Below are positions 1-64,000 of a stretch of 64,000 nt of DNA, one piece after another; the first letter of the stretch is position 1, and each line of letters begins with the position of its first letter. Location of the stretch: the sequence record OR886155.1; one strand, 5' to 3'. The translations under genes were made by a program, and so were the position numbers. Under the pieces are notes generated by a model. That model worked only from the letters and a program-made list of their open reading frames with translations, ran no database searches and was not told the DNA's origin. This DNA comes from Escherichia phage FH3.

Positions 1-56
1 TCCATGTCATCATCGTCATCTACTTCACCGCCACCAAAACAACTCATACAGGCTCC

Positions 57-278
57 TTAGTAAACTAAACCTATAGCCTTTGCATCGGGCTGAGGGACTA
101 CCTTTGCGCTAGGGCGATAGCCATCCACTGAACCATTCCAAAGGTTGACACAGGTAATATACCCATCGTCTATGATGTCTGTTTTAATCCAGAAGTGTTT
201 ATCATGACCAAAAACACTTCCGTTTGGCAGCGTGGACAGTTCAGCGGTTTTAAGTGACTGCTTAGAGTCTAGTTTCAT
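57..278 (-). CDS. small early protein, member 1 of a five-copy paralog family
   Basis: ORF track; shares ...G(S/D)VF...FW(I/L)...D...RPS..V(V/M)P(Q/R)PD with ORF 3307-3525 and the G-x-VF core with ORFs 3526-4293. Confidence 0.4.
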   Translation of the reverse strand: MKLDSKQSLKTAELSTLPNGSVFGHDKHFWIKTDIIDDGYITCVNLWNGSVDGYRPSAKVVPQPDAKAIGLVY

Positions 279-535
279 AATAACCTCAATTATCGTAGCA
301 TGTATTCCAATACATGTAGTTAACGTACGTTCTCGGTTTGATTCCGTACATGATGAAGTGAGTCTTCTTGATCCTTTCCTTCAGCGTGTAATAAAGGCCA
401 TCACTGAAGTTACCAATCTTTACTTGGAAGCGTAAGGAGCGAGCATCCATTCGAAGCATGGAGATTAGCTGTACCCTACTACCTCCAGCCATCTCTTCAA
501 GAAGCTTCTTTGTATTCCAATAATGAGCTGTCATA

Positions 536-817
536 TTACCACTCCTTACCGGTTGTTGTTACAGAACCACCACACCACTGTGCATCTGACAAGGTTTTAG
601 TTTCCTCATCTACTGCTGCACCGTTCAGGCATGAGATACCACTGTAACGCATATCAATTTCACCAGAAGGAACCTTCTCACCTTTGTGCCAGCGAGAAAC
701 ACAAACACCTTCCACTGCTACTGCACACCATCCATCAGGACGGCTCTGTACGCAGCCTGTAAGGGCTATGCAGACAAGGAAGATACATATTAAGGATATT
801 ACACCACCCCATGACAT
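536..817 (-). CDS. small lipoprotein (possible superinfection-exclusion type)
   Basis: Internal Met of ORF 536-874 begins MSWGGVISLICIFLVCIALTGC: hydrophobic signal peptide ending in lipobox L-T-G-C; GGAGGTG 7 nt upstream of this ATG; listed start at 874 is probably too far upstream. Confidence 0.45.
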   Translation of the reverse strand: MSWGGVISLICIFLVCIALTGCVQSRPDGWCAVAVEGVCVSRWHKGEKVPSGEIDMRYSGISCLNGAAVDEETKTLSDAQWCGGSVTTTGKEW

Positions 818-837
818 AACACACCTCCAAGAGCCTC

Positions 838-926
838 TAGCGAGGATGACAGGGTTCGAACCTGCATACTCCAATTACTTCTTTAACGACCGCTTAGAAG
901 GCGGGGAAGATACATCCTCGCTAGAA
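838..926 (-). other. tRNA-like structured element (not a canonical tRNA)
   Basis: Minus strand: 9-bp helix GCGAGGATG/CATCCTCGC closing a GCAGG-TTCGAAC-CCTGT T-arm-like hairpin and a CCGC-CTTCTAA-GCGG hairpin; no D-arm could be placed. Confidence 0.25.
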
Positions 927-930
927 GCTC

Positions 931-1371
931 TTATTTATTATTGAAACCCTTGCTCCAGTAATACTTACCGTTGCAAGACCTACTACAAAAATGGTTTTGG
1001 TTTTCTTTGTGGACCTTGTTACCCCTTCTCTCAAAAGATGTGCCACAATTACTACAAATCAAAGTAATGACCACACCCTTAGGTCTGTTCTCTAAGGTCT
1101 TCTTTAAGTGATCATTTGTGCTTAGAATCTGAAGGTTAGATATCTCATCATTGGTTGGATTTTGATCAACATGATCTACCTCTTCCTCCGCAGTAAGATA
1201 CCTCCCTACATGGCAAGACATTAAATACCTTGCATAAGAGATCGTAGTCCTATCTGTGTTAGAGTTGAATAGGTCAACACGCCTCCTCCCATCCTTACTT
1301 GTCCTTAAATACCCCAACCTCCAGTCATTGATGAAGGGGTATTCCAACTCTATTTTCAATACCACCTCCAT
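931..1371 (-). CDS. HNH-family endonuclease (putative homing endonuclease)
   Basis: HVDQNPTNDEISNLQILSTNDH motif plus C-terminal CSNCG...CSRSC zinc-finger-like cluster. Confidence 0.55.
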   Translation of the reverse strand: MEVVLKIELEYPFINDWRLGYLRTSKDGRRRVDLFNSNTDRTTISYARYLMSCHVGRYLTAEEEVDHVDQNPTNDEISNLQILSTNDHLKKTLENRPKGVVITLICSNCGTSFERRGNKVHKENQNHFCSRSCNGKYYWSKGFNNK

Positions 1372-1394
1372 TGAGCTAAGGGTGCTAGATTTGT

Positions 1395-1604
1395 TTAACT
1401 AAAGATACGAATGGCTACATCGTGACCAATATGACCGGGAACTTTATGCTGTTCTATTTTCAAACAGTGTTTACAGATACGAGATACACGAGATTCTTTT
1501 CTCTCGACCGGAGTGTCTTTAGCGTGGGTGATATGTAGGTTCTCAGTGATCACCCACTCGTGTTTACATCCAGAATCTTCGGGCTTTTTCTTACGAAAGA
1601 ACAT
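1395..1604 (-). CDS. small Cys/His-rich protein, Zn-ribbon paralog C
   Basis: Internal start MFFRKKK...; CKHEW...CKHC pattern related to the two upstream ORFs. Confidence 0.35.
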   Translation of the reverse strand: MFFRKKKPEDSGCKHEWVITENLHITHAKDTPVERKESRVSRICKHCLKIEQHKVPGHIGHDVAIRIFS

Positions 1605-1612
1605 AACACCCC

Positions 1613-1777
1613 TTAGATCAGATCTGTTTTCTTGTGCAGACCACACACTTTACAGCGAGAGTAGATACGCAACCCTTGTCGCTCTCTGTCAGTAAGTTTA
1701 TTTGTGATCGTCAGTTCATAAGTATGAAGATCTTCCCACTCATGGAAATGAAAGAAGCGTTTGAACCATTTGATCAT
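1613..1777 (-). CDS. small Cys/His-rich protein, Zn-ribbon paralog B (54 aa, below ORF-track cutoff)
   Basis: My translation: MIKWFKRFFHFHEWEDLHTYELTITNKLTDRERQGLRIYSRCKVCGLHKKTDLI; near-identical architecture to paralog A. Confidence 0.35.
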   Translation of the reverse strand: MIKWFKRFFHFHEWEDLHTYELTITNKLTDRERQGLRIYSRCKVCGLHKKTDLI

Positions 1778-1786
1778 AATGATTCC

Positions 1787-1948
1787 TTAGATTACATCAC
1801 GATGACTAACATCACCACACACCTTACACTGAATAACGTAACGTGTGCCCTTGTCGTTATTCCCATCTGAATCTGTATAGACCAGAGGGTGAGTATTAAT
1901 AATCTTCCAATCATGACAATGAAAGACACGCTTTAGCCACTTGAACAT
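1787..1948 (-). CDS. small Cys/His-rich protein, Zn-ribbon paralog A
   Basis: C-terminal part of ORF 1787-2122 from internal Met: MFKWLKRVFHCHDW...CKVCG. Confidence 0.35.
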   Translation of the reverse strand: MFKWLKRVFHCHDWKIINTHPLVYTDSDGNNDKGTRYVIQCKVCGDVSHRDVI

Positions 1949-1955
1949 ATTAACC

Positions 1956-2207
1956 TCAAGCACAAGCAGGGAGAGTGATGATTTTATACTGACCATCAAA
2001 CTCACTAAACAAACCCAAGAATGTAGGACTGTACGTACCAGTGCAAACAAACTCATCAAACAATGCGTTATAGCTAGGCTTAATCTTCCAAGCCCATACA
2101 TAACCCATCTTGTCAATTGCAATGTAACGAGTGTTCAGAGGAACAGTCATCATCACACCGTCAACTTCGATCACTTTAGTGATTGGTGCAGCTTGAAAGT
2201 TTTTCAT
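1956..2207 (-). CDS. hypothetical protein
   Basis: ORF track, 83 aa, same strand as flanking genes. Confidence 0.3.
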   Translation of the reverse strand: MKNFQAAPITKVIEVDGVMMTVPLNTRYIAIDKMGYVWAWKIKPSYNALFDEFVCTGTYSPTFLGLFSEFDGQYKIITLPACA

Positions 2208-2389
2208 ACTTTACCTTTGATAAAAATATCATTACCACAGACACAGCATGAACGAACAACAGTAGCGCCACGCTGAACGATACGAACCTCTTCCTTAACC
2301 AGATTAATACGAGCACCGCAGCAAGGGGAGTTGACATAAGAGTAACCAGCTTGCGTATGTTTTATTGTTTGCTTAGACATTTTATTCAA
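2204..2389 (-). CDS. small Cys-rich protein (CC...CC)
   Basis: ORF track; SPCCG...SCCVCG pattern. Confidence 0.3.
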   Translation of the reverse strand: MNKMSKQTIKHTQAGYSYVNSPCCGARINLVKEEVRIVQRGATVVRSCCVCGNDIFIKGKV

Positions 2390-2726
2390 GATCTCTCAGT
2401 TGTTCAGCCATTTGTTCGCATTCGTTGATGCAGAAAGCTTCTGTTCTTGGAACCCCGTTAGGGTTGAACCGTGTCTTATCACCTGCATGGGCACAATCAA
2501 ATCCGATTGTATTTAAACCACTCATCTCTTCAAGGGTGTCTTGCCATGTGACACCACCATGAACACTTACATAACAAACCTCTTCCTTTCCGTTATATCC
2601 GGTGAAGTTTTTATGTTTTAAGCTGTCTGGTAGCTCTACATATCCACAAAAATGGGAGTCGTTCATGTGCATAATCACAGCACGAAGACCTGATTTAGTG
2701 ACCCAATCTTTAACCATGCGTCTCAT
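2382..2726 (-). CDS. hypothetical protein
   Basis: ORF track; start moved to internal Met because the listed start overlaps a terminator hairpin. Confidence 0.35.
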   Translation of the reverse strand: MRRMVKDWVTKSGLRAVIMHMNDSHFCGYVELPDSLKHKNFTGYNGKEEVCYVSVHGGVTWQDTLEEMSGLNTIGFDCAHAGDKTRFNPNGVPRTEAFCINECEQMAEQLRDLE

Positions 2727-2770
2727 ATAAGCACCTCTTGTTAGTTTAAGTAAGAGTTGTCCCTTAATTA

Positions 2771-2798
2771 AAACAACAAAGGCCACCCGAAGGCAGCC
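2771..2798 (-). terminator. rho-independent terminator (minus strand)
   Basis: Minus-strand hairpin GGCTGCC-TTCG-GGTGGCC followed by U-rich tract; near-copy at 50101-50128. Confidence 0.4.
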
Positions 2799-3306
2799 TT
2801 TTATTTGTTAACTGTTATACGTCCAACCACCTTGCTTGTTACGAATGGCTGACATTGCATGAATCCAAAAGCCTTCCAGTTTCAGAGCACCGTTAGCTAC
2901 TGCATCCATACGTTCAGGGCGGTTCATACGTTTGGTTGATACTTTCATACCTATCTCTCTTTGTTAGTGGAGGCATTATTGCCAGTTGATATAAGGAATA
3001 GCCCTAGTCAGTAGACTAATCCTGACCGCGTACTCATTGCCGACCTTCTCTGCCTAAGAGTTCAGGTTCTAGAGCTATCTCTTATTCCAACTGGTGAAGA
3101 CTCCCTACCCCTAGGAAGTCTCCTGAATCCCAAACTAATACGTACCCCTACATATCAGAAAGTCTTTCGAAAATTAACAGGTTTTAGTCTAGCACCGGAT
3201 GTTCGAGCAAGCTCTCCCTAGCGGTGTGGCATATGCCTGAATTAATAAGTTAATGAGGAACACCCTCACATAGCCCTCTGATAAACACAAGGGCTATAAG
3301 TCGGTG

Positions 3307-3525
3307 TTACTTTTGAGTCAAATACAAATCAGGGCGAGGCATAACAGTGGTTGATGGATTGAAATTACCAACATAACCAGTGCTTAGATTGGCAGCCCTG
3401 CGTAGTCCATTAGAGAGATCATCATCTAGCATCAGCCAGAATTTTTGATCATAAGAGAAAACATCTCCCCCTTTAAGATCTTCCACATTTGCATATTTAG
3501 GAGTCTCAACTACTTTAATTTCCAT
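3307..3525 (-). CDS. small early protein, paralog family member 2
   Basis: VEDLKGGDVF...FWLMLDDD...PRPD; clear similarity to ORF 57-278. Confidence 0.45.
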   Translation of the reverse strand: MEIKVVETPKYANVEDLKGGDVFSYDQKFWLMLDDDLSNGLRRAANLSTGYVGNFNPSTTVMPRPDLYLTQK

Positions 3526-3783
3526 CTACTTACCCTTGTTGGTAATAATAACATCATGAAGAAGAACAATCTTGCTTTTCGAGCTAAGCTTAAGGACTTG
3601 CTTATTTGTCAGACTGAGGACGACACAACCACCATCAGAAGGCTTGGTCTCTTCAATCTGTGGGGTAAATAGCTGAACAACCATGTAGAAATCTGCTCGT
3701 GTTTCCCTGATTTGGAATACATCTCCAAGTTTGAGATCACCAACACACAAAGACGGTTCATTTACTTCAAGATTAATCTTCAT
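3526..3783 (-). CDS. small early protein, paralog family member 3
   Basis: VGDLKLGDVF core; abuts neighbours. Confidence 0.4.
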   Translation of the reverse strand: MKINLEVNEPSLCVGDLKLGDVFQIRETRADFYMVVQLFTPQIEETKPSDGGCVVLSLTNKQVLKLSSKSKIVLLHDVIITNKGK

Positions 3784-4009
3784 CTTTAGCCTCTATATTG
3801 GTTATGTGGAGATCGCTGCGTACTTGGCAAACTTCATCTCGTTTAAAAGGCATGAGCTTTCCAGTTACCACATCAACACAGTTGACATAGTTATCTGCGT
3901 ATAATGTGTCAGTTCTAATGTAAAGGGATTCTTTACGCTCAAACAGAACCCCCGGCTTCATGTTATTTAAGCGAAGCATTGTACGATCGGATTTAATATT
4001 AACTTTCAT
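3773..4009 (-). CDS. small early protein, paralog family member 4
   Basis: LNNMKPGVLF core; overlaps neighbour by a few nt. Confidence 0.4.
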   Translation of the reverse strand: MKVNIKSDRTMLRLNNMKPGVLFERKESLYIRTDTLYADNYVNCVDVVTGKLMPFKRDEVCQVRSDLHITNIEAKDED

Positions 4010-4011
4010 CT

Positions 4012-4293
4012 TTAATCCACCTTATTGGTAAGTCGAGCATTATCAACTACCTGAACAACAGTATCTTTTCTCAACATTGTTATTCTATCCGAAGTGAGAT
4101 CTACTACTACCCTTTCATCAGACTTCCAACTAGCTGAATAAACGGTTGAGGAATCTAGCTTTACTGTAAGATATAATTTATTTTTAGGTGGCACAGTTTC
4201 AAAAACACTTCCCACCTTCAGATCTTTCAGCTGCTTGACTACAGGGGCTGTATTAATATCATGCTTCATTGTTAATCTCCTGCTGCTTAGCAA
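4012..4293 (-). CDS. small early protein, paralog family member 5
   Basis: LKDLKVGSVF core. Confidence 0.4.
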   Translation of the reverse strand: MLSSRRLTMKHDINTAPVVKQLKDLKVGSVFETVPPKNKLYLTVKLDSSTVYSASWKSDERVVVDLTSDRITMLRKDTVVQVVDNARLTNKVD

Positions 4294-4555
4294 TAGCTAC
4301 TCGCAAGTCTTCATTAGCACGAGCAAGGCGTAATACTTCATTGTTGAGGCTCTGAAGACGCTTGTTTCTATCTTCAACTTGCATAATAAGATCATTAAGT
4401 ATTACTTTAACTTTCTCATTATACATCTCATCCACTCGGACTAGAGATTTATACATTCTTTCCCAGCTTGCTGCTTTGTTTCTGAGAACAATAAATCCTA
4501 TAACGCTGATAATTAAACAGCTTACAAAAAGGAATTTATATACTTCTAAAGTCAT
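4259..4555 (-). CDS. membrane-anchored coiled-coil protein
   Basis: N-terminal hydrophobic segment (FLFVSCLIISVIGFIVL) then heptad-like charged region. Confidence 0.35.
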   Translation of the reverse strand: MTLEVYKFLFVSCLIISVIGFIVLRNKAASWERMYKSLVRVDEMYNEKVKVILNDLIMQVEDRNKRLQSLNNEVLRLARANEDLRVAIAKQQEINNEA

Positions 4556-4755
4556 ATTATTTTACCCTTTATCAGAGATTAAAAGTAATATTATTTAAGT
4601 AAGTTATATTTAGTAAACTTATTTTCTAAGAAATTTTCAAAGGGTCTATATACAGAGCATTACTCATAGTCCCAGAATACTACCATCTTTTTCAATAAAT
4701 TTACTAAGTGGTTGGTTTATAAAGGAATTTAGTTTGTCAAATCTGGCACTAGTGA

Positions 4756-5145
4756 TTATTCCCTAGAGCTATTATCGAACACTAAATCACCACAATACAT
4801 AGGATTGGCATACCATTTTGGCACCCCTTCGCTCTTACTCTGAAAGTAAGTCCCACTATACAGCGGAACATAATTCTTCTTAAGGGCACGTTTAGCTAAC
4901 CGCTCGCTCTCTCCAATGGCTTGCTTAGTCATCGGATTTTTATCACGAAGCAGCTTTACATAACGTTTATAAGGTTTCTCCTGTTTTAATAGTACCGGAA
5001 TCCACTCAAACTGGTTCTTTTGTCTTATCACCTGTTCAGCGGTCAGTTTTCGTTGGGCCATTCTATTTATCACGGTATCCGCAACTAAAGCCTTACATGC
5101 GGTTGGCTGATTCCCTGCCTCATAATAAATAGTCAATGTCAACAT
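4756..5145 (-). CDS. hypothetical protein
   Basis: ORF track, 129 aa. Confidence 0.35.
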   Translation of the reverse strand: MLTLTIYYEAGNQPTACKALVADTVINRMAQRKLTAEQVIRQKNQFEWIPVLLKQEKPYKRYVKLLRDKNPMTKQAIGESERLAKRALKKNYVPLYSGTYFQSKSEGVPKWYANPMYCGDLVFDNSSRE

Positions 5146-5192
5146 TAGCTGGGCCGTTGTTATCAGAACTTGCTACCTCCTGTTTTACGGGC

Positions 5193-5220
5193 ATAAAAAA
5201 GCCCCAGCCGTAGCCGGGGC
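5193..5220 (-). terminator. candidate rho-independent terminator (minus strand)
   Basis: GCCCC...GGGGC hairpin (5201-5220) followed on minus strand by UUUUUU (plus-strand AAAAAA at 5195-5200). Confidence 0.35.
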
Positions 5221-5531
5221 AAACCTGAAAGCAACACATGACCGTTGCTATAAATACACTCGCAAATGCACTTACAGCAACGCAAAAAGCCGCTCAAAGG
5301 CGGCTATGCGGAAGCTTCAAATGGGGAGAGGGCACGACGCTACAGAAAGAGCGTCATAGTACTAAAAAGAGAGGCTATTGGAGAGGTTACTTATTGCCTT
5401 CCTTAATGCCTTGTTTTCTTGTTTAACCAATTCGTTTTCTTCTTGCAAGGATGCTACCAGATGGACCAGAACATCAACTACTGCATCACCTTGCCGCATC
5501 TCTCTGACTTTATTTAGAATCTCTGAATAAA

Positions 5532-5975
5532 TCATTTTACCCTCGCCTCTTTGATGGGGTCAATGTATTTCTCAACGCCCCATTTATGTTTACTATCTGC
5601 GTAGAAAACATCAGGCGCACACTGACTTGTCTTAGGGAATGCTTGCGGGTCTTTCGTGCTACCTTTAAACTTCTGCTTACCACGGGTGCGACCATTACAG
5701 AAGATTTCTAACTTCTTCTCTTCTTCTGTTTTAGCGCCCCCGCTCTGTAACAAAGAACGTTTATGATCGGCTAACAATAACGCATCAGCACGATGAACAC
5801 GATGGCCTACACGCTTTGCCACACTAGAAGGAATATGGGATTCAGCCTCAGCCTTTGCAGCACGACGTTTTAAACTACGCTTACTAACGTGATTAGTTGC
5901 CTTCGGTTTCTCTTTCTCCAGTTCAGAGATAGCAAAACAACGCCCGCCCTTCATGCTGATTTTAGATTTAGCCAC
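5532..5975 (-). CDS. basic hypothetical protein
   Basis: ORF track; K/R-rich, possibly nucleic-acid binding. Confidence 0.35.
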   Translation of the reverse strand: MAKSKISMKGGRCFAISELEKEKPKATNHVSKRSLKRRAAKAEAESHIPSSVAKRVGHRVHRADALLLADHKRSLLQSGGAKTEEEKKLEIFCNGRTRGKQKFKGSTKDPQAFPKTSQCAPDVFYADSKHKWGVEKYIDPIKEARVK

Positions 5976-6250
5976 AATCTTATTCCTTTTAGTGATAAAT
6001 TATATCGGGCAAGCCCATCAAGGTGACAGGCTTGAACAAATAACTTAATCGAGTAAACTAAATGACTTCCAACTGCGTAGCAGGATTGTACCATCATCCA
6101 TAGCCACGCATAACTTTAACAGCTTCTTGTTAGCACTACTCACCGTTGTAATTCGTCCGGTTGTACATTTACCTTTATTGCTATAAAGATAAACCACACG
6201 ACGGCCTAACAAACGAGATGGCGCTTCCTTAAATTCTGAAATGTTAGTGA

Positions 6251-6475
6251 TCATGATGCTTGATACCTTTGAATGTGTTCAATACGGGTTGATTGAGCAA
6301 ATGACGCTTTAACAGCCATTTTCCTAACTTCTTCTTTACGCTGGTTAGTGTGTACAGTATCCCAATGTTTGTTATCACGTTGGCGCTGTAATATCTTACT
6401 ACATTTGCGATGGTTTCCCGTGCTGCGATGTTTCTCACAAATAGGACACTTGCCAAAATTACTACTGAATATCAT
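6251..6475 (-). CDS. small basic Cys-containing protein
   Basis: ORF track; CPICEKH...HRKC cluster; the overlapping alternative frame 6244-6456 is judged less likely. Confidence 0.3.
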   Translation of the reverse strand: MIFSSNFGKCPICEKHRSTGNHRKCSKILQRQRDNKHWDTVHTNQRKEEVRKMAVKASFAQSTRIEHIQRYQAS

Positions 6476-6699
6476 TTTCTCAATCCCAGCTTTCTTAAGA
6501 TACGGCCTAACGTTGTTTCTTGCGTGATAATATAACTGATCGCTTCACGTTCCAGCGTTTCAATCTTCATTGGCGACGGATACCATTCACCGGTAATAAC
6601 ACATTTACATTCAACGCCATATTTTTTAGATAGGCGGTAATGTTGACCGTTGACAAGATTCCGATAAATCGTGGTATGCGTAATTAACATGATCATCAC
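6472..6699 (-). CDS. hypothetical small protein
   Basis: ORF track; abuts neighbours. Confidence 0.3.
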   Translation of the reverse strand: MMIMLITHTTIYRNLVNGQHYRLSKKYGVECKCVITGEWYPSPMKIETLEREAISYIITQETTLGRILRKLGLRK

Positions 6700-6801
6700 C
6701 TTTGATTAGATTCTTTGATTAATGCACTGAATCAATGCACTGATAAAAGAAAAGGCGCTACCCGTTAAGATAGCGCCTTATGTTTATTCGAATTGTCCTA
6801 C

Positions 6802-7710
6802 TTATGCCGCTTGGCGTGCTGCCATAATCTCAGCTGCCTTGCGCAATACTTCTTCCTCTTCTGCTTTCGCCGCTTGTTCGGTACGGGTAGCAACCGTTGA
6901 AGAGATACGACCTCGCAGACTTTCTAACTTCTCCTGCATAGCTGCAACAGTCTTTTCCATTTCATCAGCGTATGAATCGAGTGATTCTAATTCCTTGCTT
7001 GATGCGTTCATCAGATAATCATCTGAGATCGCTACCGTCGAGGCCGTTACTTTCTTGATGAGTGAATCAAAGGACTTTTTAACTTTGCCGACTTCTTCAC
7101 TCAAAGCAATGGTGTTATCACTGGTAGCGCCGTTGCGCTCATCAGCCAGTAATTTGGCTTCAATACGGATTGCATTCAAGCGTTCAACTAAAGCGTAAAT
7201 ATCCTGATTAAAATCTTCCTTGTTTTTCGCCGGAATTTGCAGGTGTGCCGCCACGTTGTCGTTGCAACCTTTGTAGAAGTTAGGATTATCCACTTCAATT
7301 GCACGACCTAAAGCAAAGTTTTCGAAAGCATTTGACCAGCGAGCACGATTTTGTTCCATTTTGGCCTTAATTTGCGCTTCTTTCGCGTCTTCTTTAGCTT
7401 TCGCCTCACCTTCCAGATTAATCCACTTTTTACGACCATTTGCCGCATCGGTGTTAAACTTGATAGGAGTTAAGAAAGTAATTGCAGTGGCAATCACATC
7501 CATATCACGAAAACGTTCGGTTAACAGAAAATCAACCGCCGACTGCAATACATCTAACTTCTTGCCGTTACTGCGGAAGTGCTGCAAGTGCCCTAACAGA
7601 AAATTAGAAACATCTTGTTTGATCGCCGCGTTATTGCTACGAATGTTGTTAGCCAGTGCGTTAAAACCAGATTCGTTAACCAGATTAAAGATCTTAGCCA
7701 TGATATTCAC
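6802..7710 (-). CDS. hypothetical early protein (coiled-coil C-terminus)
   Basis: 302-aa ORF, first gene downstream (minus sense) of the 1.8 kb non-coding region. Confidence 0.4.
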   Translation of the reverse strand: MNIMAKIFNLVNESGFNALANNIRSNNAAIKQDVSNFLLGHLQHFRSNGKKLDVLQSAVDFLLTERFRDMDVIATAITFLTPIKFNTDAANGRKKWINLEGEAKAKEDAKEAQIKAKMEQNRARWSNAFENFALGRAIEVDNPNFYKGCNDNVAAHLQIPAKNKEDFNQDIYALVERLNAIRIEAKLLADERNGATSDNTIALSEEVGKVKKSFDSLIKKVTASTVAISDDYLMNASSKELESLDSYADEMEKTVAAMQEKLESLRGRISSTVATRTEQAAKAEEEEVLRKAAEIMAARQAA

Positions 7711-9484
7711 CTTTCAATTGTAAGGGCGCTATTGCCCCGCTCTCTATGAGCTTGTTTAAGTCACTATTAACTTATCTCTAACCACTCACTTTTTAAGTAG
7801 TTACAGGTAAGTGAGGCGGTCTTATCAGGAGTTAACCTTGCCGCCTCCTTATCCGTGATGTTTCATCTGGTATCTTTAATTAGTCGCTATAAACGAAGCC
7901 GACCTGATAGCGATGATCAATCATCACAATAAGGCTATGCGTCCGACTCTATTTAATTACATTGCTGTAACCGTCGGCAATATCGTTTACTTTGTTTTCG
8001 CTCCCGCTTATCCTTTGTGCCAACTCCTGATCGCTAACCATCGCCCACTACGGGAGGCTATTGCGAAAAGGTCATTGACCGCCTAATATTCCGGCGTTTT
8101 ATATCTTTCAGCAGGTTTACTACATAAACCGACTATGTACTTTCGTCATAAGACGAATATCAAGCCGTTCACATCGTAAACGTTCGCATTAAACCTTATT
8201 GTTAAATAGCAATTTGCCACTTTTTAACCACTCCCCGCCGCCCTCAATTGGGCGTTAATTCTTCGGACTTGCCTACCCTGATTAACTTCTTTCACTGTAG
8301 CACCTTGTTAGCGATGACCGCCGCTACCCTTAACCGTGGGCGATTAGCTTAAGCCGTTGCGTGTACTCAATGAATCCGTTTATCAGTGGTGACTTTTCCA
8401 GTAAGGGAATGTAAGACTGTTTACCCTGATATTTTAGGGAGTCTTACACCGTTTTATCTGGTATGCTTTCCGATGGTTATTATCATCAAGCATATTCAAC
8501 CGATATATGGGAATGTTTAAATTATTAAAGAGCGGTAAATCTATCAGTGTGCTTTCTCACACTATGCAACTGTTAGCCGTTGTTACGCTTTTCACTGAAG
8601 CGATGATTTGCTTAGTGAGTGCTCATTATGAATCATGTTGTTTTCGCTGTCAACCGCTTTTTAATCTTTTTTCGTCGTTCCCGCTATTGGGAGGATATAT
8701 CAATCAGCTTTATTTGATTGAAGATTAAGCGGTGATGCTTAACTTATGATTCATATTGTTAAAGAGCGTTAGCCTTTTAGAGTGTCTGCTAATCACTGTC
8801 ACATTTAAGGCTTACTTATTCATTAACGGGCCGCCTACACCCGAACTACTCGCTGCACTATGTGCCACTTTTCCCGCGATACGTTGATTTGGGAACTTGT
8901 TAGCGGTGTATCTGCTAACTTGTGGTTAGTATGGACTACTTTAACCACGTTTGCAACTCTTTTTATCATCTTCTTTTAATTCCTTTCCCTTATCTCGCGT
9001 GAATCTATGCGAAAGGGCAAGATGATAAGTTTTTAAAGAGCGGGATTTTTTAAGTCATCGCTGACTATGCTCACTATATATCAGGCTGTTTTCGGTGTCA
9101 ATACTCTTTTTGAGAATATTTTCACTTTCTAACCTGATTTTTAAAGAGCGGGGCAATTTCTTGCCTTGTATGTTTTACATCGTACCCGATGAAATGAAGT
9201 ATACGCTAATCAGATGAGGTTGCAATAGGGTAAAGCAAATTATTTTAAACTTTTTCACTATAGGAAGGTAAAAGAGCAGGCGCACGCGATACATCATAGA
9301 AAACGGCTTGTAAAGCGATATTTAGCGGCCTAAAACGCATCACAACGAGCTAAAAGGGAGTAAGGCATACACTCACCTCATAAAAGAGAAAAGCCTCACT
9401 AGGAGGCTTACAGGAAGGATTAGAGAATCAGATAGATTATGACCATAGGCATGACTACGGCACAATACAGAAGAAAGATTAAGC
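7711..9484. repeat. 1.8 kb ORF-free region with reiterated motifs
   Basis: TTAAAGAGCG at 8525, 8759, 9033 and 9141; two hairpin + CCGT..TGTTT(C/T)ATCTGGTAT modules near 7820-7885 and 8400-8478; CACTATAGG at 9256-9264. Confidence 0.45.
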
Positions 9485-9850
9485 CTATGGATTTACACAT
9501 TGACCGTTACCGGATGCCATTTCATTCATAGACTCATCAAAGAGCGTCAACGATGAGCGCATCAAGTGATCGACCGTAATTTGCTTACCAGTGGTTTCAT
9601 TTACCAGTTGAATAGTTTTATCATATGATTGTACATGATCGAAATCATTTACATGTAAAATAATAACTTTAGGTGACTTTTTACCAGTGTCATAGTTTTC
9701 TACAATATAGGTGCACTGTAAACCGTCAACCGTAGCAGGGGAGAACGTTGCAGCCTTAACGCTACCCATAGCTGACAGCAGGACACCTAACAGGAGAACG
9801 ACAAGGAAGAAGCCTACAATCGTTTTAACGACGAATTTAATAAACCACAT
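9485..9850 (-). CDS. membrane-anchored or secreted protein
   Basis: N-terminal hydrophobic stretch FVVKTIVGFFLVVLLLGVLLSAMG. Confidence 0.4.
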   Translation of the reverse strand: MWFIKFVVKTIVGFFLVVLLLGVLLSAMGSVKAATFSPATVDGLQCTYIVENYDTGKKSPKVIILHVNDFDHVQSYDKTIQLVNETTGKQITVDHLMRSSLTLFDESMNEMASGNGQCVNP

Positions 9851-10038
9851 AGCAATTAACCTTTAATATTGAGATTAAGCAAATCGAGAGCGGCAACAAT
9901 CAGTAAATAGTTTAAAGAAATGAAGCCCACGACAAACAAAAACAAAAACAGCACAACAGACCTTAAAGAACGTAAGAATAAAGCATGTCAGCGACGAATA
10001 ACGCCACTGTAACAACGAACAAGCAACGCCAAAAATAA

Positions 10039-10311
10039 TCATTCTTCTTCATTGCTACCCTCGCCAAAAAATGCTACGCTGATTTGTTCCACTTCTTCCA
10101 GCGACAGAAGAATCCCACGTTGGGCTAGATACTTCCCAACAGTTAGATAATCTTGCACCAAGCAGACAATAGGAAAGCGTATGTTTTGTATCTCACCTTT
10201 AGAAAGAAAAGACAAATAACCAACGTCGGTTGACTCATCAAAGGACAATGTAACGCCACCGTAATTATGCGTGTCAATTAATGCAATAGTTTCATTTCCC
10301 ATCAGTATCAC
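10039..10311 (-). CDS. small protein, paralog trio member C
   Basis: THNYGG motif shared with ORF 10318-10476. Confidence 0.35.
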   Translation of the reverse strand: MILMGNETIALIDTHNYGGVTLSFDESTDVGYLSFLSKGEIQNIRFPIVCLVQDYLTVGKYLAQRGILLSLEEVEQISVAFFGEGSNEEE

Positions 10312-10317
10312 CCTTAA

Positions 10318-10476
10318 TTAGCCCATGATTGAGCAGGTTAGCCAGCGACAAGCCACCGTCTTAATATTATCGCCGACAATAAACAAGATTAGACACTTGT
10401 CAGAGTCATCAGTATATGAGAAATCAATCCCACCATAATTGTGAGTCGGAATAGTAAAGCTATGCTCTTTAGTCAT
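10318..10476 (-). pseudogene. small ORF, paralog trio member B, possibly frameshifted
   Basis: My translation MTKEHSFTIPTHNYGGIDFSY... (52 aa); the conserved C-terminal GGLSLANLL motif is encoded out of frame. Confidence 0.3.
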
Positions 10477-10720
10477 GTATCAATCTTTCACTTAACAGGT
10501 TAGCCAGTGACAAATCACCTTTGATATAGATGTCACGAAAATCAGCACGGGTAATTTCAAGGCCAGCAAATTTCAACCATTTTTTAGCTGACTGAAAATC
10601 CATTTTGCAAAAAGTGATAATAGGCACGATAAGCTGACCATCAAGCGTATTAAACATGATAGCAGTATCGCCAACAAAACAAGAAAAGTCGTTAGATAAT
10701 TCAACTTCTTTAATAGCCAT
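10469..10720 (-). CDS. small protein, paralog trio member A
   Basis: C-terminus GDLSLANLLSERLIHD; about 30 nt of its 3' end recurs at 10326-10355. Confidence 0.35.
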   Translation of the reverse strand: MAIKEVELSNDFSCFVGDTAIMFNTLDGQLIVPIITFCKMDFQSAKKWLKFAGLEITRADFRDIYIKGDLSLANLLSERLIHD

Positions 10721-10756
10721 TATTTATACTCCCAAAAGATTGGCAAATTAATTTAT

Positions 10757-11248
10757 TCACTTACTAGCCTTAATGCAGTTGGCTAAATTAACGTGAACAG
10801 TATAAACAGCGTTGTCAGCGTTATTGTAAACAGTTGTGGCGATCATCGACTCATTAACCGGACCATAACTCACAAGATTAGTAACGGCTTTAACGTCTTC
10901 ATAACGTTGTACAGTGCCAAATGTCACCATATCCATATCGTTATCGGTACGCTTAAGCACCAAATCACTGTTAGGCTGATTATCTAGCGTTTTAGATTGA
11001 AAGAGAACGCCATCATTAGTAACGTTGCTAAATTTCATCTTTAACACGATGGAAGTGCCATCACTATCAGCACCGTTACAAATCATCCAACCCTTATTGA
11101 TGGAACTAGAGAAGACACTAGCCGCATCAGTTGCAGGAGTAGGACTAGCGATAGCCTTATCAGAAAGAGATGTGACCAGTGCACTAACACCAATCGCTGC
11201 AACTAGTGCATAACTTGCCAGATTAACTACCTGCATTGCTTTAGCCAT
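10757..11248 (-). CDS. secreted protein with signal peptide
   Basis: N-terminus MQVVNLASYALVAAIGVSALVTSLS... typical cleavable signal peptide. Confidence 0.4.
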   Translation of the reverse strand: MAKAMQVVNLASYALVAAIGVSALVTSLSDKAIASPTPATDAASVFSSSINKGWMICNGADSDGTSIVLKMKFSNVTNDGVLFQSKTLDNQPNSDLVLKRTDNDMDMVTFGTVQRYEDVKAVTNLVSYGPVNESMIATTVYNNADNAVYTVHVNLANCIKASK

Positions 11249-12015
11249 TTCGTTACTCCTTAGATAGATTCAGTCAACTGTCATCAACTATATATTAAAG
11301 GAAAAGACTGTCAACCATCTATTTTCTAACTTTCTTGCATCCTACTGAAAACTAAAGGAATTTAATTTACTAAACTTTCCATACTCAGAGAATCAGCTTA
11401 CTTCTTATTGTTACTTTATAACACTACGGGTAACAGACCAACAGACCAGGACAAACGGGGATACAACAACCGCAGGACAGACCACGGGGAAACACAGCCA
11501 GATAGTGCGGTAGTAATATACCACTTAAATAATTGTATAACTCAAACATCAAAGACGTTCGCTACGCTCACAAAGGCACGCTGAAAAAGAAAGTAATAAA
11601 AGAAACAATTAAAAGAAATACAATCATCCACTTAATTAATACATACATCATTATTGCACTCATAATCATTACTATTGAAACTATTTACACTCAAACTATG
11701 GGGGATGGAACGGTAACAATACGGTATTATTAGACCTGTTATGATTGTGCCTGTACAGTGCTAGCCTTTCTCTCACTCTTTAAAGGGGTACTAAATAAAC
11801 GGGTAGGTAATGTATTGGGTAGTATACACGGGGGAATAATTACGGGGAGTAGGCACGGGGAAAGGTGGAACATGTAAAGGGAAGGTAAAGGCATTGCCAA
11901 TAACCCTTTTTTAAATGAGGACTCCCCCTTTTTAGGAAACGCGCGGGAAGCGGCTAGCCCCACTCGGTCAAATCAGAATTTTAAACTCTTATATATAAGC
12001 TTAAGAGAGGACTTA
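11249..12015. promoter_or_regulatory. divergent intergenic control region
   Basis: Lies between the minus-strand early block and plus-strand genes; ACGGGG-type motifs clustered at 11426-11490 and 11798-11862; AT-rich tract 11580-11740. Confidence 0.35.
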
Positions 12016-12177
12016 ATGAATCTAATTAAAGTATTTAGACGGATGAAGTGTAAGCACAATTACTATCTTCTTCGTAAAGCTTACGGGGATGAAAGAATAC
12101 ATGGTTTGTATCTATCAACATGGAAGTGTAAGGAATGTGGTAAGTTGAGATTCAGTACGTGGGTGGATAAGCCTTAA
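12016..12177 (+). CDS. small Zn-ribbon-like protein (53 aa, below ORF-track cutoff)
   Basis: My translation MNLIKVFRRMKCKHNYY...WKCKECGKLRF. Confidence 0.3.
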   Translation: MNLIKVFRRMKCKHNYYLLRKAYGDERIHGLYLSTWKCKECGKLRFSTWVDKP

Positions 12178-12391
12178 CGTGACATGGCCTTTATGGGGGT
12201 GCCTTAACATGAAGTCCCCTTTATGTCTTAACTTTATCAGAGGGATTTATGACTGAAGATGAATATGGTAGCTTCTCTGAAGAAGACTACGAAAATGAAT
12301 ACAGGTATGCTCGCGGGTGTCAATGTGAGGGTGCCTTTACGGGTAGGTCTTATGATGTGCCCTTTATACTCTTATTCAGAGGAGAAGAATT

Positions 12392-12658
12392 ATGAATTTA
12401 GTATTAGACTTTTTATCAGAGTTGATTCCACGGTTCAGAACGGAGAAATGTGCCTTCATTAAAGAATCCTCTGATAAGTATGGAGATGGTGAGATGATGG
12501 AACTCACTTGCATTGGTCGTCTGGTTGACTTAGGTGATGAAACAGATTTCGATGTTACGATGGATGTTAGCAGTTTAGGTTGGTTATTCTTCAGAGCATT
12601 CGTATCGTACAAATATGAAACATTTAAAGATTACAGCAAGGGAGGGACAGATGAATAA
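12392..12658 (+). CDS. hypothetical acidic protein
   Basis: ORF track. Confidence 0.35.
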   Translation: MNLVLDFLSELIPRFRTEKCAFIKESSDKYGDGEMMELTCIGRLVDLGDETDFDVTMDVSSLGWLFFRAFVSYKYETFKDYSKGGTDE

Positions 12659-13220
12659 TTTAATCAAAGCGATGGACCTTAACGAGTATAATTCACAGCT
12701 GTGTCGCTCTGGCTGTAGCTTACAACGTTTAGAAACTATGGGAAATGTTTCAGGATTGGCTGTACAAGATTTATATAGTGGAAGTATTCTTAAACCAAAT
12801 ATTACGGAGAACAAAAACATGTTAGATTTGATTCATACTACTCGCCCTAACTCTAAAACTAAATCAGCACCATCTACTCTGGAAGTAGTTGAGTATGAGT
12901 CTACTAAACATGATCACCTCCCTGACTATGCTCGTGCAATGATTGAGATGATTGAAGAAGCTGAATATGAAATGCTCCATGATTACATTACCTCCAAAGA
13001 TGAATGGCATCGTGATGTTCGAATCGAAGAAGATGGTACAGAAATAATTACGTGGATTCATAAGAGTGAGCTAGTAGACGACGCACTGCGAGACTACGAA
13101 AAATTTTTGGTCGACGGCTCTATTCTTTTAGAGGAAGAGAAGGGTGTAGAACTTCCGTGGGAAGGTGAGACGATTGCTCTAGGTAAGATGTTTAACCTGT
13201 CCGTTGGTGATTGTAAGTAA
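12615..13220 (+). CDS. hypothetical protein
   Basis: ORF track, 201 aa, followed by a terminator hairpin. Confidence 0.4.
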   Translation: MKHLKITAREGQMNNLIKAMDLNEYNSQLCRSGCSLQRLETMGNVSGLAVQDLYSGSILKPNITENKNMLDLIHTTRPNSKTKSAPSTLEVVEYESTKHDHLPDYARAMIEMIEEAEYEMLHDYITSKDEWHRDVRIEEDGTEIITWIHKSELVDDALRDYEKFLVDGSILLEEEKGVELPWEGETIALGKMFNLSVGDCK

Positions 13221-13225
13221 TATTT

Positions 13226-13248
13226 GCCTCCATTGGGAGGCTTTTTGT
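13226..13248 (+). terminator. rho-independent terminator
   Basis: GCCTCC-ATTG-GGAGGC followed by TTTTT. Confidence 0.45.
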
Positions 13249-13276
13249 GTTGTTGATAATGTAGAAGGAGTATAAA

Positions 13277-13750
13277 ATGTTTGGAGAAAACGGAGAACTC
13301 ACGCCTGCACAGGTAGCTGAGATTACAGGAAGATTACCCGGAGTAACGGAAGAACTTGAAGGCCGTGGTATGAACCCAAGCAATGGGAAGTTTCAAAAGG
13401 GAAATAAATTCGGACGACCCAGAGGTAGTAGAGGTAAACTGACACAATTAATGTTGGACCGTGTTGCTGCAAGTCATTTGTCTCCTGATGAAGTGTTAAT
13501 TCAAATTTACGAAGATCCTAATATTCCACCTGATCTTAGATTCAAGGCTGCATCAAAAGTTGCAGATCTGGTATATCCTAAGGCGGCCTCTGTTGAAGTT
13601 AAGATTGAGGAAGAGAATGTAATCAACGAAGAATCATTGAATGCACAAATCAAGGACTTCTTGACTGGAGCACTTGGTATCGACGTTATGCCTCCAGAAG
13701 AAGACAACTCTGAGGACGCTGAAAAGGGGGAGGAAGCGGACGAGAGTTAA
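13277..13750 (+). CDS. putative terminase small subunit
   Basis: Directly upstream of the large terminase; basic GRPRGSRG stretch and acidic C-terminus; assignment is positional. Confidence 0.4.
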   Translation: MFGENGELTPAQVAEITGRLPGVTEELEGRGMNPSNGKFQKGNKFGRPRGSRGKLTQLMLDRVAASHLSPDEVLIQIYEDPNIPPDLRFKAASKVADLVYPKAASVEVKIEEENVINEESLNAQIKDFLTGALGIDVMPPEEDNSEDAEKGEEADES

Positions 13751-13911
13751 GTAAAGGAAACAGGGAGCTGTCGAAGAACATCTGATTAGCAATCTGAGGA
13801 TTGTTATAGTTTTATTGCCACGATGTTCTTTTACAGTGTACCCTTGTAGTGGAGAGGGGAGGTTCTTTGACGAAGGGACTTTCCCTTTTCTATTTTTAAA
13901 CTGGAGGAAGT

Positions 13912-15453
13912 ATGTCATTAGATAAACAAATTTATGAAGCTCTAACTGGTAACAACCTTAGTGTAGAGGAAAAGAAAGCACTATTGAATATGTTGAAAGA
14001 GCGTGACCAATGGAGGAAGTATAATAAGATTTTGTCTTTCAAGGCGTATGACTTCCAAAAGAAATTTTATGCAGCAGGATTGAAGCATCGCTTTAGATTC
14101 TTGTGTGCAGCGAACCGTGTTGGTAAATCTTACAGCGAGGCATATGAGTTTGCTTGTCATGTCACAGGTCGCTACCCAACTTGGTGGACAGGATATAAAT
14201 TTAAAAGACCTATCTTAGCATGGGCAGTTGGTATTACAGGGGATTCCACAAGGAAAGTATTGCAAAAGGAATTGTTTGGTACACCTATCGGAAAGGATAC
14301 AAACTTATTGGGGACAGGTGTCATTCCTCGTGATGCTATCGTCATTGACACGATAGAACGAGATGGTAACAAACTTCAAATCGTACAAATTAAACATCAA
14401 AATGAGAGAGGAGAATTTGACGGTTTAAGTACATTAGAATTCCGTTCAACCCAACAGGGTGAACACACATTGATGGGTGCAACAGTTGACTACATTTGGT
14501 TAGACGAAGAAGATCCATACGAGTCTATGGCTATATTCGCACAGTGCGTCACACGTACACTCACAACTAAAGGTCTAGTTACAATTACAGCTACACCAGA
14601 GAACGGTTTAACTGAACTGGTAGATAAATTTATGAAAGGTGAAGGGGATGAGAACACAGGTTCTCTATATTTCCAGAATGCTTCTTGGTGGGATGCTCAT
14701 GCAGACCTAGGTGGACATATCACTGACCAAGATATAAAAGATATGACTGAAGGTATTCCAGCGTGGCAGTTAGAGATGCGTTCGAAAGGTATGCCATTGT
14801 TAGGAAGTGGTTTGATATATGATGTATCGGATGACACAATTAAATGTGAACCATTCGAAATTCCTGATACGTGGAAACGTGTCTGTGCAATTGATATTGG
14901 TATTGATCACCCAACTGCTGCTGTTTGGACAGCTTACGATGCAAACACGGATACTATCTATGTTTACGACTCATATAAAGAAGGTGGCTTTACTCCAGTG
15001 TATCATGCTCCAGCTATTAATGGTCGTGGTCAGTGGATTCCTGTCATCCTACCGCACGATGCGGACAATATTGAGAAAGGTAGTGGCTCATCTGTTGCTC
15101 AATTCTATAAGAATGCAGGGGTTAACGTACAGAGTGAGACCTTCTACAACAAAATTGGAATGGATGGTAAAAAGAACTTCTTTGTAGAACCGGGAATCAC
15201 AGATATCCGAGAAAGAATGATGAGTGGACGCTTTAAAATCTTTAACACAGCCGCTAACGCTAAGCTATTCGAAGAGAAAGCTAGATATCACCGTAAGGTT
15301 GGTAAGATTATTAAAGAACATGATGACTTAATGGATGCAATGCGCTATTCAGCGTGCTCTGTTACACATCGTGGTCGCTCTAAGCATGACGTTAGCTACG
15401 GAAGTGCTTCTCTGTATGAGGCAAACGTAAGCAGATGGAATCAGAGTTACTAA
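13912..15453 (+). CDS. terL: terminase large subunit
   Basis: 513 aa; Walker-A-like RVGKS, IWLDEEDP Walker B, C-terminal nuclease-like region; sits just upstream of portal. Confidence 0.85.
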   Translation: MSLDKQIYEALTGNNLSVEEKKALLNMLKERDQWRKYNKILSFKAYDFQKKFYAAGLKHRFRFLCAANRVGKSYSEAYEFACHVTGRYPTWWTGYKFKRPILAWAVGITGDSTRKVLQKELFGTPIGKDTNLLGTGVIPRDAIVIDTIERDGNKLQIVQIKHQNERGEFDGLSTLEFRSTQQGEHTLMGATVDYIWLDEEDPYESMAIFAQCVTRTLTTKGLVTITATPENGLTELVDKFMKGEGDENTGSLYFQNASWWDAHADLGGHITDQDIKDMTEGIPAWQLEMRSKGMPLLGSGLIYDVSDDTIKCEPFEIPDTWKRVCAIDIGIDHPTAAVWTAYDANTDTIYVYDSYKEGGFTPVYHAPAINGRGQWIPVILPHDADNIEKGSGSSVAQFYKNAGVNVQSETFYNKIGMDGKKNFFVEPGITDIRERMMSGRFKIFNTAANAKLFEEKARYHRKVGKIIKEHDDLMDAMRYSACSVTHRGRSKHDVSYGSASLYEANVSRWNQSY

Positions 15454-15623
15454 AATCCTAAGAGTTTCTAGAGAGGTTTAGGCCAGAGATTAGCCTTTCT
15501 AACACAGGGGGGGCAAGCATTCTGGCGGCTTGTTGGGGAGAGTAGGCTACGACCTCCCTTTTAGTCTTGTGGTTAAGAAATATAGGTGATTTGCTACCTT
15601 AAGTGCAGCTAGAAAGAAAAACA

Positions 15624-15654
15624 AGGGGGAGGTTTGTCCTCCCCTCTTTTATTT
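15624..15654 (+). terminator. rho-independent terminator
   Basis: GGGGGAGG-TTTGT-CCTCCCC followed by TCTTTTATTT. Confidence 0.45.
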
Positions 15655-15680
15655 AAGCTATCAACCGAGGGAGAGAATAG

Positions 15681-17924
15681 ATGGCTAAGCAAAAATATAG
15701 TGAAGAGGTGTTGGACGAGTTACGTGTTGACCTTCAACGTCGTTTTAATTACGCTCAAGGCTACGTGGACATGGCTGTTAAGGGCTATGCTCGTGAAGCT
15801 TGGGAATATTTCTATGGTAACTTACCTGCACCAGTAACTGCTGGCAGCTCTAGTTGGGTAGATCGTACTGTTTGGGAGTCTGTTAACGGTACATTGCAAG
15901 ATATTATTAACGTATTCTGTTCTGGTGATGAAGCAGTTACTTTCGTAGCTGACAACCAACAGGATTCTGATGCTGCCGATGTAGCAACTAAATTAGTTAA
16001 CCAAATTCTTCTGCGTGATAATCCGGGATACAATATTATCTCTTCTGCCGCACAAGAATGTCTGGTTACTCGTAACTCTTTTATCAAATACTATTGGGAT
16101 GAGCAAACTTCTACTCAAACTGAAGAAGCTGAAGGTGTACCACCGGAAGCATTAGCTGCATATGTTCAGGGATTAGAAGCTGGTGGACTCAAGAATCTGG
16201 AAATCTTCACTGAAGAAAATGAAGATGGTACAGTAGATGTTAAAGTTACTTACGAACAAACTGTTAAACGTGTGAAAGTTGAATACGTTCCTTCAGAGCA
16301 AATCTTTGTTGATGAACATGCTACCTCTTTTGCAGATGCACAATATTTCTGTCATCGTGTACGTCGTTCTAAAGAAGATCTGGTTGCTATGGGATTCCCT
16401 AAAGATGAGATTGAAGCATTCAACGACTGGACAGACACGATGGACACTACTCAATCTACAGTTGCTTGGTCTCGTACTGACTGGCGTCAGGACATTGATG
16501 CTGATATTGGTACAGATACCGAAGATATCGCTTCTATGGTTTGGGTTTATGAGCACTATATTCGTACTGGTGTTCTAGATAAGAATAAAGAGTCTAAACT
16601 CTATCAGGTTATCCAAGCTGGTGAGCATATCCTTCACACTGAAGAAGTAACTCACATTCCGTTTGTAACCTTCTGCCCATATCCTATTCCGGGTTCCTTC
16701 TATGGTCAATCAGTCTATGACATTACGAAAGATATTCAAGATTTACGTACCGCGTTAGTTCGTGGTTATATTGATAACGTCAACAATGCTAACTATGGTC
16801 GATACAAGGCTCTTGTTGGTGCATACGATCGTCGCTCTCTGCTTGATAACCGTCCCGGTGGAGTGGTTGAAATGGAACGTCAGGATGCTATTGACCTGTT
16901 CCCATACCATAACCTACCTCAAGGTATTGACGGCCTCCTAGGTATGTCTGAGGAGCTTAAAGAGACACGTACAGGTGTAACCAAACTAGGCATGGGTATC
17001 AACCCTGATGTGTTTAAGAATGATAACGCTTATGCAACTGTAGGCTTGATGATGAATGCTGCACAGAACCGTCTCCGTATGGTATGTCGTAACATTGCTC
17101 ACAATGGTATGGTTGAATTGATGCGTGGTATTTACAACCTTATCAGAGAAAATGGTGAAGTTCCTATTGAGGTACAAACCCCTCGTGGTATGATTCAGGT
17201 TAACCCTAAACAATTACCAGCTCGTCACAATCTTCAAGTTGTTGTAGCTATCTCTCCTAACGAGAAAGCAGAACGTGCACAGAAACTGATTAGCTTGAAA
17301 CAGCTGATTGCAGCAGATGCACAGTTAGCACCTCTCTTTGGTTTGGAGCAAGACCGTTACATGACTGCACAGATCTTTGAGTTGATGGGTATTAAAGACA
17401 CTCATAAATATCTTCTGCCTCTGGAACAGTATCAGCCTCCTGAACCTTCTCCGATGGAAATTCTCCAGCTTGAGATGACTAAAGCACAGGTTGAGAACGT
17501 ACAGGCTTCTTCTCAGAAGATGATTGCTGATGCATTCGACCAACGTGAACGTACTACATTCGAACAGCAGAAAGCTGCGGATGAATTAAGTCTGCGTCAG
17601 GAAGAGTTGCAGTTCAAGCAAGAAAATGCAGCAGATGCAATGACTCTGGAAAACCGTAAAGAAGATAACAATGCTACTCTGGAACAAGCTAAGCACAAGT
17701 TAGCTCTTATGCAACAGCAGGTCCGTCAGTATGAATCTGTACTGAAAGAATTGCAGATGGTTATGTCTCATCAGGTAGACCAAGAGAAGATTGTTCAGCA
17801 AGCTCGTGTTCAGGACAAAACTTTGGAACTCCAAAAGAAAGAAGTTAATGTAACTAAGAAAGAGCAACAAGCTTCTCTCAAAGATTCACGGATTCCAGGC
17901 AAACGTCTTGGAAGTAAAAACTAA
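15681..17924 (+). CDS. portal protein
   Basis: 747 aa, between terminase and scaffold/capsid genes; long C-terminal coiled-coil tail. Confidence 0.75.
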   Translation: MAKQKYSEEVLDELRVDLQRRFNYAQGYVDMAVKGYAREAWEYFYGNLPAPVTAGSSSWVDRTVWESVNGTLQDIINVFCSGDEAVTFVADNQQDSDAADVATKLVNQILLRDNPGYNIISSAAQECLVTRNSFIKYYWDEQTSTQTEEAEGVPPEALAAYVQGLEAGGLKNLEIFTEENEDGTVDVKVTYEQTVKRVKVEYVPSEQIFVDEHATSFADAQYFCHRVRRSKEDLVAMGFPKDEIEAFNDWTDTMDTTQSTVAWSRTDWRQDIDADIGTDTEDIASMVWVYEHYIRTGVLDKNKESKLYQVIQAGEHILHTEEVTHIPFVTFCPYPIPGSFYGQSVYDITKDIQDLRTALVRGYIDNVNNANYGRYKALVGAYDRRSLLDNRPGGVVEMERQDAIDLFPYHNLPQGIDGLLGMSEELKETRTGVTKLGMGINPDVFKNDNAYATVGLMMNAAQNRLRMVCRNIAHNGMVELMRGIYNLIRENGEVPIEVQTPRGMIQVNPKQLPARHNLQVVVAISPNEKAERAQKLISLKQLIAADAQLAPLFGLEQDRYMTAQIFELMGIKDTHKYLLPLEQYQPPEPSPMEILQLEMTKAQVENVQASSQKMIADAFDQRERTTFEQQKAADELSLRQEELQFKQENAADAMTLENRKEDNNATLEQAKHKLALMQQQVRQYESVLKELQMVMSHQVDQEKIVQQARVQDKTLELQKKEVNVTKKEQQASLKDSRIPGKRLGSKN

Positions 17925-17933
17925 GGACGTCGA

Positions 17934-18170
17934 ATGAACATTAGACATCAATTTAATAAAGAGCACGCCGCCGCTTTGGCGGCTCTCAACCTTAACGGCA
18001 GTCTTGACGCAGCATTAGAGGCATTGAAAGAAAGACTCATGACAGAGATAGTTCAAACAGAACCTCATGAGAATAAGAAACGCGAAGATTGTTATCAAAA
18101 GTATAAAATGGTTGGTAGCTTAAAAGAGGTCATAAAAGCTGCTATCAATAGTGCAGGAGATGTTTCATAA
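17934..18170 (+). CDS. small protein between portal and scaffold
   Basis: ORF track, 78 aa. Confidence 0.3.
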   Translation: MNIRHQFNKEHAAALAALNLNGSLDAALEALKERLMTEIVQTEPHENKKREDCYQKYKMVGSLKEVIKAAINSAGDVS

Positions 18171-19246
18171 TGCCACAAGATAATTATATTGACCCGAACG
18201 ATTTTAAATCTTTCCTCCAACTGGATGACCTGAAAGGTTCTTTCAAAGAAGAACTCGGTCGATTAGAATCTGAACAAGAACCAGAAGTGGACATTGACGA
18301 TGAGTTCCCGGAAAAAGACGGTGACGATTTCGACTTTGATACCGACCTTCTCGGTGAAAGCGATGAGCTTAAGTTCGAAGATGAAGATGGTTGGGAAGAT
18401 CGTGAAGAGGAAGGCGAAGTCGAAGAAGATGAAGATGAATCCTCTGAAGCAGAAGAACAAGAGGAAGAAGATTCAAGCGATGCAGAGTATGAAGATGATT
18501 CTGCTGACGGTGAAGGTGAAGTCTTTGATGTAGACTACGAAACCGTTATCACCCTTCCTGATGGACGTGAGATGACTATTGAAGAACTTTCTAATGGCTA
18601 TCTTACTGGTGCTGATATGACAGAACGAGAATCAACTCTTCAGCGTCATATGGAAGCATTCGAGGAACGTGTAGTAGGTTTGAAGGATGTATTAGAACTA
18701 GCGTCTTTAGAAGCAGACCGAGTAATTGAAGATTATAACGGTTTTGATTGGGACAAGCTTGCAGTAGAAGATCCTCAAGCATATGTTGAAAACAAACGTT
18801 TCCTAGAGAAGTACACAGCTCGCCGTCAACAGCTTGAACAGGCTCAGGTCCGTATTAAGCAGGAAGCAGCAGCTAAAGAGCAGGAAGCTTTCCAAGCCAA
18901 GAGTATTGAATGTGTTAATATTCTGAAACGTGAGATTCCAAATTGGGATGAAAACTTATATCAAAACTTAATGCAATACGCAATTGACTTAGGTGCTACT
19001 GAAGAAGAAGTATTGAAGGAAAACCGTCCGTCTATTTTCCTAGCTCTCCATAAAGCATACCAATTTGATAAAGGTAAGCAACAGGTGATGGCTAAGATTA
19101 AACGTCCCGGTGCTCCACGTAAGGTTGTGAAGTCTGATGCTGCAAAGTCTCGCACTTCCAATAAGCCCGACAACGCTAAGGTTGCCAAGGCATTCGCAGA
19201 GGGTCGCGTTAGTCACGAAGACGCATTCAAATTCCTCGTAGATTAA
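18170..19246 (+). CDS. scaffolding protein
   Basis: Immediately upstream of capsid gene; very acidic N-terminal half and helical C-terminal half. Confidence 0.6.
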   Translation: MPQDNYIDPNDFKSFLQLDDLKGSFKEELGRLESEQEPEVDIDDEFPEKDGDDFDFDTDLLGESDELKFEDEDGWEDREEEGEVEEDEDESSEAEEQEEEDSSDAEYEDDSADGEGEVFDVDYETVITLPDGREMTIEELSNGYLTGADMTERESTLQRHMEAFEERVVGLKDVLELASLEADRVIEDYNGFDWDKLAVEDPQAYVENKRFLEKYTARRQQLEQAQVRIKQEAAAKEQEAFQAKSIECVNILKREIPNWDENLYQNLMQYAIDLGATEEEVLKENRPSIFLALHKAYQFDKGKQQVMAKIKRPGAPRKVVKSDAAKSRTSNKPDNAKVAKAFAEGRVSHEDAFKFLVD

Positions 19247-19287
19247 TCGACAAATTAAATTATTAATAGTATAGGAGCTAACATAAC

Positions 19288-20346
19288 ATGGCTAATCCAA
19301 CTTTATTTGTATCGTATGACCAGAATGGTAAAAAACTTTCTTTTGCTAACTGGATTTCTGTTCTGTCCCCTCAGGATACCCCGTTCGTATCTATGACCGG
19401 TAAAGAGTCTATCAACCAGACTATCTTTAGCTGGCAGACCGATGCACTGGCAAGCGTTGACGGTAATAACGCACACGTCGAAGGCTCTCGTGCTGAAGAC
19501 GGCGAAATGAAACCGACCGTTATCAAATCTAACGTTACTCAGATTCTGCGTAAGGTTGTTCGTGTTTCTGATACTGCTAACACCACCGCTAACTACGGTC
19601 GTGGTCGTGAACTGATGTATCAGCTGGAGAAGAAAGGTAAAGAGATCAAGCGTGACCTCGAGAAAATCCTTCTGTCCGGTCAGGCTCGTACCGACGTTCT
19701 GGCTGACCAGTATCTGACTAACTCTGCAACTGATCCTGCTGTTGTTGGTCTGAATGACACCCATGCAGCTCGTAAGACTGGTGCATTCCAGTTCCTGTGT
19801 GCTCACGGTGGTTTGTCTGGTGGCGTTGTTGACAAGACTAAGAATGGTCCTGCTGACCCGGATACTGGTGCAGTAACTGTTAAAGTTGCACAGAATGCTT
19901 CTAACCCGACCACTAACATTGGTTTTGATGAAGCTGATATCTTTGATATGACTCTGCAACTGTATACCGCTGGTTCTGAAGCAGATATCATCATGATTAA
20001 CCCGGCTCATGCTAAGATCTTCGCTGGTCTGCAAGAAAATACTCAGGGTTCACGTAAGCGTATCTTTGAGAACACCAAGCAGTTCATCTACGAAGTTAAC
20101 AGCATCACTGACCCGCTGGGCCAAAGCTACAAAATCATCGTTAACCGTTGGATGCCTACCGATGCAGTTTACTTCTTCCGTAGCGCTGACTGGACTCAGA
20201 TGGTTCTGCGTGCTCCGAAACGTACTGAACTGGCTAAAGACGGTTCTTACGAGAAGTGGATGATTGAAATGGAAGTTGGTCTGCGTCACCGCAACCCGTA
20301 TGCTTCCGGCGTTCTGTTCACTGCTGCGGGAAAGGTGGCGGCGTAA
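19288..20346 (+). CDS. major capsid protein (short form)
   Basis: 352 aa, position after scaffold, followed by a strong terminator. Confidence 0.8.
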   Translation: MANPTLFVSYDQNGKKLSFANWISVLSPQDTPFVSMTGKESINQTIFSWQTDALASVDGNNAHVEGSRAEDGEMKPTVIKSNVTQILRKVVRVSDTANTTANYGRGRELMYQLEKKGKEIKRDLEKILLSGQARTDVLADQYLTNSATDPAVVGLNDTHAARKTGAFQFLCAHGGLSGGVVDKTKNGPADPDTGAVTVKVAQNASNPTTNIGFDEADIFDMTLQLYTAGSEADIIMINPAHAKIFAGLQENTQGSRKRIFENTKQFIYEVNSITDPLGQSYKIIVNRWMPTDAVYFFRSADWTQMVLRAPKRTELAKDGSYEKWMIEMEVGLRHRNPYASGVLFTAAGKVAA

Positions 20347-20870
20347 CAGTAGACAGTGTGACTGTTAGCCCTGCGTCTTTAGCAAGTCTAGAGACAGGGG
20401 CTACTCGGCAGTTCACTGCAAGCGCGGAGAAAAGTGATAGTTCTACCGAAACAACTGGCTTTACTTGGTCAGTGACAGGAGGTGGTTCTATCACTCAGTC
20501 GGGTTTGTATACTGCTCCGAGTGCGTCTCAATCCACTGATGTATCCATTACTGCAACTTTAGAAGGTGTTTCTGGTACGGCAACCATTTCCGAAATTGTT
20601 GCTCCTGCTCCTACTATTGTGAGTCGTGGGCCAATTACAGGTAAAGTAGGTGGTACTACCACTAACTTCAACACCATGTTTACTGTAACTAATTCTATTG
20701 CTGATGATTACACACTTGTTGTAACTCCCGCAGAAGCTGGTACAATAAGTGCTAATAATTCGTTAAAATTAGATGCTGCTGCAAGTGGCGAAGTTACTGT
20801 TCAAGCAAGTTTGACAGCCAACCCGTCTATCAATGCAACATGCACTTTTACTGGTGTAACACCTGCTTAA
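19288..20870 (+). CDS. major capsid protein long form with C-terminal Ig-like (BIG2-type) domain, predicted by -1 frameshift
   Basis: Downstream ORF has no ATG (GTG only) and encodes an Ig-like domain; predicted fusion about 527 aa. Confidence 0.5.
20328..20334 (+). promoter_or_regulatory. -1 programmed frameshift slippery heptamer G_GGA_AAG
   Basis: X_XXY_YYZ heptamer in capsid frame, 10 nt before the capsid stop; the -1 frame is open from 20268 and continues into ORF 20358-20870. Confidence 0.55.
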
Positions 20871-20875
20871 AATCA

Positions 20876-20908
20876 GACCCTGCCTTCGGGCGGGGTTTTT
20901 TCGTTTTA
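20876..20908 (+). terminator. rho-independent terminator after capsid gene
   Basis: CCTGCC-TTCG-GGCGGG followed by TTTTTT. Confidence 0.6.
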
Positions 20909-20971
20909 AGACCTATACAAGCCAGTGTGTAATGTATATTCTTTGTCTACATATAACAAGGAGGACAACCT

Positions 20972-21484
20972 ATGGCAATGCCAGATTTCAGAGAAGCTTT
21001 TACCTATGATCCAAATACAGGGCATCTTTTCTGGTCTATGAGTAACATCTTTAATAAGCAGAAAGGACAACGTGCCGGGTGTATTGGCGACAGAGGTTAT
21101 CGTAAAGTGACTTTTAAAAAGAAATCATATTTAGAGCATAGGGTCATAGCTGAACTCTTTCTTCCTAAGGTAGAAGGGAAGGACTGTGTCAACCATAAGA
21201 ATGGAATAAAAGACGATAACAGGATTGAGAATCTAGAGTGGTGTACTCAACAAGAAAATTGTACACATGCTTTTGAAACAGGCCTCTCAACACCTAGGAG
21301 TCTTGAGGATAACCCTAATTCCAAACTCACTAAAGAGCAAGTTCTCTTTTGTTTGGAGAACTACAAACCGAGAGATAGAGAGTTTGGAGCTAGAGCCTTA
21401 GCTAGAAAGTTTGGGGTCTCTAAAAGCACAATATCTCTCATTACTAAAGGCGTAAACTGGAAGGAGGTTTATTATGATGCCTGA
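20972..21484 (+). CDS. HNH homing endonuclease
   Basis: HRVIAELFLPK...VNHKNGIKDDNRIENLEW motif; inserted between capsid and tail genes. Confidence 0.75.
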   Translation: MAMPDFREAFTYDPNTGHLFWSMSNIFNKQKGQRAGCIGDRGYRKVTFKKKSYLEHRVIAELFLPKVEGKDCVNHKNGIKDDNRIENLEWCTQQENCTHAFETGLSTPRSLEDNPNSKLTKEQVLFCLENYKPRDREFGARALARKFGVSKSTISLITKGVNWKEVYYDA

Positions 21485-22223
21485 CGTCCAATATCCCATC
21501 AATACCTATGGGTGGCTAAAGAAAGCCGTGGCCCTCTGGGCAGATAGGGACGATGACGAATTTGTTAATCAAATTCCAAACTTTATTAATTTTGCAGAGA
21601 AAGAGATTTATCGCAACTTACGTATCCCTCCTCTGGAAAAGGAAGTGTATCTGAGTATCAAGAATGGTATAGCATTCATCCCACCGGACTACTTGCAAGC
21701 TCAATGGATAATGAGAGCTAAAGATGGAGCAATATTCCAAGTAACTTCCCCAGAAGAGATAAGCTATCGTAAACAGCATGGCACAATTAACCCCTCTCAC
21801 TGGAATAATCAACCTGTTAATTTTGCTCGTTTCGGAAGTCGTTTCTTGTTCTATCCACTGATTGATGCTGATACCCCTGTTTACCCTGAAGATGGAAGTC
21901 CTGCTATTCCAGCAGAGAACTCTGTAATTCTAAGCTATTATGCAGATCCTCCGGAGTTTCACGCAGACGAAGATACTAGTGCAATACTTACGATTGCTCC
22001 AGAACTTCTTCTATACTTTACCCTTAGGCATGCATGTCTTTTTGTTCAGGATGATAACGGTGTTCAAAAATGGTCTGCGTTAGGTAAGGCTATTCTTGAT
22101 GAGATGGTTGAGCAAGATAAGAAACAGGAGTACTCAGGTTCTCCTATTGCGATACCCAACAACATGACCAGACTTCAGAGTAGCCTGCCAGATATTTATG
22201 GAATACGTACCTCTAGAGTATAA
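21474..22223 (+). CDS. virion structural protein (possible head-tail adaptor)
   Basis: Position between capsid and tail fibre genes; no specific motif recognised. Confidence 0.35.
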   Translation: MMPDVQYPINTYGWLKKAVALWADRDDDEFVNQIPNFINFAEKEIYRNLRIPPLEKEVYLSIKNGIAFIPPDYLQAQWIMRAKDGAIFQVTSPEEISYRKQHGTINPSHWNNQPVNFARFGSRFLFYPLIDADTPVYPEDGSPAIPAENSVILSYYADPPEFHADEDTSAILTIAPELLLYFTLRHACLFVQDDNGVQKWSALGKAILDEMVEQDKKQEYSGSPIAIPNNMTRLQSSLPDIYGIRTSRV

Positions 22224-22232
22224 GGAGATTTT

Positions 22233-25200
22233 ATGATCAGTTACAACAACTCTGCACCTAATGCGGTTAACAACGTAGGCCAATTCGGTGCTACAGAAGG
22301 CTCTATCGGTGCTTACAAGTCAGCAGCTGAATACGCAGCTGATTCCAAGTATTGGGCGATGCTTTCTCAAAAGAACTACAACAGCATTGATGAAATTCTT
22401 AAGGAAGTAGAAAGACTCCATGCAGAAGGTAGTTTATTAAAAGAAGATATTGAACAACTCAAATTTGATTTTGAAAACCAAAACCAAATGCTTCTTGGTC
22501 TTATTCAACAAACAGGCGAAGCTATTGACAACACTAATATTGCTATTGGCGAAGCTGATGCAGCAACAGATCGAGCCAACCAAGCAGTGCAAGATGTTCT
22601 TACTCAATTAGATAAGATTTCTAATATGTCTGTTGTTGCCACAACCCTTCCTCCGGGAGCACCTGCAACGGGGAGTTTTGATAATAGTACAGGTGTTTTC
22701 TCCTTTGGTATCCCTGAAGGTCAACCCGGTAAAGATGGGAAGGATGGTACAGATGGTACAATCTCTGATATTGGGGATGTAGCTATAAGCACTCCTGTAG
22801 CTGATGATTATGGGTTCTTTGTGGACAAAGACAACGGCGGTTTGTATCGAACTCCAATGAGTGAGATTGCTAATCTTATTCCAGCAGTGGTTAGTTTCAA
22901 CGGTCGTACTGGTCCTGTTGTTCCAGCTGCTGGAGACTACACAGTAAGTCAAGTTACTGGCGCAGCTGCTTCTGGTATTAACAACGATATTAACCAGATT
23001 CGCGGGTTAACCACTGCCTTATCTGTAGCTCAAGGCGGTACGGGTGGTAAGACACCGTACGAAGCTAGAACCAACCTCCAGCTGGAAAGGTTCACCCAGA
23101 ATGATGCTAACACTACTTCAATGAAAGCTGGTGGTGATGGAAGGATTCGTCTTACAGTTAGCAAGTCCGCTGAAGGCTCTGGGTGGGGTTGCTTTAATGA
23201 CGACACTGGAGCATACATTCCTCTCGGAGTAGGTCAAGGTGGTACGGGGGCAACAACGGTGGCTGGTGTCAAAGAGAATCTCGGTATCAACCGCATAATA
23301 CAAGGTGGTAGTTATAGCGATTTCCTTACAGCCAACGGTTCCAACCGCTTGCGTATCCAAGATAACGGTGCATGGGGCAGCAGCACTGGAACAGGTTGGG
23401 TACCGTTAGGGGTCGGGCAGGGTGGTACTGGTGCAACAACAGCAGCTGGAGCTCGAGCTAACCTAAACTTGAATAGGTTTGGGGAAGTAGGTTCTGAGAC
23501 TCAAGTGTTTTCTCCTAACGGTAGTAAGAAAATCATTATTACTAATGACCGATGGGGAGCCTATGACATTGCTGCTTCCAAATACCTCCCTTTAGGTATT
23601 GATCAAGGTGGTACTGGGGCAAATACTGCTGATGCAGCGCGTATGTCTCTTGTTGCTGCTAAGAGTGGAGACAACTCTGATATAACCTCGATGACTAACA
23701 AGGTTACTTTCACGCAGTCTCCAGTGATTCCTGATGCAGTAGCTAACAACGAACCAGTAGCTCTTGGTCAACTGTCTACTGAAACTACATTACTTGAAAC
23801 GAAGATTAACGAAGCTAAAGATGCTGCTGCTGCTGCTAATACTAATGCGGATAGTCGTGTACCAACAGCTCAGCTTTCTAATACGTCTAACGTAGCTCAA
23901 GGTGATGCACTAATTGGGGTCAAGGCTCCTTTCGCTGGCGCTGCGGCTCGTACTCAGCATGACATAAATGCACAATTCAGTAGCATTCTTGACTTTCTTG
24001 GTGATAAATACAATGGCACTACGGATGCTGCAAGTTCCTTTATTTCTGCCAACACGCTTCTACCTAAAAGTCGTGAGATCATTGTTCCAAGCGGGACATA
24101 CCTCCTCAATAGTAATGTAGAATGTTATGGTCGCCGTTTCGTATTTGAAGAACCAGTGACATTTACTGGTGCTGGTAAATTCTATGGTGCTATTGTAAAT
24201 CGCATTATGTCGGATGGGACAACTAAAGTTTCCCAATGGGCTAAGCCAGGAACTACCGAGAGGATGACCACATCTGCTGTTTTCGGTGATAACGGAGTGA
24301 CGTCAACCGGAATTCAGATTGGTGGGGCTGTGCCATATAACGGTGCTGATGGTATTAGAATGTTTACCGATGGCAGTTCTGGGTGGTTAGGTGTTCGTGC
24401 ATCTAAATGGCCTCACCCTACAGAAATGGCGATATATCCAAGTTCTAAATCCGGGTCATGTCAGACAATCTCAGGCAGCAATGCTGTAAAAATCCTGTCT
24501 GGTGCTAGCATTACATCTGAAGCGATCGGTAAACCTATTGCTATCTATGATGCACTTTATACTGTAGCATCCGTAACAGCAGATGGTTTTACTGTTAAAA
24601 ATATCAATGGGTCACCTGTTACTTGGGGATCAAATGCAACCCACTCGTACAGCTTGTGTTACTACCACGGCAGTGGTGTATGCAGTGTATCCGGCACTAC
24701 TGTAACCCGCATTAGTGGTGATCCGTTTGTGATTCCCGACGCATCAGTACCTCAGACAATGACTATTAATGGTGTCGACTACCGTGTAGTGGCTTTTACA
24801 GACCCTCAGCATGTTACCCTTAGTTCTGCTCCGGGGGATTCAGCATCAACAGAATATAAATTCTGGGGTACAGTTAACAACCTCAACAGTGCACTTCGGG
24901 TTCATCGTATCAATGATGCTGGCTTTGAGGAAAATATTAGTCTCATTGCCAATAATAGTGGATATTACGCATTGCACGCTGCTGCTAGTAACCCAGCGAA
25001 TGAGCAGTATCCACTCTACATTGGATCTGGTTGGGAAGATAACGGGCAGATGCGAAGAAGCATTATCTCCGCAGCCAATGGAGATGTAACCCTCGGTGGT
25101 AACTACGGGAACGGGCCGTTATATGTACCCTATAGCCAAACCTCTAACCCACAAATCATGCTGGACAACAGGAATGGCAACGCCACCGTTACAGTCTCTG

Positions 25201-25943
25201 GTGGATCTACACCGGATGCGTCGTTAACTATTAAGTCTAAAGGTGCAGGTAAGGTTGTGTTCCACTCCGAGGTAGGTGTTAACGCCGCGATGTATCCATA
25301 TATAGATAACATCTATTCGTGTGGTAAGTCTGGGAATAGGTGGTCACAGATATGGGCATCGAACGCTACTATCCAGACTTCTGATGGGACGACAAAAACC
25401 GAAGTTCAAGGATCCAATCTATCTACAGACTTTATTCTGGGCCTAAACCCTGTTTCTTACAAAAACATTGTTGGTGGGAATGTTGTAGAAGAGATTGAAG
25501 ATGGTGTAGAGGAGATTGAACGTCAGGTGGTAGAAAAGGTTGTTTCAACTGAAGAAGTCCACGAACGTGTTGTTGATGGAGATGAAGTCTATTACGTCCG
25601 TAAGTTCGTTGACAAGGAAGTAGAGCGTCCAGTGTTCCATGAGGTTGATCTGCGTGATGAGCTAGGTAATGTCATTGGAACAATCAAAACACCGTTGATG
25701 GAGAAAGTAACCGTTCCTAAAACTCGCCAAGTTATTACGGAAGTACCGGGTAAACGTACGCACTATGGATTCATCGCACAGGAAGTTAAGGATCTCGTAG
25801 ACAAGTTGGGAATCTCCGACTTCGGTGGGTACGTTGAAGGTGAGGACGGTAAGCTTGGTCTTCGCTACGGTGAGTTCATCTCTCCGATAGTGTCTTGCTT
25901 GCAGGATATTATCAAGCGACTGGAACTGCTAGAGAAAAAATAA
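22233..25943 (+). CDS. tail fibre protein with collagen-like segment and C-terminal intramolecular chaperone (peptidase S74-like)
   Basis: GQPGKDGKDGTDGT Gly-X-Y run; four to five LG(V/I)(G/D)QGGTGA repeats; C-terminus ...GFIAQEVKDLVDKLG...LRYGEFISPIVSCLQDII. Confidence 0.8.
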   Translation: MISYNNSAPNAVNNVGQFGATEGSIGAYKSAAEYAADSKYWAMLSQKNYNSIDEILKEVERLHAEGSLLKEDIEQLKFDFENQNQMLLGLIQQTGEAIDNTNIAIGEADAATDRANQAVQDVLTQLDKISNMSVVATTLPPGAPATGSFDNSTGVFSFGIPEGQPGKDGKDGTDGTISDIGDVAISTPVADDYGFFVDKDNGGLYRTPMSEIANLIPAVVSFNGRTGPVVPAAGDYTVSQVTGAAASGINNDINQIRGLTTALSVAQGGTGGKTPYEARTNLQLERFTQNDANTTSMKAGGDGRIRLTVSKSAEGSGWGCFNDDTGAYIPLGVGQGGTGATTVAGVKENLGINRIIQGGSYSDFLTANGSNRLRIQDNGAWGSSTGTGWVPLGVGQGGTGATTAAGARANLNLNRFGEVGSETQVFSPNGSKKIIITNDRWGAYDIAASKYLPLGIDQGGTGANTADAARMSLVAAKSGDNSDITSMTNKVTFTQSPVIPDAVANNEPVALGQLSTETTLLETKINEAKDAAAAANTNADSRVPTAQLSNTSNVAQGDALIGVKAPFAGAAARTQHDINAQFSSILDFLGDKYNGTTDAASSFISANTLLPKSREIIVPSGTYLLNSNVECYGRRFVFEEPVTFTGAGKFYGAIVNRIMSDGTTKVSQWAKPGTTERMTTSAVFGDNGVTSTGIQIGGAVPYNGADGIRMFTDGSSGWLGVRASKWPHPTEMAIYPSSKSGSCQTISGSNAVKILSGASITSEAIGKPIAIYDALYTVASVTADGFTVKNINGSPVTWGSNATHSYSLCYYHGSGVCSVSGTTVTRISGDPFVIPDASVPQTMTINGVDYRVVAFTDPQHVTLSSAPGDSASTEYKFWGTVNNLNSALRVHRINDAGFEENISLIANNSGYYALHAAASNPANEQYPLYIGSGWEDNGQMRRSIISAANGDVTLGGNYGNGPLYVPYSQTSNPQIMLDNRNGNATVTVSGGSTPDASLTIKSKGAGKVVFHSEVGVNAAMYPYIDNIYSCGKSGNRWSQIWASNATIQTSDGTTKTEVQGSNLSTDFILGLNPVSYKNIVGGNVVEEIEDGVEEIERQVVEKVVSTEEVHERVVDGDEVYYVRKFVDKEVERPVFHEVDLRDELGNVIGTIKTPLMEKVTVPKTRQVITEVPGKRTHYGFIAQEVKDLVDKLGISDFGGYVEGEDGKLGLRYGEFISPIVSCLQDIIKRLELLEKK

Positions 25944-25994
25944 GTGGTCACTGTTTTTCTTGTGCAGTTGATGCATCTTATAGCTAAATCTAAT

Positions 25995-26016
25995 AACCCT
26001 CTTCGGAGGGTTTTAG
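25995..26016 (+). terminator. rho-independent terminator after tail fibre
   Basis: CCCTC-TTCG-GAGGG followed by TTTT. Confidence 0.5.
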
Positions 26017-26083
26017 TAGTATTTAGGTGAGACAGATAATGAATTCAATATGAATGAAAGGTTAATATATAGGAGACACTAAG

Positions 26084-26302
26084 ATGAAAATGATGAAACA
26101 AGCTGCATACGGTTTAGTTTGCTTAGGTGCTGGAGTTGTTGTATCAACAGCAGTTCCTGTTAATGCAGTCCACCCTTTAGTCACTACTCCTGCTCCAGTA
26201 GAGAAACTCAGTTCACAATGCAAGCAGCGAACCATTCAAAACAACTTGGTTGTTATTTGCCCTGATGCTGAATCTAACGCTCTGAGAAAGATACTACCTT
26301 AA
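26084..26302 (+). CDS. small protein with N-terminal signal/anchor (holin candidate or secreted protein)
   Basis: MKMMKQAAYGLVCLGAGVVVSTAVPVNA...; directly upstream of the lysozyme. Confidence 0.3.
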   Translation: MKMMKQAAYGLVCLGAGVVVSTAVPVNAVHPLVTTPAPVEKLSSQCKQRTIQNNLVVICPDAESNALRKILP

Positions 26303-26331
26303 TTTAAAGGGACCATGAAAGGAGGTTAGAA

Positions 26332-26823
26332 ATGGATAACGTCGCATTGCCACCTGTACAACTAAACTTAAGCCCAGCTGGAATGGAATTCATCATGAAG
26401 CATGAGGGTATGAGAACCAAAGCTTATAAAGATTCCGCAGGCATCTGGACGATTTGTGTAGGGGCTACGCGCGATATGAATGGTTATCCGGTTAGGCAAG
26501 GATTAACATATTCTATAGAGGATTGTCTAGCTCTGCTAGATAGAGACACACAAGACTCTGTTCGTGCTACTCAGAAGAACATAAAGGTTCCTTTGCTAGT
26601 TCATGAGTTCGATGCACTCACCTCTTTCAACTTCAATGTTGGTAGTGGGGCACTGAGCACATCTAAGCTAAGGAAAGTTATCAATGGAGAGGTTAAGGGT
26701 GATATATACTCAGAATTTCTACGTTGGGATAAAATTACGGTGAAGGGAGAGAAGCAGAGAAGTCAGGGTCTTCATAACAGAAGGGTTGCGGAAGCTGATC
26801 TTTATACCGAAGGTAAATATTAA
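26332..26823 (+). CDS. endolysin, GH24 lysozyme (muramidase)
   Basis: E...D...T catalytic spacing in MKHEGMRTKAYKDSAGIWTICVG; no signal-anchor. Confidence 0.85.
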   Translation: MDNVALPPVQLNLSPAGMEFIMKHEGMRTKAYKDSAGIWTICVGATRDMNGYPVRQGLTYSIEDCLALLDRDTQDSVRATQKNIKVPLLVHEFDALTSFNFNVGSGALSTSKLRKVINGEVKGDIYSEFLRWDKITVKGEKQRSQGLHNRRVAEADLYTEGKY

Positions 26824-26835
26824 TGGAGGTGCCTT

Positions 26836-27639
26836 TTGGCTATTGAAACTAATGCGGTCGTGATTACCGACCTGAACCCGCTCTATCCCAGAGATAGGGA
26901 TTATATCTACGAAGGGGCGGCCCAAATCCGCCTCATTAAACAAACACTAAAGAACACATTCCCTAATGTAACTGAGCCTGTTGAGATTGATTCTGATACC
27001 TTTAAGGTTATGTCAGAGAAACTTAAATTCACTGGTGATGCTATGGATGTTGGCGGTCTTATGATTAAGAACGCTGCTCCGGGAACTGGTGATAAGGATG
27101 TTGTCACTAAAGGCCAGATGGAAGCTTTTATGAACAACTGGATGCAGAATAAAATATTCCGTATTGGGTCTTACTATATCACTGAAGAGGACATCAACCC
27201 CGGAGACTCTATCTCTCTTGGGTTTGGCTCTTGGGCTAAAGTTACTGGTGTTATCATGGGTACTGGTGTGGTCAACCCTGATGGTACAGTTCCTAATGCC
27301 TCTAGGGTTGAGTTTACATCTGGAGCTACTGGTGGTAGGATTTTCAATACAGTCCAGACAGAGAACTTACCGTTGATAACTATTGATGGCTCTAGCTTCT
27401 CTGTTTCCAGTAACACCCATTCACACAATATCAACTTTGGTCGTGGGGATGCTAGTGGTCACAATAGTTCTCCTAACTGGTATAGTCCAGGTTCTGGGTT
27501 TACTCATAGAACAGAATCTGATACTCATACTCACACAATATCTGGTTCTGTTAGTTTTGGACGTGATGACATATCTCGTCAACCTATTAACACTTTGCCA
27601 CCATTCAGAGCGGCTCACATTTGGAGACGTATTAGCTAA
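26836..27639 (+). CDS. tail fibre-like protein with HxH repeats
   Basis: SNTHSHNINFG...SGHNSS...THTHTISGSVSFG resembles metal-binding HxH repeats of fibre tips. Confidence 0.45.
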   Translation: MAIETNAVVITDLNPLYPRDRDYIYEGAAQIRLIKQTLKNTFPNVTEPVEIDSDTFKVMSEKLKFTGDAMDVGGLMIKNAAPGTGDKDVVTKGQMEAFMNNWMQNKIFRIGSYYITEEDINPGDSISLGFGSWAKVTGVIMGTGVVNPDGTVPNASRVEFTSGATGGRIFNTVQTENLPLITIDGSSFSVSSNTHSHNINFGRGDASGHNSSPNWYSPGSGFTHRTESDTHTHTISGSVSFGRDDISRQPINTLPPFRAAHIWRRIS

Positions 27640-27648
27640 GGAGGAATT

Positions 27649-30600
27649 ATGGCGTTGTATCCAATAAAATCACTCGGTGCTGTCGGTGTTATTGCTGACC
27701 AAGCACCTACTGATTTAGCTCCTAACGCTTTCACTAACGCTATAAACGCTCGATTTGTTGAGCAGAGAGTTTTTAAGACGGGGGGCAATGCCCCTCTTTC
27801 TTACGTAGATGAAGATAAGGATCTAACCCCATTATCTTTCATATCTATGCCTTTCGATTACTATAGTGCAGGTAATAGCTTTCTTATTGTGGGAACCAAT
27901 AAGAAGTTATATAAACTAACAGATGAAAGCTTAACTGATATCAGCAGGAAAGTTGCTACGGTCACTAAAAAAGCTTCTGCTAATATCAAGATATACCCTG
28001 TAGTCTCTAGGATTACTCCTAAAGAGTCTACTATTTCTATGAACTTCAACCAAACTAAATCTCTAGAAGTTACAATCTCTCCAGAAGATGCTAATAACCC
28101 TGAACTTGTTTGGAGTGTTAGTAACTCTTCTTACGGTCAGATCACTGTAGACCCTACTGACTCTAAGAAAGCCTCTTTGACGTCTTTGAATAAAGAAGGT
28201 AATCTCGTAGTTACAGTTCAGACTAAAGATGAATCTGTATCAGCTCAGATTGCTGTCAATATTATTGACGGAGACTCAGGTATTTTCTTGAGTCAGGATA
28301 CTCTGACTGTCCGTAAAGGTGGAAATACTACCATAACTGCGGTGACTGGTAAAACTCCTGTAAGTTGGTCCACTACTAATGGCTCTATCATTTCTATAAC
28401 ACCTAATGCTAACACACTCACAGCAGTGCTTGTAGCTAATGGAGAAGGGACAGCAACTGTTACAGCAGACAATGGAACAAAAACTGCATCATGTATTGTT
28501 AATGTAATCCCACAGATTGATAGTATTACTCTGAGTCAAACAGATGTTACCATTAATAGAGGGGTTCAATATATTCTCACAGCTACAGTGTCTCCAACGA
28601 ATGCTCCTAATAAAAATATAACATGGACTTCCTCTAACCCGAATATTGCTACAGTGTCTGGTACGAGCACAGAGGCTACCATCACTGCAATTACAGCTGG
28701 ATTCACTGAGATTACTGCTACTACTCAAGAGGGCAACAGAACCGCTGTCTGTACAGTTCGTGTAGATTTGGCTGGAAGGATGATGAGAACCTCTCTTATG
28801 GCTGAGTCTTCTACTGAACCAGATGCTCCAGAAGTGGTTGAGGATGTAGTAGTTCCTGAATCAGAAGAGGTTTTATATTTTGCATCACCCTCCTCTGGGA
28901 TTGATACTACTGGAATGTCTGAAGGAAATAGCTTCTATGATTATTCAAACGTTGATGACATGGAAGGTTTTGCAAGAGCCTCTCTTTTTGCCACTCCTTT
29001 AGACTCTGTAACATTAGATGTAGTTAGTGCTTCTCTTGATGTAGGAGAGGAGATCGTTATTACAGCTACAGCGTCTCCAGAGGGTGACTACTCGTACTTA
29101 TGGTCTGTAGACAAAACTGGCTATGTCTCAACTACTTCAGTAACTGGTAAATCTATTAAACTTACAGCTCTTCGCAAAGGTGAGATTAACATAACATGTT
29201 CTGTCAGCCAAATGACACAAAGGGATTATGACGCGTTTGACGACTATCCTTGGTATCATGCTGTTATATCAAACTGTGCAGTTGCTACAACTCACTATGA
29301 AACACCACAAGTAAAAGAATTCGAATCTGAACATTTTACTGATCTTCCGGGGTGGGGAGAACAAACAGTGGTAGATAGTGATGGGAATCCTTCAGTTAAG
29401 AAGTTCAACTGGAAATGTGAAAGAGTTCGTTCTTTTAACAACAGGCTCTTTGCCCTGAATATGAGGGAATCAAATGCTTCTGGCGTTACAACTAACTACC
29501 CACTTCGTCTTCGTTGGTCTAATTTTGCTAATGAGAACAAAGCTCCTACACTATGGGATGACTTTGCCTATGATCGTTTAGTAACATCTGACTTAGCTTC
29601 GAACATAGTTGGGCAGACTGAGGCTCTGGAAAATGGTTATGCTGGTTACATTGATTTAGCAGACTCCAATGGCAGCTTGATTGATATCCTACCTCTTAAA
29701 GATTACTTGTTCGTTTACACGGAGTTTGAAACGTACATTGGTTCTCCGACTAATAACACGTATCAACCACTGATGTTCAAGAAACTCTTTAATGACTCTG
29801 GTATCCTTGCTCCTGAGTGTGCAGTTGAAGTAGAAGGTAGCCATTTCGTTGTTACTCAGAACGATGTGATCTTACATAACGGCGCAACTAAGAAGTCAAT
29901 CGCTTCCAACCGTGTCAAGAACATGCTGATTAATGAGATCTGTCTGGTCAACCCGTTAGCTACCAGAGTTCACTTACATCAAGATAAAAAGGAGGTTTGG
30001 ATTCTTTATGTAGGTCCGGGAGAGCCTAAGGAAAGTTATGCTTGTACTAAAGCTGCTGTATGGAATTACGAGTTTGATACTTGGTCTTTCCGTACTATCC
30101 CATATGCTCAGTGTATTGGTTTGGTTGATCCTCCTGTCCTTGAAAGGGGTCCAATTTGGGCTGACTTCCAAGAAATCACTTGGGATGACCCATCGATCAA
30201 AGAGCTTGTTTGGAGAAAGGATGCAACAAACTTCAGACAGAGGATTACGATAGTAGGTTCATTCTTGAGGGGATTCTACCAAGTGGATGTAGGCGCTCTT
30301 GACTATTTCTATGACAGATTAAATGATGCTGTTATAGAGAAGCCTCTGGAAATGAGGTTGGAGAGGACTGGTATAGATTTTGATAATGTGACGAATGAGT
30401 GGAATCAGAAGCATGTTAATAGATTCCGTCCTCAGACAACTGGCTCAGGCACCTATACCTTTGAAGCTGGAGGTAGTCAATTCTCAAATGAATATGGACA
30501 CCCACACACATCTAAGACTTATACAATCGGTGTTGACAGACATGTCTCGGTGAGACTGAACCATCCATACCTTTTCTATAATGTTATAGATAATGATGTT

Positions 30601-30660
30601 AACAGTAATGCTGCTATCAATGGGTTAACGATAGAGTTTGCTGTTGGCGGACGGAGATAA
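27649..30660 (+). CDS. large tail protein with tandem Ig-like (BIG2-type) domains
   Basis: 1003 aa; repeated TxxVxPxxA...W(S/T)SSN...ATV...G.ATITA modules in the N-terminal third. Confidence 0.5.
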   Translation: MALYPIKSLGAVGVIADQAPTDLAPNAFTNAINARFVEQRVFKTGGNAPLSYVDEDKDLTPLSFISMPFDYYSAGNSFLIVGTNKKLYKLTDESLTDISRKVATVTKKASANIKIYPVVSRITPKESTISMNFNQTKSLEVTISPEDANNPELVWSVSNSSYGQITVDPTDSKKASLTSLNKEGNLVVTVQTKDESVSAQIAVNIIDGDSGIFLSQDTLTVRKGGNTTITAVTGKTPVSWSTTNGSIISITPNANTLTAVLVANGEGTATVTADNGTKTASCIVNVIPQIDSITLSQTDVTINRGVQYILTATVSPTNAPNKNITWTSSNPNIATVSGTSTEATITAITAGFTEITATTQEGNRTAVCTVRVDLAGRMMRTSLMAESSTEPDAPEVVEDVVVPESEEVLYFASPSSGIDTTGMSEGNSFYDYSNVDDMEGFARASLFATPLDSVTLDVVSASLDVGEEIVITATASPEGDYSYLWSVDKTGYVSTTSVTGKSIKLTALRKGEINITCSVSQMTQRDYDAFDDYPWYHAVISNCAVATTHYETPQVKEFESEHFTDLPGWGEQTVVDSDGNPSVKKFNWKCERVRSFNNRLFALNMRESNASGVTTNYPLRLRWSNFANENKAPTLWDDFAYDRLVTSDLASNIVGQTEALENGYAGYIDLADSNGSLIDILPLKDYLFVYTEFETYIGSPTNNTYQPLMFKKLFNDSGILAPECAVEVEGSHFVVTQNDVILHNGATKKSIASNRVKNMLINEICLVNPLATRVHLHQDKKEVWILYVGPGEPKESYACTKAAVWNYEFDTWSFRTIPYAQCIGLVDPPVLERGPIWADFQEITWDDPSIKELVWRKDATNFRQRITIVGSFLRGFYQVDVGALDYFYDRLNDAVIEKPLEMRLERTGIDFDNVTNEWNQKHVNRFRPQTTGSGTYTFEAGGSQFSNEYGHPHTSKTYTIGVDRHVSVRLNHPYLFYNVIDNDVNSNAAINGLTIEFAVGGRR

Positions 30661-31672
30661 CAACAAGGGGCTTCGTGCCCCTTTTATTGTTTTGGAGGAA
30701 CTTATGGGTGCAGGTGGTTTTCGTAAGAACACTGGTCGTAATAACACCACACTCCCGTACAACGTTGGGTTTCTCAATAATGTACAGGACACAGAAACAT
30801 ATAACGTAGCCGTATATGACGAGCTACAGAAAGTTAGTACAGCTACTAACCAAATGTTCCAAGCTATTGATGAGATTCACGATGAGATTGATGTTCGTAT
30901 CAAAGCTCTTCATGCGATGAATCTACAATTTGATGAGCTTGAGAATAGAGTTACTACAGAGATAGAGACAGCTATTGCAGATATCCAAACTCAAATGGGG
31001 AACTTATCCACTGAAGATATTTGGGATAATTCTGTTCAACCTCCTGTAAAATTAGAAAGCACTGTATCTGGCTTTAAAACTAGTATTGAAGGTAACACAA
31101 CTAAGATTCAAACGGTAGAAGGGATTGTTAACGACCAAGGTCAAGAGATCGCTTTAGTTCAGACAGAGATTCAAAATATCAACGGAAGCCTTTCTCAGTA
31201 TATGAAACTCTCTGAGTATGAAGCTACGTGGGGTGTTAACTCTACAGTCAACGGAAAATATGCTGGGGTCAAGCTAACTAACAACGGAACAAACAGTCAA
31301 TTCCAAGTAACAGCTAACAAATTTATTGTTGGTGATGGCAGCTCCGGTAACACTCCTTTTGTTTTTGAAAACGGTAGAGCGAAGATGGAGTTTGCTGACA
31401 TAAAGAATGTCAACATTACAACTGCTATGATTGCTGACGCTAGGATACAGTGGGCACAAATTGATAATGTCAACATCACAAACGCACAGATTCAGAGTTT
31501 GTCTGCTAATAAAATTACCGCTGGTTCTATGAGTGGTACAAACTGGAGATTGACTGTTGGTGGTGATTTTGTTATGGGTGGTACTGGTGGTTCTCAGCTA
31601 TGGATGAATGGGAACAGGATAGATTTTTATGATGGAAGTGGTACACTCCGTATCAGAATAGGGAGTTGGTAA
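30638..31672 (+). CDS. tail fibre-like structural protein
   Basis: Coiled-coil N-terminus then ...NITTAMIADARIQWAQIDNVNITNAQIQSL... repeats; true start may be the internal Met near 30704. Confidence 0.4.
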   Translation: MLLADGDNNKGLRAPFIVLEELMGAGGFRKNTGRNNTTLPYNVGFLNNVQDTETYNVAVYDELQKVSTATNQMFQAIDEIHDEIDVRIKALHAMNLQFDELENRVTTEIETAIADIQTQMGNLSTEDIWDNSVQPPVKLESTVSGFKTSIEGNTTKIQTVEGIVNDQGQEIALVQTEIQNINGSLSQYMKLSEYEATWGVNSTVNGKYAGVKLTNNGTNSQFQVTANKFIVGDGSSGNTPFVFENGRAKMEFADIKNVNITTAMIADARIQWAQIDNVNITNAQIQSLSANKITAGSMSGTNWRLTVGGDFVMGGTGGSQLWMNGNRIDFYDGSGTLRIRIGSW

Positions 31673-31673
31673 T

Positions 31674-32708
31674 ATGGCATATGGAATATGGACAACGCCA
31701 GTTGGACCGGGACCAGCTTCTCCGGCTGAGATTTTTATTGATAGTAATTCCACTTTCCCTCAATTCAAGAATAGGGTCAGTGGTAATTACAACTTTAATG
31801 GAGGTAGTAGAGATTTCCCTATTTCTGGATGGGATGGCTCAGGCCAAATTGTTGTAGTCCCAACCGGCTCTTTGTGTTGGCAATGGGAAGTCCCTCCTAA
31901 CCTTGTCCCTGATGTGTATGTTGTAAATAACATAAGTATTGTGAATAACTCAACTTTTAGGGTTAGCATAAATATGAATCCCGGAAGTAACCCATTGTTT
32001 GACGTGGCTTTCAATGTATATCAAATATGGCCTAGAGCTAATAGAAACTACGGGATAACCTTTTCAAACACAGCTGATTACTTCTCTATATCAGATGCTG
32101 GGGTTGTTGGTCAATGTATTTGGGCTTGGGAAGGAAACATTAATGGTTCTATGCAAATACCAGCCATCAGTGGTTTTGATATGTCAAGAGCTTCTGTGTT
32201 TGCTAACTGGTCTGGAGGGCAAGGTTTACTGTACGATGCAGGGAGTCGTAATATCAGAGTTTATCAAAACAGAACATACGACAATGGAAACAACAACCAA
32301 ACAGGTACAATCAACAATGTGAGAGTTGCAGTGTTCTGTGATGGGGCTGGTGTTCCTACTCACAATGGTGGATTGAACATCTACTCACCTAATGGTTCTC
32401 AATGTGTATTCTCTACTTACAGAACACCTTTTATGGTTGATCGCTTTATGGCTATGAGTGGAGGAGACACTGGACTATCCTATCCTATGATTCCTCTGAC
32501 GAATGGGGCTGGTTCAATTAGAGGCCAAGCTGGTAGTTGGTATTTCCAACACGCAAGATCTCATATAATGAACGGGTCTTCTTTTGGCACAGGGTATGGT
32601 CGATATATGTTCCAGTGGAGTAGAAACTACGATATGGGTGGTGGTGGGGCTATCTCCCTTCAGGTTCCAGTACTAGATGCTAGGAAGATTTTTAGAAGCA
32701 TACAATAA
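31674..32708 (+). CDS. virion structural protein
   Basis: ORF track, 344 aa, in tail gene block. Confidence 0.35.
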   Translation: MAYGIWTTPVGPGPASPAEIFIDSNSTFPQFKNRVSGNYNFNGGSRDFPISGWDGSGQIVVVPTGSLCWQWEVPPNLVPDVYVVNNISIVNNSTFRVSINMNPGSNPLFDVAFNVYQIWPRANRNYGITFSNTADYFSISDAGVVGQCIWAWEGNINGSMQIPAISGFDMSRASVFANWSGGQGLLYDAGSRNIRVYQNRTYDNGNNNQTGTINNVRVAVFCDGAGVPTHNGGLNIYSPNGSQCVFSTYRTPFMVDRFMAMSGGDTGLSYPMIPLTNGAGSIRGQAGSWYFQHARSHIMNGSSFGTGYGRYMFQWSRNYDMGGGGAISLQVPVLDARKIFRSIQ

Positions 32709-32717
32709 GGAGAGCTT

Positions 32718-33500
32718 ATGGCAATTAGAATGGATATAGAAGAACTAGACCCGATGGTTCAACAGGCTTCAAAGAAGTATGGAATCCCAGCTGCTTTGAT
32801 TCATGCTGTAATCCAAAGAGAGTCTAGCGGACGTCCTAAGGTGGCTTCCGGAACTGGTCCTGTCGGTTTGATGCAGATCAGTAAAGGGTTAGCCAAAGAC
32901 TATGGTTACAAACTAGAAGATAGACTTGATCCAGCAAAGAATATCGACATGGGTGCTCGTTACATCAGAGACAACCTGAAAGCTTTTAATGGTGACGTTA
33001 AGAAGGCAATGGTCGGTTACTCAGAGGGAACTGGTGGTGCTAAGCAGATGTTCGCTGGTAAGAAAGGATTTACCCCTCAGGCTCTAGATTCAATGAACAA
33101 CAAACACTTTCTTCCTTTTTATGGTGATGCAGCTTCTCAGATTGCTAACCCTGTTGGAGCTTTGCAAGCTGTTCAACCAGTCAATCAGTTTAGTCCTGAC
33201 TTATTAGATAGAGAGAAGGCCGCACAAGCTCCGACTCAGGCAGAAATTGCTGCTTCTAAGACTGGTGCTTTAGGTGGCAATCCAGTAGAGTTTTACTCTG
33301 ATGAAGCACAAGAAGGGGAAGATCAGAAGCCTCAACAGAACTTTGGTAATGCAGTATTAGGGGTAGCTGCTATGCTTGCTGGTAAACCTCCTACTTCTCA
33401 AACAGTTCAGAGGGCAAGTGCACCACATGCGGCAGGTTCTCAGTACAGTCCACAAACACAAGCAGTGCTCAGACGTTTGGCTAGCATTGGTGTAAAGTAA
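32718..33500 (+). CDS. lytic transglycosylase (SLT domain), virion-associated
   Basis: ALIHAVIQRESSGRP...GLMQISKGLAKDYGY... catalytic E-S motif. Confidence 0.8.
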   Translation: MAIRMDIEELDPMVQQASKKYGIPAALIHAVIQRESSGRPKVASGTGPVGLMQISKGLAKDYGYKLEDRLDPAKNIDMGARYIRDNLKAFNGDVKKAMVGYSEGTGGAKQMFAGKKGFTPQALDSMNNKHFLPFYGDAASQIANPVGALQAVQPVNQFSPDLLDREKAAQAPTQAEIAASKTGALGGNPVEFYSDEAQEGEDQKPQQNFGNAVLGVAAMLAGKPPTSQTVQRASAPHAAGSQYSPQTQAVLRRLASIGVK

Positions 33501-33519
33501 TAATCTTTAAGGAGGACTT

Positions 33520-34572
33520 ATGTCTTTATTTGGAAAATCAGCTTCTAGCAAAATCACAGTGGCCCCTTCCTCTCAGGTTGATGCCCTGCTGAAGCAGATT
33601 GTTGCTAATGCTCAGAATATGCAGAACAACGATCCGGGATTCATCTCCCAACAACTGGCTGGGTTTAATGGCAACCAACAAGGTGCTCTGAATAACTTAG
33701 CAGCTTCTACTACTCAGAAGCAATTGGCTGATATGTACACACCTCGTACACAGCAAGGGTTGGACCAATTAAACTCTCTTGCACAGCAGTATCAGAATAT
33801 TGTCAACAGTGGTGGGGTTACAGCTGATGGTGTTAATAATTTTAGCAAAGGTTTGAACAATTCAGCTTTAGCTCAAGCTACTAGCAAAGCAGCTTCCAAC
33901 GTATCTCTCGGAAATGGTTCTGACTCAGGTTCTCTTCGTAGAGCTGCTGCTCAGGGTGCTGCTTTGAATGGTGCTAATACAAATCTATCTCGAACTATCA
34001 ATGGAAAGAATATGGGAATTAATGCCCTTCAACAAGACCAAAACTTCCAGAGAGGCTTACTTGGTGCTCAGTTGGGGTTAGCTGGACAGAACCTTAATCT
34101 TGGTGCACAAGGTGTTCAGGCAACCCAACAAGCTATCCAGAATCAACTCTTGGCTGGTAATTTACAACAGCGACAAGATCAAGCTCAAGCTGACATTAAT
34201 TGGCAGAATGCTATTGGCTCTAGGCAGTATGGGTGGAATCAGCTTAACAACCAGCTTAATGTATTAAACAGTGTAAGCCCAATGGCTGGGTACACAATTA
34301 AGAATGCCGCTCCGGGTATTAACACAGGACAGCAGATTCTCGGTGCTGGTATCACTGGATTAGGTATTGCAGGTCGTATGGGTGCTTTCTCTCCTAACCA
34401 ACAGACTCAGAATGCTTGGAGTTCCTATAACAACTCAGGTGGGCAATCTGGAATGGCTGGTCCTATGATTGGAGGTTCTAATCTTTCTCAACAGAAAGGT
34501 CAGTCTAACTGGTTATCCACAGCAGGTAGTAATATCTTAGGTGGTGTCTTAGGGGCATTCGGAGCAAACTAA
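33520..34572 (+). CDS. Q/N/G-rich virion protein (possible internal/ejection protein)
   Basis: Low-complexity Q/N/G/A composition; position in structural operon. Confidence 0.35.
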   Translation: MSLFGKSASSKITVAPSSQVDALLKQIVANAQNMQNNDPGFISQQLAGFNGNQQGALNNLAASTTQKQLADMYTPRTQQGLDQLNSLAQQYQNIVNSGGVTADGVNNFSKGLNNSALAQATSKAASNVSLGNGSDSGSLRRAAAQGAALNGANTNLSRTINGKNMGINALQQDQNFQRGLLGAQLGLAGQNLNLGAQGVQATQQAIQNQLLAGNLQQRQDQAQADINWQNAIGSRQYGWNQLNNQLNVLNSVSPMAGYTIKNAAPGINTGQQILGAGITGLGIAGRMGAFSPNQQTQNAWSSYNNSGGQSGMAGPMIGGSNLSQQKGQSNWLSTAGSNILGGVLGAFGAN

Positions 34573-34584
34573 AGGAGATTTAAT

Positions 34585-35553
34585 ATGGCTTTATTTGGAG
34601 GAGGGAATAGTAAAACTACTTCCCAAATGATTCGCCCTGAATACATTCAACAGTATATTGACCAGCTTAATAAGCAGATTGGTAATACCAGTTCAGGGGA
34701 TTATGTTTATCGAGATAATGTAGGGTTTAATAACAACCAGACGGAGGCACTTAATAACTTAGCACAATCTGGTGCTCTAGGAACTCTCTCACAGCAATAT
34801 ATGGATGCAGCAGGTCAAGGGTTAGGGTATCTGGATAATGCCTATAAAGGTTATCAGAGCCTCTCTGGACAAGGTGGGATTACTGGAGAACAGATCGGTG
34901 CTCTCGCTGGTCAACTGTATGATGACGATGCTGTGCAAGCAGCTATTACAGCTAATAATGAGCAGGTTCAACAGAACTTGGCACGTAATGCGCTTCCTCA
35001 GTTAGCTCAACAGTTTGCTGGTCAACAAGGCTCAGGTGCTCGTATGGCTAAGTCTTTTGCCCAAGGTGATGCTCTGAATCAGATGCAAGGGCAAGCAACA
35101 GACATTACCAATAGTGCCTATAACTCTGCTATTAGCCAAGCTGAAAGTATCCTCTCTGGTAATAGGCAGAATCAGGCAGCTGCTCTCTCAGGTCTTTCTA
35201 ATATTGGTTCTAACCTTTCTAACCTAGGTCAACAGGGTGCTAATTTGTCTCAACAGCAAATGATGAATCAATGGAATGCAGGGTTGCAGCAACAACAGCA
35301 ACAACAGAATGAATATGATAATGCCTACCAGAATGCTCAGAATGCAGCTAATTGGGGATGGCAGGATATCAACAACCAACTCGGTGCAGCAGGTGTACTT
35401 AACGGCGCTCTCGGACAAACTACAACTACTAAAACATCTGGTGGCAAAGGTGGTTTCCTTGGTGGAGCTATGAGTGGTGCAGCAGCAGGTTCTTCCTTTG
35501 GGCCTTGGGGTGCATTAGCTGGGGGTGTAATCGGTGGGTTGGCTAGTACTTAA
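34585..35553 (+). CDS. Q/N/G-rich virion protein, related in composition to the preceding gene
   Basis: N-terminus MALFGGGNSKT... parallels MSLFGKSASSK... of 33520-34572; poly-Q run. Confidence 0.35.
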   Translation: MALFGGGNSKTTSQMIRPEYIQQYIDQLNKQIGNTSSGDYVYRDNVGFNNNQTEALNNLAQSGALGTLSQQYMDAAGQGLGYLDNAYKGYQSLSGQGGITGEQIGALAGQLYDDDAVQAAITANNEQVQQNLARNALPQLAQQFAGQQGSGARMAKSFAQGDALNQMQGQATDITNSAYNSAISQAESILSGNRQNQAAALSGLSNIGSNLSNLGQQGANLSQQQMMNQWNAGLQQQQQQQNEYDNAYQNAQNAANWGWQDINNQLGAAGVLNGALGQTTTTKTSGGKGGFLGGAMSGAAAGSSFGPWGALAGGVIGGLAST

Positions 35554-35566
35554 TTAGGAGATAAAT

Positions 35567-37222
35567 ATGCAACAGACAACTTACGCTCAGGTTAGAAGTC
35601 GTGACCCGAGAAATACTTTCTATGGTGTTAATCCAGGAGCGGCTTCGGCCTCTCCTTATATGGCTAGACCGACTCAGACAGCAGACATTTCTATGTACCA
35701 ACGTCCTGCTGTACCTTCATCTCTTGCTGGTCTTATCTCTCAGGCAGAAGAAGATCAGAATGCTATGATTAATCCGGGATTCCAGCAACGCCTTATGGAA
35801 CAGCAGAATCAAGGAACCCCTACCAGTCTTCAGGGTATTGATATTGGAGCACCAGCCCCTGTAGCGGCTAATCCTAACCTATCCACTGATCAAGGTTTAC
35901 AAGATGCAGGGCTTATGCCTAGTGACCCTCTTCCGGTAACACCTCCCCCTAAACCACTAGAAGCCGGTCCTATGGAGTTTACTCCTTCTCAGGTGGAACA
36001 GGCACAAGGTGTGATTAACACTCTTGCTCAAGGACAAGACACTGGTGATGGGATGGCTGCTGCTACTCGTGCTAAAGATCAGGAACGTGTTAACAATGAT
36101 ATCTTGCAAGTTGCGAAAGCTAAAGACCCTTCTGAAGCTTGGAACAAACTACAGAAAGAACCGTTCTATCAGAACTCTAGTTTCTATACAGGTTTGATGG
36201 GTGTAGGTCTTTCAATCATGTCAGGTAAGTCTCCTATCGAAGCTTTCCAGATTGGTCAGGGAATGGCTAATCAGGATGAGACTAAGAAGCAACTGGAAGC
36301 TAACCGTGATGCCCTGATTGAACAAGGTTTCTCTCAAGACTCGATCGCAGCTGCTATTGCTAACGGAGATCCTTCTCTGCTGAAGATGAAAGCTGTGGAC
36401 CCTGCTCAGAAAGAAGCGTTGTATGCTGCTCGTGAAGAACGACAGAATGCTGAATGGGACAGACGTCAACAGATTCAAGAGCAGACTATGCGTGAGCGTG
36501 CTGAGGAAACTCGTCGAGCCGCTGAAGAAAGAGCTAATATGAACTTTGAACGTCAGAAAGAGTTAATTGGGTATCGTGATCAAGTTAAGGCTGAACGTGC
36601 TGAACAAGCTGCTCAGAGTTTTAACTTTAACCCGAAAGAAGTTCGTCTTGCTCAGAATACAGCTGAAGGTACGGTTGCTAAGCAGTGGGCAGAGAAAGGT
36701 GGTCTGTTTAACCAGTCCAACAAAGACTTGGATTTGGCTGATAAGGCTGTTAAGGATAAAGACTATCAGACAGCTCGTTCTGCTTACATGCAGGCTATCA
36801 TGAACTCCGCAAGGGCTGAAATCGGTGCTACTCGTTCTCTTACCGAAGAAGATTTGGGGCACTTTGCAGAAGACCCATCAATCTTCATTCGTGTTGGCAA
36901 CAAGTTTGCACTTAAATCTGGATGGCGTCCTACTGATTCTGCTCTTGCTTATGCTCGTAAGCAGGCTAACGTTGGTCACACCTCTGCAATGAAAGGTGTT
37001 GCTGATGCTAAGAGAGCTACGATTGAAGCTTACATCGGTTCTGGTATGGATAAGAAGAGAGCTACTGCATTGGTTAACCGTGCAATCCCTTCTGGCGGTT
37101 TCTACGATCCTCTAGGTGTTTTCTCTGAACAAGCGGAAGAAGCAGTTGGTGGTGCAGCAACCAATCCTAAGCTTAATGGTGCTTTATCGGCTGTAGAAGA
37201 TACTAGCTGGTTCACGCAATAA
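35567..37222 (+). CDS. virion protein (possible internal/ejection protein)
   Basis: 551 aa, in the same operon. Confidence 0.35.
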   Translation: MQQTTYAQVRSRDPRNTFYGVNPGAASASPYMARPTQTADISMYQRPAVPSSLAGLISQAEEDQNAMINPGFQQRLMEQQNQGTPTSLQGIDIGAPAPVAANPNLSTDQGLQDAGLMPSDPLPVTPPPKPLEAGPMEFTPSQVEQAQGVINTLAQGQDTGDGMAAATRAKDQERVNNDILQVAKAKDPSEAWNKLQKEPFYQNSSFYTGLMGVGLSIMSGKSPIEAFQIGQGMANQDETKKQLEANRDALIEQGFSQDSIAAAIANGDPSLLKMKAVDPAQKEALYAAREERQNAEWDRRQQIQEQTMRERAEETRRAAEERANMNFERQKELIGYRDQVKAERAEQAAQSFNFNPKEVRLAQNTAEGTVAKQWAEKGGLFNQSNKDLDLADKAVKDKDYQTARSAYMQAIMNSARAEIGATRSLTEEDLGHFAEDPSIFIRVGNKFALKSGWRPTDSALAYARKQANVGHTSAMKGVADAKRATIEAYIGSGMDKKRATALVNRAIPSGGFYDPLGVFSEQAEEAVGGAATNPKLNGALSAVEDTSWFTQ

Positions 37223-37289
37223 GACCTAAGTCCTGCCTTCTATAATGTATATAGGGGGTAGGACATTTTTATTTATAAAAGGAGACGTT

Positions 37290-40200
37290 ATGGCTAACAT
37301 TAAACCGTGGGAAGAAGCTTCCAAAGCTCCTGCGTATCTGAATGCCTCTCCGGAGCAACAAGCTCAAATGAGAGAACAATATAAGGCAGCAGGTGGCTCT
37401 ATTCCTGAGGAACAACCAGTAGCACAACCACAACAAGAAGAACGTGGTGCTATAGGTGAGTTTGCTCAAGGTGTGTCAAATGCTCTTCAATCTGGTGGTG
37501 CAAATATTGCAGCTAGTGCTGCTAAAGGTATTGGTGGTTTAGTTGAGATTGGTGAGAATCTAGCTGGAACACAAACTAGTTATGGTAAGCGTATCCAAGA
37601 GAACTCTCAGAACCTTCTGAAAGAACGTATGGATAAGATTGAGGATGGGATTGGTAAAACTGTTGGTCAGTATGCTGGCGTTGCTGGTGATATTGGTATG
37701 ACTGTTGCTAATCCATTGGCTGCTGCTGCTATCATCGCAGGTCGTGAGACAGGTCGTGCGTATGCAGACCAAACACCTGAAGAGGGAGAAGATAAATCTA
37801 TTCTAGATGCGGCCTTAGTTGGTGGTGCTAACTATGCGGCTCAGAGAATTCTTCCGGGCGCTGTTGGTACAGCTGAGTCCACACTTGGACGTATCGGTCA
37901 GAACGTTGCTAGTAACGCAGTGGCTGGTGCTAAAGGTGGCGCTCTTGTAGGTGCTGCTGAAGCTCAGAACAAGCATGGAGATGATACAACCTTTGCTAAT
38001 GTATTAGAGGGTGCTATCGAAGAAGGTGCTATGGGTGCTGCATTTGGTGGTGCAGTTGGTGGGGTTCATGGTTTGATTAGCCGTCCAGACTCTGCTGTCT
38101 TCAAGAATACTCCAGAGTATGCGAAGACTGATATTGCTGCTGATGACGAACTAATTCGCAGTGCTAAGAATATTGATGAATTGAAAGAAGCCTACTCTAA
38201 AGCTGAAACTGCTAACGCTGCTTCTGCTCTGAATCTTCTGGATGAGAATGGATTCCGTATTACAGATGCTGTTGCTGTAGATTCTCCTGCTGCTCAGCGT
38301 ATCCTCAATACTGACCAAGCTCGCGCTGAGAAAGCTGCTTCCGTTCAGAAAGAACATTCCAACATTCCGGGCCTTAACCCTTTAGCTTCTCCTGCTAAAA
38401 CTCGTGGTAAAGCATTCGCTGATAACGAGCACAACCAGAAGCAGGCTGTTGCTATGAAGGATGCAATGGCTGATTATACCAAAGACAACACGAAAGCTCT
38501 TACAGATGTTCTAGATAATCTAGACCGTGAATTAACATCTCTCCGAGCTTCTGGTGATTTTACTGGTAGTCCGATTGATATTAAGAATCGTACACAAGCT
38601 GACCGTGATTTCATTGATGCTTACAAGACTTTCTACAATGAAGCAAATCGATTCAAAGCTCGTGATGGTGAAGACTTTAATAACTTTGTAGAGAAAGCTG
38701 CTGAACTACAGAAGATGGCTGATAATGTTTCTCCAGAGATGAAGAAAGCTATCGGTGGGTTGAAGAAACTGAAAGGTATGCCTGAAGGTTTTAATCCTAT
38801 CCAAGATGCTTACACTCTGAACAATACAGCTAAGTTCATGAGCAATCAAGACCGTGGTTGGACTTCCCTGACTGATGATGGATTCCGTGAGGCTTCTTCA
38901 CCTAGTCTGGTAATGAATACTCTCGGTGCTGCTAAGTATGCTCTGAATCGCTTCTCTTCTCAGCGTGCTCGCTCTCAACGTGTTAAGCAACAAGAATCTA
39001 ACAGTGAAGCTATCCGCTCTCTTGCTCGTGGTGATTTGGAAGTTGCTCGTGCTAAATCTACTGCTGATGAAGCTCGTGCTAAGCTGGAAGAAGAACCAGT
39101 TGTTGATGACATTAAATTTAAGACGCAAAATGACGTGGAAACCGAACCGGTTCGGGAGTCTTCTTCTAGTACTGTGACAGAAGAAAATCCTCCTTCTTCT
39201 GCTCCTCAAGAAACTCCTCTTACAGCTCGTGATTTAGTTGCTCAAAGACGTGCTATCCGTCAGGCTGAACAGCGTCGTGCTGAAGAAGAGGCGTTAGCTG
39301 CTCAAGAAGCTCCGGTCGAACAAGCTCCACAGGCTGAACCTCTCCCTGCTCGCAACCCTTTAGAGGAGCGTCGTGCAATGGAACAGCAACGTGCTCAAGA
39401 AGAGGCCGCACAAGCTCCAGAACCAACCGTAGAGGAACCAACAGTCAAAGCTGAGCCATTACCTGCCCGTGCTCCTAAAGCTCCTAAGGAGGCTGTACAG
39501 GATGTTAAACCGGCAAGTGGTGTAGAACGTTTAGCTGCTATGTCTAGTGCTGCCCGTCAGGCTACTAAAGATCGTGCAGAACGTTTTGCTCGTTCTCTGT
39601 ACTCTAAGGCTGCTAAGGCTAAAGCTACCGCTGAAAACTTCTTGGCTTATAAAGGTGATCCTAAGGAATTGATGCGTCGTATTCGTCAGGAAGACAATGC
39701 TATCAACACTGAACGTCATGAAGAAATGGCTCGTAACCAGCTGGCTTCACAGCAAGGTATTGCTACTGCTAAGAACAACACTGTACGAACTAATTTTGCT
39801 GAATGGGTTAAGGAACGTGGTCTGCCAGAAGACATTGCTACTAAGGCATTACGTGCTGAAGAGAAAGGTTTAGGTGGGAACGTTACTAACTTGGATAGTC
39901 TGAAACGTCGTGCTGAAAGGTTGTATCAGAAGCAGCGTGAAGATGAGTTTGATAGATTGTATCAACAAGCTCTAGAAGAGAACAAAGCTTTCGATAATAA
40001 GAATGCTCCTAAACTGGTTGACCAGAAGAAAGAGCTTCAGTCTGAGATTGATGCTTTGATTGATTCAGAACCTTTACGTCCTGCTCAGAAAGATGCTATG
40101 CGCAAGTTGATGAATGACTTTGTAGATGGAAAGTTTAAATCTTCAGAGAAAGCTGGTAGGGAAGAGGCTTTGGAAGTTGGTCAGATGAAGGATATTTGGG

Positions 40201-41711
40201 ATGGGTTTATTAACACCTATAACAGAGAAGTGAATGCCTTCAACAAAGCCAACAAGAACTCTCAATACGAAGCTGCTGCTAAGCATTTACAGGCTCGTGA
40301 AGAACGTCTTGCTACCCTCAGGAAAAAGGCTCAGGCTCGTTCGGATGCTAAAGCTGCTGTTGAGAATGAACGTAAAACCCTAGAGGCTATTGCAGCTCAG
40401 AAGAGTGAGATTGAGAAGATGATGGAAGGTTTACCTAAACCTGTTCGTGAGGCTCAGGAATCTCGTACATTGAAACAGTTGGCTGCTCACCACGATAAGA
40501 ACTCTCCGGTTCCTCCAGAGAAGTTCCGTAGTTATATTGAACGTATTCACAACGCCGAGTCAGATTACCTTGATCGTCAGCGTCGTTTAACTGATGCAGA
40601 GGAAGATGCTCGTCAGGCTAAGTGGAATAAGATGTATGAGCAAGCGGAAGAGATGAACCGTAAGTTTGATGTGGACAAGAGAGTTAAGCGCAGTGAAGAG
40701 CTTAAAGCGGCCCAAGAGCGAGAGAATGACCTTATGGCAGTACAACGTCAACGTGATGACATTCATCGCCGTCTGATGCGTACTATGGAAGATAAGGGCA
40801 TATCTAGAGAGGATGCTGAAGCGTTTGCTGGTTCCTACATGGATAACCGTTATGCACTTCTCGAGAAGCCTATGACTCCAACTGAACATCAGAATGCTCG
40901 CTCTCGTATTGAGGCTGATGTTGAGAAGTTCGCTAAGAAGTACGAATCAATGACTCCTATCGAGAAAGAGATTGTTAAGGTTACTGGGGATACTGAAGGT
41001 AAGCTTGATAACTTGGATGCTGATACTAGGAAGGCTATTGAGGAGGCTCAGAAGGTTGACTCTGATATTAAGAAACTGCAAGAGGAAGAGTTGGAGATGG
41101 AGAAGATTCGTTCTGCTCTGCCTGACGATGAAAGATCTCAAGCAAATTCTGATATCTTGGAAAGCATTAAACAACAGGAAGAGGTCTTTGCTGATAAAGT
41201 AGAGAAAGCTTTCTTGAGTGGTAAAAGCTTGGATGAGTTGGCTAGTGTGGCTGAAGTTTTAGACAGGGTTCATGGTGCAGATAAGGCTGGTAACAACCGT
41301 CGCTTTGTACGTGCATTGCAGACTGCTGCTGAAAACAAGAAGAAGTATGGTGATAATCCAGTAGCTTGGTTTAGTGCTGATGATTATTCTGCTATTGCTA
41401 AACTTGGTGCTTCTTCCGCAGGTGGTAACAAATCCAGAGCACTGGAGAAGATCTTTGGTTCTACAGCTGAACAGGCTAAGAGTAAGTTGCTTGGTAGGGA
41501 TGATGTAGCGAAGATGAGACGTGTAATTGAAGAGAACCCTGATATTAAGATTCCTTCTTACAAGACAACGAACCGTACTGAGTACTTGAAGTTCTTGGAG
41601 AAGTTTAATGACGAAGGGAAGCCGAAGATTAAACGTGGCTCATTGTCAGAGAAGCTTGAACGCAGTAAGCGTCAATCGAGACTCCGTGTAAGAGTTCGAC
41701 CTAAGGAGTGA
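37290..41711 (+). CDS. very large coiled-coil virion protein (ejection protein or tape-measure-like)
   Basis: About 1470 aa from MANIKPWEEA (AAGGAG RBS); Gly/Ala-rich N-terminus then long charged helical region; listed start 37245 probably too early. Confidence 0.45.
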   Translation: MANIKPWEEASKAPAYLNASPEQQAQMREQYKAAGGSIPEEQPVAQPQQEERGAIGEFAQGVSNALQSGGANIAASAAKGIGGLVEIGENLAGTQTSYGKRIQENSQNLLKERMDKIEDGIGKTVGQYAGVAGDIGMTVANPLAAAAIIAGRETGRAYADQTPEEGEDKSILDAALVGGANYAAQRILPGAVGTAESTLGRIGQNVASNAVAGAKGGALVGAAEAQNKHGDDTTFANVLEGAIEEGAMGAAFGGAVGGVHGLISRPDSAVFKNTPEYAKTDIAADDELIRSAKNIDELKEAYSKAETANAASALNLLDENGFRITDAVAVDSPAAQRILNTDQARAEKAASVQKEHSNIPGLNPLASPAKTRGKAFADNEHNQKQAVAMKDAMADYTKDNTKALTDVLDNLDRELTSLRASGDFTGSPIDIKNRTQADRDFIDAYKTFYNEANRFKARDGEDFNNFVEKAAELQKMADNVSPEMKKAIGGLKKLKGMPEGFNPIQDAYTLNNTAKFMSNQDRGWTSLTDDGFREASSPSLVMNTLGAAKYALNRFSSQRARSQRVKQQESNSEAIRSLARGDLEVARAKSTADEARAKLEEEPVVDDIKFKTQNDVETEPVRESSSSTVTEENPPSSAPQETPLTARDLVAQRRAIRQAEQRRAEEEALAAQEAPVEQAPQAEPLPARNPLEERRAMEQQRAQEEAAQAPEPTVEEPTVKAEPLPARAPKAPKEAVQDVKPASGVERLAAMSSAARQATKDRAERFARSLYSKAAKAKATAENFLAYKGDPKELMRRIRQEDNAINTERHEEMARNQLASQQGIATAKNNTVRTNFAEWVKERGLPEDIATKALRAEEKGLGGNVTNLDSLKRRAERLYQKQREDEFDRLYQQALEENKAFDNKNAPKLVDQKKELQSEIDALIDSEPLRPAQKDAMRKLMNDFVDGKFKSSEKAGREEALEVGQMKDIWDGFINTYNREVNAFNKANKNSQYEAAAKHLQAREERLATLRKKAQARSDAKAAVENERKTLEAIAAQKSEIEKMMEGLPKPVREAQESRTLKQLAAHHDKNSPVPPEKFRSYIERIHNAESDYLDRQRRLTDAEEDARQAKWNKMYEQAEEMNRKFDVDKRVKRSEELKAAQERENDLMAVQRQRDDIHRRLMRTMEDKGISREDAEAFAGSYMDNRYALLEKPMTPTEHQNARSRIEADVEKFAKKYESMTPIEKEIVKVTGDTEGKLDNLDADTRKAIEEAQKVDSDIKKLQEEELEMEKIRSALPDDERSQANSDILESIKQQEEVFADKVEKAFLSGKSLDELASVAEVLDRVHGADKAGNNRRFVRALQTAAENKKKYGDNPVAWFSADDYSAIAKLGASSAGGNKSRALEKIFGSTAEQAKSKLLGRDDVAKMRRVIEENPDIKIPSYKTTNRTEYLKFLEKFNDEGKPKIKRGSLSEKLERSKRQSRLRVRVRPKE

Positions 41712-41719
41712 TAAAAGAA

Positions 41720-41760
41720 AAGCCCTCAAGGAGAAATCCAAGAGGGCTTTATTTGTTTCT
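41720..41760 (+). terminator. candidate terminator ending the plus-strand structural operon
   Basis: AAGCCCTC ... GAGGGCTT stem followed by TTATTTGTTT. Confidence 0.4.
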
Positions 41761-42074
41761 AAGTTTTAAAAACCATCAAATTCGTCATACATCCCAATTC
41801 TCTTCAGAAGTCTGGATGTTCATCTTCAAAGCATCCTGAGATGCCTCCGTAGAACCAATCTGATTTACTACCAAGAATAACAACTTCTTCATTCATATAA
41901 CCCCCTAGATTGTGTTTATAAAATTAATAAGCTTCTCTTCACTTTCATCAAAAGCTTTTCCAGCTGCTTCCATCTCCCAAGTGTCGGCGTTGTTGATAAA
42001 ACTCTGAGCTTCTAATAGGTCGTGGATTAAGTCGAAGAGTTTATTTTTATCTGCTTGTGTGATCATGTCAGTTC

Positions 42075-42302
42075 CTAGATTAAATCGTAATACTGAATAA
42101 TATCAGAGAGTTTGAACTCTCGAATCTCATCTTTCTCTACATCTATTGCTGTCATAATCCAACAAGGTTTGCCACCGTTATGAAAACGGGAGCTAGCAAC
42201 GGAGGTTCGGAGTGGAATAACGGACCGGTCAGCAACCTCGCCTCTCCAATTGCGATAGCGAAAGCGAAGCACTTGTTGCGTAGATTTTTGATCATCACTC
42301 AT
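42075..42302 (-). CDS. hypothetical protein
   Basis: C-terminal 75 codons of ORF 42075-42437 from internal Met MSDDQK... Confidence 0.3.
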   Translation of the reverse strand: MSDDQKSTQQVLRFRYRNWRGEVADRSVIPLRTSVASSRFHNGGKPCWIMTAIDVEKDEIREFKLSDIIQYYDLI

Positions 42303-42696
42303 TTCCTTTTTTGAATTGTTTTCTTGCATCATTCTCTTCTTTTGTTTTAATCTTATGACAAGGGTCTTTACATAGAACCTGAAAACCTTCTTTCTCACAC
42401 AGAGCACGAGAGATGATTTCATCCCAAGTTGCTTCATGATCTAAGGGAACTATAGGCTCTATGTGGTCAATAGCCATATCCTTTACAGGGTGGTCAGAAC
42501 CACACATGGCACATTTAAAGTGCATTGCCAGTCTTCCTGTCTTCGGATTAATCTTCTGCTCTGTCTTGGCGTCTGCTAGTGCATCGAACATGGGCTTCCA
42601 CTTTCTAGTCAGAGAACGAATCCCTGACTTGATGAAAGAGTTGTAACGAGCTTCAGTCCACATTCCACTACAGCGAGTCTTCTCAGACTTCGCCAT
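42295..42696 (-). CDS. HNH endonuclease
   Basis: CAMCGSDHPV...IDHIEPI...CKDPCH. Confidence 0.7.
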   Translation of the reverse strand: MAKSEKTRCSGMWTEARYNSFIKSGIRSLTRKWKPMFDALADAKTEQKINPKTGRLAMHFKCAMCGSDHPVKDMAIDHIEPIVPLDHEATWDEIISRALCEKEGFQVLCKDPCHKIKTKEENDARKQFKKGNE

Positions 42697-42875
42697 AATC
42701 AGCTTCTTCCCAAACTCGTTTGTTTACACGATGACTCACTTTGCCCTCACGAGGAATACGACCAGTTCGCTGATCAAACAGTTGATGTTTAATCTTTTGA
42801 TCTTTACGAGATTCACGATTGGATGAGTTTTCATCATATGAACGATAATCAAATTTACCCATTATAATATCCTTA

Positions 42876-43718
42876 TTACCAAGATTTATCTAACCATGTC
42901 CAGTCGAACAGGTCTTCCGGAGCCTGACCAACAAAGAGCAGCCGAGCATTCTCAAGCATCTTCTCTTCATCTTCAGTATCGAACTTCTTATAGTATTCCA
43001 TTCGTACTATATGATACATGGTCCACTTATCTGTAACACCAGCCAACAATTTAGCTGCTGCCTTCTTCCCTATTCCTTGACGTCGAAGCTGAAGCTTACC
43101 GCCCCACATAACTTCTTTACGTTCCCCACATCCGGGGATATTATCCGTACCATCTCCAATCAACATTTGATAGAAGAAGTTTTGCCATGAGACTAAATCG
43201 GATACATAGTGAGGAGGAACTTCTTTCTGTCTTTCTCCACAAGCCCAGCGATAATGCCATCCGGGAGTTATCAACAAATCCTTGTCTCTAGTACAGATGA
43301 TAGTATTCTTATCCCTACGTTGTCTTTCAGCTAGTGCATCATCAGCTTCTCTCCCAAAGACCTCAATGTATTCGTACTTGGCTTTAATGTAATCACCAAC
43401 GTTTTGCCAGTGAAAAGGTCTTTCTCCGGGAGGTCTGTTTGCCTTGTAGTCTTGCTGCTTAGCAACATCAAAACGGAAGTTACCGCCTTCGCTGAAGTAG
43501 AACACAACCTTACTGCAACCTGAGCGAGCAATGATTGTATCTATCTTGTACTGAAGTCGTTCAATCATGAAATTGTAATCAACTGGAACACGTCCTGTGT
43601 CAAGAAAGGGATGCTCCTGAGTAAGAGCACCCACTTCATATCGAAGAACGTCAGCATCCACTATAGCAACTTCAGGGAGCTTAACTTCTTCCATAAATAT
43701 CATCCTGAGCTTGAGCAA
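42876..43718 (-). CDS. 5'-3' exonuclease / flap endonuclease (FEN family)
   Basis: PIN-like N-terminus with acidic residues and H3TH-type GDGTDNIPG motif; true start may be an internal Met near 43694-43703. Confidence 0.75.
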   Translation of the reverse strand: MLKLRMIFMEEVKLPEVAIVDADVLRYEVGALTQEHPFLDTGRVPVDYNFMIERLQYKIDTIIARSGCSKVVFYFSEGGNFRFDVAKQQDYKANRPPGERPFHWQNVGDYIKAKYEYIEVFGREADDALAERQRRDKNTIICTRDKDLLITPGWHYRWACGERQKEVPPHYVSDLVSWQNFFYQMLIGDGTDNIPGCGERKEVMWGGKLQLRRQGIGKKAAAKLLAGVTDKWTMYHIVRMEYYKKFDTEDEEKMLENARLLFVGQAPEDLFDWTWLDKSW

Positions 43719-44570
43719 TAATCCAATCTAGATCTGAGACTGCTGATTCGATGGTTGAGTCATTAAACAGTAGATATGTTTTTCTCTGTTCGCCTTCAAT
43801 ATATGAACGAGAGTCTCCATCAAAAGAGCAACCATCTCTAAGAACTTGGACAACTTGGACATGGAAATTCTTTTCTAGTTCTCGTACCTCTGCATCAAAA
43901 CCTCCGTCAGTAAACACGACAATATCATCCTGACCTAGCCCTTCTTGTTTGATACTTTTTACAGCAAGATTCCCCATATGATTGTTGCCAAACATAGGTT
44001 TTAAGAAGTCTTCACTTGTAGAAATCATCAAATCTCTTACAGACTTCCCTCCCCATTCTGGTCTATGTTTTTCTTTCCATTCACGATCTTCATAGCGTGC
44101 TAGAAAATTTTCTAGAGGTATTCCTAGTGCAGCAGCAGCTACTCTGTACATTGGCTCCTTGAAGGATTTGGTTGAATATCCGTGGTGGTATGAATGGGCA
44201 TTGACCCAAGCATTGGCTATCGTATCTTTACCACAACCCGGAGGCCCATTAAGAATTACTACTAAAGGCTTATAGTGGGAATCTCCCACCATATTGGTCA
44301 GTGCTGGATTGCCTTGAGATTCCATTTCTAATTGCTCCGTGTGGTCATGTGAGTAATCTACTGGAGAAGTTTTGTTACCAGTAACTTTAGGTAAAATCGC
44401 TCTAGTTGTTTCTACGTATCTACCGCCATCAACATTGATTTGAAACTCTACAAGTTCATTCTGTAATTCATACCCTGATAAGTTGGATAGCTCCTCCAAC
44501 TCATCTCTGACGAAATTTAAATGTTTGATTTTAATTGCAAGAGCTTTCTTTAAAGCTTTTACCTCTTCAT

Positions 44571-44580
<10 letters not shown>
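43681..44580 (-). CDS. P-loop nucleotide kinase (dNMP kinase-like) with N-terminal extension
   Basis: NGPPGCGKDT P-loop and IVVFTDGG Walker-B-like segment. Confidence 0.55.
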
Positions 44581-46066
<1,486 letters not shown>

Positions 46067-46067
<1 letters not shown>

Positions 46068-46327
46068 TATTTTATTCCACGTTCTTTCAGAGCTTCTAAC
46101 AATCCATTGTGATTGGCAGCACATTCTGTGTACTGGTCCTGATACCACTCCAATGTAGTGGCTAGTGCTTTTCCTTGAGCACTCTCTAAAAGAGGTAGGT
46201 CAACCCTACATTCAGCTTTTAGGTTTGTTGGTAAGGGCATTGATTGCCTGCTGTTGTCGCTCATTGAACAAGCTGACATACTCATCACTAGCGCAGACAT
46301 TATAAAAAACTGGTTTAGTTTTCTCAT
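46067..46327 (-). CDS. candidate o-spanin (lipoprotein), overlapped-frame
   Basis: MRKLNQFFIMSALVMSMSAC signal plus lipobox-like Cys; starts inside 46212-46562 in another frame and extends past its end. Confidence 0.35.
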
Positions 46328-46562
46328 AATGCATCTCTTTATAAACGGTTTCCGTGTTCTTCTTCCAGTTAGATAAACCGGTAAGAACTCTCTGAGCAAC
46401 TTCATCAGCTGCTCTATTTCTTTCAATCTCTAACTCTTGTTGATGTTTCTCTTTATCCAGATTACTACTGTCTGTTTGGTACTCGTTAAACTTCATACCA
46501 CCAAAGAACACAAGAGCTGAGAAAACGATAAACCCTAAGTTATCACTTAATGTGTTTTGCAT
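46212..46562 (-). CDS. candidate i-spanin (N-terminal TM plus coiled coil)
   Basis: LGFIVFSALVFFGG TM segment then charged helical region; contains the o-spanin candidate start. Confidence 0.35.
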   Translation of the reverse strand: MQNTLSDNLGFIVFSALVFFGGMKFNEYQTDSSNLDKEKHQQELEIERNRAADEVAQRVLTGLSNWKKNTETVYKEMHYEKTKPVFYNVCASDEYVSLFNERQQQAINALTNKPKS

Positions 46563-46572
46563 GTTGTCTCCA

Positions 46573-46598
46573 ACGAAAAAAGCCACCCGGAGGTGGCT
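46573..46598 (-). terminator. rho-independent terminator (minus strand)
   Basis: Minus-strand AGCCACC-TCCG-GGTGGCT followed by UUUUUU. Confidence 0.45.
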
Positions 46599-46620
46599 AA
46601 GCTATAACAAGGAGAGTTAT

Positions 46621-47034
46621 TTATATGAATTTCTGCATACCTTTGATACGAGGGTTATCATCACCAACTCTCGATTTACAGTAAGCGATAAAAGATTCAG
46701 TATTGAGGTTATCTTTTTGGGAACCCCACTGAAGGTTGTCTGCTCTATTGTTGCTCGGATTATCATCCAGATGCATAACAACAGCGTTAGGAAAAGGTTT
46801 ATCACCGTGAAAAGTCTCACACACTAAGATATGAATCCTTTTCTTAAACTTTCTTTTCTTGTTTACAAACACCATTCTTCCATCTTTCTCTCTATATCCG
46901 CTATATGGTTTTCCTACGAAAAGCCTAACTCCACCATTATTCATTATGGCTGTGAAAGGCTTAATCTTAACTCTACCAAAAGATGATACGGAAAGGAAAT
47001 CATAATAGGGATGATCTTTCCAGACTTCTTCCAC
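46621..47034 (-). CDS. HNH homing endonuclease
   Basis: HLDDNPSNNRADNLQWGSQKDN motif. Confidence 0.8.
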   Translation of the reverse strand: MEEVWKDHPYYDFLSVSSFGRVKIKPFTAIMNNGGVRLFVGKPYSGYREKDGRMVFVNKKRKFKKRIHILVCETFHGDKPFPNAVVMHLDDNPSNNRADNLQWGSQKDNLNTESFIAYCKSRVGDDNPRIKGMQKFI

Positions 47035-47043
47035 TATTTATCC

Positions 47044-47790
47044 TCAAAATGGGCTATCGTTGTCGTCTTCATAAGTAGAAGCAGGCTCTTTATCAATCGT
47101 AGGGATTGAAGGAGTAGCTTCTTTCTGCTCTGTTTCAGAAGCACGAGTAATTTCACGACCAGCCAGAGGCATGTTCTTAGCGTCATTAGCTTGAGTAAGC
47201 AGGTTGCGCTGGAACGGGAACATCAGTTGATAGGATGCTACGTTCTCATCGGTTTCAGCATATGGTTCGAAGAATACCAGAGGACTACGAGCTTCACCAA
47301 CTGCTGCACGATATTTGGTTGGGATTGGAGAAATGGTCTTGATGGAGTTTTTAACTTCACCAGCTTTGTTAGTGTAAGAGTTAACCAGAATGTTAACAGG
47401 CTGACCTAACAGCACATCCTTGAACCAAGACAGATCACCTTTCAGTGCTTGAATACTTGGGTCAATCATCTTGCAAAGATCAAGAATACCAGAGTTCTTA
47501 GCTCGTGGGTTTACATCATAACTCTTGAACTGGCAAGCCGGACGTGGTTCTAATGCCTTACCATCGGAATCTTTACCAGTAGCATCAACACCAATCAGCT
47601 CGAAAGCTAAATCCATACGGAAAGCCGGATTCTTAGGAGTTACTGCTTTGGTCTTCGGGTCAATCCAAGGGTCACGATTGTGAACACCCAAACCTACTAC
47701 ACGAACGATACGTGCTTCGTACTCACCATCAGGGATTACATCGTAGTTGGATTTACGGGAAGCAGTTGCGATAGTTGGAATCATAGACAT
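47044..47790 (-). CDS. putative single-stranded DNA-binding protein
   Basis: 248 aa with acidic C-terminal tail ending ...YEDDNDSPF; first gene after an AT-rich promoter region. Confidence 0.4.
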   Translation of the reverse strand: MSMIPTIATASRKSNYDVIPDGEYEARIVRVVGLGVHNRDPWIDPKTKAVTPKNPAFRMDLAFELIGVDATGKDSDGKALEPRPACQFKSYDVNPRAKNSGILDLCKMIDPSIQALKGDLSWFKDVLLGQPVNILVNSYTNKAGEVKNSIKTISPIPTKYRAAVGEARSPLVFFEPYAETDENVASYQLMFPFQRNLLTQANDAKNMPLAGREITRASETEQKEATPSIPTIDKEPASTYEDDNDSPF

Positions 47791-48338
47791 ATTTTAATTT
47801 CCTTATTTAATTTGAAAGATTGTTGCTCTCTTTGAGCGGTTATGTATATTATACATTACGCTTATACCGATAAGAGTACTATATAATATAAGTATCTTTG
47901 GTAGTAGATATAACACACTAGTAATGTATATATTGTATAGCTGATAAAGTTATTGCAGGCTTGTATATTGGGCAATTCACAGAATCCCTTGCAAGTACCG
48001 AAGGGCAGGAGCCACCTGCGAGATAAAAATAGAGAATTAAGGAATCCTTGATTTAGGTTGTAGGGACTCCTAGGGACTTTGATTCTCTATTTAAAAGAAT
48101 ATTAAATACTTATTACCTAAATAATTAACTAATTTACTTAAAACCAATTCAAAAAGAGAGTAGCTAAAAGACCTATTCCTAAGAAAGCTAAGAAGTAAAT
48201 AATATAAGTTACCATTCAAATAAACCTTTAAAGTTAGTTTGTTCTACTATCCTCTGATAGTGAAGATTAGAATCAGCTTGTTTCTTTAACATCTCATTAT
48301 ATTGATCTCTGATAGAGTCTTTATATACCACAGGTTCT

Positions 48339-48842
48339 TTAAATAATGAGATCTTGTTCTTTTCTTCTTTCATCGAAAACCTTCCTAATCTCTTGCAGAG
48401 AAACAGCTTTATAGTTAATTTGCTCCATTGATGTACAGAAATATCTACAATCATCAATTACATGGTTATGAGTATGAGCATAAATATTAAACTTCCCTCT
48501 CATCTCATCAGTGTGAATAGGAATATGAGTTACCCAAAACTCTTTATATTTATAATCACCAGAGATTCTACGGAAGACTTTCATCATATCAGGGAGAAGT
48601 TCTAATCTGTCATGATTCCCTAAGACCAGATGCTTCTCTCCTTTTACTTCAGCGATGATATCAAGGGCATATTTTTCAAACACCCAATCACCAGTAAAGA
48701 AGACTTTATCACGTTCAGTTACATGATCAAAAGCGGCTAGAATTACTTTGTCATGCTCTTCAATGTTTTTAAATTGCTTACGAAAACTACAAATGTTGCG
48801 ATGGCCTAAGTGACCATCTCCTGCAAAATAGACTTCAGCCAT
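48339..48842 (-). CDS. calcineurin-like metallophosphoesterase
   Basis: GDGHLGH ... GDWV ... GNHD ... H.H metal-ligand motifs. Confidence 0.65.
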   Translation of the reverse strand: MAEVYFAGDGHLGHRNICSFRKQFKNIEEHDKVILAAFDHVTERDKVFFTGDWVFEKYALDIIAEVKGEKHLVLGNHDRLELLPDMMKVFRRISGDYKYKEFWVTHIPIHTDEMRGKFNIYAHTHNHVIDDCRYFCTSMEQINYKAVSLQEIRKVFDERRKEQDLII

Positions 48843-49560
48843 AAAGACCTCTTAAATTGTACACCCATCACAAGTTAAGTCACCTAGCAGTGACAGGGAA
48901 AGTAATCTGGATTGCTCATCGCTATACAGTTGATCAATCTCTTCTTTAAGTTTTGCCAACTCTATGAAATTGATAAGTTGACCATGTTCGAGGCAGTCTG
49001 TTTTTAGTACGAACAAAACTTCAGCGTCGGTTGAATCTTCACTTGAATATTTATCAATGTATTCCATTTTTTACTCCTATTAATTATGACCAAGATTTAG
49101 CTTTTACTTCGACGTATGTTTTAACCTCACCTTTCAAGACTTCCTGAGAAGCAATTGCACTTTCCTCAGAGTGATGTACAACGGTGATCTCTTTCTTCCC
49201 AATTCTGTAAGTGTGAATCCAAATCATACTTCTTCCTTATATTCCCAATTTCTTTCATAATACCCAGAGTTGTAGTTTAGGGCGCACTTCTCGGCCTCTT
49301 CTATGTCATCAGTGTTTAGAATATTTACCCACCCTCCAGCTTCATCAAAACCTTCTTCTTCCTCGTTAATCCATACACTATACTTTTTCATCGAGAAGTT
49401 CTTCCCCAATCTTTTACATAGCATCGACCGTTAACCCACTTCGTCTCTGACTTAAACTCTTGAGACAATCTCACTTCACAGTCTTCTCTACTGGCATCTC
49501 CTCCGATATCAATCAGATATAGGAATAGAGCTATACCTAAAGCCCAAAGAATTATCTTCT

Positions 49561-49953
49561 TCATCGAATCACCAAAGGCTCTTCAGAGTACACAGGAGCG
49601 GCTATTTCTACAGGAGGTGCTGCCCTAAGGTCATTAAGTCTTACACCCTTCAGCATACCGTCTAGGTGGTCCTTTTGGGGGATTCCAACAGGGAAGTCGT
49701 CAATCCAGATATCTACAAAGAAACCTAGCTGCCGACATACCTCATCCTTCTGGACACCATTGCAAAAGATGATAGGAATTTGCAAACACTCTGCATCAAT
49801 CTTAATATCGTGATTATCATACCCATTAGGCTCTGCAAAGCGATAAGTTACAAAACGTACATCATAGCCCTTTTCTTGCATTAAGGCCACCACAGAGCGC
49901 CACAGCTTTTTATCTGAGGTGTAAGTGTCATCGTAATCTAAACCAATATTCAT
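49561..49953 (-). CDS. hypothetical protein, possible HAD-like hydrolase
   Basis: N-terminal LDYDDT resembles HAD motif I (DxDxT); weak. Confidence 0.25.
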   Translation of the reverse strand: MNIGLDYDDTYTSDKKLWRSVVALMQEKGYDVRFVTYRFAEPNGYDNHDIKIDAECLQIPIIFCNGVQKDEVCRQLGFFVDIWIDDFPVGIPQKDHLDGMLKGVRLNDLRAAPPVEIAAPVYSEEPLVIR

Positions 49954-50100
49954 TCCCCTAGCTCCTCATGTTCATGACCACAAATAGGGCATTTGTATAA
50001 ATGGACAGGTGTTTCGAAGATCTCTGACCATTGAGTATCTATCCTTTTAGATACCGAGCCACATTTATCACATTCAGATTCTAACATCTCTAAATCCTTT

Positions 50101-50128
50101 AGACAAGAAAAGCCGCCCGAAGGCAGCT
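50101..50128 (-). terminator. rho-independent terminator (minus strand), near-copy of 2771-2798
   Basis: Minus-strand AGCTGCC-TTCG-GGCGGCT followed by UUUCUUGUCU. Confidence 0.4.
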
Positions 50129-50690
50129 TCTTATTTAACTGTTCACTTTAGCTTCAAGTGTTTCATTTTCAATACTCAAGTCAATCACTACACCCGTAAG
50201 CTCAACGACTGCTTGGCGAAGGGCATCTTTACCCATAGAGTGTACTTGAGATAAGAAGAAAGCTTTACCTTCTTCCGTGGATATGGTTTCTTTCAGTTCA
50301 GTTGCAGTCATTCTTTTCCTCTCTCTCTTTCCATAATTCAGCCAGTTCTAAATAATATTGTGCTTCATCAGCACGTCCTTGTTCACTACAGATGGCGCTT
50401 TGACGATAACACCAATCCGATGGCATCTCTTCCACTTCAATCTCCTTGTTACGAACCAATCAATAAGAATAGTTCATTCGTCTTATTTGTTCACTCTGCC
50501 AATGCAGGTATCTCTAATCTCTTAATTGTGAATGCTTTGTCTGGAAACTTTCGAACTAGCTCCGCTGCTTTGCTAATTGCTAAGTTCTCTGTTTCAAAGA
50601 TACAGAATTGACTATTCAGCGCGGTAATAGTGGAGCCACCACTGAAGATGGCCCAAGATTTATAATAATCACGAACACTCATAACCCACC

Positions 50691-50843
50691 TTAGTGCGTA
50701 TGCATCCAGTTAAGTCCAATCTGACAATCAGATGCCAGAGGACATTCCATGTTCAAGTACTCACCAGCTTTCTTAACGCAAAGCTCAGTGTGCTCTTTGA
50801 GTTTCTGTACATCGTTACGATTAACTGAGAACTGGCCCTCATC
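50691..50843 (-). CDS. DNA polymerase (family A), exon 2
   Basis: Encodes DEGQFSV...MECPLASDCQIGLNWMHTH*, matching the Pol A C-terminus after motif C; a stop lies immediately upstream in frame, so it cannot be an independent gene. Confidence 0.7.
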   Translation of the reverse strand, partial: DEGQFSVNRNDVQKLKEHTELCVKKAGEYLNMECPLASDCQIGLNWMHTH

Positions 50844-51441
50844 CATTTATGTTATTCCCAAATTACTTCGGGTATCGGACTATATCATAACAGCATAGCT
50901 AATTTGCTGTTGTTGGCGCTTCGAGGGTTTCCCTGTTAACCCCCTACTCCCGCAGGATAGTCTCTACACTTTCCACTTTCGAATCCATCTACAAGCGATT
51001 CCAAAGCTCACACCAAACCTTTCTGCAAGAGCAACACCAGTGCATTCATTGTTAAGCCAGAACTCTTTAGCAGCATTCTGTCTTTCTCTGTTTCTGCCAG
51101 TGTTTGACTCGATAGCATGTGCACTACCTTCTAAGATTTCTAGATGGTCAGTATTGCAACAAGCTCTATTCTTGCATTTATGGTTAACTTCATAACCGTC
51201 AGGGATGTTTCCAAATTTCTCTTCCATGACGTATCTGTGATACATGACCCATTTGCCATTTATCATTTTTCGAAAGTAACCATCTTTATTTAGTTTGTGT
51301 GAGATAGGGATGATACATCCTGTGCTAGTTGTTTCTAGCACTAGATCTTTCTTAGCCATATCACCTCCTAATAGCTTAGCTCGGTATTGCCCTCAACTTA
51401 ATGGTCGGGTTTCACCGAGTTCACCAACTTTTACATGCACA
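50844..51441 (-). mobile_element. group I intron in the DNA polymerase gene, carrying an HNH ORF
   Basis: 5' exon ends ...AUGCAU; intron nt 11-16 GUGCAU can form P1 with a U-G pair at the splice site; GACUA (50958-50963) and GAUAUAGUCC (50877-50886) match R/S (P7) elements; last intron nt is G; ligation restores ...IDMH-DEGQ... Confidence 0.7.
50964..51359 (-). CDS. intron-encoded HNH homing endonuclease
   Basis: YEVNHKCKNRACCNTDHLE motif; own RBS AGGAGGTGAT; entirely inside the predicted intron. Confidence 0.7.
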   Translation of the reverse strand: MAKKDLVLETTSTGCIIPISHKLNKDGYFRKMINGKWVMYHRYVMEEKFGNIPDGYEVNHKCKNRACCNTDHLEILEGSAHAIESNTGRNRERQNAAKEFWLNNECTGVALAERFGVSFGIACRWIRKWKV

Positions 51442-53142
51442 ATGAAGTTTATGCATATCAATTACCTTAGCACAACGAACCTTATCTTTCTCAATCCACT
51501 TGTTAAGGAACATCATAGCATATTTCATAACAACAGCACCAGCACATTGCAGGAGTGTGTTAAGGGCTTTATGAACCATAACTTTACCAGTGGCATCTCG
51601 TCTCATTGTAATCTTACGACCATCAACACCAATCAAGTATCCTTGAGCAGCTTTCTCTGTCATACGATCAATGAGGATTGCAATACATGGGTTCTCTGCC
51701 AAGAAACGTGCTCGCATCACTGAACCTTCGTCAGCCCCACCACCTACAATTGAACCAAGCTTAGCATCGCCAGCACCGTAGTTGAATGCATAGATAAACG
51801 TTTTAGCGTTGTCACGAGTAGGAAGACCAGCAAGTTTCTGGTTGTGGGAGTGGATATCACCTTCAAGGAGAATATCACGATACATAATAGCAGAAGCTAA
51901 ACCACGTTCTGCCAGAGCTTTCTTAGCTGGGTTGTTCTCTTCAATTGCCTCAGCAAGCATATCCCTACACTCTTTAATGAGGTAGTGAGCGAGCATACGA
52001 AGTTCAAGCCCAGAACCATCATACCCTAAGAATACTTCTTTACCAGCGGGTATGTAATATTTGTAAGCACCTACAGGTTTGTCTTTCTTCCCCGGTTTAC
52101 CTTTCTCATAAATTACGTTAGTACCTTTTCGTATATAACAACCATCAGGAACAACGTTAGTAATAACGAAAGGACGAGAATGATCACTGTCTGAGTTATA
52201 GTCAGACTCAAACAAACTGCGACACTCGTGACCAAACAAACCACGGGAGGGAATATTAACCACGATACGATGTTTGAATCGAAAAGTCGGCGTAGCGCAG
52301 CTGTTAGCTTCTGCCGAAAGTTTACCATCTTCGCGTTCCTTTGCTATGAGTCCACTGATAAGACCTAGCCTGTGAGCCGCTACAACGCGTCTCTTAAGCA
52401 AACTTCCGACACTCCCTAGCTCACCCCCTAACCCTTCTTCAAGAGTCTCCTCGAGGTTTGTAGGAGCTGTAGGCCACTTGTTTGAAGTGGCTAGTGCTTT
52501 CTTAATCTCATCAAACGTTACAGGATTACGTCGATTCGGGTTTAATCCCAAACCAAACACGTAAGCCTTCATATAGTTCTTAGTTTTAAACCTAAAATGC
52601 TTTTCTAAGAACTTCTTAATATCAGCGTCAACCATCTCGGCTGTCTGCTTCTGCTTAGCATTGCCTCGCATCCAAGCAGTATACCATGCTTGGTATGTTC
52701 CATACTTTCGCATGTCTTTCTTAATTTCGAAAGTATTCCAAGGTTTCTTAGATACGTTAAACTCTGGAGGAAGAAAGCCCTCATCCATAAGAGCTTCTTT
52801 AACTCGTGCATCTTTCGATGGGTCAAAGTCTACGTATTCGACACAGGTGAAAGCTCCACCAATATCTTCTCTCTTCAGCCCAACCCTATCACAATAGGCT
52901 TGAGGCCACTTCTGTAAAGCTCCAGACTTCTTAAACGGCTTCATGTAAGTAGAGCCATCTAATCTCATCTTAGGTAAGAGAGGAATCAACTCTCTGTCAA
53001 TATTAACAATAATCTCTTTAAGGAGGTGAATATACCACCGAGCATTTCTTCGGTTGAAACTCACTCCGTGCTTTGCTTGCTTAGAGATTATATCAGCGAC
53101 AGTCATCTCTGTCAAAAATGGAAGAGCGTCCGGGTTGCTCAC
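51442..53142 (-). CDS. DNA polymerase (family A), exon 1
   Basis: Motif A GYDGSGLELRMLAHY and motif B RDNAKTFIYAFNYGAGDAKLG present; motif C absent from this ORF; the last 9 codons of the listed ORF are intron sequence. Confidence 0.85.
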
Positions 53143-53158
53143 TTTATACTCCTTTAAA

Positions 53159-53581
53159 TTATTGGTAAAGTAAATCTGTAAATGCTTGGTTATCTTCTAC
53201 TACATTCAACATGGTAGCTTCATCACTATAAGCCCTAACCGTCCCGTTGACAACTGTCCAAGGAGGAGGTGGAGGTGGTGCATGGTTAGCCCTAGCTTCA
53301 CGAGGTTGCTCTCGTACTAAATGAGCCACAACCCTTTGGTTAGCGACTTCTTCTCTTTCTCGGATAGCTCTTTGGATGTAAGCCAGCTTCATACCCCAAG
53401 CTTCTTCAAACTCTTGAGGGTGTTTATCACTGATAACCACATATTGACGTTCAGGAATACCAGATCGAATCTCCGATAATAATTCATGGAACAGATCTAG
53501 TTCGTGCTCAGTGAGATTCATTTCGATATCATCCCACTTAAGAACTAAGAAACGGTTTTGGTGTCTAGCTGGTAATGGCAT
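53159..53581 (-). CDS. hypothetical protein with poly-Pro stretch
   Basis: ORF track, 140 aa. Confidence 0.35.
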   Translation of the reverse strand: MPLPARHQNRFLVLKWDDIEMNLTEHELDLFHELLSEIRSGIPERQYVVISDKHPQEFEEAWGMKLAYIQRAIREREEVANQRVVAHLVREQPREARANHAPPPPPPWTVVNGTVRAYSDEATMLNVVEDNQAFTDLLYQ

Positions 53582-53584
53582 AAC

Positions 53585-53869
53585 TCAACCTTTTGGGAAT
53601 GGCATTAAAGATTCCATAGCAGATTTAATTTCGTTATTGATTCGTGAGTCACGATAAGAGATAAACTTACCTTTGCTATCACGTAACATCACATGGGTTC
53701 TGGCTGTTTTGTGAGGGAGCAATGTGATACTAGTTGGAATAGCATCAATCCCTACAGCGTATTTGTCAATAGTCTTACTTTCAGCCAACAGATAAGACCA
53801 AGTACGCGGTTTCTGCTCCGGGCGGTTAGGGTATGTGTCTCGAATCTGTACCATAGCTAACTTATTCAT
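53585..53869 (-). CDS. small protein, paralog pair member 1
   Basis: ...KTARTHVMLRDSKGKFISYRDS...LMPFPKG. Confidence 0.4.
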   Translation of the reverse strand: MNKLAMVQIRDTYPNRPEQKPRTWSYLLAESKTIDKYAVGIDAIPTSITLLPHKTARTHVMLRDSKGKFISYRDSRINNEIKSAMESLMPFPKG

Positions 53870-53870
53870 G

Positions 53871-54128
53871 TTAAACTCCTTTAGGGAATGGGATGAGGTT
53901 TTCTACTGCAACACGATATTCTTTCTCTACATCTTTATTCTTATAAGAAATGAATTTCCCATCAGCCCCACGGAGGATTACATTAGTACGAGCTGTTTTT
54001 GGATTATGACCAATCTGGTTTGCAATTAGGCTGATGTTGTGTTTGACATCATGGTTATTAGTGAATTTCCACTTAGCCAGACGGTTAGTCCAAACATCAA
54101 TGATAGTTACGGTTTTTACAATAGACAT
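53871..54128 (-). CDS. small protein, paralog pair member 2
   Basis: ...KTARTNVILRGADGKFISYKNK...LIPFPKGV. Confidence 0.4.
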   Translation of the reverse strand: MSIVKTVTIIDVWTNRLAKWKFTNNHDVKHNISLIANQIGHNPKTARTNVILRGADGKFISYKNKDVEKEYRVAVENLIPFPKGV

Positions 54129-54197
54129 AATTATTACCTAAGAAGTTTAATTTGGTTTATATAAAAGAAAAGGCCACCTGATTAGGCAGCCTTTGTT

Positions 54198-54491
54198 CTA
54201 GAGACGAAGCCAAGTTTGATAGTCAGCTTCAGTGTAATGGTTGTTTCGAGAGTTGTTTTTCATTCCCTTGAGAGTAGCTCTCAGGTCAATGTTATGCTCT
54301 CTCCTTGTTCTATTCGGGTCTGTATCTTCTAATAGATGGGAGTGATCACTACAAGAGTAGTGCTTATAGTGGTCCCTGTATCCTCTACTTGGAGAATACT
54401 TGGTCATTAAAGTTGCAACTCTTTTTACACCCTCTGCTTTACAGAATTTACAATAAGTGTGAATGGTACATCTTTTTGTTTCTGCTGACAC
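54198..54491 (-). CDS. hypothetical Cys/His-rich protein
   Basis: ORF track. Confidence 0.3.
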   Translation of the reverse strand: MSAETKRCTIHTYCKFCKAEGVKRVATLMTKYSPSRGYRDHYKHYSCSDHSHLLEDTDPNRTRREHNIDLRATLKGMKNNSRNNHYTEADYQTWLRL

Positions 54492-54509
54492 TATAACCTC
54501 TTTATGAGC

Positions 54510-54788
54510 TTAAAGCTCCTTTGCGTGCTCCAGCTGCTTTTCCAGCTCGATCACCACTTTTGCCGCCGTTTGAACGGTTTGAGCTGACTGATTCAACACG
54601 TAAGTTGCTTGACGCATTAGAGCCTCCAGACTTGACAGCTCGTTTGTGTCCAACGTCTTTACCTCTGACAGCAGCTTTTCCATCGCGCTTTTCAACGATG
54701 CGACGTGCACGGTGGCGCTGAGCATCTCCGCTCTTGCTCCCAATTCCCGTTTCACCGCGCTTGATCGCAGTCCTTCTTTCTTGTGCAT
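54510..54788 (-). CDS. hypothetical coiled-coil protein (one of two overlapping frames)
   Basis: ORF track; the alternative frame 54502-54816 encodes a basic low-complexity product. Confidence 0.25.
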   Translation of the reverse strand: MHKKEGLRSSAVKRELGARAEMLSATVHVASLKSAMEKLLSEVKTLDTNELSSLEALMRQATYVLNQSAQTVQTAAKVVIELEKQLEHAKEL

Positions 54789-54815
54789 AATCTCTTTTTC
54801 CTACATGATCTGCCA

Positions 54816-55145
54816 TTAGATTTCTCCTGATTCTCTTTGATTAAAGGTGTGGATGGCGTGGCAATTAGCACACAATATCCTGCACTTCCTCATCTCTTCT
54901 TTTACTTGAGATAAAGATCTGGTGTGCCCTTTGGAGAGTTCGAATGACTTAGTTAATGGATTTAAATGATCAAACTGAAGAGCAGATGCGTGGCCCTTAA
55001 AGCCACACTCAGAGCATCCATAGAATGTTTTAACTCTACGAATAAAAGCTAGTTGCCTAACTCTTCTTCTCTCGTTATCTGCCTTTCTCTTATCTCTATT
55101 TCCTGGGTCGGCCCATCTACACGAGTCATTGCAAAACCTCTGCAT
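54816..55145 (-). CDS. HNH endonuclease
   Basis: CSECG...FDHLNP...CANCH. Confidence 0.7.
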   Translation of the reverse strand: MQRFCNDSCRWADPGNRDKRKADNERRRVRQLAFIRRVKTFYGCSECGFKGHASALQFDHLNPLTKSFELSKGHTRSLSQVKEEMRKCRILCANCHAIHTFNQRESGEI

Positions 55146-55439
55146 TATATACTTCGTTACAAATGGTACCTTACAGGTTTCACATTCCTTGTGGTAGGTT
55201 GCTATTTGGACCTCCTACTCAGTGTAAATAAAACCCTCTTCTATCATTGACTTTTGAGTACTAATCACTCCACCCTCCCGGTGGTTCAAAATTTTCTTGA
55301 ACATCCAGAACCTCTACATCATCACTCAGGTAGGTACTCTTGCCAAAACCTAAAAGCCAGCGAGCTTTATCAATATCTTTATAAAAATTAAGAGCTGCAC
55401 TACCATCATAACACTCACGAACTATAATACCGATTTTCA

Positions 55440-56180
55440 TTAACTGTTTACCTTTTCCATTGCTTTAACAATCGCCTTACAGAAACCAGAACGAACAATA
55501 TCATCTGACTCACCGTCTACAATCTCAGCGAACTCATACAGATCATGTTCATCAATAAAATTAGTAGCCCAAGTTAGGCCACTCTCACGACCACGCATAT
55601 CATGCTGGTTAGTATCACCCATGCAGAACAGCTGAGAGGTTTCTCCCAATCGAGTCATGATTGAGAAGGCTTCATCTTTAGTGGTGTTCTGGAACTCATC
55701 AACAATAACAATAGCATCATTGAAAGAACGACCACGGAGATATTCCAGAGGTACAAATTCAATGTTACCATTTCCGATTTGGCATTCATAGAATCCCTTA
55801 CCGTATCGCTGAGTAATAACATCAATGATAGGCATCAGGTAGGGTTCAAACTTCTCGCGCATTCCTCCCGGAAGTAACCCAAGAGAGTTACCCATGCCGA
55901 CCGAAGGGCGACTCAGAATGATCTTCTGAATCTTACCGCTTTTCAGTGCATCAATAACCGTGGAAGTGATTACAAAGGTCTTACCACAGCCCGCAGGAGC
56001 ATCTGTGAACACAACTTGTTTAGTCTTGATAGCATTGAGTAGCTCAGACTGAAACTGGTTCTGAGGGACTACAGGCTTTGCTAAAACCACCTCTTCATAC
56101 TCTCGCTTACCTTTACGAGTAACAAGTGCTTCTCGACGAAGGTCTTTCCGTGATTCTTTCCGTGATTGACGACGACTCAT
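55440..56180 (-). CDS. phoH: PhoH-like ATPase
   Basis: Walker A DAPAGCGKTF and overall PhoH-like layout. Confidence 0.8.
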   Translation of the reverse strand: MSRRQSRKESRKDLRREALVTRKGKREYEEVVLAKPVVPQNQFQSELLNAIKTKQVVFTDAPAGCGKTFVITSTVIDALKSGKIQKIILSRPSVGMGNSLGLLPGGMREKFEPYLMPIIDVITQRYGKGFYECQIGNGNIEFVPLEYLRGRSFNDAIVIVDEFQNTTKDEAFSIMTRLGETSQLFCMGDTNQHDMRGRESGLTWATNFIDEHDLYEFAEIVDGESDDIVRSGFCKAIVKAMEKVNS

Positions 56181-56362
56181 TTACGCTCTCCAATTTCTTC
56201 GTAATGACACTCAGTAGTTAAGCAGTCTTTACAGATTGCTGTATAAACCCTGACGTTAGTAAATCGTTTGTTCTTCCCTTTGGTTGGAGAGCCTTTGGCA
56301 AGCTCTCTGATAACCTTGTTACTTAAATGAAGGTTTGTTCCTTCACATTTAGAGCACTTCAT
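56177..56362 (-). CDS. small Zn-ribbon protein
   Basis: CSKCEG...CKDCLTTECH. Confidence 0.3.
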   Translation of the reverse strand: MKCSKCEGTNLHLSNKVIRELAKGSPTKGKNKRFTNVRVYTAICKDCLTTECHYEEIGERK

Positions 56363-57605
56363 TGTTTACCTCAGAAATTATAAGGGTCATAATCAAGAGA
56401 ATCAAACCCATAATCTGAGCTATTAAGGTATCGGCGCTTTAATCCGAAATCTTCGTAGTGAGGTTTTCCAGGAACAGTTTTGCCTTTGGTTATGTTCGTT
56501 ACTTGACTAGAAGAGAAAAGGTGAACCCCTTCAGAAGTCCTAGCAGAAGATTTTTCTCCTTTCTTAACCACTTTTCCTTTTTTGGCCCATCCTTCGAATG
56601 TTCTATATTGCATCAAAACTCCTTACCACAATGTCCATTCAGTAAGGGACCACAGAGAGTCCCCTATGTGGGTGTTGTCATGTCGGATGAGATCTTTGAT
56701 TTTATCAACATCAGTCAAGTGAGTTACATTCAAGATATCCTCAACATCTGGAACATGTTTGAATATGGCAACAATGTTATTACCATCATCAGAAAACTCC
56801 TCAAGCACATAAACTACACTCATGCGACATTAGCCTCTTTATGAAGTCTGTAAATAGCTGTCGCCATGCAAGCAACAGCCTCGTTGTGTGGGAGGTGCAT
56901 CCCTGTAGAACCATCCCAATCTTTGAACTCACTGTCAAAGACTCCGGTAGGCTCTGGATACAGAGCTTGCAGCTCCACTAGATCGTTAGCAACTTGTTGC
57001 CATTTATCGTCAGACCAGATAGGGTCATCCAACCAGTAATACAAATAGGAATGGATGATCAATTGCCTTCTGTGCCGATTAATTACTTCAGCGGGACTTA
57101 TCTCACTTCCATTTGAAGTCCTAAATGTATTACTGTCAATCATTACGAAAATTCCCGTTCTGTTAAAGAGTGCTGAACTTCATTATCCGGAGACCAAACC
57201 TTTTCTCCATTTACCAATTTCTTAGCATCTTCATCTGAAGCACAATCTAAAGCAGGATTATCAGGTGTTGGCTTCTTTGGAAATCTTTTCCAAGTCCAAA
57301 AATATCCGTCATCGTCTTGGCAACCAAGAGTCCACAAAGTTTTCATTTCACAACCTTAAATTTAAATGTTGTTGGGTGAGAATAATTCCACACAGTCAAG
57401 CATGTAGTAGGAGTAACCAAAGGGTTTGGCTGTTAAGTTGGAAACCATTTTATCAAAAAGGGATTGAGAAACATCCTCTTCTACTCCAACATCCTCAAGC
57501 TGCTGCTTTGTAGGATAGTCAGTGAAAGAGCAAAGAATTTCTGTATCCTCTCCTCTGTCTGCATCCTCAACACGACTCAGAATCCAAATATTCTTCCTAA
57601 CCATT

Positions 57606-58262
57606 TTAATTCTCCAAAGTTTTCTTCAGAGCTGCCCACGAGATTGGGTAGAGCTTAGCCATCTCTTCATCTACGGATTTAGCAAACACTCGAACTTCAT
57701 ATTGAGCGTGAGAGGATAGTCGCTGACGGCACAACTCAAACCAGCCATACAAAGAACCAGTCCACACCCACTCAGTGATCATCCCCTGAGGAAGAACAAA
57801 TCGAGCTTGCTCTGGTGCAATAAATTCAATCAACTTATCATATGCTGCTAAAGAAGCTTCATATGCATCGTTAATCAACATTAATGCTTCAGCTCGCTCT
57901 CCGTCGATGAGTTGAATCCCTGAACCTGCATGGAGGTCCGAAGGTCTCGCAAAAATCTCTTTAGGGATGAAGACTTCAACTGCTCCATCTTTATACCGCC
58001 GGGACATTTCGTTCCACGAGAATCCAACCTGATGCTTTCCCAGCTGTCTCGCAATTGCGATAGGTGCTTTGCATCGGAAACTGACTTGCGGGTGTCGGAA
58101 TGGAGTACAGTGTTTTTCCCGTGCAAGGAAGTTGATAAGTTTTGTGTCTCTCTCATTTAAGTCACCTTCTCGAACAACACCGAAAGATACTCTAGCTGCA
58201 TTGACTACAGATTTGTCACTTCCCATTGCTTCAATCAGTGTTGCTTGTAGTTGTTCGTTCAA
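57606..58262 (-). CDS. thyX: ThyX-like flavin-dependent thymidylate synthase homolog with atypical signature motif
   Basis: HCTPFRH...KAPIAIARQL...SWNEMSRRY fits ThyX; the position where I expect the RHR motif reads K-H-Q. Confidence 0.7.
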   Translation of the reverse strand: MNEQLQATLIEAMGSDKSVVNAARVSFGVVREGDLNERDTKLINFLAREKHCTPFRHPQVSFRCKAPIAIARQLGKHQVGFSWNEMSRRYKDGAVEVFIPKEIFARPSDLHAGSGIQLIDGERAEALMLINDAYEASLAAYDKLIEFIAPEQARFVLPQGMITEWVWTGSLYGWFELCRQRLSSHAQYEVRVFAKSVDEEMAKLYPISWAALKKTLEN

Positions 58263-58701
58263 TTAAAAGTTCCTTTTTTCGATTCATGTAAACTTGATGA
58301 GCTTCTTCGGCAGTTCCATACATACCTAGATGTATATCTACTTTATCAATACAAATAACAGCCCTATATCTGATAGTGCCTGATCTGTATTTGACAACCT
58401 TAACACCTTGAAGCCCTGTTTCCTTGTTTGATACTCTAGCCCCGAACTGGTTGTGGCAGTTTGTCGAGGTGTCCACCAATCTCAAGTTCTGTATTGAGTT
58501 GTTCTTCTTATTTCTATCGATATGGTCTATCTGAGAAGAAGGCCATTCTCCATAGTAAAAGAACCATGCCACTTTATGAGCTTTGTGTACTTTCCCTTTA
58601 AACCGCAGGGTTATGTACTTACTTCGAGTTCCTCCTAATTTCTTACCTTTTCGAAAGAACTCTCCAGTTTCAGGGATATACTCTAAATCATCGATTACCA
58701 T
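58231..58701 (-). CDS. HNH homing endonuclease with AP2-like DNA-binding domain
   Basis: SQIDHIDRNKKNNSIQNLRLV motif; C-terminal ...HLGMYGTAEEAHQVY. Confidence 0.7.
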   Translation of the reverse strand: MVIDDLEYIPETGEFFRKGKKLGGTRSKYITLRFKGKVHKAHKVAWFFYYGEWPSSQIDHIDRNKKNNSIQNLRLVDTSTNCHNQFGARVSNKETGLQGVKVVKYRSGTIRYRAVICIDKVDIHLGMYGTAEEAHQVYMNRKKELLIERTTTSNTD

Positions 58702-58966
58702 TCAGAGCTGTATCCAAAAAAGCTTTCAGGTTTGCTTCAGTCTGCATACCAGAAATGCTGTAGTGTGCACCACTATTACGGTCAGGCACAATGAAAGCAG
58801 GGATGCTTCGTACACCATACTTAACAGCTTGTTCACGACCATCACCTTCAAGGATGTTAATCTCTTCCACTTCTACATCAAACTCCTTAACAACCTTCTC
58901 AAAGGTAGGAGCCATTGCTTTACATGGAGCACATTGATCACTATAAAACTTAATTACTTTAGACAT
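58688..58966 (-). CDS. thioredoxin
   Basis: 92 aa, FYSDQCAPCK active-site CxxC, thioredoxin-length. Confidence 0.75.
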   Translation of the reverse strand: MSKVIKFYSDQCAPCKAMAPTFEKVVKEFDVEVEEINILEGDGREQAVKYGVRSIPAFIVPDRNSGAHYSISGMQTEANLKAFLDTALNGNR

Positions 58967-58974
58967 GTAAATCC

Positions 58975-59154
58975 TTATGCAGTCAGGAGGTGAAGCAGGA
59001 ATGGGATAACAACAGCTATGATAACCATGATGGTTGATGCTGTTTGAATCTCACCTTTCTTATCAGGGGTTTCTTCAATAAGCTTCCCAGAAGCCCAATA
59101 AATACCACCACCAATAAAGATAGCCCAAATACCCCATACGATTGCTGATAACAT
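58975..59154 (-). CDS. small two-TM membrane protein (59 aa, below ORF-track cutoff)
   Basis: My translation MLSAIVWGIWAIFIGGGIYWASGKLIEETPDKKGEIQTASTIMVIIAVVIPFLLHLLTA. Confidence 0.3.
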   Translation of the reverse strand: MLSAIVWGIWAIFIGGGIYWASGKLIEETPDKKGEIQTASTIMVIIAVVIPFLLHLLTA

Positions 59155-59214
59155 ATATCTATATCCTTATAAATAAGTTCGCCCCACCTCGGGTTAGGAG
59201 ACAGGGCGGAGGTT

Positions 59215-59793
59215 TTAGTAAGACACATCACCACTTGAATGGGACATGTTGCTCTTGACGAAGTAGCAATACTTGCCAAGACCTTCATTAATTTCTTGAA
59301 GCATACTCTGATCGACAGGGTAGGTGGCTAAATCACCATCAAACTCATCCATCTTCTCAATAATACACATCAAGGTCATGCACATATCAGAGAGCATACC
59401 GTCCATGTCTAGATCAGCATTACCCTCTGAGAACCAAGCATGAGAGAGGTAGTTAGCTGCTGTAGCATCCACTTTAACACAGTGGTAACGCATACGTTCA
59501 GCAATACGATCTCCTACCTGTCGTGCGTAATCTTCCAGCTCATCAAACATACCATGAACACCTTGAAATCCTGCACCAGAGACGTTCCAGTGGTAGTTTT
59601 TAGCTTTGATATGCAAGAGTTCCATGTTAGCTTGTAAGCAGCTCAGGATGTGTTCTAGGCTGTTTCCACTAATCATACCCTGCATTGTTTCAAGGCGAGA
59701 GATTGATAGGTCGGACCGGTCTAACATGCTATAACTGTCACGACCGATCTCAGGTAAATCAAAAACATTCTTATGCATTTGGGTTTTCTCCAT
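59215..59793 (-). CDS. Dps/ferritin-like protein
   Basis: LQANMELLHIKAKNYHWNVSGAGFQGVHGMFDELEDYARQVGDRIAERM resembles the Dps four-helix ferroxidase region. Confidence 0.5.
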   Translation of the reverse strand: MEKTQMHKNVFDLPEIGRDSYSMLDRSDLSISRLETMQGMISGNSLEHILSCLQANMELLHIKAKNYHWNVSGAGFQGVHGMFDELEDYARQVGDRIAERMRYHCVKVDATAANYLSHAWFSEGNADLDMDGMLSDMCMTLMCIIEKMDEFDGDLATYPVDQSMLQEINEGLGKYCYFVKSNMSHSSGDVSY

Positions 59794-60100
59794 CCAGTTC
59801 AACTGAGTTAGCAACATTACGTGCGATATTATCCATTACCTGCTGAGTAATTACGATGCAGTTCTGTGGGTCTACTGACTTAGAACGCCCCATTTCAGGG
59901 TCATACACCTTAACTCGCTTAGCAGTTGAACCTGTAACCTGAAGAACCTTCAACAGATATCCCTGATTACCAATAGACCAAGCAACAACATCACGATTCT
60001 TGATAAAGCGACCAAGCATATCACGATGATAAAACTGTTGCATCACCTTGGATTTTGTAATCTCTTCAGTGGGCGGGGCCACTTTACTCAAATCTAACAT
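59771..60100 (-). CDS. hypothetical protein
   Basis: ORF track. Confidence 0.3.
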   Translation of the reverse strand: MLDLSKVAPPTEEITKSKVMQQFYHRDMLGRFIKNRDVVAWSIGNQGYLLKVLQVTGSTAKRVKVYDPEMGRSKSVDPQNCIVITQQVMDNIARNVANSVELDGENPNA

Positions 60101-60172
60101 AACTCTCTCCTGTAAAATACAAATTCTTGTTGTACTCTATATACATTTGAGAGTTACCATATCTACTACCAA

Positions 60173-60382
60173 TCAGTAATAAATTACTTTAGACATAAAA
60201 GAACCCGAGTTAGGGTCTTCGTACCAGCGATGAATGTCAGCACTTTTAACTGTTCCAATTAAAGTTTTCATCTTCTTCTTAGCAATACGAGCATCTTTAC
60301 GGGTGTCAAATAATTTGATATTATCTTTACCTAGATGGTGTCCATCTTCCCAAACAACACGAACAGCCCATATCTTTTTCAT
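60173..60382 (-). CDS. small basic protein, paralog pair member 1
   Basis: MKKIWAVRVVW...; adjacent to a similar ORF. Confidence 0.35.
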   Translation of the reverse strand: MKKIWAVRVVWEDGHHLGKDNIKLFDTRKDARIAKKKMKTLIGTVKSADIHRWYEDPNSGSFMSKVIYY

Positions 60383-60576
60383 TAGTAATGTACCTTTCCG
60401 CTGATATAAACACGACCAGAGGAATACTCTCTGGCCTTATGAATGCTAATACTCTTAGTTAAGTCCATATTGAACATAGACTTTTTAAACTCTCGAGCTT
60501 GTTGGCGGGTAGGTAGTGCAGTCATAGTCATACCACCTGATGCCCACTTAATCTTCGCTAACCAGAATTGTCTCAT
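60382..60576 (-). CDS. small basic protein, paralog pair member 2
   Basis: MRQFWLAKIKW... Confidence 0.35.
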   Translation of the reverse strand: MRQFWLAKIKWASGGMTMTALPTRQQAREFKKSMFNMDLTKSISIHKAREYSSGRVYISGKVHY

Positions 60577-60629
60577 TTATCTTTCATCCACATTAAAGGA
60601 GAGATGAAGTCTACTTCTCATAGACTTCG

Positions 60630-61100
60630 CTAGGAGTTTTGCCTCTTCAAGAGTTTTACTCCATACACAGACTCACGTTTACCATCTTTTTGAACAGATA
60701 CACAGAACGTCCCGCCCTTCTCTTGGTAGACATTCTTAACTCCTAGCTTGTTATCAACCCTTGTCTTAGCATTCTGACTGTTCTCAGAGTGAGAGCACTT
60801 TCTCAGGTTAGTTTCTTCTAGGTTTTCTCTGTTACCATCGGCATGATCTATTTGATATTCATCCGATAAATCCTCACCAGTATAAAGAACAAAAAGAATC
60901 CTATGATTATGGACACGAACTCCTCCTAAGGGAATTTGATAATACCCATCTTTTGTGAGCTTGCCATCAGGTTTACCTACTATATCATTAGCAAACTTAC
61001 TAGGCTTCCTTTTCCAAGAAAGCCCTGAAGGGGATGACATGTCTATATTAAAGAGATCAACTACTTCATCATAGCATATCAGCATGATTTGTTCCACCAA
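60630..61100 (-). CDS. HNH homing endonuclease
   Basis: YQIDHADGNRENLEETNLRKCSHSEN motif. Confidence 0.7.
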   Translation of the reverse strand: MVEQIMLICYDEVVDLFNIDMSSPSGLSWKRKPSKFANDIVGKPDGKLTKDGYYQIPLGGVRVHNHRILFVLYTGEDLSDEYQIDHADGNRENLEETNLRKCSHSENSQNAKTRVDNKLGVKNVYQEKGGTFCVSVQKDGKRESVYGVKLLKRQNS

Positions 61101-61623
61101 AAGCTTTTGTTGGCCCTTGTTGGTTATTGTATGAACCTTTAGTTGCGTAGCTATCCTCTTCCGAGGATGAGTGTTTAAAGAATTCCATCTGACCGATACG
61201 CATTCCCGGCTTGATCAGCAGAGAGTGGTGCTGTAGGACGTTCTTGAATTCCATAGTTAACTGACTGCCATGCCAACCACCGTCAGCATGACCAGCGTGC
61301 ATGTGCTCTAAGAAGCAACGACCGACAGTAGATCGTAGCATGAAGTCACAGCTAATGTTGTCTGGAAGGTTGAATGTCTCCACTGTATGAGCTAAGAAAC
61401 ACTCACCCGGTTTGATCACCAACCCTTCCTCTGGAATCATAACCTCATTGAAATTAGGGGATTCTTTAGCAGAGATATCAACAACCCCATTAGCTGCACC
61501 TTCCATCAGAACACGATCTCCAATACGAACATCAATGCTGGAGGAATTAACAGCTGAGTGTGGTGCATCAATAACACCATCATCAATTAATTTATGTAAC
61601 TCTGGGCTTCCTAGTAAACTCAT
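61069..61623 (-). CDS. dCTP deaminase/dUTPase-superfamily enzyme (Dcd-like)
   Basis: IDVRIG, RSTVGR, GWHG...LEF.N, KPGMRIGQ and YNNQQG segments match the Dcd layout. Confidence 0.75.
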   Translation of the reverse strand: MSLLGSPELHKLIDDGVIDAPHSAVNSSSIDVRIGDRVLMEGAANGVVDISAKESPNFNEVMIPEEGLVIKPGECFLAHTVETFNLPDNISCDFMLRSTVGRCFLEHMHAGHADGGWHGSQLTMEFKNVLQHHSLLIKPGMRIGQMEFFKHSSSEEDSYATKGSYNNQQGPTKAFGGTNHADML

Positions 61624-61632
61624 TCTTATTCC

Positions 61633-62946
61633 TTAGTTATTTGTTTCCATGTCAAAAGAGATTCCACGACCCGCTTCATCGGCAAACCGAACTGTACGGG
61701 TTTGAGGTTCTAATACTTCAGGGTTGTTGGCAATAAAGCGATCAGCGAGATTATCTACCACATCTTGGGCCACACCTTCATCAGTCCACACAGCCCTAAC
61801 AGGTGCGTTGATATCACCAACAGCAAAACCCTGACCAGAGAACTGGTGACGGCTAACAGTCAAGCCGTTTGATCGACCACGAGAAGGACTAGACATCCAT
61901 TGCTCCATAGAATCACTTGTAATACCAAGAGCTTCTTCAAAAGATGTTCTACGAGAAGAGCTTAGATTTCGTGCTTCATTTGCTCGACGTCTTGTAGGGG
62001 CTACAAACACCCCTTCAATTGCATTGTGTCGGTTAGGTTCGTCTTCTCTACCAAGCAGATCACCACCTGTATTAGTTGTTAAATTTGTCAACCCTTCAGA
62101 CCAATACGCATGAATCTGACCGGAACCGTGAAGACTAGACATAATCTGAATCTCTTCATAAGGGATTCCAAAAAATCGACTCATGTCTCGGTTAACACAA
62201 TATAGAGCACTTGTTGTATCCTCAATAAGAGCAACCTGACCTATTTCATTAACAAGATGACTGACTGGCTGAGGTGTAGGAAGGTATCGAGTTTGGGCCA
62301 TATATTGATATGCAACAGATGGGGCTGAGAATCTTAACACTTGTGAATTAGGCCACTTTTTGTGAACGTATCTGATTTCACGACTAGAAACAACCACAGG
62401 GCAAGGGGCGGTCATAGCTAAATACCCATGAGGGGTCATGAATAAGTTGTCAAGAGTCATCGCACCACGGCACATCATAGGAAAGTTATCCAATACCTCT
62501 TCGATAGAAGTAGGATAATTAAACATGAATTGGATACGAACCCCATTCCACTGAAACTCAATAATATCAGTGAATGTTAATTGAGAACCCCCAGCATAGG
62601 ATTCGTTTGTAGCTTCAGCAAGAAGAGATGAATACTCAATATCTTGAGACTCAAGCCACTCTTTAACGTTACTTTCAACTTCTCGTCCGAGATCTTGCCA
62701 CTGCTCATGACGGATGAAAGTATTTCGAGTTCTTGGGGCCTGTCCTCTGACAATAAAGATATCAATGTCATGCGGAGCTGTGTTATTAAGCACAGCATCA
62801 CGAATAGCCCCACCAGTGATGATAGGACAAATACAGTCTGGAATCAAGTTGTTGTTAATCAGCTGTTCAATGAAGTGACGACCAACAGTGATATCCGGTT
62901 GTTGAGCAACCTTATCTTCAATTCGGTTAATCGGGATAACAATCAT
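61633..62946 (-). CDS. nucleotidyltransferase with CCA-adding-enzyme/poly(A)-polymerase-type head motif
   Basis: ITGGAIRDAVLNNTAPHDIDIFIV corresponds to the G-G-A-V-R-D ... D-x-D head signature; the remaining ~380 aa not recognised. Confidence 0.5.
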   Translation of the reverse strand: MIVIPINRIEDKVAQQPDITVGRHFIEQLINNNLIPDCICPIITGGAIRDAVLNNTAPHDIDIFIVRGQAPRTRNTFIRHEQWQDLGREVESNVKEWLESQDIEYSSLLAEATNESYAGGSQLTFTDIIEFQWNGVRIQFMFNYPTSIEEVLDNFPMMCRGAMTLDNLFMTPHGYLAMTAPCPVVVSSREIRYVHKKWPNSQVLRFSAPSVAYQYMAQTRYLPTPQPVSHLVNEIGQVALIEDTTSALYCVNRDMSRFFGIPYEEIQIMSSLHGSGQIHAYWSEGLTNLTTNTGGDLLGREDEPNRHNAIEGVFVAPTRRRANEARNLSSSRRTSFEEALGITSDSMEQWMSSPSRGRSNGLTVSRHQFSGQGFAVGDINAPVRAVWTDEGVAQDVVDNLADRFIANNPEVLEPQTRTVRFADEAGRGISFDMETNN

Positions 62947-62947
62947 T

Positions 62948-63505
62948 TTACATTTTCCAATATAATGAAGGTGGGTCGTAAGGGTCAAATCCTGTGATTT
63001 CACACAAGAAAAGATAAACCTTAACAGTTAAGTTAACGTCCTGTTCACAATAAGTAAACATATCTTCAGTGAAAGCATCCCATGCTTCCTCTTGCTCACC
63101 ATAATCGCCCTTAAGTTCTCCTAAGAACTCACCCCACTGCTTCAAACCATGACCCCTTGGGCCACGTCTAGGGTCGCCTTTCGGATACTCAGGACTGTCA
63201 CCAATACGGTCAGGTTTAAGATATCGACTAAGACATAAAGTGTCAAAGACGTTAAAATTATATTTAATCAAAGAGGGATACATCTTCTTCAGAGCAGGTA
63301 AGTCGAAGTCAATAATATTATGACCCACGAGCACATCTGCTTCTGTCAGTTTACGAATCCCGTCTTCGATTTGGTGAGGCCGATAGCCCCACCTTTCACC
63401 AGTTTCAACATCGAAGATATAAATACACCATACTTTAGTTATGTCATCGTACAGTGCATTACTCTCGATATCGAATGCAAACACTTTCTTCTTTTTCTTT
63501 ACCAC
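62948..63505 (-). CDS. stand-alone 3'-5' proofreading exonuclease (DnaQ/Pol A exo-like)
   Basis: Exo I FAFDIESN, Exo [15 protein letters not shown], Exo [11 protein letters not shown]. Confidence 0.7.
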
Positions 63506-64000
63506 GGTGAAGCTCCATCTGCTTGGTTGACGAGAGAAGCTGCATCCTCTCCATTAGTTAAAACGAATGGATTATCTTCATCAACTTCAAAGTCTTCCCT
63601 CTCTACAAGTCTACCGGTTTCACTGATATACTTAGTATAACAGACACCTGTCTGACCGTAGTTGCGTTCTTTCAGTAATCGAATGACTGAGAGGTTCTTA
63701 GCTAAGCCGTCAGCTTGCTTGTCACGCTCAAAACCAATGATACACTGACACCAACGCATAAGAGAACGAGAGCCAGTGAACTGCACTTCACGTACCTGTC
63801 CACCTTCTTCATGAGGAGCACCACCTGCCGGAGCATTAAGGTGAGATAACACGAAAGCGGTAAAGTCTAGTTCTTTACACATACCAGCAAGCTCGGAAGC
63901 AATCTTACTGATTTCAGTGTTAATCTCTGAAGGGGTTAAATGAGACACCAGAGCGGTAATGTTATCAAGGATGATGAACTTACACTGGTTTTCAACTACC
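63499..64000 (-). CDS. DnaB-like replicative helicase, C-terminal part (gene continues past window edge)
   Basis: Frame open to position 64000; ...[11 protein letters not shown]... and ...[12 protein letters not shown]... match helicase motifs; listed start is an internal GTG. Confidence 0.7.

Follow-up and report, generated by a model that had tools for sequence, protein, structure and literature searches.

Two forms of the major capsid protein have reportedly been found in phage phiEco32, a result that is known second-hand through citing papers and goes back to the 2008 proteomics of Savalia. In 2014, the description of SU10 pointed out "a potential ribosomal slippage (GGGAAAG)" by which the Ig-like CDS10 would be joined to the major head protein, as in phiEco32 (PMC4281155). 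The same signal was described in Privateer in 2021, where two capsid bands were seen on SDS-PAGE and mass spectrometry detected the long form in virions (PMC7881722). Short and extended capsid forms were subsequently reported for YF01 and its group in 2023, many of the extended proteins being ~500–550 aa (PMC9965538). Joined capsid coding sequences exist in GenBank for YF01 and Privateer (WBF05044.1 and QIN94799.1), and the frameshift goes unmentioned in the SU7 and kuravirus genome-tracing papers.

Related recoding events are known beyond this group. Gene 10A/10B of the podophages T7 and T3 is also a capsid gene with a -1 frameshift near its end, producing a minor extended subunit at about 10%, and the T3 extension has been credited with an Ig-like domain (PMC9965538). 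The T7/T3 capsids are unrelated at family level to the one considered here, however, and their slippery sequence is a different one. The 10B extension of T7 is short. An identical heptamer, G_GGA_AAG, operates in lambda G/G-T at about 3.5% in E. coli (Xu et al., 2004, via PMC9965538), but in a tail assembly chaperone gene rather than a capsid gene, and its product displays no Ig domain. Big_2-type Ig-like domains occur more widely on virion structural proteins, often by way of programmed frameshifts (Fraser et al., 2006), and the passages of PMC9965538 and PMC7885116 that cite this work presume a weak adhesion role for them under the BAM model. Hoc of T4 differs in being a separate decoration protein, and an adhesion role for the Kuravirus capsid extension is only presumed.

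Here, a stretch of 64,000 nucleotides from Escherichia phage FH3 (OR886155.1; the window) was analyzed. Nucleotide matches and capsid-module synteny identify FH3 as a Kuravirus (phiEco32-like, C3-morphotype) coliphage, with identities over positions 19288–20900 of 98.9% to Escherichia phage 1-6af, 98.2% to ES17, 96.7% to phiEco32 and 96.2% to SU10. The major capsid protein gene (19288–20346, plus strand) has a zero-frame product of 352 aa with the HK97 fold, which matches Pfam SU10_MCP (E = 8.7e-77) and the PHROG major head protein (E = 1.2e-117) and is 99.7% identical to the phiEco32 major head protein. The frameshift described below is the orthologue of the published Kuravirus frameshift, and is in that sense already known. 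FH3 shares with phiEco32, SU10 and YF01 an orthologous capsid gene (96–99% nucleotide identity), the same heptamer and a homologous first Ig domain; the heptamer lies 9–12 nt before the stop codon in those phages and 9 nt before it in FH3. The phages differ in the length of the extension, which is 178 codons in FH3 as in phiEco32 but 543 in YF01, while the -1 frame of SU10 is broken.

The gene order of the Kuravirus capsid module (portal, small ORF, scaffold, capsid, adaptor, tail fibre) is present in FH3 and syntenic with phiEco32, SU10 and YF01, and the neighbors of the capsid ORF are a scaffold protein, an HNH endonuclease, an SU10-type adaptor (Pfam SU10_adaptor) and a tail fibre. The endonuclease, an HNH_3 homing-type ORF at 20972–21484 (plus strand; Pfam E = 6.3e-13) with a strong Shine-Dalgarno (SD) sequence, sits between the terminator of the capsid extension and the adaptor gene, its final 11 nt overlapping the latter, which starts at 21474. 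It distinguishes FH3 from phiEco32, SU10 and YF01, which have no HNH endonuclease at this position. Bas86 carries an annotated HNH endonuclease at the matching spot, and XT32 an unnamed ORF that is also 513 nt long, a possible counterpart by length and position. ARAGORN found no tRNA genes in the whole window (1–64000).

The 3′ end of the capsid gene reads ...ACT GCT GCG GGA AAG GTG GCG GCG TAA. The original prediction had placed a slippery heptamer G_GGA_AAG at 20328–20334, and this is borne out: the site, on the plus strand, has the form X_XXY_YYZ and is in register with the capsid frame, with GGA and AAG as zero-frame codons. It had also been put 10 nt before the capsid stop, which is right to within one base, the actual gap to the TAA (20344–20346) being 9 nt (20335–20343). 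The -1 frame is closed upstream by a TGA at 20265–20267 and is open, as had been claimed, from 20268 to the TAA at 20868–20870. The sequence arithmetic for a slip at the heptamer agrees with the ~527-aa product predicted beside the 352-aa form (349 + 178 = 527 aa). The predicted post-slip reading, ...AAGK-GGGVTVDSVTV..., is exactly the junction proposed earlier, and the expected junction peptide is AAGK/GGGVTVDSVTVSPASLASLETGATR. Counting ORFs of ≥100 aa from either strand, the window holds 26 in-register XXXYYYZ heptamers; the capsid one opens a -1 ORF of 178 codons and the other 25 open at most 30. As the only one of the 26 to open a long -1 ORF, the capsid heptamer is more than a chance occurrence.

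The -1-frame extension occupies 20334–20870 on the plus strand (178 codons and the TAA). Profiles, a structural model and the pattern of variation indicate that it consists of two tandem Big_2-type Ig-like domains, at about residues 4–88 and 91–178. The fold had been anticipated correctly, although a single BIG2-type domain was expected rather than a tandem pair. The match of the FH3 sequence to Pfam Big_2 (PF02368) reaches 16.9 bits (E = 0.0064), below the curated cut-off of 22.8 bits, but the first domains of orthologues exceed this cut-off with the same boundaries (28.3 bits for the NJ01 type and 36.9 bits for YF01), and the match to the PHROG "Ig domain containing protein" has E = 2.7e-75. 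An AlphaFold2 model built with 24 sequences has a pLDDT of 96.5 and shows two β-sandwich domains. Among solved structures, Foldseek ranks the tandem Big domains of LigA from Leptospira first for this model (8gyr; E = 3e-11, TM 0.57, 26% identity); lower hits are further tandems of Big_2, S-layer and Ig type, among them the Ig-like domains of the SU10 nozzle. By sequence alone, the extension had no significant match in the PDB, and the LigA match came from the fold search.

How is this frame entered? The conventional alternative is the GTG at 20358–20360 (plus strand), the start assigned by gene callers to a stand-alone "Ig domain protein" and, as the original prediction stated, the only start codon close to where the downstream ORF begins. 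Codon-position variation was computed over 21 distinct sequences. Before the heptamer it is highest at zero-frame third positions (0.142 vs 0.026 and 0.009), after it at -1-frame third positions (0.368 vs 0.178 and 0.148), and the -1-frame pattern is already there in the 23 nt between heptamer and GTG (0.269 vs 0.097 and 0.064). The GTG itself is probably not a real start. Its anti-SD duplex is worth only -1.5 kcal/mol, whereas 15 of 17 other gene starts tested range from -6.5 to -12.4, and in NJ01, YF01, Bas88 and KBNP1711-type relatives it is replaced by GTA or ATA with the ORF intact. Annotated starts of the Ig ORF are widely scattered between relatives. Alignment to the Big_2 profile begins at residue 6 after the junction in both FH3 and its orthologues, and the first Ig β-strand of the AlphaFold2 model comprises residues 6–12; the GTG encodes residue 9, inside this strand. 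An intrinsic terminator at 20875–20898 (plus strand), with a 10-bp stem containing six GC pairs and a T-run, closes the transcription unit of capsid and extension, and no comparable terminator (10-bp stem, clean T-run) was found between the capsid stop and the extension. The terminator after the extension is annotated as such in the SU10 record. These five independent lines (the switch in variation, the unconserved GTG, its lack of an SD, the start of the Ig domain before it and the position of the terminator) favor upstream entry into the -1 frame over initiation at the GTG, as far as sequence comparison can speak to it.

Relatives were collected from GenBank, IMG/VR and metagenomes, giving ~29 Kuravirus-like loci with some duplicates among them; a pattern scan of metagenomes returned 63 loci, only 10 of which were true relatives, the others being chance matches. 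GGGAAAG is present in the same register in all ~29 Kuravirus-like loci, and a -1 ORF of 178–545 codons follows it in all except SU10. The longest of these (457–545 codons) reflect repeated gains of extra Ig modules by the extension. In NJ01, YF01, SR02 and Bas86 a 3-nt insertion separates the heptamer further from the stop codon and leaves both frames intact, and the residues VTVD...TVSP of the extension, of which VTVD lies upstream of the GTG, are invariant among relatives. The Proteus phages YP1 and Privateer (the latter a Privateervirus of the Grimontviridae) have an SU10_MCP capsid protein that is ~57% identical, the same in-register heptamer at the end of the gene and an Ig-type -1 extension. 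They differ in that the heptamer directly adjoins the stop codon (0-nt spacer) and the extension, of 169 codons, is non-homologous to that of the Kuraviruses, with I-set and Big_2 domains in Privateer. The slippery site is absent in the more distant Aeromonas phages LAh_6 and APT65 and in Pseudomonas phage PaP3.

Other arrangements occur among these capsid genes. Salmonella phage pSal-SNUABM-01 encodes SU10_MCP and Big_2 in one in-frame protein of 597 aa, a natural fusion from which it follows that C-terminal Ig domains are tolerated in this capsid family. In pSal-SNUABM-01, ECO319P1 and Aeromonas APT65, two or three paralogous capsid genes stand in tandem, and it is the second capsid copy of pSal-SNUABM-01 that carries Big_2, joined in frame rather than by frameshift. 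In IMGVR_UViG_3300033688_000038, an in-register A_AAA_AAG (4421–4427) precedes the stop of a 55%-identical capsid gene by 3 nt; its -1 ORF of only 42 codons may be a different, short frameshift extension or a matter of chance.

SU10 is the exception within the group. A 1-nt insertion in its record (NC_027395.1, locus 2541–2600), just past the capsid stop, ends the -1 frame after 11 codons, so that the Ig ORF lies behind TAA..TAG in the zero frame of the capsid gene; PMC9965538 noted the break as well. The insertion may reflect a genuine loss of the extension or a mistake in sequencing. The SU10 cryo-EM map and gel show no extended form, no Ig density and no larger band (PMC9509320; PMC9965538). 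Taken with the broken frame, this implies that the extension is dispensable, at least in SU10. The published SU10 mass spectrometry lists a "9+10" entry with 22 peptides and 50.3% coverage, beside gp9 alone with 23 peptides and 78.1%. Since the residues covered are about equal in the two entries, "9+10" may hold gp9 peptides only and no Ig peptides, and its support for a fusion is weak; this reading fits the broken frame and the missing Ig density and larger band.

Does RNA structure assist the slip? Folding of 20335–20434 and 20310–20400 gave no stable structure starting 5–9 nt after the heptamer, and no Rfam frameshift element matches. Apart from the heptamer-enclosing stem-loop discussed next, which folding did return, the structures obtained begin at least 20 nt downstream. 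The stem-loop proposed for SU10 (CTGCTGC-GGGAAAG-GCGGCGG; PMC4281155) was considered as a stimulator and rejected; it holds the heptamer in its loop and so cannot exist while the ribosome decodes the slippery site. This heptamer-enclosing hairpin is also weakened in KBNP1711 and Bas88-type sequences. A weak alternative stem 9 nt downstream, UAACAGU:ACUGUUA, was seen by eye; it is AU-rich, is not predicted by folding and competes with a larger hairpin. Because no stimulatory structure lies at the classical 5–9 nt spacing, frameshift efficiency may be low. A stimulator is not obligatory: lambda G-T has the same heptamer and no defined stimulator (PMC9965538, citing Xu 2004). Given the lambda efficiency of about 3.5%, the heptamer by itself should yield a minor product.

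A conserved hairpin does occur further downstream, within the extension ORF, at 20358–20416 (plus strand; inner helix 20366–20403). It is supported by an RNAalifold consensus and starts 23–26 nt downstream of the heptamer. Across 16 distinct sequences 99.1% of cells are paired, vs 30–51% with slid partners, and compensatory changes are seen at two pairs (UA/GC/AU and GC/UG). At one compensated pair a synonymous change in a Ser codon covaries with an E/P/L/Q replacement. The MFE z at the hairpin is -2.4, and synonymous/third-position conservation there is only slightly raised. This looks like a real structure but is too far from the heptamer for a classical stimulator, and we do not claim it as one. 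It might nonetheless tune frameshifting from its non-canonical distance, one possible route being that it pauses a leading ribosome in the -1 frame so that a trailing ribosome is held on the heptamer (collision-type stimulation). Separately, the Ig domains might add to the mucin adherence of ES17. We consider these ideas unlikely. Neither appears in the literature examined, and the conserved distal hairpin may be unreported.

Taken as a whole, we are confident, on comparative grounds, that a long FH3 capsid form with Ig domains arises by -1 ribosomal frameshifting at G_GGA_AAG. The majority of ribosomes would stop at the TAA at 20344, giving the 352-aa major capsid protein, and a minority would slip back by one base while GGA occupies the P site and AAG the A site, the tRNAs re-pairing on GGG and AAA. 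These would read the -1 frame to the TAA at 20868 and produce a 527-aa capsid protein with two C-terminal Big_2-type Ig-like domains. Judging from lambda G-T (about 3.5%) and T7/T3 gene 10 (about 10%), efficiency is probably a few percent. The SU10-type head has 715 capsid subunits (PMC9509320), and at this efficiency tens of copies of the long form would be expected per virion. Built into the head as a minor subunit, the long form would give some capsomers Ig domains exposed at the head surface, and these domains may serve in adhesion.

The annotation of the group supposes something else, namely a separate Ig gene that starts at GTG 20358 and whose free 170-aa product would decorate the head by binding the capsid non-covalently. 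Most GenBank records, including those of the closest relatives of FH3, present two separate genes, the second labeled "Ig domain containing protein" or "hypothetical protein". The stand-alone proteins that public-database gene callers predict have 110–254 aa, the SU10 cryo-EM paper assumes a protein of this kind, and PHROG links the Ig ORF weakly to Hoc-like decoration proteins (E = 8.4e-4). Against this stand a GTG with no SD that is not kept by relatives that keep the ORF, annotated starts that vary widely, and a coding signature and an invariant VTVD that lie upstream of the GTG, where initiation would truncate the first β-strand. We regard a separate gene as very unlikely, and the claim of a programmed -1 frameshift is upheld over it by the conservation of the heptamer together with the switch in variation, the GTG evidence and the position of the strand. 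That analogous capsid extensions exist in other phages, as the original prediction stated, is a matter of record for phiEco32, SU10, YF01 and Privateer. Transcriptional slippage on GGGAAAG would put the fusion into the RNA itself; the resulting -1 shift, at the same place, would look identical in proteomics, and nothing specific speaks for such an origin. Productive transcriptional slippage requires longer homopolymer runs, about 7–9 A or T, and the runs here are only three bases, while the exact register for tRNA re-pairing (X_XXY_YYZ), a hallmark of the ribosomal mechanism, is kept in all lineages; we give this origin almost no credence.

Frameshifting at G_GGA_AAG, the reading preferred here, could also be real and yet inconsequential, the long form being a tolerated, low-level by-product without function that virions do not need or do not contain. 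SU10 is viable without an open -1 frame and its heads lack Ig density, and no classical stimulator was found. However, every lineage but SU10 has retained the heptamer together with a long -1 ORF that bears a signature of purifying selection, extra Ig modules have been gained again and again, and Privateer virions do contain the long form (PMC7881722). On balance a functionless by-product seems unlikely.

The literature already covers both the mechanism and the fact that it operates in this group, and the FH3 locus answers no open question in that respect. The value is partly one of annotation, since in these therapeutic-candidate coliphages the extension should be given as part of a joined capsid CDS. 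Mucin and heparan-sulfate binding by ES17 has been put down to its tail fibre, which keyword-retrieved passages of the ES17 paper describe without an Ig-like fold, and those same passages make no mention of a frameshifted capsid Ig extension (PMC7885116). A role of capsid Ig domains in ES17-like mucin adherence, and the widespread mis-annotation of the extension, may be unreported points. Close relatives of FH3 such as ES17 are being studied for gut decolonisation, and Ig domains, carried by a few percent of the capsid subunits, could influence how the phage adheres to mucus or cell surfaces and how well it persists in the gut.

Follow-up and report, generated by a model that had tools for sequence, protein, structure and literature searches.

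A mosaic long tail fibre predicted in a Kuravirus of Escherichia coli, with a distal cassette shared by unrelated podoviruses

Escherichia phage FH3 (OR886155.1) carries an open reading frame (22233–25943, plus strand, ATG start, stop codon included) for a protein of 1236 aa, which an initial annotation described as a tail fibre joining collagen-like repeats, GQGGTGA repeats and a self-cleaving chaperone domain around some 600 aa of unassigned sequence. What kind of fibre is this, and what could its centre do? Here we analyse the window, a stretch of about 64 kb (64,000 nt) from a genome of roughly 77 kb. By DNA comparison the window belongs to a Kuravirus and matches Escherichia phage 1-6af at 98% identity. 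Our best explanation, to which we give a probability of about 0.75 as a whole, is that the product of the frame is the long tail fibre in an E. coli phage of the phiEco32/SU10 group. The features discussed below are collected in Table 1.

Table 1. Features of the fibre gene and its surroundings (window coordinates)
Feature	Residues	Position	Strand	Basis
Upstream adaptor gene, 249 aa		21474..22223	+	PHROG 2941 virion structural protein, E 1e-74; position of SU10 gp11
Long tail fibre gene		22233..25943	+	ORF list; 98.3% DNA identity to 1-6af (Kuravirus)
SU10 gp12-like region	1-243	22233..22961	+	PDB 7z47_D, E 1.2e-72; PHROG 10305 tail fiber protein
Gly-X-Y run, five consecutive triplets, GQPGKDGKDGTDGTI	163-177	22719..22763	+	Sequence and comparison of relatives
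Shaft repeat array, one partial and three full ~62-aa modules	244-480	22962..23672	+	Each ends in QGGTGA
Conserved joint AAKSGDNSDITSMTNKVTFTQSPVIPDAV...	478-515	23664..23777	+	Second SGxNxDI motif
Ala-rich linker	516-553	23778..23891	+	Comparison of relatives
Junction motif VAQGDALIGVKAPFAGAAARTQHDI	554-578	23892..23966	+	DNA similarity switches from WFI101126 to ZQ2
Cap, one helix and a few short strands (predicted)	575-674	23955..24254	+	pLDDT 70-88
Core module, presumed receptor-binding part	675-940	24255..25052	+	Exhaustive profile search; PHROG 28871 'unknown function'
Two tandem small beta-barrels, ~70 aa each (predicted)	~739-812 and 813-885	24447..24887	+	pLDDT 70-95
Stalk	941-1049	25053..25379	+	Aligns to 4uw8 and 3gw6
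Predicted scissile bond	Thr1049	25377..25382	+	Thr1049-Ser1050 aligns onto T5 pb1 Thr1263-Ser1264
S74 intramolecular chaperone domain, 187 aa	1050-1236	25380..25940	+	PF13884, 27.4 bits vs cut-off 22
Val/Glu-rich insertion in S74 domain, ~88 aa	~1083-1170	25479..25742	+	Predicted long beta-hairpins
Relic of replaced WFI101126-type fibre 3' end with stop codon, non-coding		25944..25988	+	Last 44 nt of WFI101126 gene 12, ...AVDASYS*
Terminator-like hairpin AACCCTC-TTCG-GAGGGTT 3' of fibre gene		25995..26012	+	Conserved sequence

Anchor and number of chains

The identification as a tail fibre is borne out by the N-terminal 243 residues, which resemble the SU10 proximal long-tail-fibre protein (E 1e-72), and by neighbouring genes in Kuravirus tail order. 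As in a Kuravirus long fibre, the protein has a gp12-type docking N terminus and its gene lies directly after that of the adaptor, as gp12 follows gp11 in SU10. The fibre-dock domain of the SU10 adaptor gp11 is the docking site for the fibre, and only the first 90 residues of gp12 were resolved in the structure (PMC9509320). By homology, the first ~90 aa of the FH3 protein are predicted to dock on the adaptor, with a coiled coil next. Across the window the genes run adaptor, fibre, holin, endolysin, short fibre and nozzle, which is the SU10 order minus gp13. The hairpin behind the fibre gene lies where a terminator is annotated in WFI101126, and a promoter scan returned no more sites than in shuffled sequence.

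The missing gp13 bears on how many chains form the fibre. The SU10 long fibre consists of gp12 plus gp13; were the FH3 protein likewise a proximal half, it would carry a second protein as its distal, receptor-binding part, and about 13 kb of genome lies outside the window. Yet the holin gene directly follows the fibre gene, with no gp13 between the two and no other match to it in the window, and in the annotated parts of 1-6af and WFI101126, too, one fibre gene stands between adaptor and holin. The FH3 protein also has its own distal module and chaperone, whereas the S74-like C terminus of SU10 sits on gp13. On gene order and the lack of a gp13 match in the window we reject a two-protein fibre of the SU10 kind, which we find scarcely credible here. 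Because there is no separate distal-fibre gene, the fibre is, on gene content, a single-chain variant; it is presumably a homotrimer.

Repeats of the shaft

The collagen-like repeats first described are present as a Gly-X-Y run of only five triplets, real because its position is conserved across relatives, but short. The relatives have three (45 proteins), four (48), five (15) or six (1) triplets. A run of such length arises in only 1.75% of protein shuffles, and it sits on a 9-nt tandem DNA repeat (22728–22758). The protein has no match to Pfam Collagen (PF01391) at E<=1 and a weak PDB collagen match (E 0.48).

QGGTG occurs exactly four times (residues 267, 335, 396 and 458; spacing 68, 61 and 62 aa), so that the 'four or five' copies counted initially become four, with no fifth; any QGGTG at all appears in 0.6% of protein shuffles. 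Copies 2–4 fit PLG(V/I)(G/D)QGGTGA(T/N)T and copy 1 reads LSVAQGGTGGKT. Each copy closes a ~62-aa module, three of them full and one partial, which are mutually 26–47% identical in protein and 68–72% in DNA. The suspected variability in repeat number is evident among 111 Kuravirus-type fibres, with 3–6 Gly-X-Y triplets and 2–6 GGTG motifs. The shaft module recurs across 425 phage records, among them T5-like and Seurat-like tail-fibre genes. Such a combination is nothing out of the ordinary: T5-like tail-fibre genes also have the QGGTGA module, and T5 pb1 has a homologous stalk and chaperone. The fibre is of ordinary modular tail-fibre architecture, and near-identical copies are already in GenBank.

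A distal cassette from another phage family

Alignment with relatives indicates that the fibre gene is a mosaic with an outer half from an unrelated phage family. Nucleotides 1–1730 of the gene are 84–86% identical to WFI101126 and Ptacy1532, and nucleotides 1720–3711 (~2 kb, about 23950–25943) are 83.5% identical to the tail protein of the N4-like Gamaleyavirus ZQ2. The left crossover lies at RTQHD (about 23950–23965) and the ZQ2 similarity stops at the present stop codon, followed by the relic, which matches the end of WFI101126 gene 12 at 37 of 44 nt (hand count). The junction motif VAQGDALIGVKAPFAGAAARTQHDI precedes two unrelated C-terminal modules, and is also found in the Sf6 tailspike (2vbe/4urr). 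On this evidence a WFI101126-like Kuravirus fibre gene took up the distal cassette in place of a pectate-lyase-type module. The second SGxNxDI joint upstream is an alternative module junction in relatives; in P0010–P0014 the core comes directly after ...SDITSMTNKVTFTQ. The Ala-rich linker is found in WFI101126-type fibres and not in P0004–P0008.

By the same kind of comparison, the cassette is also carried on N4-like, T7-like and gp66-like anchors in other phages, where it stands behind PF03906 (T7 fibre N terminus) and PF18668 (gp66/TSP1 N terminus). The junctions set exact bounds for a portable, putatively receptor-binding cassette, with the RTQHD linker on the left and the stop codon on the right. 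Because it has evidently passed from one podovirus family to another, unrelated one (Kuravirus and N4-like) and sits on T7-type and gp66-type anchors as well, the cassette is an off-the-shelf part with which to engineer the host range of APEC-targeting phages, a use of modest practical value.

Stalk and chaperone

The self-cleaving chaperone-type domain of the initial annotation is supported by alignment: the Pfam S74 match is above its cut-off and all five catalytic and sensor residues of T5 pb1 are conserved in register. Sequence similarity suggests that the stalk before it is related to the endosialidase and pb1 stalks that precede a chaperone domain. PF12219 scores 22 bits on the stalk (cut-off 25) and matches 14 of 29 family members (best E 9e-7); pLDDT of the stalk as a monomer is low. 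A catalytic Ser with a Lys five residues on (S1050, K1055) marks the stalk/chaperone boundary. These fall on pb1 S1264 and K1269, as D1025 and R1036 fall on D1239 and R1250; S1050 also aligns with the Ser that is mutated in 3gw6, a structure of endoNF, and the mature phi92 endosialidase chain ends ...TINT, at the Thr equivalent to Thr1049. Conservation among the 29 members is high (S1050 in 28, K1055 in 27, D1025 in 26, R1036 in 25). In pb1, D1239 and, from the neighbouring chain, R1250 sense correct trimer folding, and a retained chaperone blocks receptor binding (PMC4690869).

PF13884 matches 26 of the 29 family members. In the FH3 fibre it covers model positions 37–57 only, because the domain is split by the 88-aa insertion. 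The spacing between catalytic Ser and GfIAQ motif is 129 aa in 22 proteins and 30–50 aa (mostly ~41) in 11. The insertion strands are predicted at pLDDT 64–74, and a 21-nt tandem duplication lies inside the insertion (25480–25520). The partial match and the insertion would suit a domain that stays on, either degenerate or part of the mature tip; with all five pb1 catalytic-site residues kept in register and across the family, and with receptor binding blocked in pb1 by chaperone retention, we regard this as highly improbable. By analogy with pb1, the chaperone domain is predicted to come off once the trimer has folded.

Cap and core module

The unassigned centre of ~600 aa can now be subdivided, and the portion that lacks any assignment shrinks to ~265 aa, the core (residues 675–940). 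Disorder had been named as the finding that would count against the initial reading of the centre; the models predict it to be folded and beta-rich. An AlphaFold2 monomer of residues 540–1236 has a mean pLDDT of 56 and a second model, of residues 575–945, one of 69; the monomer models are poor for the stalk and parts of the core.

The cap, as modelled, resembles the start of a right-handed beta-helix glycanase. Local Foldseek matches of 80–105 columns (probability 0.87–0.97) were obtained to 6e0v, 7chu, 9ozd/9ozl and 5m5z; Foldseek gave no query coordinates, and we assigned these matches to the cap because a sequence profile matches 5m5z and 8ikx at its first ~76 positions. PF12708 (pectate lyase superfamily) has no match in the FH3 fibre protein, and in close relatives of the cassette it covers model positions 1–60 of 213 only. 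A multi-rung beta-helix is not indicated by PF12708 or by the Foldseek matches, which span only ~80–105 columns. We rejected a beta-helix depolymerase as the family, since the similarity is confined to the first ~60–100 residues and the cap is absent from P0010–P0014 and P0139, which keep the core.

By profile comparison, the core is a widespread family with no characterised member. An exhaustive HMM profile search returned at least 173 clusters (50% identity) at E<=1e-30, overturning the impression from a word-indexed protein search (33 proteins) that the core is very rare. The stretch that the 173 clusters match in common is residues ~675–1015, the core plus most of the stalk. Many of the core-family clusters come from uncultured phages. 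W718, E731, R889, E899, E900 and N901 are nearly invariant in the distant family. Pfam holds no family for the core in ten distant members, NCBIfam none, and the PDB no core relative by profile or by fold; PDB profile searches with 11- and 40-sequence alignments found the cap motif and stalk only. Full-length Pfam, PHROG and NCBIfam scans of residues 244–940 gave only generic 'tail fiber' PHROGs and PHROG 28871. The model of residues 575–945 has no PDB match in Foldseek at E<=1e-3, and in BFVD its ZQ2 orthologue alone is convincing. The two predicted barrels are mutually homologous (hhalign half against half, probability 94–96%, E 1e-9), and the two-barrel part matches the riboflavin synthase two-barrel fold weakly. 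Beside a nearly invariant R...EEN motif, the core would also have a Gly-rich intertwined segment, and the two duplicated small barrels would be SH3-like. This is a sizeable tail-fibre domain family with neither a Pfam family nor a solved structure; from a single structure of the trimer, hundreds of phage proteins would gain an annotation.

Proposed function

The proposed layout would begin with adaptor-docking residues 1–90, a coiled coil, a small domain and a very short Gly-X-Y segment, followed by a shaft of ~62-aa QGGTGA-ended modules that the GDALIGVK...RTQHD linker joins to the distal cassette: beta-helix-like cap, core with duplicated barrels, endosialidase/pb1-like stalk and S74 chaperone. 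Homologies, conserved residues, the junctions of the mosaic and the varying repeat number are direct results of the analysis; trimerisation, cleavage and receptor binding are inferred, as follows. The chaperone domain would nucleate trimer folding of stalk and tip; with Arg1036 of the neighbouring chain in place, Ser1050 activated by Lys1055 would cut Thr1049-Ser1050, freeing a 187-aa fragment and leaving a mature fibre of 1049 aa. Through its mature tip the fibre would then touch the host for the first time, reversibly, at a glycan or protein of the cell surface, and this contact may orient the virion and let short fibres and nozzle rearrange, as in SU10 (long-fibre role: PMC9509320).

The centre had been proposed to hold either receptor-binding or enzymatic activity. 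An enzyme of the depolymerase or deacetylase type would make the protein a fibre-mounted tailspike that gets to the cell surface by cleaving or modifying O-antigen or capsule. Linker and cap do resemble the start of beta-helix glycanases and of the Sf6 endorhamnosidase, but over only ~60–100 residues, and relatives that lack the cap keep the core. With the whole C-terminal model as query, endosialidases rank first or near-first (E ~1e-4), yet at TM about 0.09, probably from stalk and chaperone; these matches, from a model with a mean pLDDT of 56, we do not take as a sign of a sialidase. For a GH58 endosialidase, which has a six-bladed sialidase propeller with an inserted barrel, there is neither a Pfam propeller nor an endosialidase N-terminal domain, and the 1v0e and 4hiz fold matches are among those at TM about 0.09. 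Sister Kuravirus fibres bear pectate lyase, SGNH and SASA esterases or BNR sialidase at the same position, and the acidic E731, E899 and E900, with R889, hardly vary in the distant family; against this, the core has no catalytic-domain match in Pfam, NCBIfam or PDB, the model of residues 575–945 has no Foldseek match at E<=1e-3, and the 1-6bf paper reports clear plaques and leaves halos unmentioned. An enzymatic core is thus possible, if unlikely. The papers on 1-6bf and PhiM1 hold no receptor or structural information on these fibre modules.

Enzymatic activity being without positive support, receptor binding is the likelier role for the core, and by analogy with T5 pb1 we lean slightly towards binding of a non-enzymatic kind. 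That the core forms a new structural class of phage receptor-binding, possibly glycan-processing, domain, with the insertion hairpins acting as 'tentacles' on the chaperone that embrace a larger tip, is a speculative and rather improbable extension.

Relation to known systems

The closest counterpart of the inner half is the SU10 long fibre (gp12 plus gp13; PDB 7z47; PMC9509320), which shares the homologous N-terminal 243 aa (about 50% identity), the gene position after the adaptor gene, a short Gly-X-Y tract and QGGTG/SGxNSDIT motifs. An S74-type end is found in SU10 as well, on gp13; unlike SU10, FH3 has one 1236-aa chain in place of two proteins, with a distal module that bears no relation to the one on gp13. 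The vB_EcoP_WFI101126 fibre ('pectate lyase superfamily protein') matches over the N-terminal ~575 aa and linker motif (~84% DNA identity), as do the downstream terminator and lysis genes (about 84%), but its C-terminal module is pectate-lyase-like (PF12708 in the relative P0016) and has no S74 domain. Gp27 of vB_EcoP-ZQ2 (Schitoviridae, Gamaleyavirus) is the reverse case: its C-terminal ~660 aa, from the cap through core and stalk to the chaperone and its insertion, share 85% identity at the protein level and 83.5% at the DNA level with the FH3 fibre, whereas its N-terminal virion anchor is entirely different, of N4-like/G7C type, and the phage is of another virus family.

The Sf6 tailspike (2vbe, 4urr) shares the linker/start motif GDA(L/M)IGVK...RTQHD...ILDFG (residues 554–625, E 2e-6) and goes on into a long right-handed beta-helix endorhamnosidase, whereas the FH3 protein ceases to resemble it after about 70 residues. 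In the K1F and phi92 endosialidases (1v0e, 3gw6, 4hiz; PF12219, PF13884) a stalk is likewise followed by a self-cleaving chaperone with its cleavage site in register; unlike them, the FH3 fibre has no detected sialidase beta-propeller (PF12217). T5, a siphovirus, differs in the length of the pb1 chaperone (133 aa against 187 aa here) and in the bullet-shaped receptor-binding domain of pb1, to which no sequence similarity was detected in the core. The pb1 tip binds O-antigen and does not degrade it. Stalk and chaperone are nevertheless homologous between pb1 (PDB 4uw7/4uw8; PMC4690869) and the FH3 fibre, down to the catalytic arrangement of Asp, Arg, Thr-Ser and Lys, and tail-fibre genes of T5-like phages contain the same ~62-aa QGGTGA shaft module.

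A modular tail fibre with variable shaft repeats

The product of the fibre gene is a modular tail fibre of ordinary type, from a phage genus already known. The coordinates and length proposed in the initial annotation were borne out by the ORF list of the window, and the interpretation given there, a tail fibre with a chaperone, is essentially right. By DNA comparison the gene is 98.3% identical to that of Escherichia phage 1-6af, a Kuravirus, and 97.5% identical to that of 1-6bf; both phages came from sewage, and the host in the study of 1-6bf was avian pathogenic E. coli. Residues 1–243 match the proximal long-tail-fibre protein gp12 of the Kuravirus SU10 (PDB 7z47; E 1.2e-72). SU10 carries six trimeric long fibres, docked by their N termini to the adaptor ring, that touch the cell first and thereby cause the short fibres and nozzle to rearrange (PMC9509320). 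Near-identical fibre sequences are already public; new here are the exact cassette boundaries, the gene relic that reveals which way the swap went, the exchange of a fibre cassette between Kuravirus and N4-like phages, the apparent single-chain arrangement relative to SU10, the duplication inside the core, the size of the uncharacterized core family and an 88-aa insertion within the S74 domain.

Features of the fibre gene, its product and neighbouring genes
Feature	Position	Description
HNH endonuclease gene	20972–21484 (+)	170 aa; PHROG 59, E 8e-40
Adaptor gene	21474–22223	directly before the fibre in gene order
Fibre gene	22233–25943 (+)	1236 aa
9-nt tandem DNA repeat	22728–22758	encodes the Gly-X-Y run
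Left crossover	~23950–23965	inside the RTQHD codons
21-nt tandem duplication	25480–25520	2 copies, 90% identical
Gene relic	25944–25988	directly after the fibre stop codon
Nozzle gene	27649–30660 (+)	1003 aa; SU10 gp17 homologue
Gly-X-Y run	residues 163–177	GQPGKDGKDGTDGTI, five consecutive triplets
Cap	residues 575–674	one helix and a few short strands; pLDDT 70–88
Core	residues 675–940	Gly-rich, poorly modelled start; two beta-barrel-like domains; conserved closing segment
Stalk	residues 941–1049	related to pb1 and endosialidase stalks
S74 insertion	residues ~1083–1170	Val/Glu-rich, ~88 aa

Two kinds of repeat precede the distal cassette. The expected collagen-like Gly-X-Y run was found and is short; both it and the QGGTG motif exceed chance, with runs of at least five triplets arising in 1.75% and any QGGTG in 0.6% of trials with the shuffled fibre protein. 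Four or five QGGTGA copies had been proposed: four are present, at residues 267, 335, 396 and 458 (spacing 68, 61 and 62 aa), and the fifth is absent from the protein. Each motif ends a module of about 62 aa, giving three full modules and one partial; these are 26–47% identical in protein and 68–72% in DNA, and the shaft repeats are old rather than recently duplicated. The suspected variability in copy number was seen for both repeat types among 111 Kuravirus-type fibres, which have three (45 proteins), four (48), five (15) or six (1) Gly-X-Y triplets and two to six GGTG motifs; even in the closely related 1-6bf fibre the tract is one triplet shorter and the set of shaft modules differs.

By tblastn, the QGGTGA module occurs in 425 phage records, including T5-like tail-fibre genes and the lateral fibres of Seurat-like phages. 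It is undescribed in the papers on two matching PDB entries, SU10 gp12 and PhiM1 gp47: the gp12 structure was built to residue 90 only (PMC9509320), and the PhiM1 paper has no description of the matching part of gp47. In the 1-6af record (OR983333, ~5700), the fibre gene is annotated as two CDS, of 182 and 1040 aa, because 1 nt is missing from the tandem repeat encoding the Gly-X-Y run (GGGAAGGAT to GGG-AGGAT); the deletion may be an error of sequencing or a genuine frameshift at the repeat.

A distal cassette shared with an N4-like phage

Megablast comparisons divide the gene in two. Nucleotides 1–1730 are 84–86% identical to the Kuraviruses WFI101126 and Ptacy1532, and nucleotides 1720–3711 are 83.5% identical to gp27 ('tail protein') of vB_EcoP-ZQ2, an N4-like Gamaleyavirus of the Schitoviridae, a podovirus family unrelated to Kuravirus. 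A three-way DNA alignment placed the left crossover within a motif, GDALIGVK.P..GA..RTQHD, that precedes both the present cassette and the unrelated WFI101126-type pectate-lyase cassette and also occurs in the Sf6 tailspike; it looks like a shared linker for module exchange. On the right, similarity to ZQ2 ends with the fibre stop codon. The stretch that follows aligns, at 37 of 44 positions by manual counting, with the final 44 nt of the fibre gene of WFI101126 (...AVDASYS, stop), and beyond it lie a terminator hairpin and the holin gene, both shared with WFI101126. This alignment identifies the stretch, which is non-coding here, as what remains of the 3′ terminus, stop included, of a fibre gene of the WFI101126 (pectate-lyase) type. 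The recipient was therefore a WFI101126-like Kuravirus that lost its pectate-lyase module in the exchange but kept the final stretch of the old gene. In other proteins this cassette lies behind T7-fibre (PF03906) and gp66/TSP1 (PF18668) N termini, and in sister Kuravirus fibres its position is taken by pectate-lyase, SASA, SGNH, BNR-sialidase or PF25670 modules.

A widespread core family at the fibre centre

Within 50,697 phage records, the core occurs only in 1-6af, 1-6bf, ZQ2 (two records) and Pantoea phage ROV85. A word-indexed search found it in 33 proteins, and this apparent rarity was overturned by an exhaustive profile search of clusters at 50% identity, which returned 173 with E ≤ 1e-30 and 921 with E ≤ 1e-10; the matched stretch common to these clusters spans residues ~675–1015. 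The core has no match in NCBIfam or in PDB profile searches, ten distant family members have no Pfam domain, and Foldseek gave no PDB fold match at E ≤ 1e-3 for the model of residues 575–945.

Two AlphaFold2 monomer models (mean pLDDT 56 for residues 540–1236 and 69 for 575–945) predict a folded, beta-rich fibre centre, so the disorder contemplated in the initial annotation was not borne out. Local Foldseek matches of 80–105 columns (probability 0.87–0.97) are to beta-helix glycanases, namely phi92 colanidase (6e0v), RbmB, 7chu and a beta-1,3-glucanase; we attribute them to the cap, because sequence profile matches to 5m5z and 8ikx fall at the first ~76 positions. In relatives, PF12708 matches model positions 1–60 of 213 only. 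The cap is entirely absent from six relatives sharing the core (P0010–P0014 and P0139), and in P0010–P0014 the core is fused straight onto a ...SDITSMTNKVTFTQ joint. Within the core, two confidently modelled domains of ~70 aa (residues ~739–812 and 813–885) are homologous to one another (hhalign probability 94–96%, E 1e-9), and the closing segment reads ALRVHR...GFEENISLIA...QYPLYIGSGW. W718, E731, R889, E899, E900 and N901 are near-invariant in the distant family.

We favour a core that acts as a non-enzymatic receptor-binding tip like that of T5 pb1, in which chaperone removal unmasks O-antigen binding (PMC4690869), because a catalytic fold could not be detected, natural relatives do without the glycanase-like cap, and the sequence is too short for a long beta-helix or six-bladed propeller. 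An enzymatic core is less likely; in its favour are the conserved acidic residues, an endosialidase-like order of elements and the sister fibres that carry enzymatic modules at this position. The 1-6bf paper, which contains no receptor data, reports clear plaques and efficient plating on the isolation host only, a pattern consistent with a narrow specificity determinant.

A split S74 chaperone

The self-cleaving chaperone domain proposed initially is well supported. PF13884 (Peptidase_S74) scores above cut-off, matching only in the second half of the model because the insertion splits the domain. In alignments to solved structures, ...ASNATIQT|SDGTTK... pairs with T5 pb1 ...AVNGTINT|(S1264A)DARLK... 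and with the mutated serine of endoNF (3gw6), and the mature chain of the phi92 endosialidase has its C terminus at the equivalent ...TINT. The pb1 site comprises the Thr1263–Ser1264 bond, Lys1269, Asp1239 and, from the neighbouring chain, Arg1250, which ties cleavage to correct trimer folding (PMC4690869). D1025, R1036, T1049, S1050 and K1055 of the fibre are in register with these five residues and are kept in 25–28 of 29 family members; we therefore predict cleavage at Thr1049/Ser1050, which by homology would yield a 1049-aa mature fibre and release a 187-aa fragment.

The insertion separates the N-terminal half of the domain from the C-terminal one; the catalytic Ser is 129 aa from the GfIAQ motif in 22 proteins and 30–50 aa (mostly ~41) in 11. 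It is predicted to form long beta-hairpins (AlphaFold2 monomer model, pLDDT 64–74) and, speculatively, may be a longer version of the hairpin 'tentacles' of the pb1 chaperone (PMC4690869). The 21-nt tandem duplication encodes NVVEEIE/DGVEEIE where the insertion starts. Several distant core-family members (P0177, P0198, P0251 and others) lack an S74 domain and end with a conserved ...NGY.xVKD..GT.RKLA.IA, which points to another way of folding or capping the same core at its C terminus.

Gene neighbourhood and comparison with SU10 and T5

Genes in the window run in the order Ig-like decoration protein, HNH endonuclease, adaptor, fibre, holin, endolysin, short tail fibre and nozzle. The HNH gene, between the decoration gene with its terminator (hairpin 20875–20898) and the adaptor, whose start it overlaps, is probably a homing endonuclease insertion; 1-6af has an annotated CDS of equal size at this position, and SU10 and WFI101126 have none annotated at the equivalent position. 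Nozzle residues ~130 to 410 match Ig-domain structural-protein families, and elsewhere the protein carries the annotation 'tail fiber protein; host specificity'. GC skew switches sign at ~12 kb and ~42 kb, coinciding with the + strand structural block (~12.6–41.7 kb) and the − strand blocks on either side.

The order in SU10 is the same except that gp12 is followed by an extra, distal fibre gene, gp13. No gp13 gene lies between fibre and holin, and a search with gp13 gave no other match in the window, so the FH3 gene appears to encode a single-chain long fibre, an arrangement also present in 1-6af and WFI101126 over their annotated stretches. The C-terminal end of SU10 gp13 (9402–11573 of its record) is S74-like (...RRGIIAQQAETV...), which places the self-cleaving chaperone of SU10 on this distal protein rather than on gp12. 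T5-like fibres have shaft repeats in common with the FH3 fibre, and the stalk and S74 chaperone of T5 pb1 are homologous to its own; the combination of features stressed in the initial annotation is therefore not unusual.

Follow-up and report, generated by a model that had tools for sequence, protein, structure and literature searches.

A probable ejection-protein module at the end of the late operon of Escherichia phage FH3, a Kuravirus-type podophage

The window is the whole 64,000-nucleotide stretch of Escherichia phage FH3 that was analyzed (OR886155.1), and it comes from a phiEco32/SU10-like E. coli podophage (Kuravirus, Gordonclarkvirinae). Positions 32718-41711 very probably (probability about 0.92) form the module that encodes the ejection proteins (internal virion proteins) of a prolate podophage of the Kuravirus type. 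The status of gp21-24 as ejection proteins is real but already known, having been published for phage SU10 in 2014 and 2022. The features of the region are as follows.

32718..33500, + strand: SLT lytic transglycosylase, SU10 gp20 ortholog, a peptidoglycan-cleaving ejection protein (Pfam SLT, PHROG 12507, synteny)
33520..34572, + strand: 350-aa ejection protein rich in Q, N, G, and A, SU10 gp21 ortholog (95% identity, PHROG 4287)
34585..35553, + strand: 322-aa gp21 paralog, ortholog of SU10 gp22 ('DNA injection protein') (99% identity, PHROG 4287)
35567..37222, + strand: 551-aa all-alpha ejection protein, SU10 gp23 ortholog (96% identity, PHROG 12130 over its full length, AF2)
37230..37264, + strand: terminator-like hairpin with a 15-bp stem and a 5-nt loop, then a T-run, ATTTTTATTT (consensus scan, RNA fold)
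37290..41711, + strand: 1473-aa ejection protein, SU10 gp24 ortholog (98% identity over 1473 aa, ribosome-binding site)
41720..41758, both strands: bidirectional terminator stem-loop, AAGCCCTC-(14 nt)-GAGGGCTT, with T-runs on both strands (read from the sequence)

The FH3 portal protein corresponds over its full length to PDB 7z44_A of SU10 (E=0, 1679 bits), the nozzle protein corresponds over its full length to 7z47_G of SU10 (E=0, 2060 bits), and the adaptor protein matches the Pfam family SU10_adaptor (E=2e-28). These three matches place phage FH3 with the prolate C3 podovirus group. The sequence-only reading had held that the morphotype was not decidable from sequence. This is wrong, since a portal and a nozzle near-identical to solved SU10 structures indicate a prolate, short-tailed particle. 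At the DNA level the ejection-gene region is 99.7% identical to Escherichia phage 1-6af, with matches in 98 records of related phages.

The genes gp20-24 are the last five of the late operon, 3' of nozzle, needle, and gp19 (ORF map compared with the SU10 and Bas90 annotations). The SLT product comprises 260 aa and is encoded by a separate gene of the same module, directly upstream of gp21; it matches Pfam SLT (E=2e-24) and, over its full length, PHROG 12507 (E=5e-175). The four ORFs described earlier 3' of the SLT gene are all present on the + strand (33520-34572, 34585-35553, 35567-37222, and 37245-41711). The order and lengths of gp20-24 are as in SU10 (260, 350, 322, 551, and 1473 aa), and gp21, gp22, gp23, and gp24 align with their SU10 counterparts without gaps at 95%, 99%, 96%, and 98% identity, respectively. 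This identity of 95-99%, together with synteny with SU10 gp21-24, which are virion proteins there, supports the podovirus-type ejection apparatus that had been proposed from the sequence. The FH3 ejection proteins differ in only a few percent of residues from those described for SU10 (Khan Mirzaei et al. 2014, PMC4281155; Siborova et al. 2022, PMC9509320), and phiEco32 carries the same ejection-protein genes. In SU10 these genes also lie in the same setting of portal, adaptor, nozzle, and needle. The FH3 structural module differs from that of SU10 by an extra HNH ORF, and by one 1236-aa fibre gene where SU10 has gp12 and gp13.

Virion proteomics and electron microscopy, which had been suggested as checks, are published for SU10. 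Its gp20-24 were detected in virions by LC-MS/MS, with 116 peptides and 73% MS coverage for gp24 (PMC4281155); absence from purified virions, which had been named as counter-evidence, was thus examined in SU10, and the proteins are present. [quoted passage not shown] The SU10 reconstructions resolve no density for gp20-24 and no internal core stack, and the supplement names these proteins 'putative core proteins' (PMC9509320). This term, the lack of an observed channel density in SU10, and the Q/N-rich low complexity and low AF2 confidence, which suggest little fixed structure, are in line with a reading of gp21-24 as head-internal core or scaffold-like proteins that order the packaged DNA or block the portal, make no conduit, and escape passively with the DNA. 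Such a role is very improbable. A separate scaffolding protein gene is present at 18170-19246, and a co-travelling SLT enzyme makes sense only outside the capsid. Gly-rich hydrophobic segments and the absence of cysteine point to membrane insertion after transit, and in the short-tailed phages examined to date that infect Gram-negative bacteria, such proteins serve to span the envelope (PMC9509320; Pa223 paper).

gp21 and gp22: Both small proteins are dominated by the same four residues, with Q 13.7%, G 13.4%, N 12.9%, and A 12.6% in gp21, and G 14.9%, Q 14.9%, A 13.7%, and N 10.2% in gp22. Their N-termini are alike (MSLFGKSASSK and MALFGGGNSKTT), they share 31% identity over 274 residues (composition-adjusted E=2e-11), and both match PHROG 4287, 'DNA ejection protein', over their full length (E=5e-114 for gp21 and E=2e-108 for gp22). 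The alignment and the common PHROG indicate true paralogs, beyond mere compositional likeness, and thus bear out the earlier description of two compositionally related low-complexity proteins with similar N-termini. The C-terminal region of gp21 contains Gly-rich, uncharged hydrophobic segments at aa 272-291 (QILGAGITGLGIAGRMGAFS) and aa 331-349 (WLSTAGSNILGGVLGAFGA), and gp22 has a Gly-rich C-terminal tail (GGKGGFLGGAMSGAAAGSSFGPWGALAGGVIGGLAST). The AF2 model of gp21, obtained from a 25-sequence alignment, places long helices at residues 18-252, leaves the tail unstructured, and is unusable given its low confidence (pLDDT 45.6). Single-sequence searches of the PDB with gp21 and gp22 gave nothing significant.

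gp23: The AF2 model of the 551-aa protein is usable, unlike that of gp21, with a pLDDT of 69.2 but a pTM of only 0.38. Its first ~130 residues are of very low confidence and likely disordered, and a single helix of 72 residues spans aa 279-350. Conservation analysis shows an invariant core at about aa 186-272 with a moderately hydrophobic stretch, PFYQNSSFYTGLMGVGLSIMSGKSPIEAFQIG. A Foldseek search of the model against the PDB found no fold match (best E=0.64), and single-sequence and family-profile searches of the PDB gave nothing significant. The BFVD matches of the model are uncharacterized orthologs of 520-550 aa from other C3 podophages.

gp24: The last gene had been described as encoding a very large, charged helical protein of 1488 aa. 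The ORF is present and its product is charged, but the protein comprises 1473 aa from the ATG at 37290. This ATG has an AAGGAG ribosome-binding site at the right spacing, the ATG at 37245 has none and lies inside a hairpin loop, and both the PHROG profile and SU10 gp24 start at residue 16 of the 1488-aa translation; 37290 is therefore the true start. The hairpin at 37230-37264 sits between the gp23 stop and this start (dG -22.8 kcal/mol, z=-3.53), and none of 200 shuffles was as stable. It may possibly act as an attenuator, reducing the expression of gp24 compared with gp21-23. The stem-loop at 41720-41758 ends the late operon at the junction with convergent minus-strand genes. Its loop of more than 8 nt is outside the limit of the terminator scan, and the SU10 annotation carries a terminator at the same place.

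The composition of gp24 is 32.7% D+E+K+R and 14.4% Ala. Block composition shows a hydrophobic, Gly/Ala-rich stretch over the N-terminal ~265 residues, with a domain of this kind at aa ~50-265 (nt ~37437-38084), and a Pro/Glu/Ala-rich linker at residues ~600-745 (nt ~39087-39524). The C-terminal half is highly charged and helical and has a basic tail. The earlier label 'coiled-coil' holds in part: 349 of the 1473 residues are heptad-like in a crude test, compared with 85 ± 50 in shuffles, while the N-terminal ~265 residues and the linker at ~600-745 are otherwise composed. On this crude test the label is downgraded to 'partly heptad-like'. An exhaustive HMMER search with aa 1-560 gave only 12 clusters. 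The gp24 family thus extends to about 12 clusters (50% identity), none of them functionally annotated, and the N-terminal domain is the part conserved in distant homologs. In the full-length search, all relatives among the 120 matches listed are at least 96% identical. A single-sequence PDB search with gp24 gave nothing significant, and Pfam and PHROG searches, including three gp24 sub-segments at E up to 5, returned only the lineage's own PHROGs.

The large protein had alternatively been read as a tape-measure analogue, which would set the length of the tail or of a tail extension. Like many tape-measure proteins, gp24 contains hydrophobic segments rich in Gly, and it is also large, helical, and rich in Ala. 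Kuravirus tails lengthen from 19 to 41 nm on attachment (PMC4281155), and tape-measure proteins occur among the low-ranking, non-significant BFVD matches of the gp23 model (E>0.05). No Pfam or PHROG family of this kind is matched by gp23 or gp24. Neither a tube protein nor a chaperone frameshift pair is encoded in the neighbourhood, which is a nozzle/needle module. Tape-measure length scales at ~0.15 nm per residue, as in the textbook case of lambda gpH. At this ratio 1473 aa would correspond to ~220 nm, compared with SU10 tails of 19 nm when free and 41 nm when infecting (PMC4281155). SU10 is a podovirus with a solved tail, in which the 28-nm extension consists of nozzle and short-fibre proteins, and its gp24 leaves the particle on genome release together with gp20-23 (PMC9509320). 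The suggestion is rejected on the short tail, the missing family match and tube/chaperone context, and the length mismatch. With the podovirus context, the length, and the loss on genome release taken together, a tape-measure role for gp24 is effectively refuted.

As ejection proteins, gp20-24 would be packaged in the head with the DNA and would exit as the tail needle comes off and the genome leaves the particle, as shown in the near-identical SU10. They would pass the portal-nozzle channel largely unfolded. Cysteine is absent from all 2956 residues of gp20-24, compared with 45 in 6274 residues of other structural proteins and 57 in 3522 residues of sampled minus-strand genes, and this absence fits such a transit. 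The SLT enzyme (gp20) would open the peptidoglycan, and gp21-24 would lengthen the nozzle into a trans-envelope conduit. Gly-rich hydrophobic segments occur in gp21, gp22, and the N-terminus of gp24. The most likely division of roles, by gene order, size, and composition and by analogy with T7 gp14/15/16 and Pa223 gp56/54/53, assigns gp21 and gp22 to the outer membrane, gp23 to the periplasm, and gp24 to the inner membrane. gp21 and gp22, perhaps joined in a hetero-oligomer, may enter the outer membrane with their Gly-rich C-terminal tails, gp23 would make a periplasmic tube, and gp24 would enter the inner membrane with the conserved Gly/Ala-rich domain at its N-terminus.

LUZ24 and Pa223: The structural module of Bruynoghevirus is related to that of FH3 (portal E=1e-56, nozzle E=5e-29, with 9nwm/9nwi chains). 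LUZ24 gp53, gp51, and gp50 correspond to the Pa223 ejection proteins gp56, gp54, and gp53, and this type of trio is assigned to an outer-membrane channel, a periplasmic tunnel, and an inner-membrane complex (Pa223 paper). LUZ24 and FH3 share the order of nozzle, needle, a small protein rich in G, Q, N, and A whose C-terminal tail is Gly-rich, a ~500-aa Ala-rich protein, and a >1000-aa protein with a Gly/Ala-rich N-terminus. The LUZ24 trio (313, 505, and 1055 aa) is Cys-free like FH3 gp20-24, and the same small, mid, and large layout is found in Cronobacter phage A24 (410/.../553/1306 aa). FH3 differs from LUZ24 in carrying a pair of small paralogs and a stand-alone SLT gene. In LUZ24 a further Gly-rich protein of 126 aa is present, and no transglycosylase is annotated in that stretch. 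In hhalign comparisons with LUZ24 gp53, gp51, and gp50 using block-shuffle controls, gp50 alone scored above the controls, and modestly so; the FH3 small and mid proteins gave nothing above composition with gp53 and gp51. The gp24 family has a weak match to gp50 (E=2.5e-5, probability 75%). When restricted to the gp24 N-terminus, the match is marginal (score 27.0, E=0.007, probability 5.5%), with composition-preserving shuffles at 14.5 ± 3.1 and a maximum of 22.2.

T7 and P22: T7 gp14/gp15/gp16 and P22 gp7/gp20/gp16 follow the same outline as the Kuravirus set, in which proteins from inside the head exit before or together with the DNA and span the Gram-negative envelope. The systems are also alike in gene sizes that run from small to mid to large and in an associated lytic transglycosylase activity. 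T7 gp16 carries an SLT domain as the N-terminus of the largest ejection protein. In the Kuravirus set, by contrast, the 260-aa SLT protein has its own gene and gp24 does not match SLT, and there are five ejection proteins compared with three in T7 and P22. No similarity of gp21-24 to T7 gp14/15/16, P22 gp7/20/16, DEV gp72/73, or Pa223 gp54 was found with Pfam, PHROGs, and PDB sequence and profile searches, the comparison covering gp23 by fold and sequence, and gp21, gp22, and gp24 by sequence.

Some of the proteins, and gp24 above all, may instead be cargo that is ejected to act in the cytoplasm, for example in genome pulling, DNA-end protection, or host takeover and anti-defence. Parallels for ejected cargo are the vRNAP of N4 and DEV and the cargo proteins of crAss001. 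Just the N-terminal ~265 aa of gp24 look membrane-active, the other ~1200 aa are highly charged, with up to 50% DEKR per 50-aa block, and the strongly basic C-terminal tail, RSKRQSRLRVRVRPKE, could bind nucleic acid. The largest DEV ejection protein doubles as an RNA polymerase (Pa223 paper), and the last 50-70% of the SU10 genome requires a mechanism other than capsid pressure (PMC9509320). Against this, Pfam and PHROGs detect no enzymatic or nucleic-acid-binding domain in any segment, and the gp24 family is confined to the few clusters given above, none with an annotated function. Cytoplasmic cargo is rather unlikely as the explanation, and it is compatible with the envelope-spanning ejection module and not exclusive of it.

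As a discovery the module carries little weight, given that about a hundred near-identical phage genomes carry the gp20-24 genes. Its use is practical: in database records gp23 and gp24 are mostly still 'hypothetical', or are misleadingly labelled, for example as 'TolA', 'erythrocyte binding protein', 'liver stage antigen', or 'nuclear pore complex', and some records still annotate the 1488-aa start of gp24. Kuraviruses find use in therapy and as model phages of E. coli (BASEL collection). It is conceivable, though doubtful, that the Kuravirus set crosses the envelope in a structurally distinct way, with no recognisable relation to the T7 or P22 ejectosomes. gp21 and gp22 would form a hetero-oligomeric membrane pore below the nozzle and the lineage-specific gp23 a periplasmic tube. 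gp24 would be held in the inner membrane by an N-terminal anchor shared with Bruynoghevirus gp50/Pa223 gp53, and its charged remainder of ~1200 residues would act in the cytoplasm, for example in genome pulling.

The 29-kb plus-strand late operon of FH3 closes with a compact series of five genes, gp20 to gp24 (named after their orthologs in phage SU10), which very probably (about 0.92) encode an ejection-protein set. The features of this region are as follows.

Features at the end of the FH3 late operon
32718-33500, + strand: SLT transglycosylase, gp20, 260 aa (Pfam SLT, E=2e-24)
33520-34572, + strand: 350-aa ORF, gp21 (ORF map)
34585-35553, + strand: 322-aa ORF, gp22 (ORF map)
35567-37222, + strand: 551-aa ORF, gp23 (ORF map)
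37230-37264, + strand: terminator-like hairpin with a 15-bp stem and a trailing T-run, located between the stop codon of gp23 and the start of gp24 (dG -22.8 kcal/mol, z=-3.5)
37290-41711, + strand: gp24, 1473 aa (ribosome-binding site, PHROG profile start, annotated start in relatives)
41720-41758: stem-loop with T-runs on both sides, ending the operon and facing convergent minus-strand genes

A strong AGGAG-type ribosome-binding site precedes gp20, gp21, gp22, gp23, and the ATG at 37290. None lies upstream of the ATG at 37245, where the sequence-only reading began a protein of 1488 aa, and this spurious ATG sits inside the loop of the 37230-37264 hairpin. Measured against the 1488-aa translation, the PHROG profile of gp24 starts at residue 16, as do nearly all annotated gp24 proteins of relatives among the matches listed. 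Thus, gp24 comprises 1473 aa at 37290-41711. The longer form is used in a few public ortholog records among the matches listed. The hairpin is a candidate attenuator, which may reduce gp24 expression relative to the other ejection proteins or set the stoichiometry of gp24.

Over 8.2 kb, the region shares 99.7% identity with Escherichia phage 1-6af, and about 40 further E. coli and Shigella phages, all of the phiEco32/SU10 group, reach at least 95%. The record of SU10 (Gordonclarkvirinae, Kuravirus) has the gp20 transglycosylase and gp21-gp24 of 350, 322, 551, and 1473 aa in identical order, to which the FH3 gp21, gp22, gp23, and gp24 are 95%, 99%, 96%, and 98% identical. Along their whole length, the portal and the 1003-aa nozzle align with chains 7z44_A and 7z47_G of the SU10 cryo-EM structures, and the adaptor matches Pfam SU10_adaptor. 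Because these three proteins match SU10, the morphotype, which the sequence-only reading considered undecidable, follows from the sequence: FH3 is a prolate C3 short-tailed phage.

The sequence-only reading proposed a podovirus-type ejection apparatus, to be checked by virion proteomics and electron microscopy and contradicted by absence from purified virions. Both kinds of study already exist for SU10, whose orthologs are 95-99% identical, and they favour ejection. According to Khan Mirzaei et al. (PMC4281155), LC-MS/MS of purified SU10 virions detected all of gp20, gp21, gp22, gp23, and gp24, with gp24 represented by 116 peptides at 73% coverage. Siborova et al. (PMC9509320) compared SU10 virions with genome-release intermediates: gp20-24 are packaged in the head and leave with the genome once the nozzle has formed and the needle has gone, the tail needle (gp18) and the ejection proteins being lost in one step. 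The alternative that the large protein is a tape-measure analogue is wrong. The SU10 maps hold no density assignable to gp20-24, and the trans-periplasmic channel proposed for them is not seen.

Both small proteins are rich in Q, G, N, and A, with the N-termini MSLFG (gp21) and MALFG (gp22). Their proposed likeness goes beyond composition, as they are true paralogs with 31% identity over 274 aligned residues (composition-adjusted E=2e-11), and PHROG 4287 'DNA ejection protein' matches both end to end. Composition and alignment give each a Gly-rich, hydrophobic C-terminal tail without charge. In the large protein, gp24, charged residues make up 33% and Ala 14%, distributed non-uniformly: there is a Gly/Ala-rich segment containing hydrophobic stretches (residues ~50-265) and a linker rich in Pro, Glu, and Ala (~600-745), and charged residues rise to 40-50% in the C-terminal half, which has a basic tail at its end. 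Its description as helical and charged is fair, and that as coiled-coil is partly supported, with heptad-like windows covering 349 of 1473 residues against 85 +/- 50 in shuffles by a crude test.

Cysteine is absent from gp20-24 (32718-41711, + strand; 0/2956 residues). Other FH3 structural proteins contain 45 in 6274 residues (0.7%), and the sampled minus-strand early and middle proteins 57 in 3522 (1.6%). The structural-protein frequency predicts about 21 for gp20-24, and the Poisson probability of zero is ~1e-9. The available portions of the literature on these proteins contain no mention of this absence, which would fit threading through a narrow channel and refolding in an oxidising periplasm.

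No Pfam family matches gp21-24, PDB searches with the four sequences and with a gp23-family profile found nothing significant, and PHROGs gave only families of their own lineage, also with gp24 in three parts at a relaxed threshold. The gp23 family comprises 88 clusters with identity down to ~38%, all from kuravirus-like phages, and its invariant core (aa ~186-272) includes a moderately hydrophobic stretch. The AF2 model of gp23 (pLDDT 69) is all-alpha with a 72-residue helix and low confidence in the first 130 residues. It has no significant structural neighbour in the PDB, and matches only uncharacterized 520-550-aa proteins of other C3 podophages (GAP52, Vp_R1, and an Aeromonas phage). The gp21 model (pLDDT 45.6) is unusable. 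When gp24 residues 1-560 were compared exhaustively by HMMER with 1.84 billion representatives, only 12 clusters emerged, with large full-length members (1086-1754 aa) and otherwise short fragments; conservation lies in the Gly/Ala-rich N-terminal domain.

Public gp24 orthologs among the matches listed are named 'TolA protein', 'erythrocyte binding protein 1', 'putative liver stage antigen', and 'type 3 domain protein precursor', and the SU10 supplement has 'Nuclear Pore Complex'. These misleading names probably stem from low-complexity charged-repeat matches. Within the genus, gp23 (35567-37222) occurs as two sequence types, one at least 92% identical to the FH3 protein and a second, large group (including YF01, MN03, and CHD5UKE1) ~88% identical. 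Since gp24 (37290-41711) of the ~88% phages among the matches listed is 99% identical, the pattern hints at recombination (mosaicism) within the ejection module.

Bruynoghevirus portal and nozzle are homologous to those of FH3, and LUZ24 has the same order of small, mid, and large protein after nozzle and needle. The small protein (313 aa) is G/L/A/N/Q-rich with a poly-Gly and Gly-rich C-terminal tail, the mid protein (505 aa) is Ala-rich, and the large protein (1055 aa) has a Gly/Ala-rich N-terminus. LUZ24 gp50-gp53 (7038-13199, - strand, of locus L003) are Cys-free like gp20-24. The gp24 family aligns with LUZ24 gp50 in the N-terminal domain (hhalign E=2.5e-5, probability 75%), and the N-termini alone score 27 against 14.5 +/- 3.1 (maximum 22) in composition-preserving shuffles, which is suggestive of a relationship but not proof. 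The neighbours gp21/22 and gp23 give no signal above composition against their LUZ24 counterparts. The late operon of Cronobacter phage A24 (Grimontviridae) likewise closes with genes for 410, 280, 180, 553, and 1306 aa.

Elsewhere in the structural module, a 170-aa ORF with 5 Cys (20972-21484, +; Pfam HNH_3, E=6e-13) lies between a capsid-decoration gene with an Ig domain (20358-20870) and the adaptor gene of SU10 type (21474-22223), where SU10 has only ~100 nt; it looks like a homing-endonuclease insertion into the operon. A single 1236-aa fibre gene (22233-25943, +), whose C-terminal part weakly matches endosialidase and the Peptidase_S74 chaperone, replaces the two SU10 long-tail-fibre genes, gp12 (786 aa) and gp13 (723 aa), and suggests a swapped, possibly capsule-specific, receptor-binding module. 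The mechanical tail-needle ORF (30638-31672, +; TTG start, 344 aa) probably starts near 30704, because its residue 23 is where both the PHROG profile and the 322-aa SU10 gp18 start.

A Pa223 preprint assigns the equivalent Bruynoghevirus trio to an outer-membrane channel, a periplasmic tunnel, and an inner-membrane complex, partly on the basis of the mid-size protein resolved as a ring bound to the portal. In FH3, the SLT enzyme would open the murein, and gp21 and gp22, possibly as a hetero-oligomer since the duplication is conserved, would use their Gly-rich tails to insert, probably in the outer membrane. The periplasmic tube would be gp23. The N-terminal domain of gp24 would act as an inner-membrane anchor, its long charged remainder lining the conduit or having a cytoplasmic role. 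These specific roles of gp21/22, gp23, and gp24 are tentative, with the odds somewhat against them. The ejection module itself is already known in this phage genus, which is well sampled.

Follow-up and report, generated by a model that had tools for sequence, protein, structure and literature searches.

An overlapped gene pair on the minus strand of Escherichia phage FH3

The window, a 64,000-nt stretch of the Escherichia phage FH3 record OR886155.1, was found to represent a Kuravirus, a phiEco32-like podophage, with 99.9% identity to Escherichia phage 1-6af. Two overlapping minus-strand genes that the original prediction had described as an i-spanin/o-spanin architecture were located, and both open reading frames were confirmed to the exact base. 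The first (46212..46562; 351 nt, 116 aa, ATG start) is the ortholog of phiEco32 gp39 and is referred to here as the i-spanin, the predicted inner-membrane subunit. The second (46067..46327; 261 nt) is the ortholog of the correctly started phiEco32 gp38 and is referred to as the o-spanin; it encodes an 86-aa precursor of a predicted 67-aa mature lipoprotein. The o-spanin start lies 235 nt downstream of the i-spanin ATG and is therefore in the +1 frame; the gene runs 145 nt beyond the i-spanin stop, where its own stop overlaps the start of a macro-domain gene. According to the ORF coordinates, the two genes share a dual-coding overlap of 116 nt (46212..46327, minus strand), equal in length to that of phiEco32, which specifies i-spanin residues 79-116 and o-spanin residues 1-39. 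An orthologous pair is annotated as i-spanin/o-spanin by the Center for Phage Technology (CPT) in Escherichia phage Paul (MN045231).

The i-spanin ATG is preceded, at a spacing of 5 nt, by a Shine-Dalgarno sequence, GGAGA (46567..46571, minus strand), which is marked in SpaninDataBase and annotated as an RBS in Paul. Directly 5′ of this RBS, a terminator scan detected a terminator-like hairpin (AGCCACC-TCCG-GGTGGCT followed by T6; 46575..46598, minus strand) that is annotated 'terminator' in Paul and is conserved in Kuravirus and Suseptimavirus loci. A GTG at 46586, the outer limit of the original prediction, lacks an RBS and falls within the stem of this hairpin, and for these reasons it was rejected as the i-spanin start. 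An upstream TCTCC was also predicted to pair with the GGAGA, which could sequester the RBS; the pairing had no supporting covariation and no claim is made for it. The o-spanin has a weak Shine-Dalgarno sequence, AGAG (46335..46338, minus strand), embedded in the i-spanin codons K-E-M, which is likewise marked in SpaninDataBase (for NJ01) and as an RBS in Paul; in the distant relative L009 the corresponding position reads AAGGAG. A TTG at 46426 and an ATG at 46405 were discarded as o-spanin starts, since some 30 charged residues would precede the signal peptide. The scan that gave a sigma-70-like promoter match within the pair (46327..46299) yielded fewer sites than it did on shuffled sequence, and for this reason the match was considered chance.

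Membrane targeting features of the two products

Consistent with the single N-terminal TM segment originally predicted for the longer product, the Kyte-Doolittle profile of the i-spanin peaked at 2.23 over residues 9-23 (LGFIVFSALVFFGGM), with no second hydrophobic segment. The orthologous Paul protein is identical in this region and has a TMpred TMD annotated at residues 8-23, placing the putative transmembrane codons at approximately 46494..46541 on the minus strand. The N-terminus, MQNTLSD, which would be cytoplasmic, carries no positive charge, and thus the positive-inside rule gives no support for an N-in topology; SpaninDataBase flags a missing N-terminal positive charge for the same i-spanin family (Kongari et al. 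2018, PMC6139136). Over residues 3-116 the protein matched PHROG 1152, 'Rz-like spanin', at E=1.8e-37, and it was 100% identical to the phiEco32 protein, a listed member of family JH2. Families in Kongari et al. require a minimum of 40% identity to a member across a minimum of 40% of the length, and on sequence identity the i-spanin belongs to family JH2/PHROG 1152. An AF2 model of low confidence (mean pLDDT 63, pTM 0.23) comprised helices at residues 3-81 and 93-111 joined by a loop at 82-92, a layout that may resemble the two-helix arrangement of Rz; the SpaninDataBase secondary-structure table lists 54 of the 88 periplasmic residues of the phiEco32 i-spanin as helical (PMC6139136). Cys90 (codon 46293..46295, minus strand) occupies an invariant alignment column, has a counterpart in the Felixounavirus (Felix O1-type) Salmonella phage Mushroom, and is a candidate for an intermolecular disulfide.

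The shorter ORF, which had been called lipoprotein-like, was found to have an N-terminus (MRKLNQFFIMSALVMSMSAC) that fits the PROSITE PS51257-type lipoprotein pattern. Its lipobox, M-S-A-C (residues 17-20, codons 46268..46279, minus strand), ends in Cys20, the predicted lipidation site, and the +2 position is occupied by Ser21 and not by Asp, the inner-membrane retention residue. For the Paul o-spanin, whose signal peptide is identical, LipoP SpII cleavage is annotated at 19/20 with a score of 18.03, and SpaninDataBase gives the phiEco32 o-spanin as 86/67/19 aa, with a signal peptide of 19 aa (PMC6139136). A six-frame scan of the whole 64 kb identified the o-spanin as the only ATG-initiated ORF with a lipobox signal; the four other matches were all TTG or GTG ORFs of 40-59 aa, and shuffled sequence yielded a mean of 2.2 matches. 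The o-spanin lipobox ORF is more than chance. Two further cysteines of the mature protein, both predicted to be periplasmic, are invariant in the o-spanin alignment: Cys40 (codon 46208..46210, minus strand), which was present in all relative loci examined, and Cys69 (codon 46121..46123, minus strand), which aligns with a Cys of the Mushroom o-spanin.

The best PHROG match of the o-spanin was phrog_2425 (E=3.3e-26). When counted by eye, 85 of its 86 residues were identical in phiEco32 and about 95% in NJ01; tblastn gave 75.6% identity with ECBP2 and 84.9% with KBNP1711. These values point to membership of family NJ01 of Kongari et al., which comprises NJ01, ECBP2, KBNP1711, and phiEco32. An AF2 model of the o-spanin was of low confidence (pLDDT 46), and both models served solely for coarse helix placement. 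Scans of both proteins against the Pfam and NCBIfam profiles returned no family above threshold and therefore provided no link of the pair to the lambda Rz or Rz1 families, and a PDB sequence search gave matches at chance level only (E>0.3).

Selection and conservation in the overlap

The portion of the o-spanin ORF that lies outside of the i-spanin gene was compared with five relatives. In four of these the o frame displayed a pS of 0.70-0.80 versus a pN of 0.09-0.28, and the two control frames of the same portion had pN at or above pS; the fifth, NJ01, is too close for informative pN/pS. Within the overlap, nucleotide identity to the four relatives was 94, 88, 91, and 75%, above that of either flank in each case, with NJ01 at about 95% throughout. 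These patterns indicate that both reading frames are under purifying selection across the relatives. Each of the six IMG/VR relatives, the most distant with an i-spanin of 48% identity, kept the overlapped architecture and lipobox, and the pair was intact in about 98 related phage records. Homologs of each gene were also detected by tblastn in many further phage genera, often annotated as spanin. When the full 86-aa o-spanin was the query, coverage was at least 80% in 194 of 194 matching phage records, and the alignments began at residue 1 in most of the matches listed. A protein-database search with the o-spanin returned six clusters, mostly of a mis-started 57-aa form.

Alleles split by homing endonucleases

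In seven related phages, a cassette encoding an HNH/AP2-type endonuclease was found to split the pair at the equivalent of window position ~46275, immediately upstream of the lipobox codons. Along with the endonuclease, the cassette supplies a recoded i-spanin tail and a replacement signal peptide for the o-spanin, such that the overlapped pair becomes separated. Remnants of the former gene ends persist in the split alleles, and the direction is therefore insertion and not deletion. It is a balanced possibility that homing endonucleases recurrently target this spanin locus and that the FH3 window carries its un-invaded allele. The split allele was considered as a new phenomenon and this was rejected, as the same kind of transition is already described for the T5 family (T5/Shivani, with a GIY-YIG enzyme), its direction having been left open (Kongari et al. 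2018, PMC6139136). If true, the split allele would be a second, independent, and directional case after T5/Shivani and not a new principle. The intact and endonuclease-split alleles form a clean natural series of how overlapped genes can be pulled apart.

Genomic position and transcription

The original prediction had placed the pair far from the endolysin, and this was borne out: the pair resides in the minus-strand block 42876..63948, about 19 kb from and on the opposite strand to the GH24 endolysin gene (26332..26823, plus strand; PF00959 E=6.8e-32, phrog_7 'endolysin' E=3.4e-46). The endolysin and a holin candidate (26084..26302, plus strand) are both encoded within the plus-strand block of late genes, 12615..41711. 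The holin candidate is a 72-aa protein with a single N-terminal hydrophobic segment that matched phrog_11161, 'holin', at E=1.1e-49 and gave no match in Pfam and NCBIfam searches. No spanin candidate was detected beside the endolysin, the adjoining next gene being that of a tail protein.

An exact match to TAATGTATA, the middle promoter motif of the phage sigma factor (gp36-type), was identified upstream of the gp40 homolog (47850..47858, minus strand) and is the likely source of transcripts reaching the spanin genes. In the SU10 paper, CDS25-68 are classed as middle genes and a middle promoter is located between CDS37 and CDS38; the middle-gene class of the FH3 spanins rests on that assignment by homology. 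Given this position in the middle-gene block, downstream of the gp36-type promoter and the hairpin, the spanins are probably made earlier than the holin and endolysin of the late operon. Early synthesis would be harmless, since spanins stay inactive until the wall is degraded. Read-through of the conserved hairpin in the middle operon could also set the dosage of the spanins, uncoupled from the late lysis genes.

Assignment as a two-component spanin

We put the probability at about 0.9 that the minus-strand pair of 46212..46562 and 46067..46327 is the two-component spanin (i-spanin plus o-spanin) of this phiEco32-like Kuravirus coliphage, the class being defined as in Summer et al. 2007 and Kongari et al. 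2018. The basis of the assignment is architecture and targeting signals, from which the lysis function is inferred. The features of an overlapped two-component spanin that could be tested in the sequence were present, namely an N-terminal TMD on the one product, a lipobox without Asp at +2 on the other, the gene overlap in the +1 frame, and periplasmic cysteines on each. A unimolecular spanin of the T1 gp11 type, in which a single polypeptide has a lipobox at its N-terminus and a TMD at its C-terminus, was rejected, as the TMD and lipobox are on separate products and the lipoprotein has no C-terminal hydrophobic segment.

Other readings of the locus were weighed against this assignment. The lipoprotein could act in superinfection exclusion or receptor masking (like T5 Llp or lambdoid Cor), with an unrelated TM protein and an overlap due to incidental packing in the middle operon. 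A middle-gene block away from the holin and endolysin is a typical position for host-takeover or exclusion genes, and the best PHROG of the lipoprotein, phrog_2425, has no assigned function. This reading is nevertheless improbable: the TM protein matches the spanin PHROG 1152, both genes co-occur in overlapped form in the six IMG/VR relatives as well as in Mushroom, the homologs of each gene in further genera are often found under spanin annotations, and the endonuclease-split alleles rebuild both genes intact. Moreover, the window has no other spanin candidate, and T4 shows that unlinked spanins are normal.

We consider it just as improbable that the pair is a spanin by descent that has become dispensable or vestigial in this phage, with another factor disrupting the outer membrane. 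Some phages are known to lack spanins (Kongari et al. 2018, section 15, PMC6139136), the upstream hairpin could limit expression, and a literature search for lysis-function experiments on the phiEco32-type or Felix O1-type spanin family found none. Against this stand the strong purifying selection on both genes and their intact state in about 98 related phage records, also after invasion by homing endonucleases. That only the 116-aa membrane protein is real, with the lipobox ORF a chance frame and the true downstream gene a 57-aa ORF from 46240, is least credible of all: although most GenBank/RefSeq records annotate only this 174-nt version (starting MPLPTNL), the protein-database clusters are mostly of 57 aa, and the Shine-Dalgarno sequence before 46327 is weak, (i) the ATG, basic n-region, hydrophobic core, and lipobox Cys are kept in all relatives (to 48% i-spanin identity) and in Felixounavirus; (ii) tblastn covers at least 80% of the 86 aa in every matching record; (iii) the split alleles gain a new signal peptide fused precisely to the lipobox codons, which would be pointless unless the signal were needed; (iv) the 57-aa form has no targeting signal; and (v) o-spanins are routinely mis-started by gene callers owing to an anti-overlap bias (Kongari et al. 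2018, PMC6139136).

Comparison with known spanins

The spanin pair, including its remote position from the endolysin, is already known and catalogued in the literature. SpaninDataBase (PMC6139136) holds an entry 'Phieco32, ovl' for an overlapped minus-strand pair with the i-spanin at 35417-35768 and the o-spanin at 35272-35533, consisting of genes of 351 and 261 nt with a 116-nt overlap and products of 116 and 86 aa; the families assigned by Kongari et al. 2018 (PMC6139136) are JH2 for the i-spanin and NJ01 for the o-spanin. In the ZCEC16 paper, too, the spanins are described as overlapping, with a TMD and a lipobox. FH3 shares with phiEco32 and Paul the same gene lengths, overlap, strand, hairpin, RBSs, and neighbors (macro-domain and sigma-factor genes), and it differs from Paul at one i-spanin residue and at 2 of 86 o-spanin residues. 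Unlike phiEco32 and Paul, FH3 has an extra NUMOD4/HNH endonuclease gene just 5′ of the hairpin, a gene it has in common with 1-6af, SU10, and CHD5UKE1.

Among more distant systems, the pair of Mushroom (CPT_Mushroom124/123) was the closest by sequence. Its i-spanin is in the same family, JH2, with 34% identity (E=1e-15), Felixounavirus spanins being about 33% identical to the FH3 i-spanin, and the i-spanins of Felixounavirus and FH3 have the common motif EKTKPxFYNVC..D.YV..FNE; the CPT-annotated Mushroom o-spanin aligned with that of FH3 at E=2e-11. Mushroom also resembles FH3 in the overlapped architecture, similar signal peptides, an o-spanin C-terminal motif of LE(W/F)Y.D...C, and a terminator-like hairpin 5′ of the i-spanin RBS. 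However, the mature o-spanins are just 27% identical and form separate families by the 40%/40% rule, and Mushroom is a myovirus in which the genome context is different.

Similarities to lambda Rz/Rz1 were confined to organization and predicted topology: an inner-membrane protein of type II topology whose helical periplasmic domain has two segments (here from the low-confidence model), a small outer-membrane lipoprotein in the +1 frame, and periplasmic cysteines in both subunits. Sequence similarity to the lambda proteins was undetectable, with no Pfam Rz or Rz1 match. In addition, Rz1 is fully embedded in Rz, whereas the FH3 o-spanin gene continues beyond the i-spanin stop; a penta-proline stretch occurs in lambda, compared with only a PLP motif in the FH3 pair; and Rz/Rz1 are the last genes of a lysis cassette. 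The overlapped architecture of P2 LysB/LysC, reportedly described by Summer and colleagues in 2007, is like that of FH3 in that the o-spanin gene begins inside the i-spanin gene and terminates downstream of its end; the P2 proteins belong to other sequence families, and their genes are in a lysis cassette beside the holin and endolysin. T4 PseT.3/PseT.2, at 117 and 83 aa, are close in size to the FH3 pair, and the T4 o-spanin has a predicted C-terminal helix, as in the low-confidence FH3 model; the T4 genes have a separated architecture and dissimilar sequences. The T4 spanin genes are unlinked to the endolysin and holin genes e and t (Kongari et al. 2018, PMC6139136), and thus the distance between spanin and endolysin in FH3 is not new.

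Proposed mechanism of outer membrane disruption

Based on these features, the 86-aa o-spanin precursor would be cleaved and lipidated at Cys20 to give a 67-aa lipoprotein, which, with Ser at +2, would be directed by Lol to the outer membrane. The i-spanin would be anchored in the inner membrane by its N-terminus and extend a mostly helical C-terminal body. The subsequent steps are modeled on lambda Rz/Rz1 (Berry, Rajaure, Young and co-workers, summarized in Kongari et al. 2018, PMC6139136). By analogy, the C-terminal ends of the two subunits would bind in the periplasm, giving disulfide-linked complexes that span from the inner to the outer membrane through the peptidoglycan mesh and that would remain inert as long as the murein is intact. 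Once the holin frees the GH24 endolysin and degradation of the wall follows, the spanins would move laterally, undergo a conformational change, and fuse the inner membrane with the outer, removing the last barrier to phage release.

Annotation of the pair in related records

A curated spanin database and at least one expert annotation already include the pair, which, as the expected outer-membrane-disruption module of a well-sampled genus, has small discovery value; its practical value is in annotation. In most kuravirus records, including the phiEco32 RefSeq record, where it is still listed as a 57-aa hypothetical protein, the o-spanin is truncated to 57 aa and devoid of the signal peptide and lipidation site. 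This truncation would mislead the mining of lysis genes in phages that are therapeutic candidates. In the record of phage 1-6af, both spanin genes are listed as hypothetical.

Reading frames and products of the pair

Spanins are the two-component system for outer-membrane disruption at lysis, with lambda Rz/Rz1 as the prototype. The original prediction placed an overlapped spanin-like pair on the minus strand, and both ORFs were found there, at 46212..46562 (-) and 46067..46327 (-). The first (i-spanin, 116 aa) is read from an ATG at 46562 to a stop at 46212 and has GGAGA five bases 5′ of its start codon; a TCTCC further upstream can pair with this ribosome-binding site (RBS). The GTG at 46586, with which the longest ORF begins, was rejected as the start codon, as it lies inside a hairpin stem and is without an RBS. 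The second (o-spanin, 86 aa) runs from an ATG at 46327 to 46067 and is in the +1 frame, since its ATG is 235 nt downstream of the i-spanin ATG. It overlaps the i-spanin gene by 116 nt and extends 145 nt beyond the i-spanin stop, which is the overlapped architecture that had been proposed.

The i-spanin was expected to have one N-terminal transmembrane segment and a charged body; its sole hydrophobic segment was indeed found at residues 9-23 (Kyte-Doolittle maximum of 2.23), with the remainder charged. Its topology is left without support because the N-terminus has no positive charge. The lipoprotein-like character claimed for the o-spanin was likewise recovered: in its N-terminus, MRKLNQFFIMSALVMSMSAC, a basic n-region and a hydrophobic core precede the lipobox MSAC, and this N-terminus matched a PROSITE PS51257-type pattern (Cys20). 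The residue at +2 after Cys20 is Ser, so the protein is without an inner-membrane retention signal. Across all six frames of the window, five lipobox-signal ORFs were detected, of which the o-spanin was the only one initiated by ATG; the other four, TTG/GTG ORFs of 40-59 aa, are consistent with background, since shuffled sequence yielded a mean of 2.2.

When compared with profile libraries, the i-spanin matched PHROG 1152 ('Rz-like spanin') over its full length (E = 1.8e-37), and the o-spanin matched phrog_2425, to which no function is assigned (E = 3.3e-26), as well as a spanin PHROG weakly; no Pfam or NCBIfam model matched either protein. By tblastn, i-spanin homologs were identified in 412 phage records, about 300 of them at <60% identity; the latter include Felixounavirus, Erwinia, Proteus, and Klebsiella phages, many annotated as i-spanin/o-spanin. 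The full-length o-spanin frame was detected in 194 records, each with a match to 80% or more of the 86 aa. The last third of the i-spanin and the second half of the o-spanin showed the strongest conservation, and the cysteines of both periplasmic domains (i-spanin C90; o-spanin C40 and C69) were invariant. This agrees with the general rule for two-component spanins, which have periplasmic cysteines available for disulfide bonds between molecules (Kongari et al. 2018, PMC6139136). AlphaFold2 predictions were of low confidence and are read for coarse layout only: (i) the i-spanin (pLDDT 63) as helix 3-81, a loop (82-92) covering the most conserved motif, and helix 93-111; and (ii) the o-spanin (pLDDT 46) as two short helices after an N-terminal half that is disordered.

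Previously catalogued counterparts

Megablast of 45600..47100 matched 94 phage records, of which Escherichia phage 1-6af was the closest (99.9% identity), followed by SU10 (96.9%) and phiEco32 (96.2%). Because nearly all are Escherichia/Shigella phages of the genus Kuravirus (subfamily Gordonclarkvirinae), the window is, as judged from its matches, part of a phiEco32-like podophage of the C3 morphotype.

The phiEco32 spanins were catalogued by Kongari et al. (2018, PMC6139136), who placed the i-spanin (116 aa) in the overlapped family 'JH2' with NJ01, ECBP2, KBNP1711, and the Felix O1 group, and the o-spanin (86 aa, of which the signal takes 19 and the mature protein 67) in a family of four that also contains NJ01, ECBP2, and KBNP1711. 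Their supplementary entry ('Phieco32 ovl -1 35417 35768 35272 35533 ... 116') tabulates the same lengths and overlap as in the window and marks the same RBS strings, and the two i-spanins are 100% identical; o-spanin starts had to be shifted in that study to regain a LipoP signal. Escherichia phage Paul (MN045231, annotated by the Center for Phage Technology, CPT) has a 351-nt i-spanin gene with a TMpred transmembrane domain (TMD) at 8-23 and a 261-nt o-spanin gene with LipoP SpII cleavage at 19/20 (score 18.03), the signal peptide being identical to that of the window. Overlapping spanins with a TMD and lipobox have also been described for the kuravirus ZCEC16 (2026 paper). More distantly, the CPT-annotated spanins of Salmonella phage Mushroom were related to the i-spanin (34% identity, E = 1e-15) and o-spanin (27% identity, E = 2e-11), with EKTKPxFYNVC..D.YV..FNE and LE(W/F)Y.D...C as common motifs. 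The pair is thus an ordinary spanin pair, previously catalogued and not new.

Selection on both frames and endonuclease genes at the locus

Selection was examined in an alignment with five relatives (NJ01, KBNP1711, ECBP2, 101114UKE3, and an 88-kb IMG/VR contig of 48% i-spanin identity), of which NJ01 was too close to inform the pN/pS comparison. For the four more distant relatives, the part of the o-spanin ORF outside the i-spanin gene had a pS of 0.70-0.80 and a pN of 0.09-0.28 in the o frame, and a pN at least equal to pS in the other two frames; the i-only part displayed the matching pattern in the i frame. Nucleotide identity in the overlap (94, 88, 91, and 75% to these relatives) was above that of either flank, as would be expected under dual coding. 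Constraint within the overlap is stronger on the i frame; the o frame, here the signal peptide, accepts residue substitutions that leave its character intact. All six IMG/VR loci retained a +1-frame ORF in which a basic n-region and hydrophobic core precede an (M/L)S(A/S)C lipobox. This purifying selection makes it very unlikely that the pair is a vestigial spanin.

Two endonuclease genes were encountered at the locus. The first, a 137-aa NUMOD4 and HNH_3 gene at 46621..47034 (-), sits between the gp40 homolog and a hairpin and is likely a free-standing homing endonuclease; it is also found in 1-6af, SU10, and CHD5UKE1, whereas phiEco32 and the majority of other kuraviruses lack it, only 72% of the query being covered there, in two pieces. 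The second, of HNH/AP2 type, is encoded by an insert of about 545 nt (545 nt in KM01) that splits the pair. It is present in nine of the 98 related records, which come from seven phages (KM01, E20-1, EK010, Bas86, Bas87, PAS59, and SU7). The split loci span 1201..2241 in KM01 (locus L013) and 1492..2529 in SU7 (locus L010), with the insertion point at about window position 46275. When split and intact alleles are aligned, they match perfectly as far as nt 288 of the unit, and homology begins again at TCAGCTTGT, the S-A-C codons of the lipobox (TCA GCT TGT), to which a new signal peptide is joined exactly. The insert turns the overlapped pair into a separated one by providing (i) a recoded i-spanin tail (..FNQRQKEAERVLKSKE*); and (ii) the new o-spanin signal peptide, whose coding sequence overlaps the endonuclease gene at its 3′ end. 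Dead fragments of the former signal-peptide ORF and i-spanin tail are still there, and because these remnants persist, the direction of change was insertion. Kongari et al. (2018, PMC6139136) reported an equivalent split, with a GIY-YIG enzyme, in T5 and Shivani; the HNH/AP2 split would therefore be a second example, here with a clear direction.

That the genes instead encode a receptor-masking or exclusion lipoprotein and an unrelated membrane protein is similarly improbable, given that both co-occur across many phage genera and were rebuilt together after the homing endonuclease insertion. Most GenBank/RefSeq kuravirus records, among them 1-6af, the phiEco32 RefSeq entry, ShigP1, and 101114UKE3, start the o-spanin at an internal ATG equivalent to window position 46240 (MPLPTNL...), and the resulting 57-aa ORF (46067..46240 (-)) is devoid of a signal peptide, lipobox, or lipidatable Cys; ShigP1 labels it 'o-spanin', 1-6af annotates both spanin genes as hypothetical, and the Paul record carries the correct 261-nt gene. 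That only this 57-aa ORF is real is barely credible in view of the conserved signal peptide and the split alleles.

The spanin reading of the pair is, by contrast with these alternatives, supported by the architecture, the lipobox, the PHROG 1152 match, and the catalogued orthologs. The i-spanin is predicted to be anchored in the inner membrane and the o-spanin to be a lipoprotein targeted to the outer membrane, with conserved cysteines in both. By analogy with lambda Rz/Rz1, the two subunits would meet across the periplasm through their C-termini and be joined by disulfides into complexes. In the established lambda model, spanin complexes are restrained by intact murein; if this also applies here, early build-up of the spanins would be harmless.

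Transcriptional context

In SU10, CDS25-68, which include the spanins, were classed as middle genes on the basis of their homology with phiEco32, and a middle promoter was located between CDS37 and CDS38 (SU10 paper). An exact TAATGTATA motif was detected in the window at 47858..47850 (-), upstream of the gp40 homolog. This gp36-type promoter motif has four copies or near-copies on both strands within 100 nt of this intergenic region (47840..47939): 47850-47858 (-), 47922-47930 (+), 47840-47848 (+), and 47931-47939 (+). Downstream, the order is gp40 homolog, HNH endonuclease, hairpin, i-spanin, o-spanin, macro-domain gene, and sigma-factor gene.

The terminator-like hairpin (AGCCACC-TCCG-GGTGGCT then T6; 46575..46598 (-)) has a 7-bp stem with 5 G-C pairs and a tetraloop, lies 13 nt before the i-spanin RBS, and is kept across Kuravirus and Suseptimavirus. 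In the Paul record it carries the annotation 'terminator', and the felixounavirus Mushroom has at the same position a hairpin whose sequence is unrelated (GGCTCC-TTCG-GGAGCC then T5; locus L012, just upstream of 2459). The spanins may be transcribed by read-through of this putative terminator.

The macro-domain (Appr-1-p processing) gene at 45627..46067 (-) (PF01661, E = 7.2e-11) has an ATG that overlaps the stop codon of the o-spanin (TAATG), so the two genes may be translationally coupled. It is replaced by another gene in distant relatives (locus L009 and the suseptimaviruses SU7 and 101114UKE3), with a 74-aa ORF in its place in the latter two. A sigma-70-like promoter (TGGACA-18 nt-TATAAT, 11/12 matches; 45626..45655 (-)) is directly upstream of the phage sigma-factor gene (44960..45607), and a corresponding promoter was reported for SU10 CDS32 (SU10 paper).

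Distance from the endolysin and holin candidate

Based on ORFs of at least 140 aa, structural and late genes form a plus-strand block at 12615..41711, and a minus-strand block extends from 42876 to the window end. The GH24 endolysin and holin candidate that had been assigned to the plus-strand block were both located between tail genes, at 26332..26823 (+) (PF00959, E = 6.8e-32) and 26084..26302 (+) (72 aa, phrog_11161), and the claimed separation holds, the spanins being about 19.2 kb away on the opposite strand. This distance is real yet unsurprising: T4 is a well-known case of unlinked spanins (Kongari et al. 2018, PMC6139136), and the kuravirus layout of lysis genes was noted in earlier literature. 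Read by eye, the endolysin sequence shows the catalytic motif E-8-D-5-T, and its N-terminus is not hydrophobic. In the holin candidate, the one hydrophobic stretch is N-terminal and leads into VNA|VHP, so that it resembles a cleavable Sec signal peptide and not a stable TMD. The same doubt was raised for its ZCEC16 homolog, for which only a signal peptide, but no TMD, was predicted (ZCEC16 paper); its identity as the kuravirus holin therefore seems doubtful.
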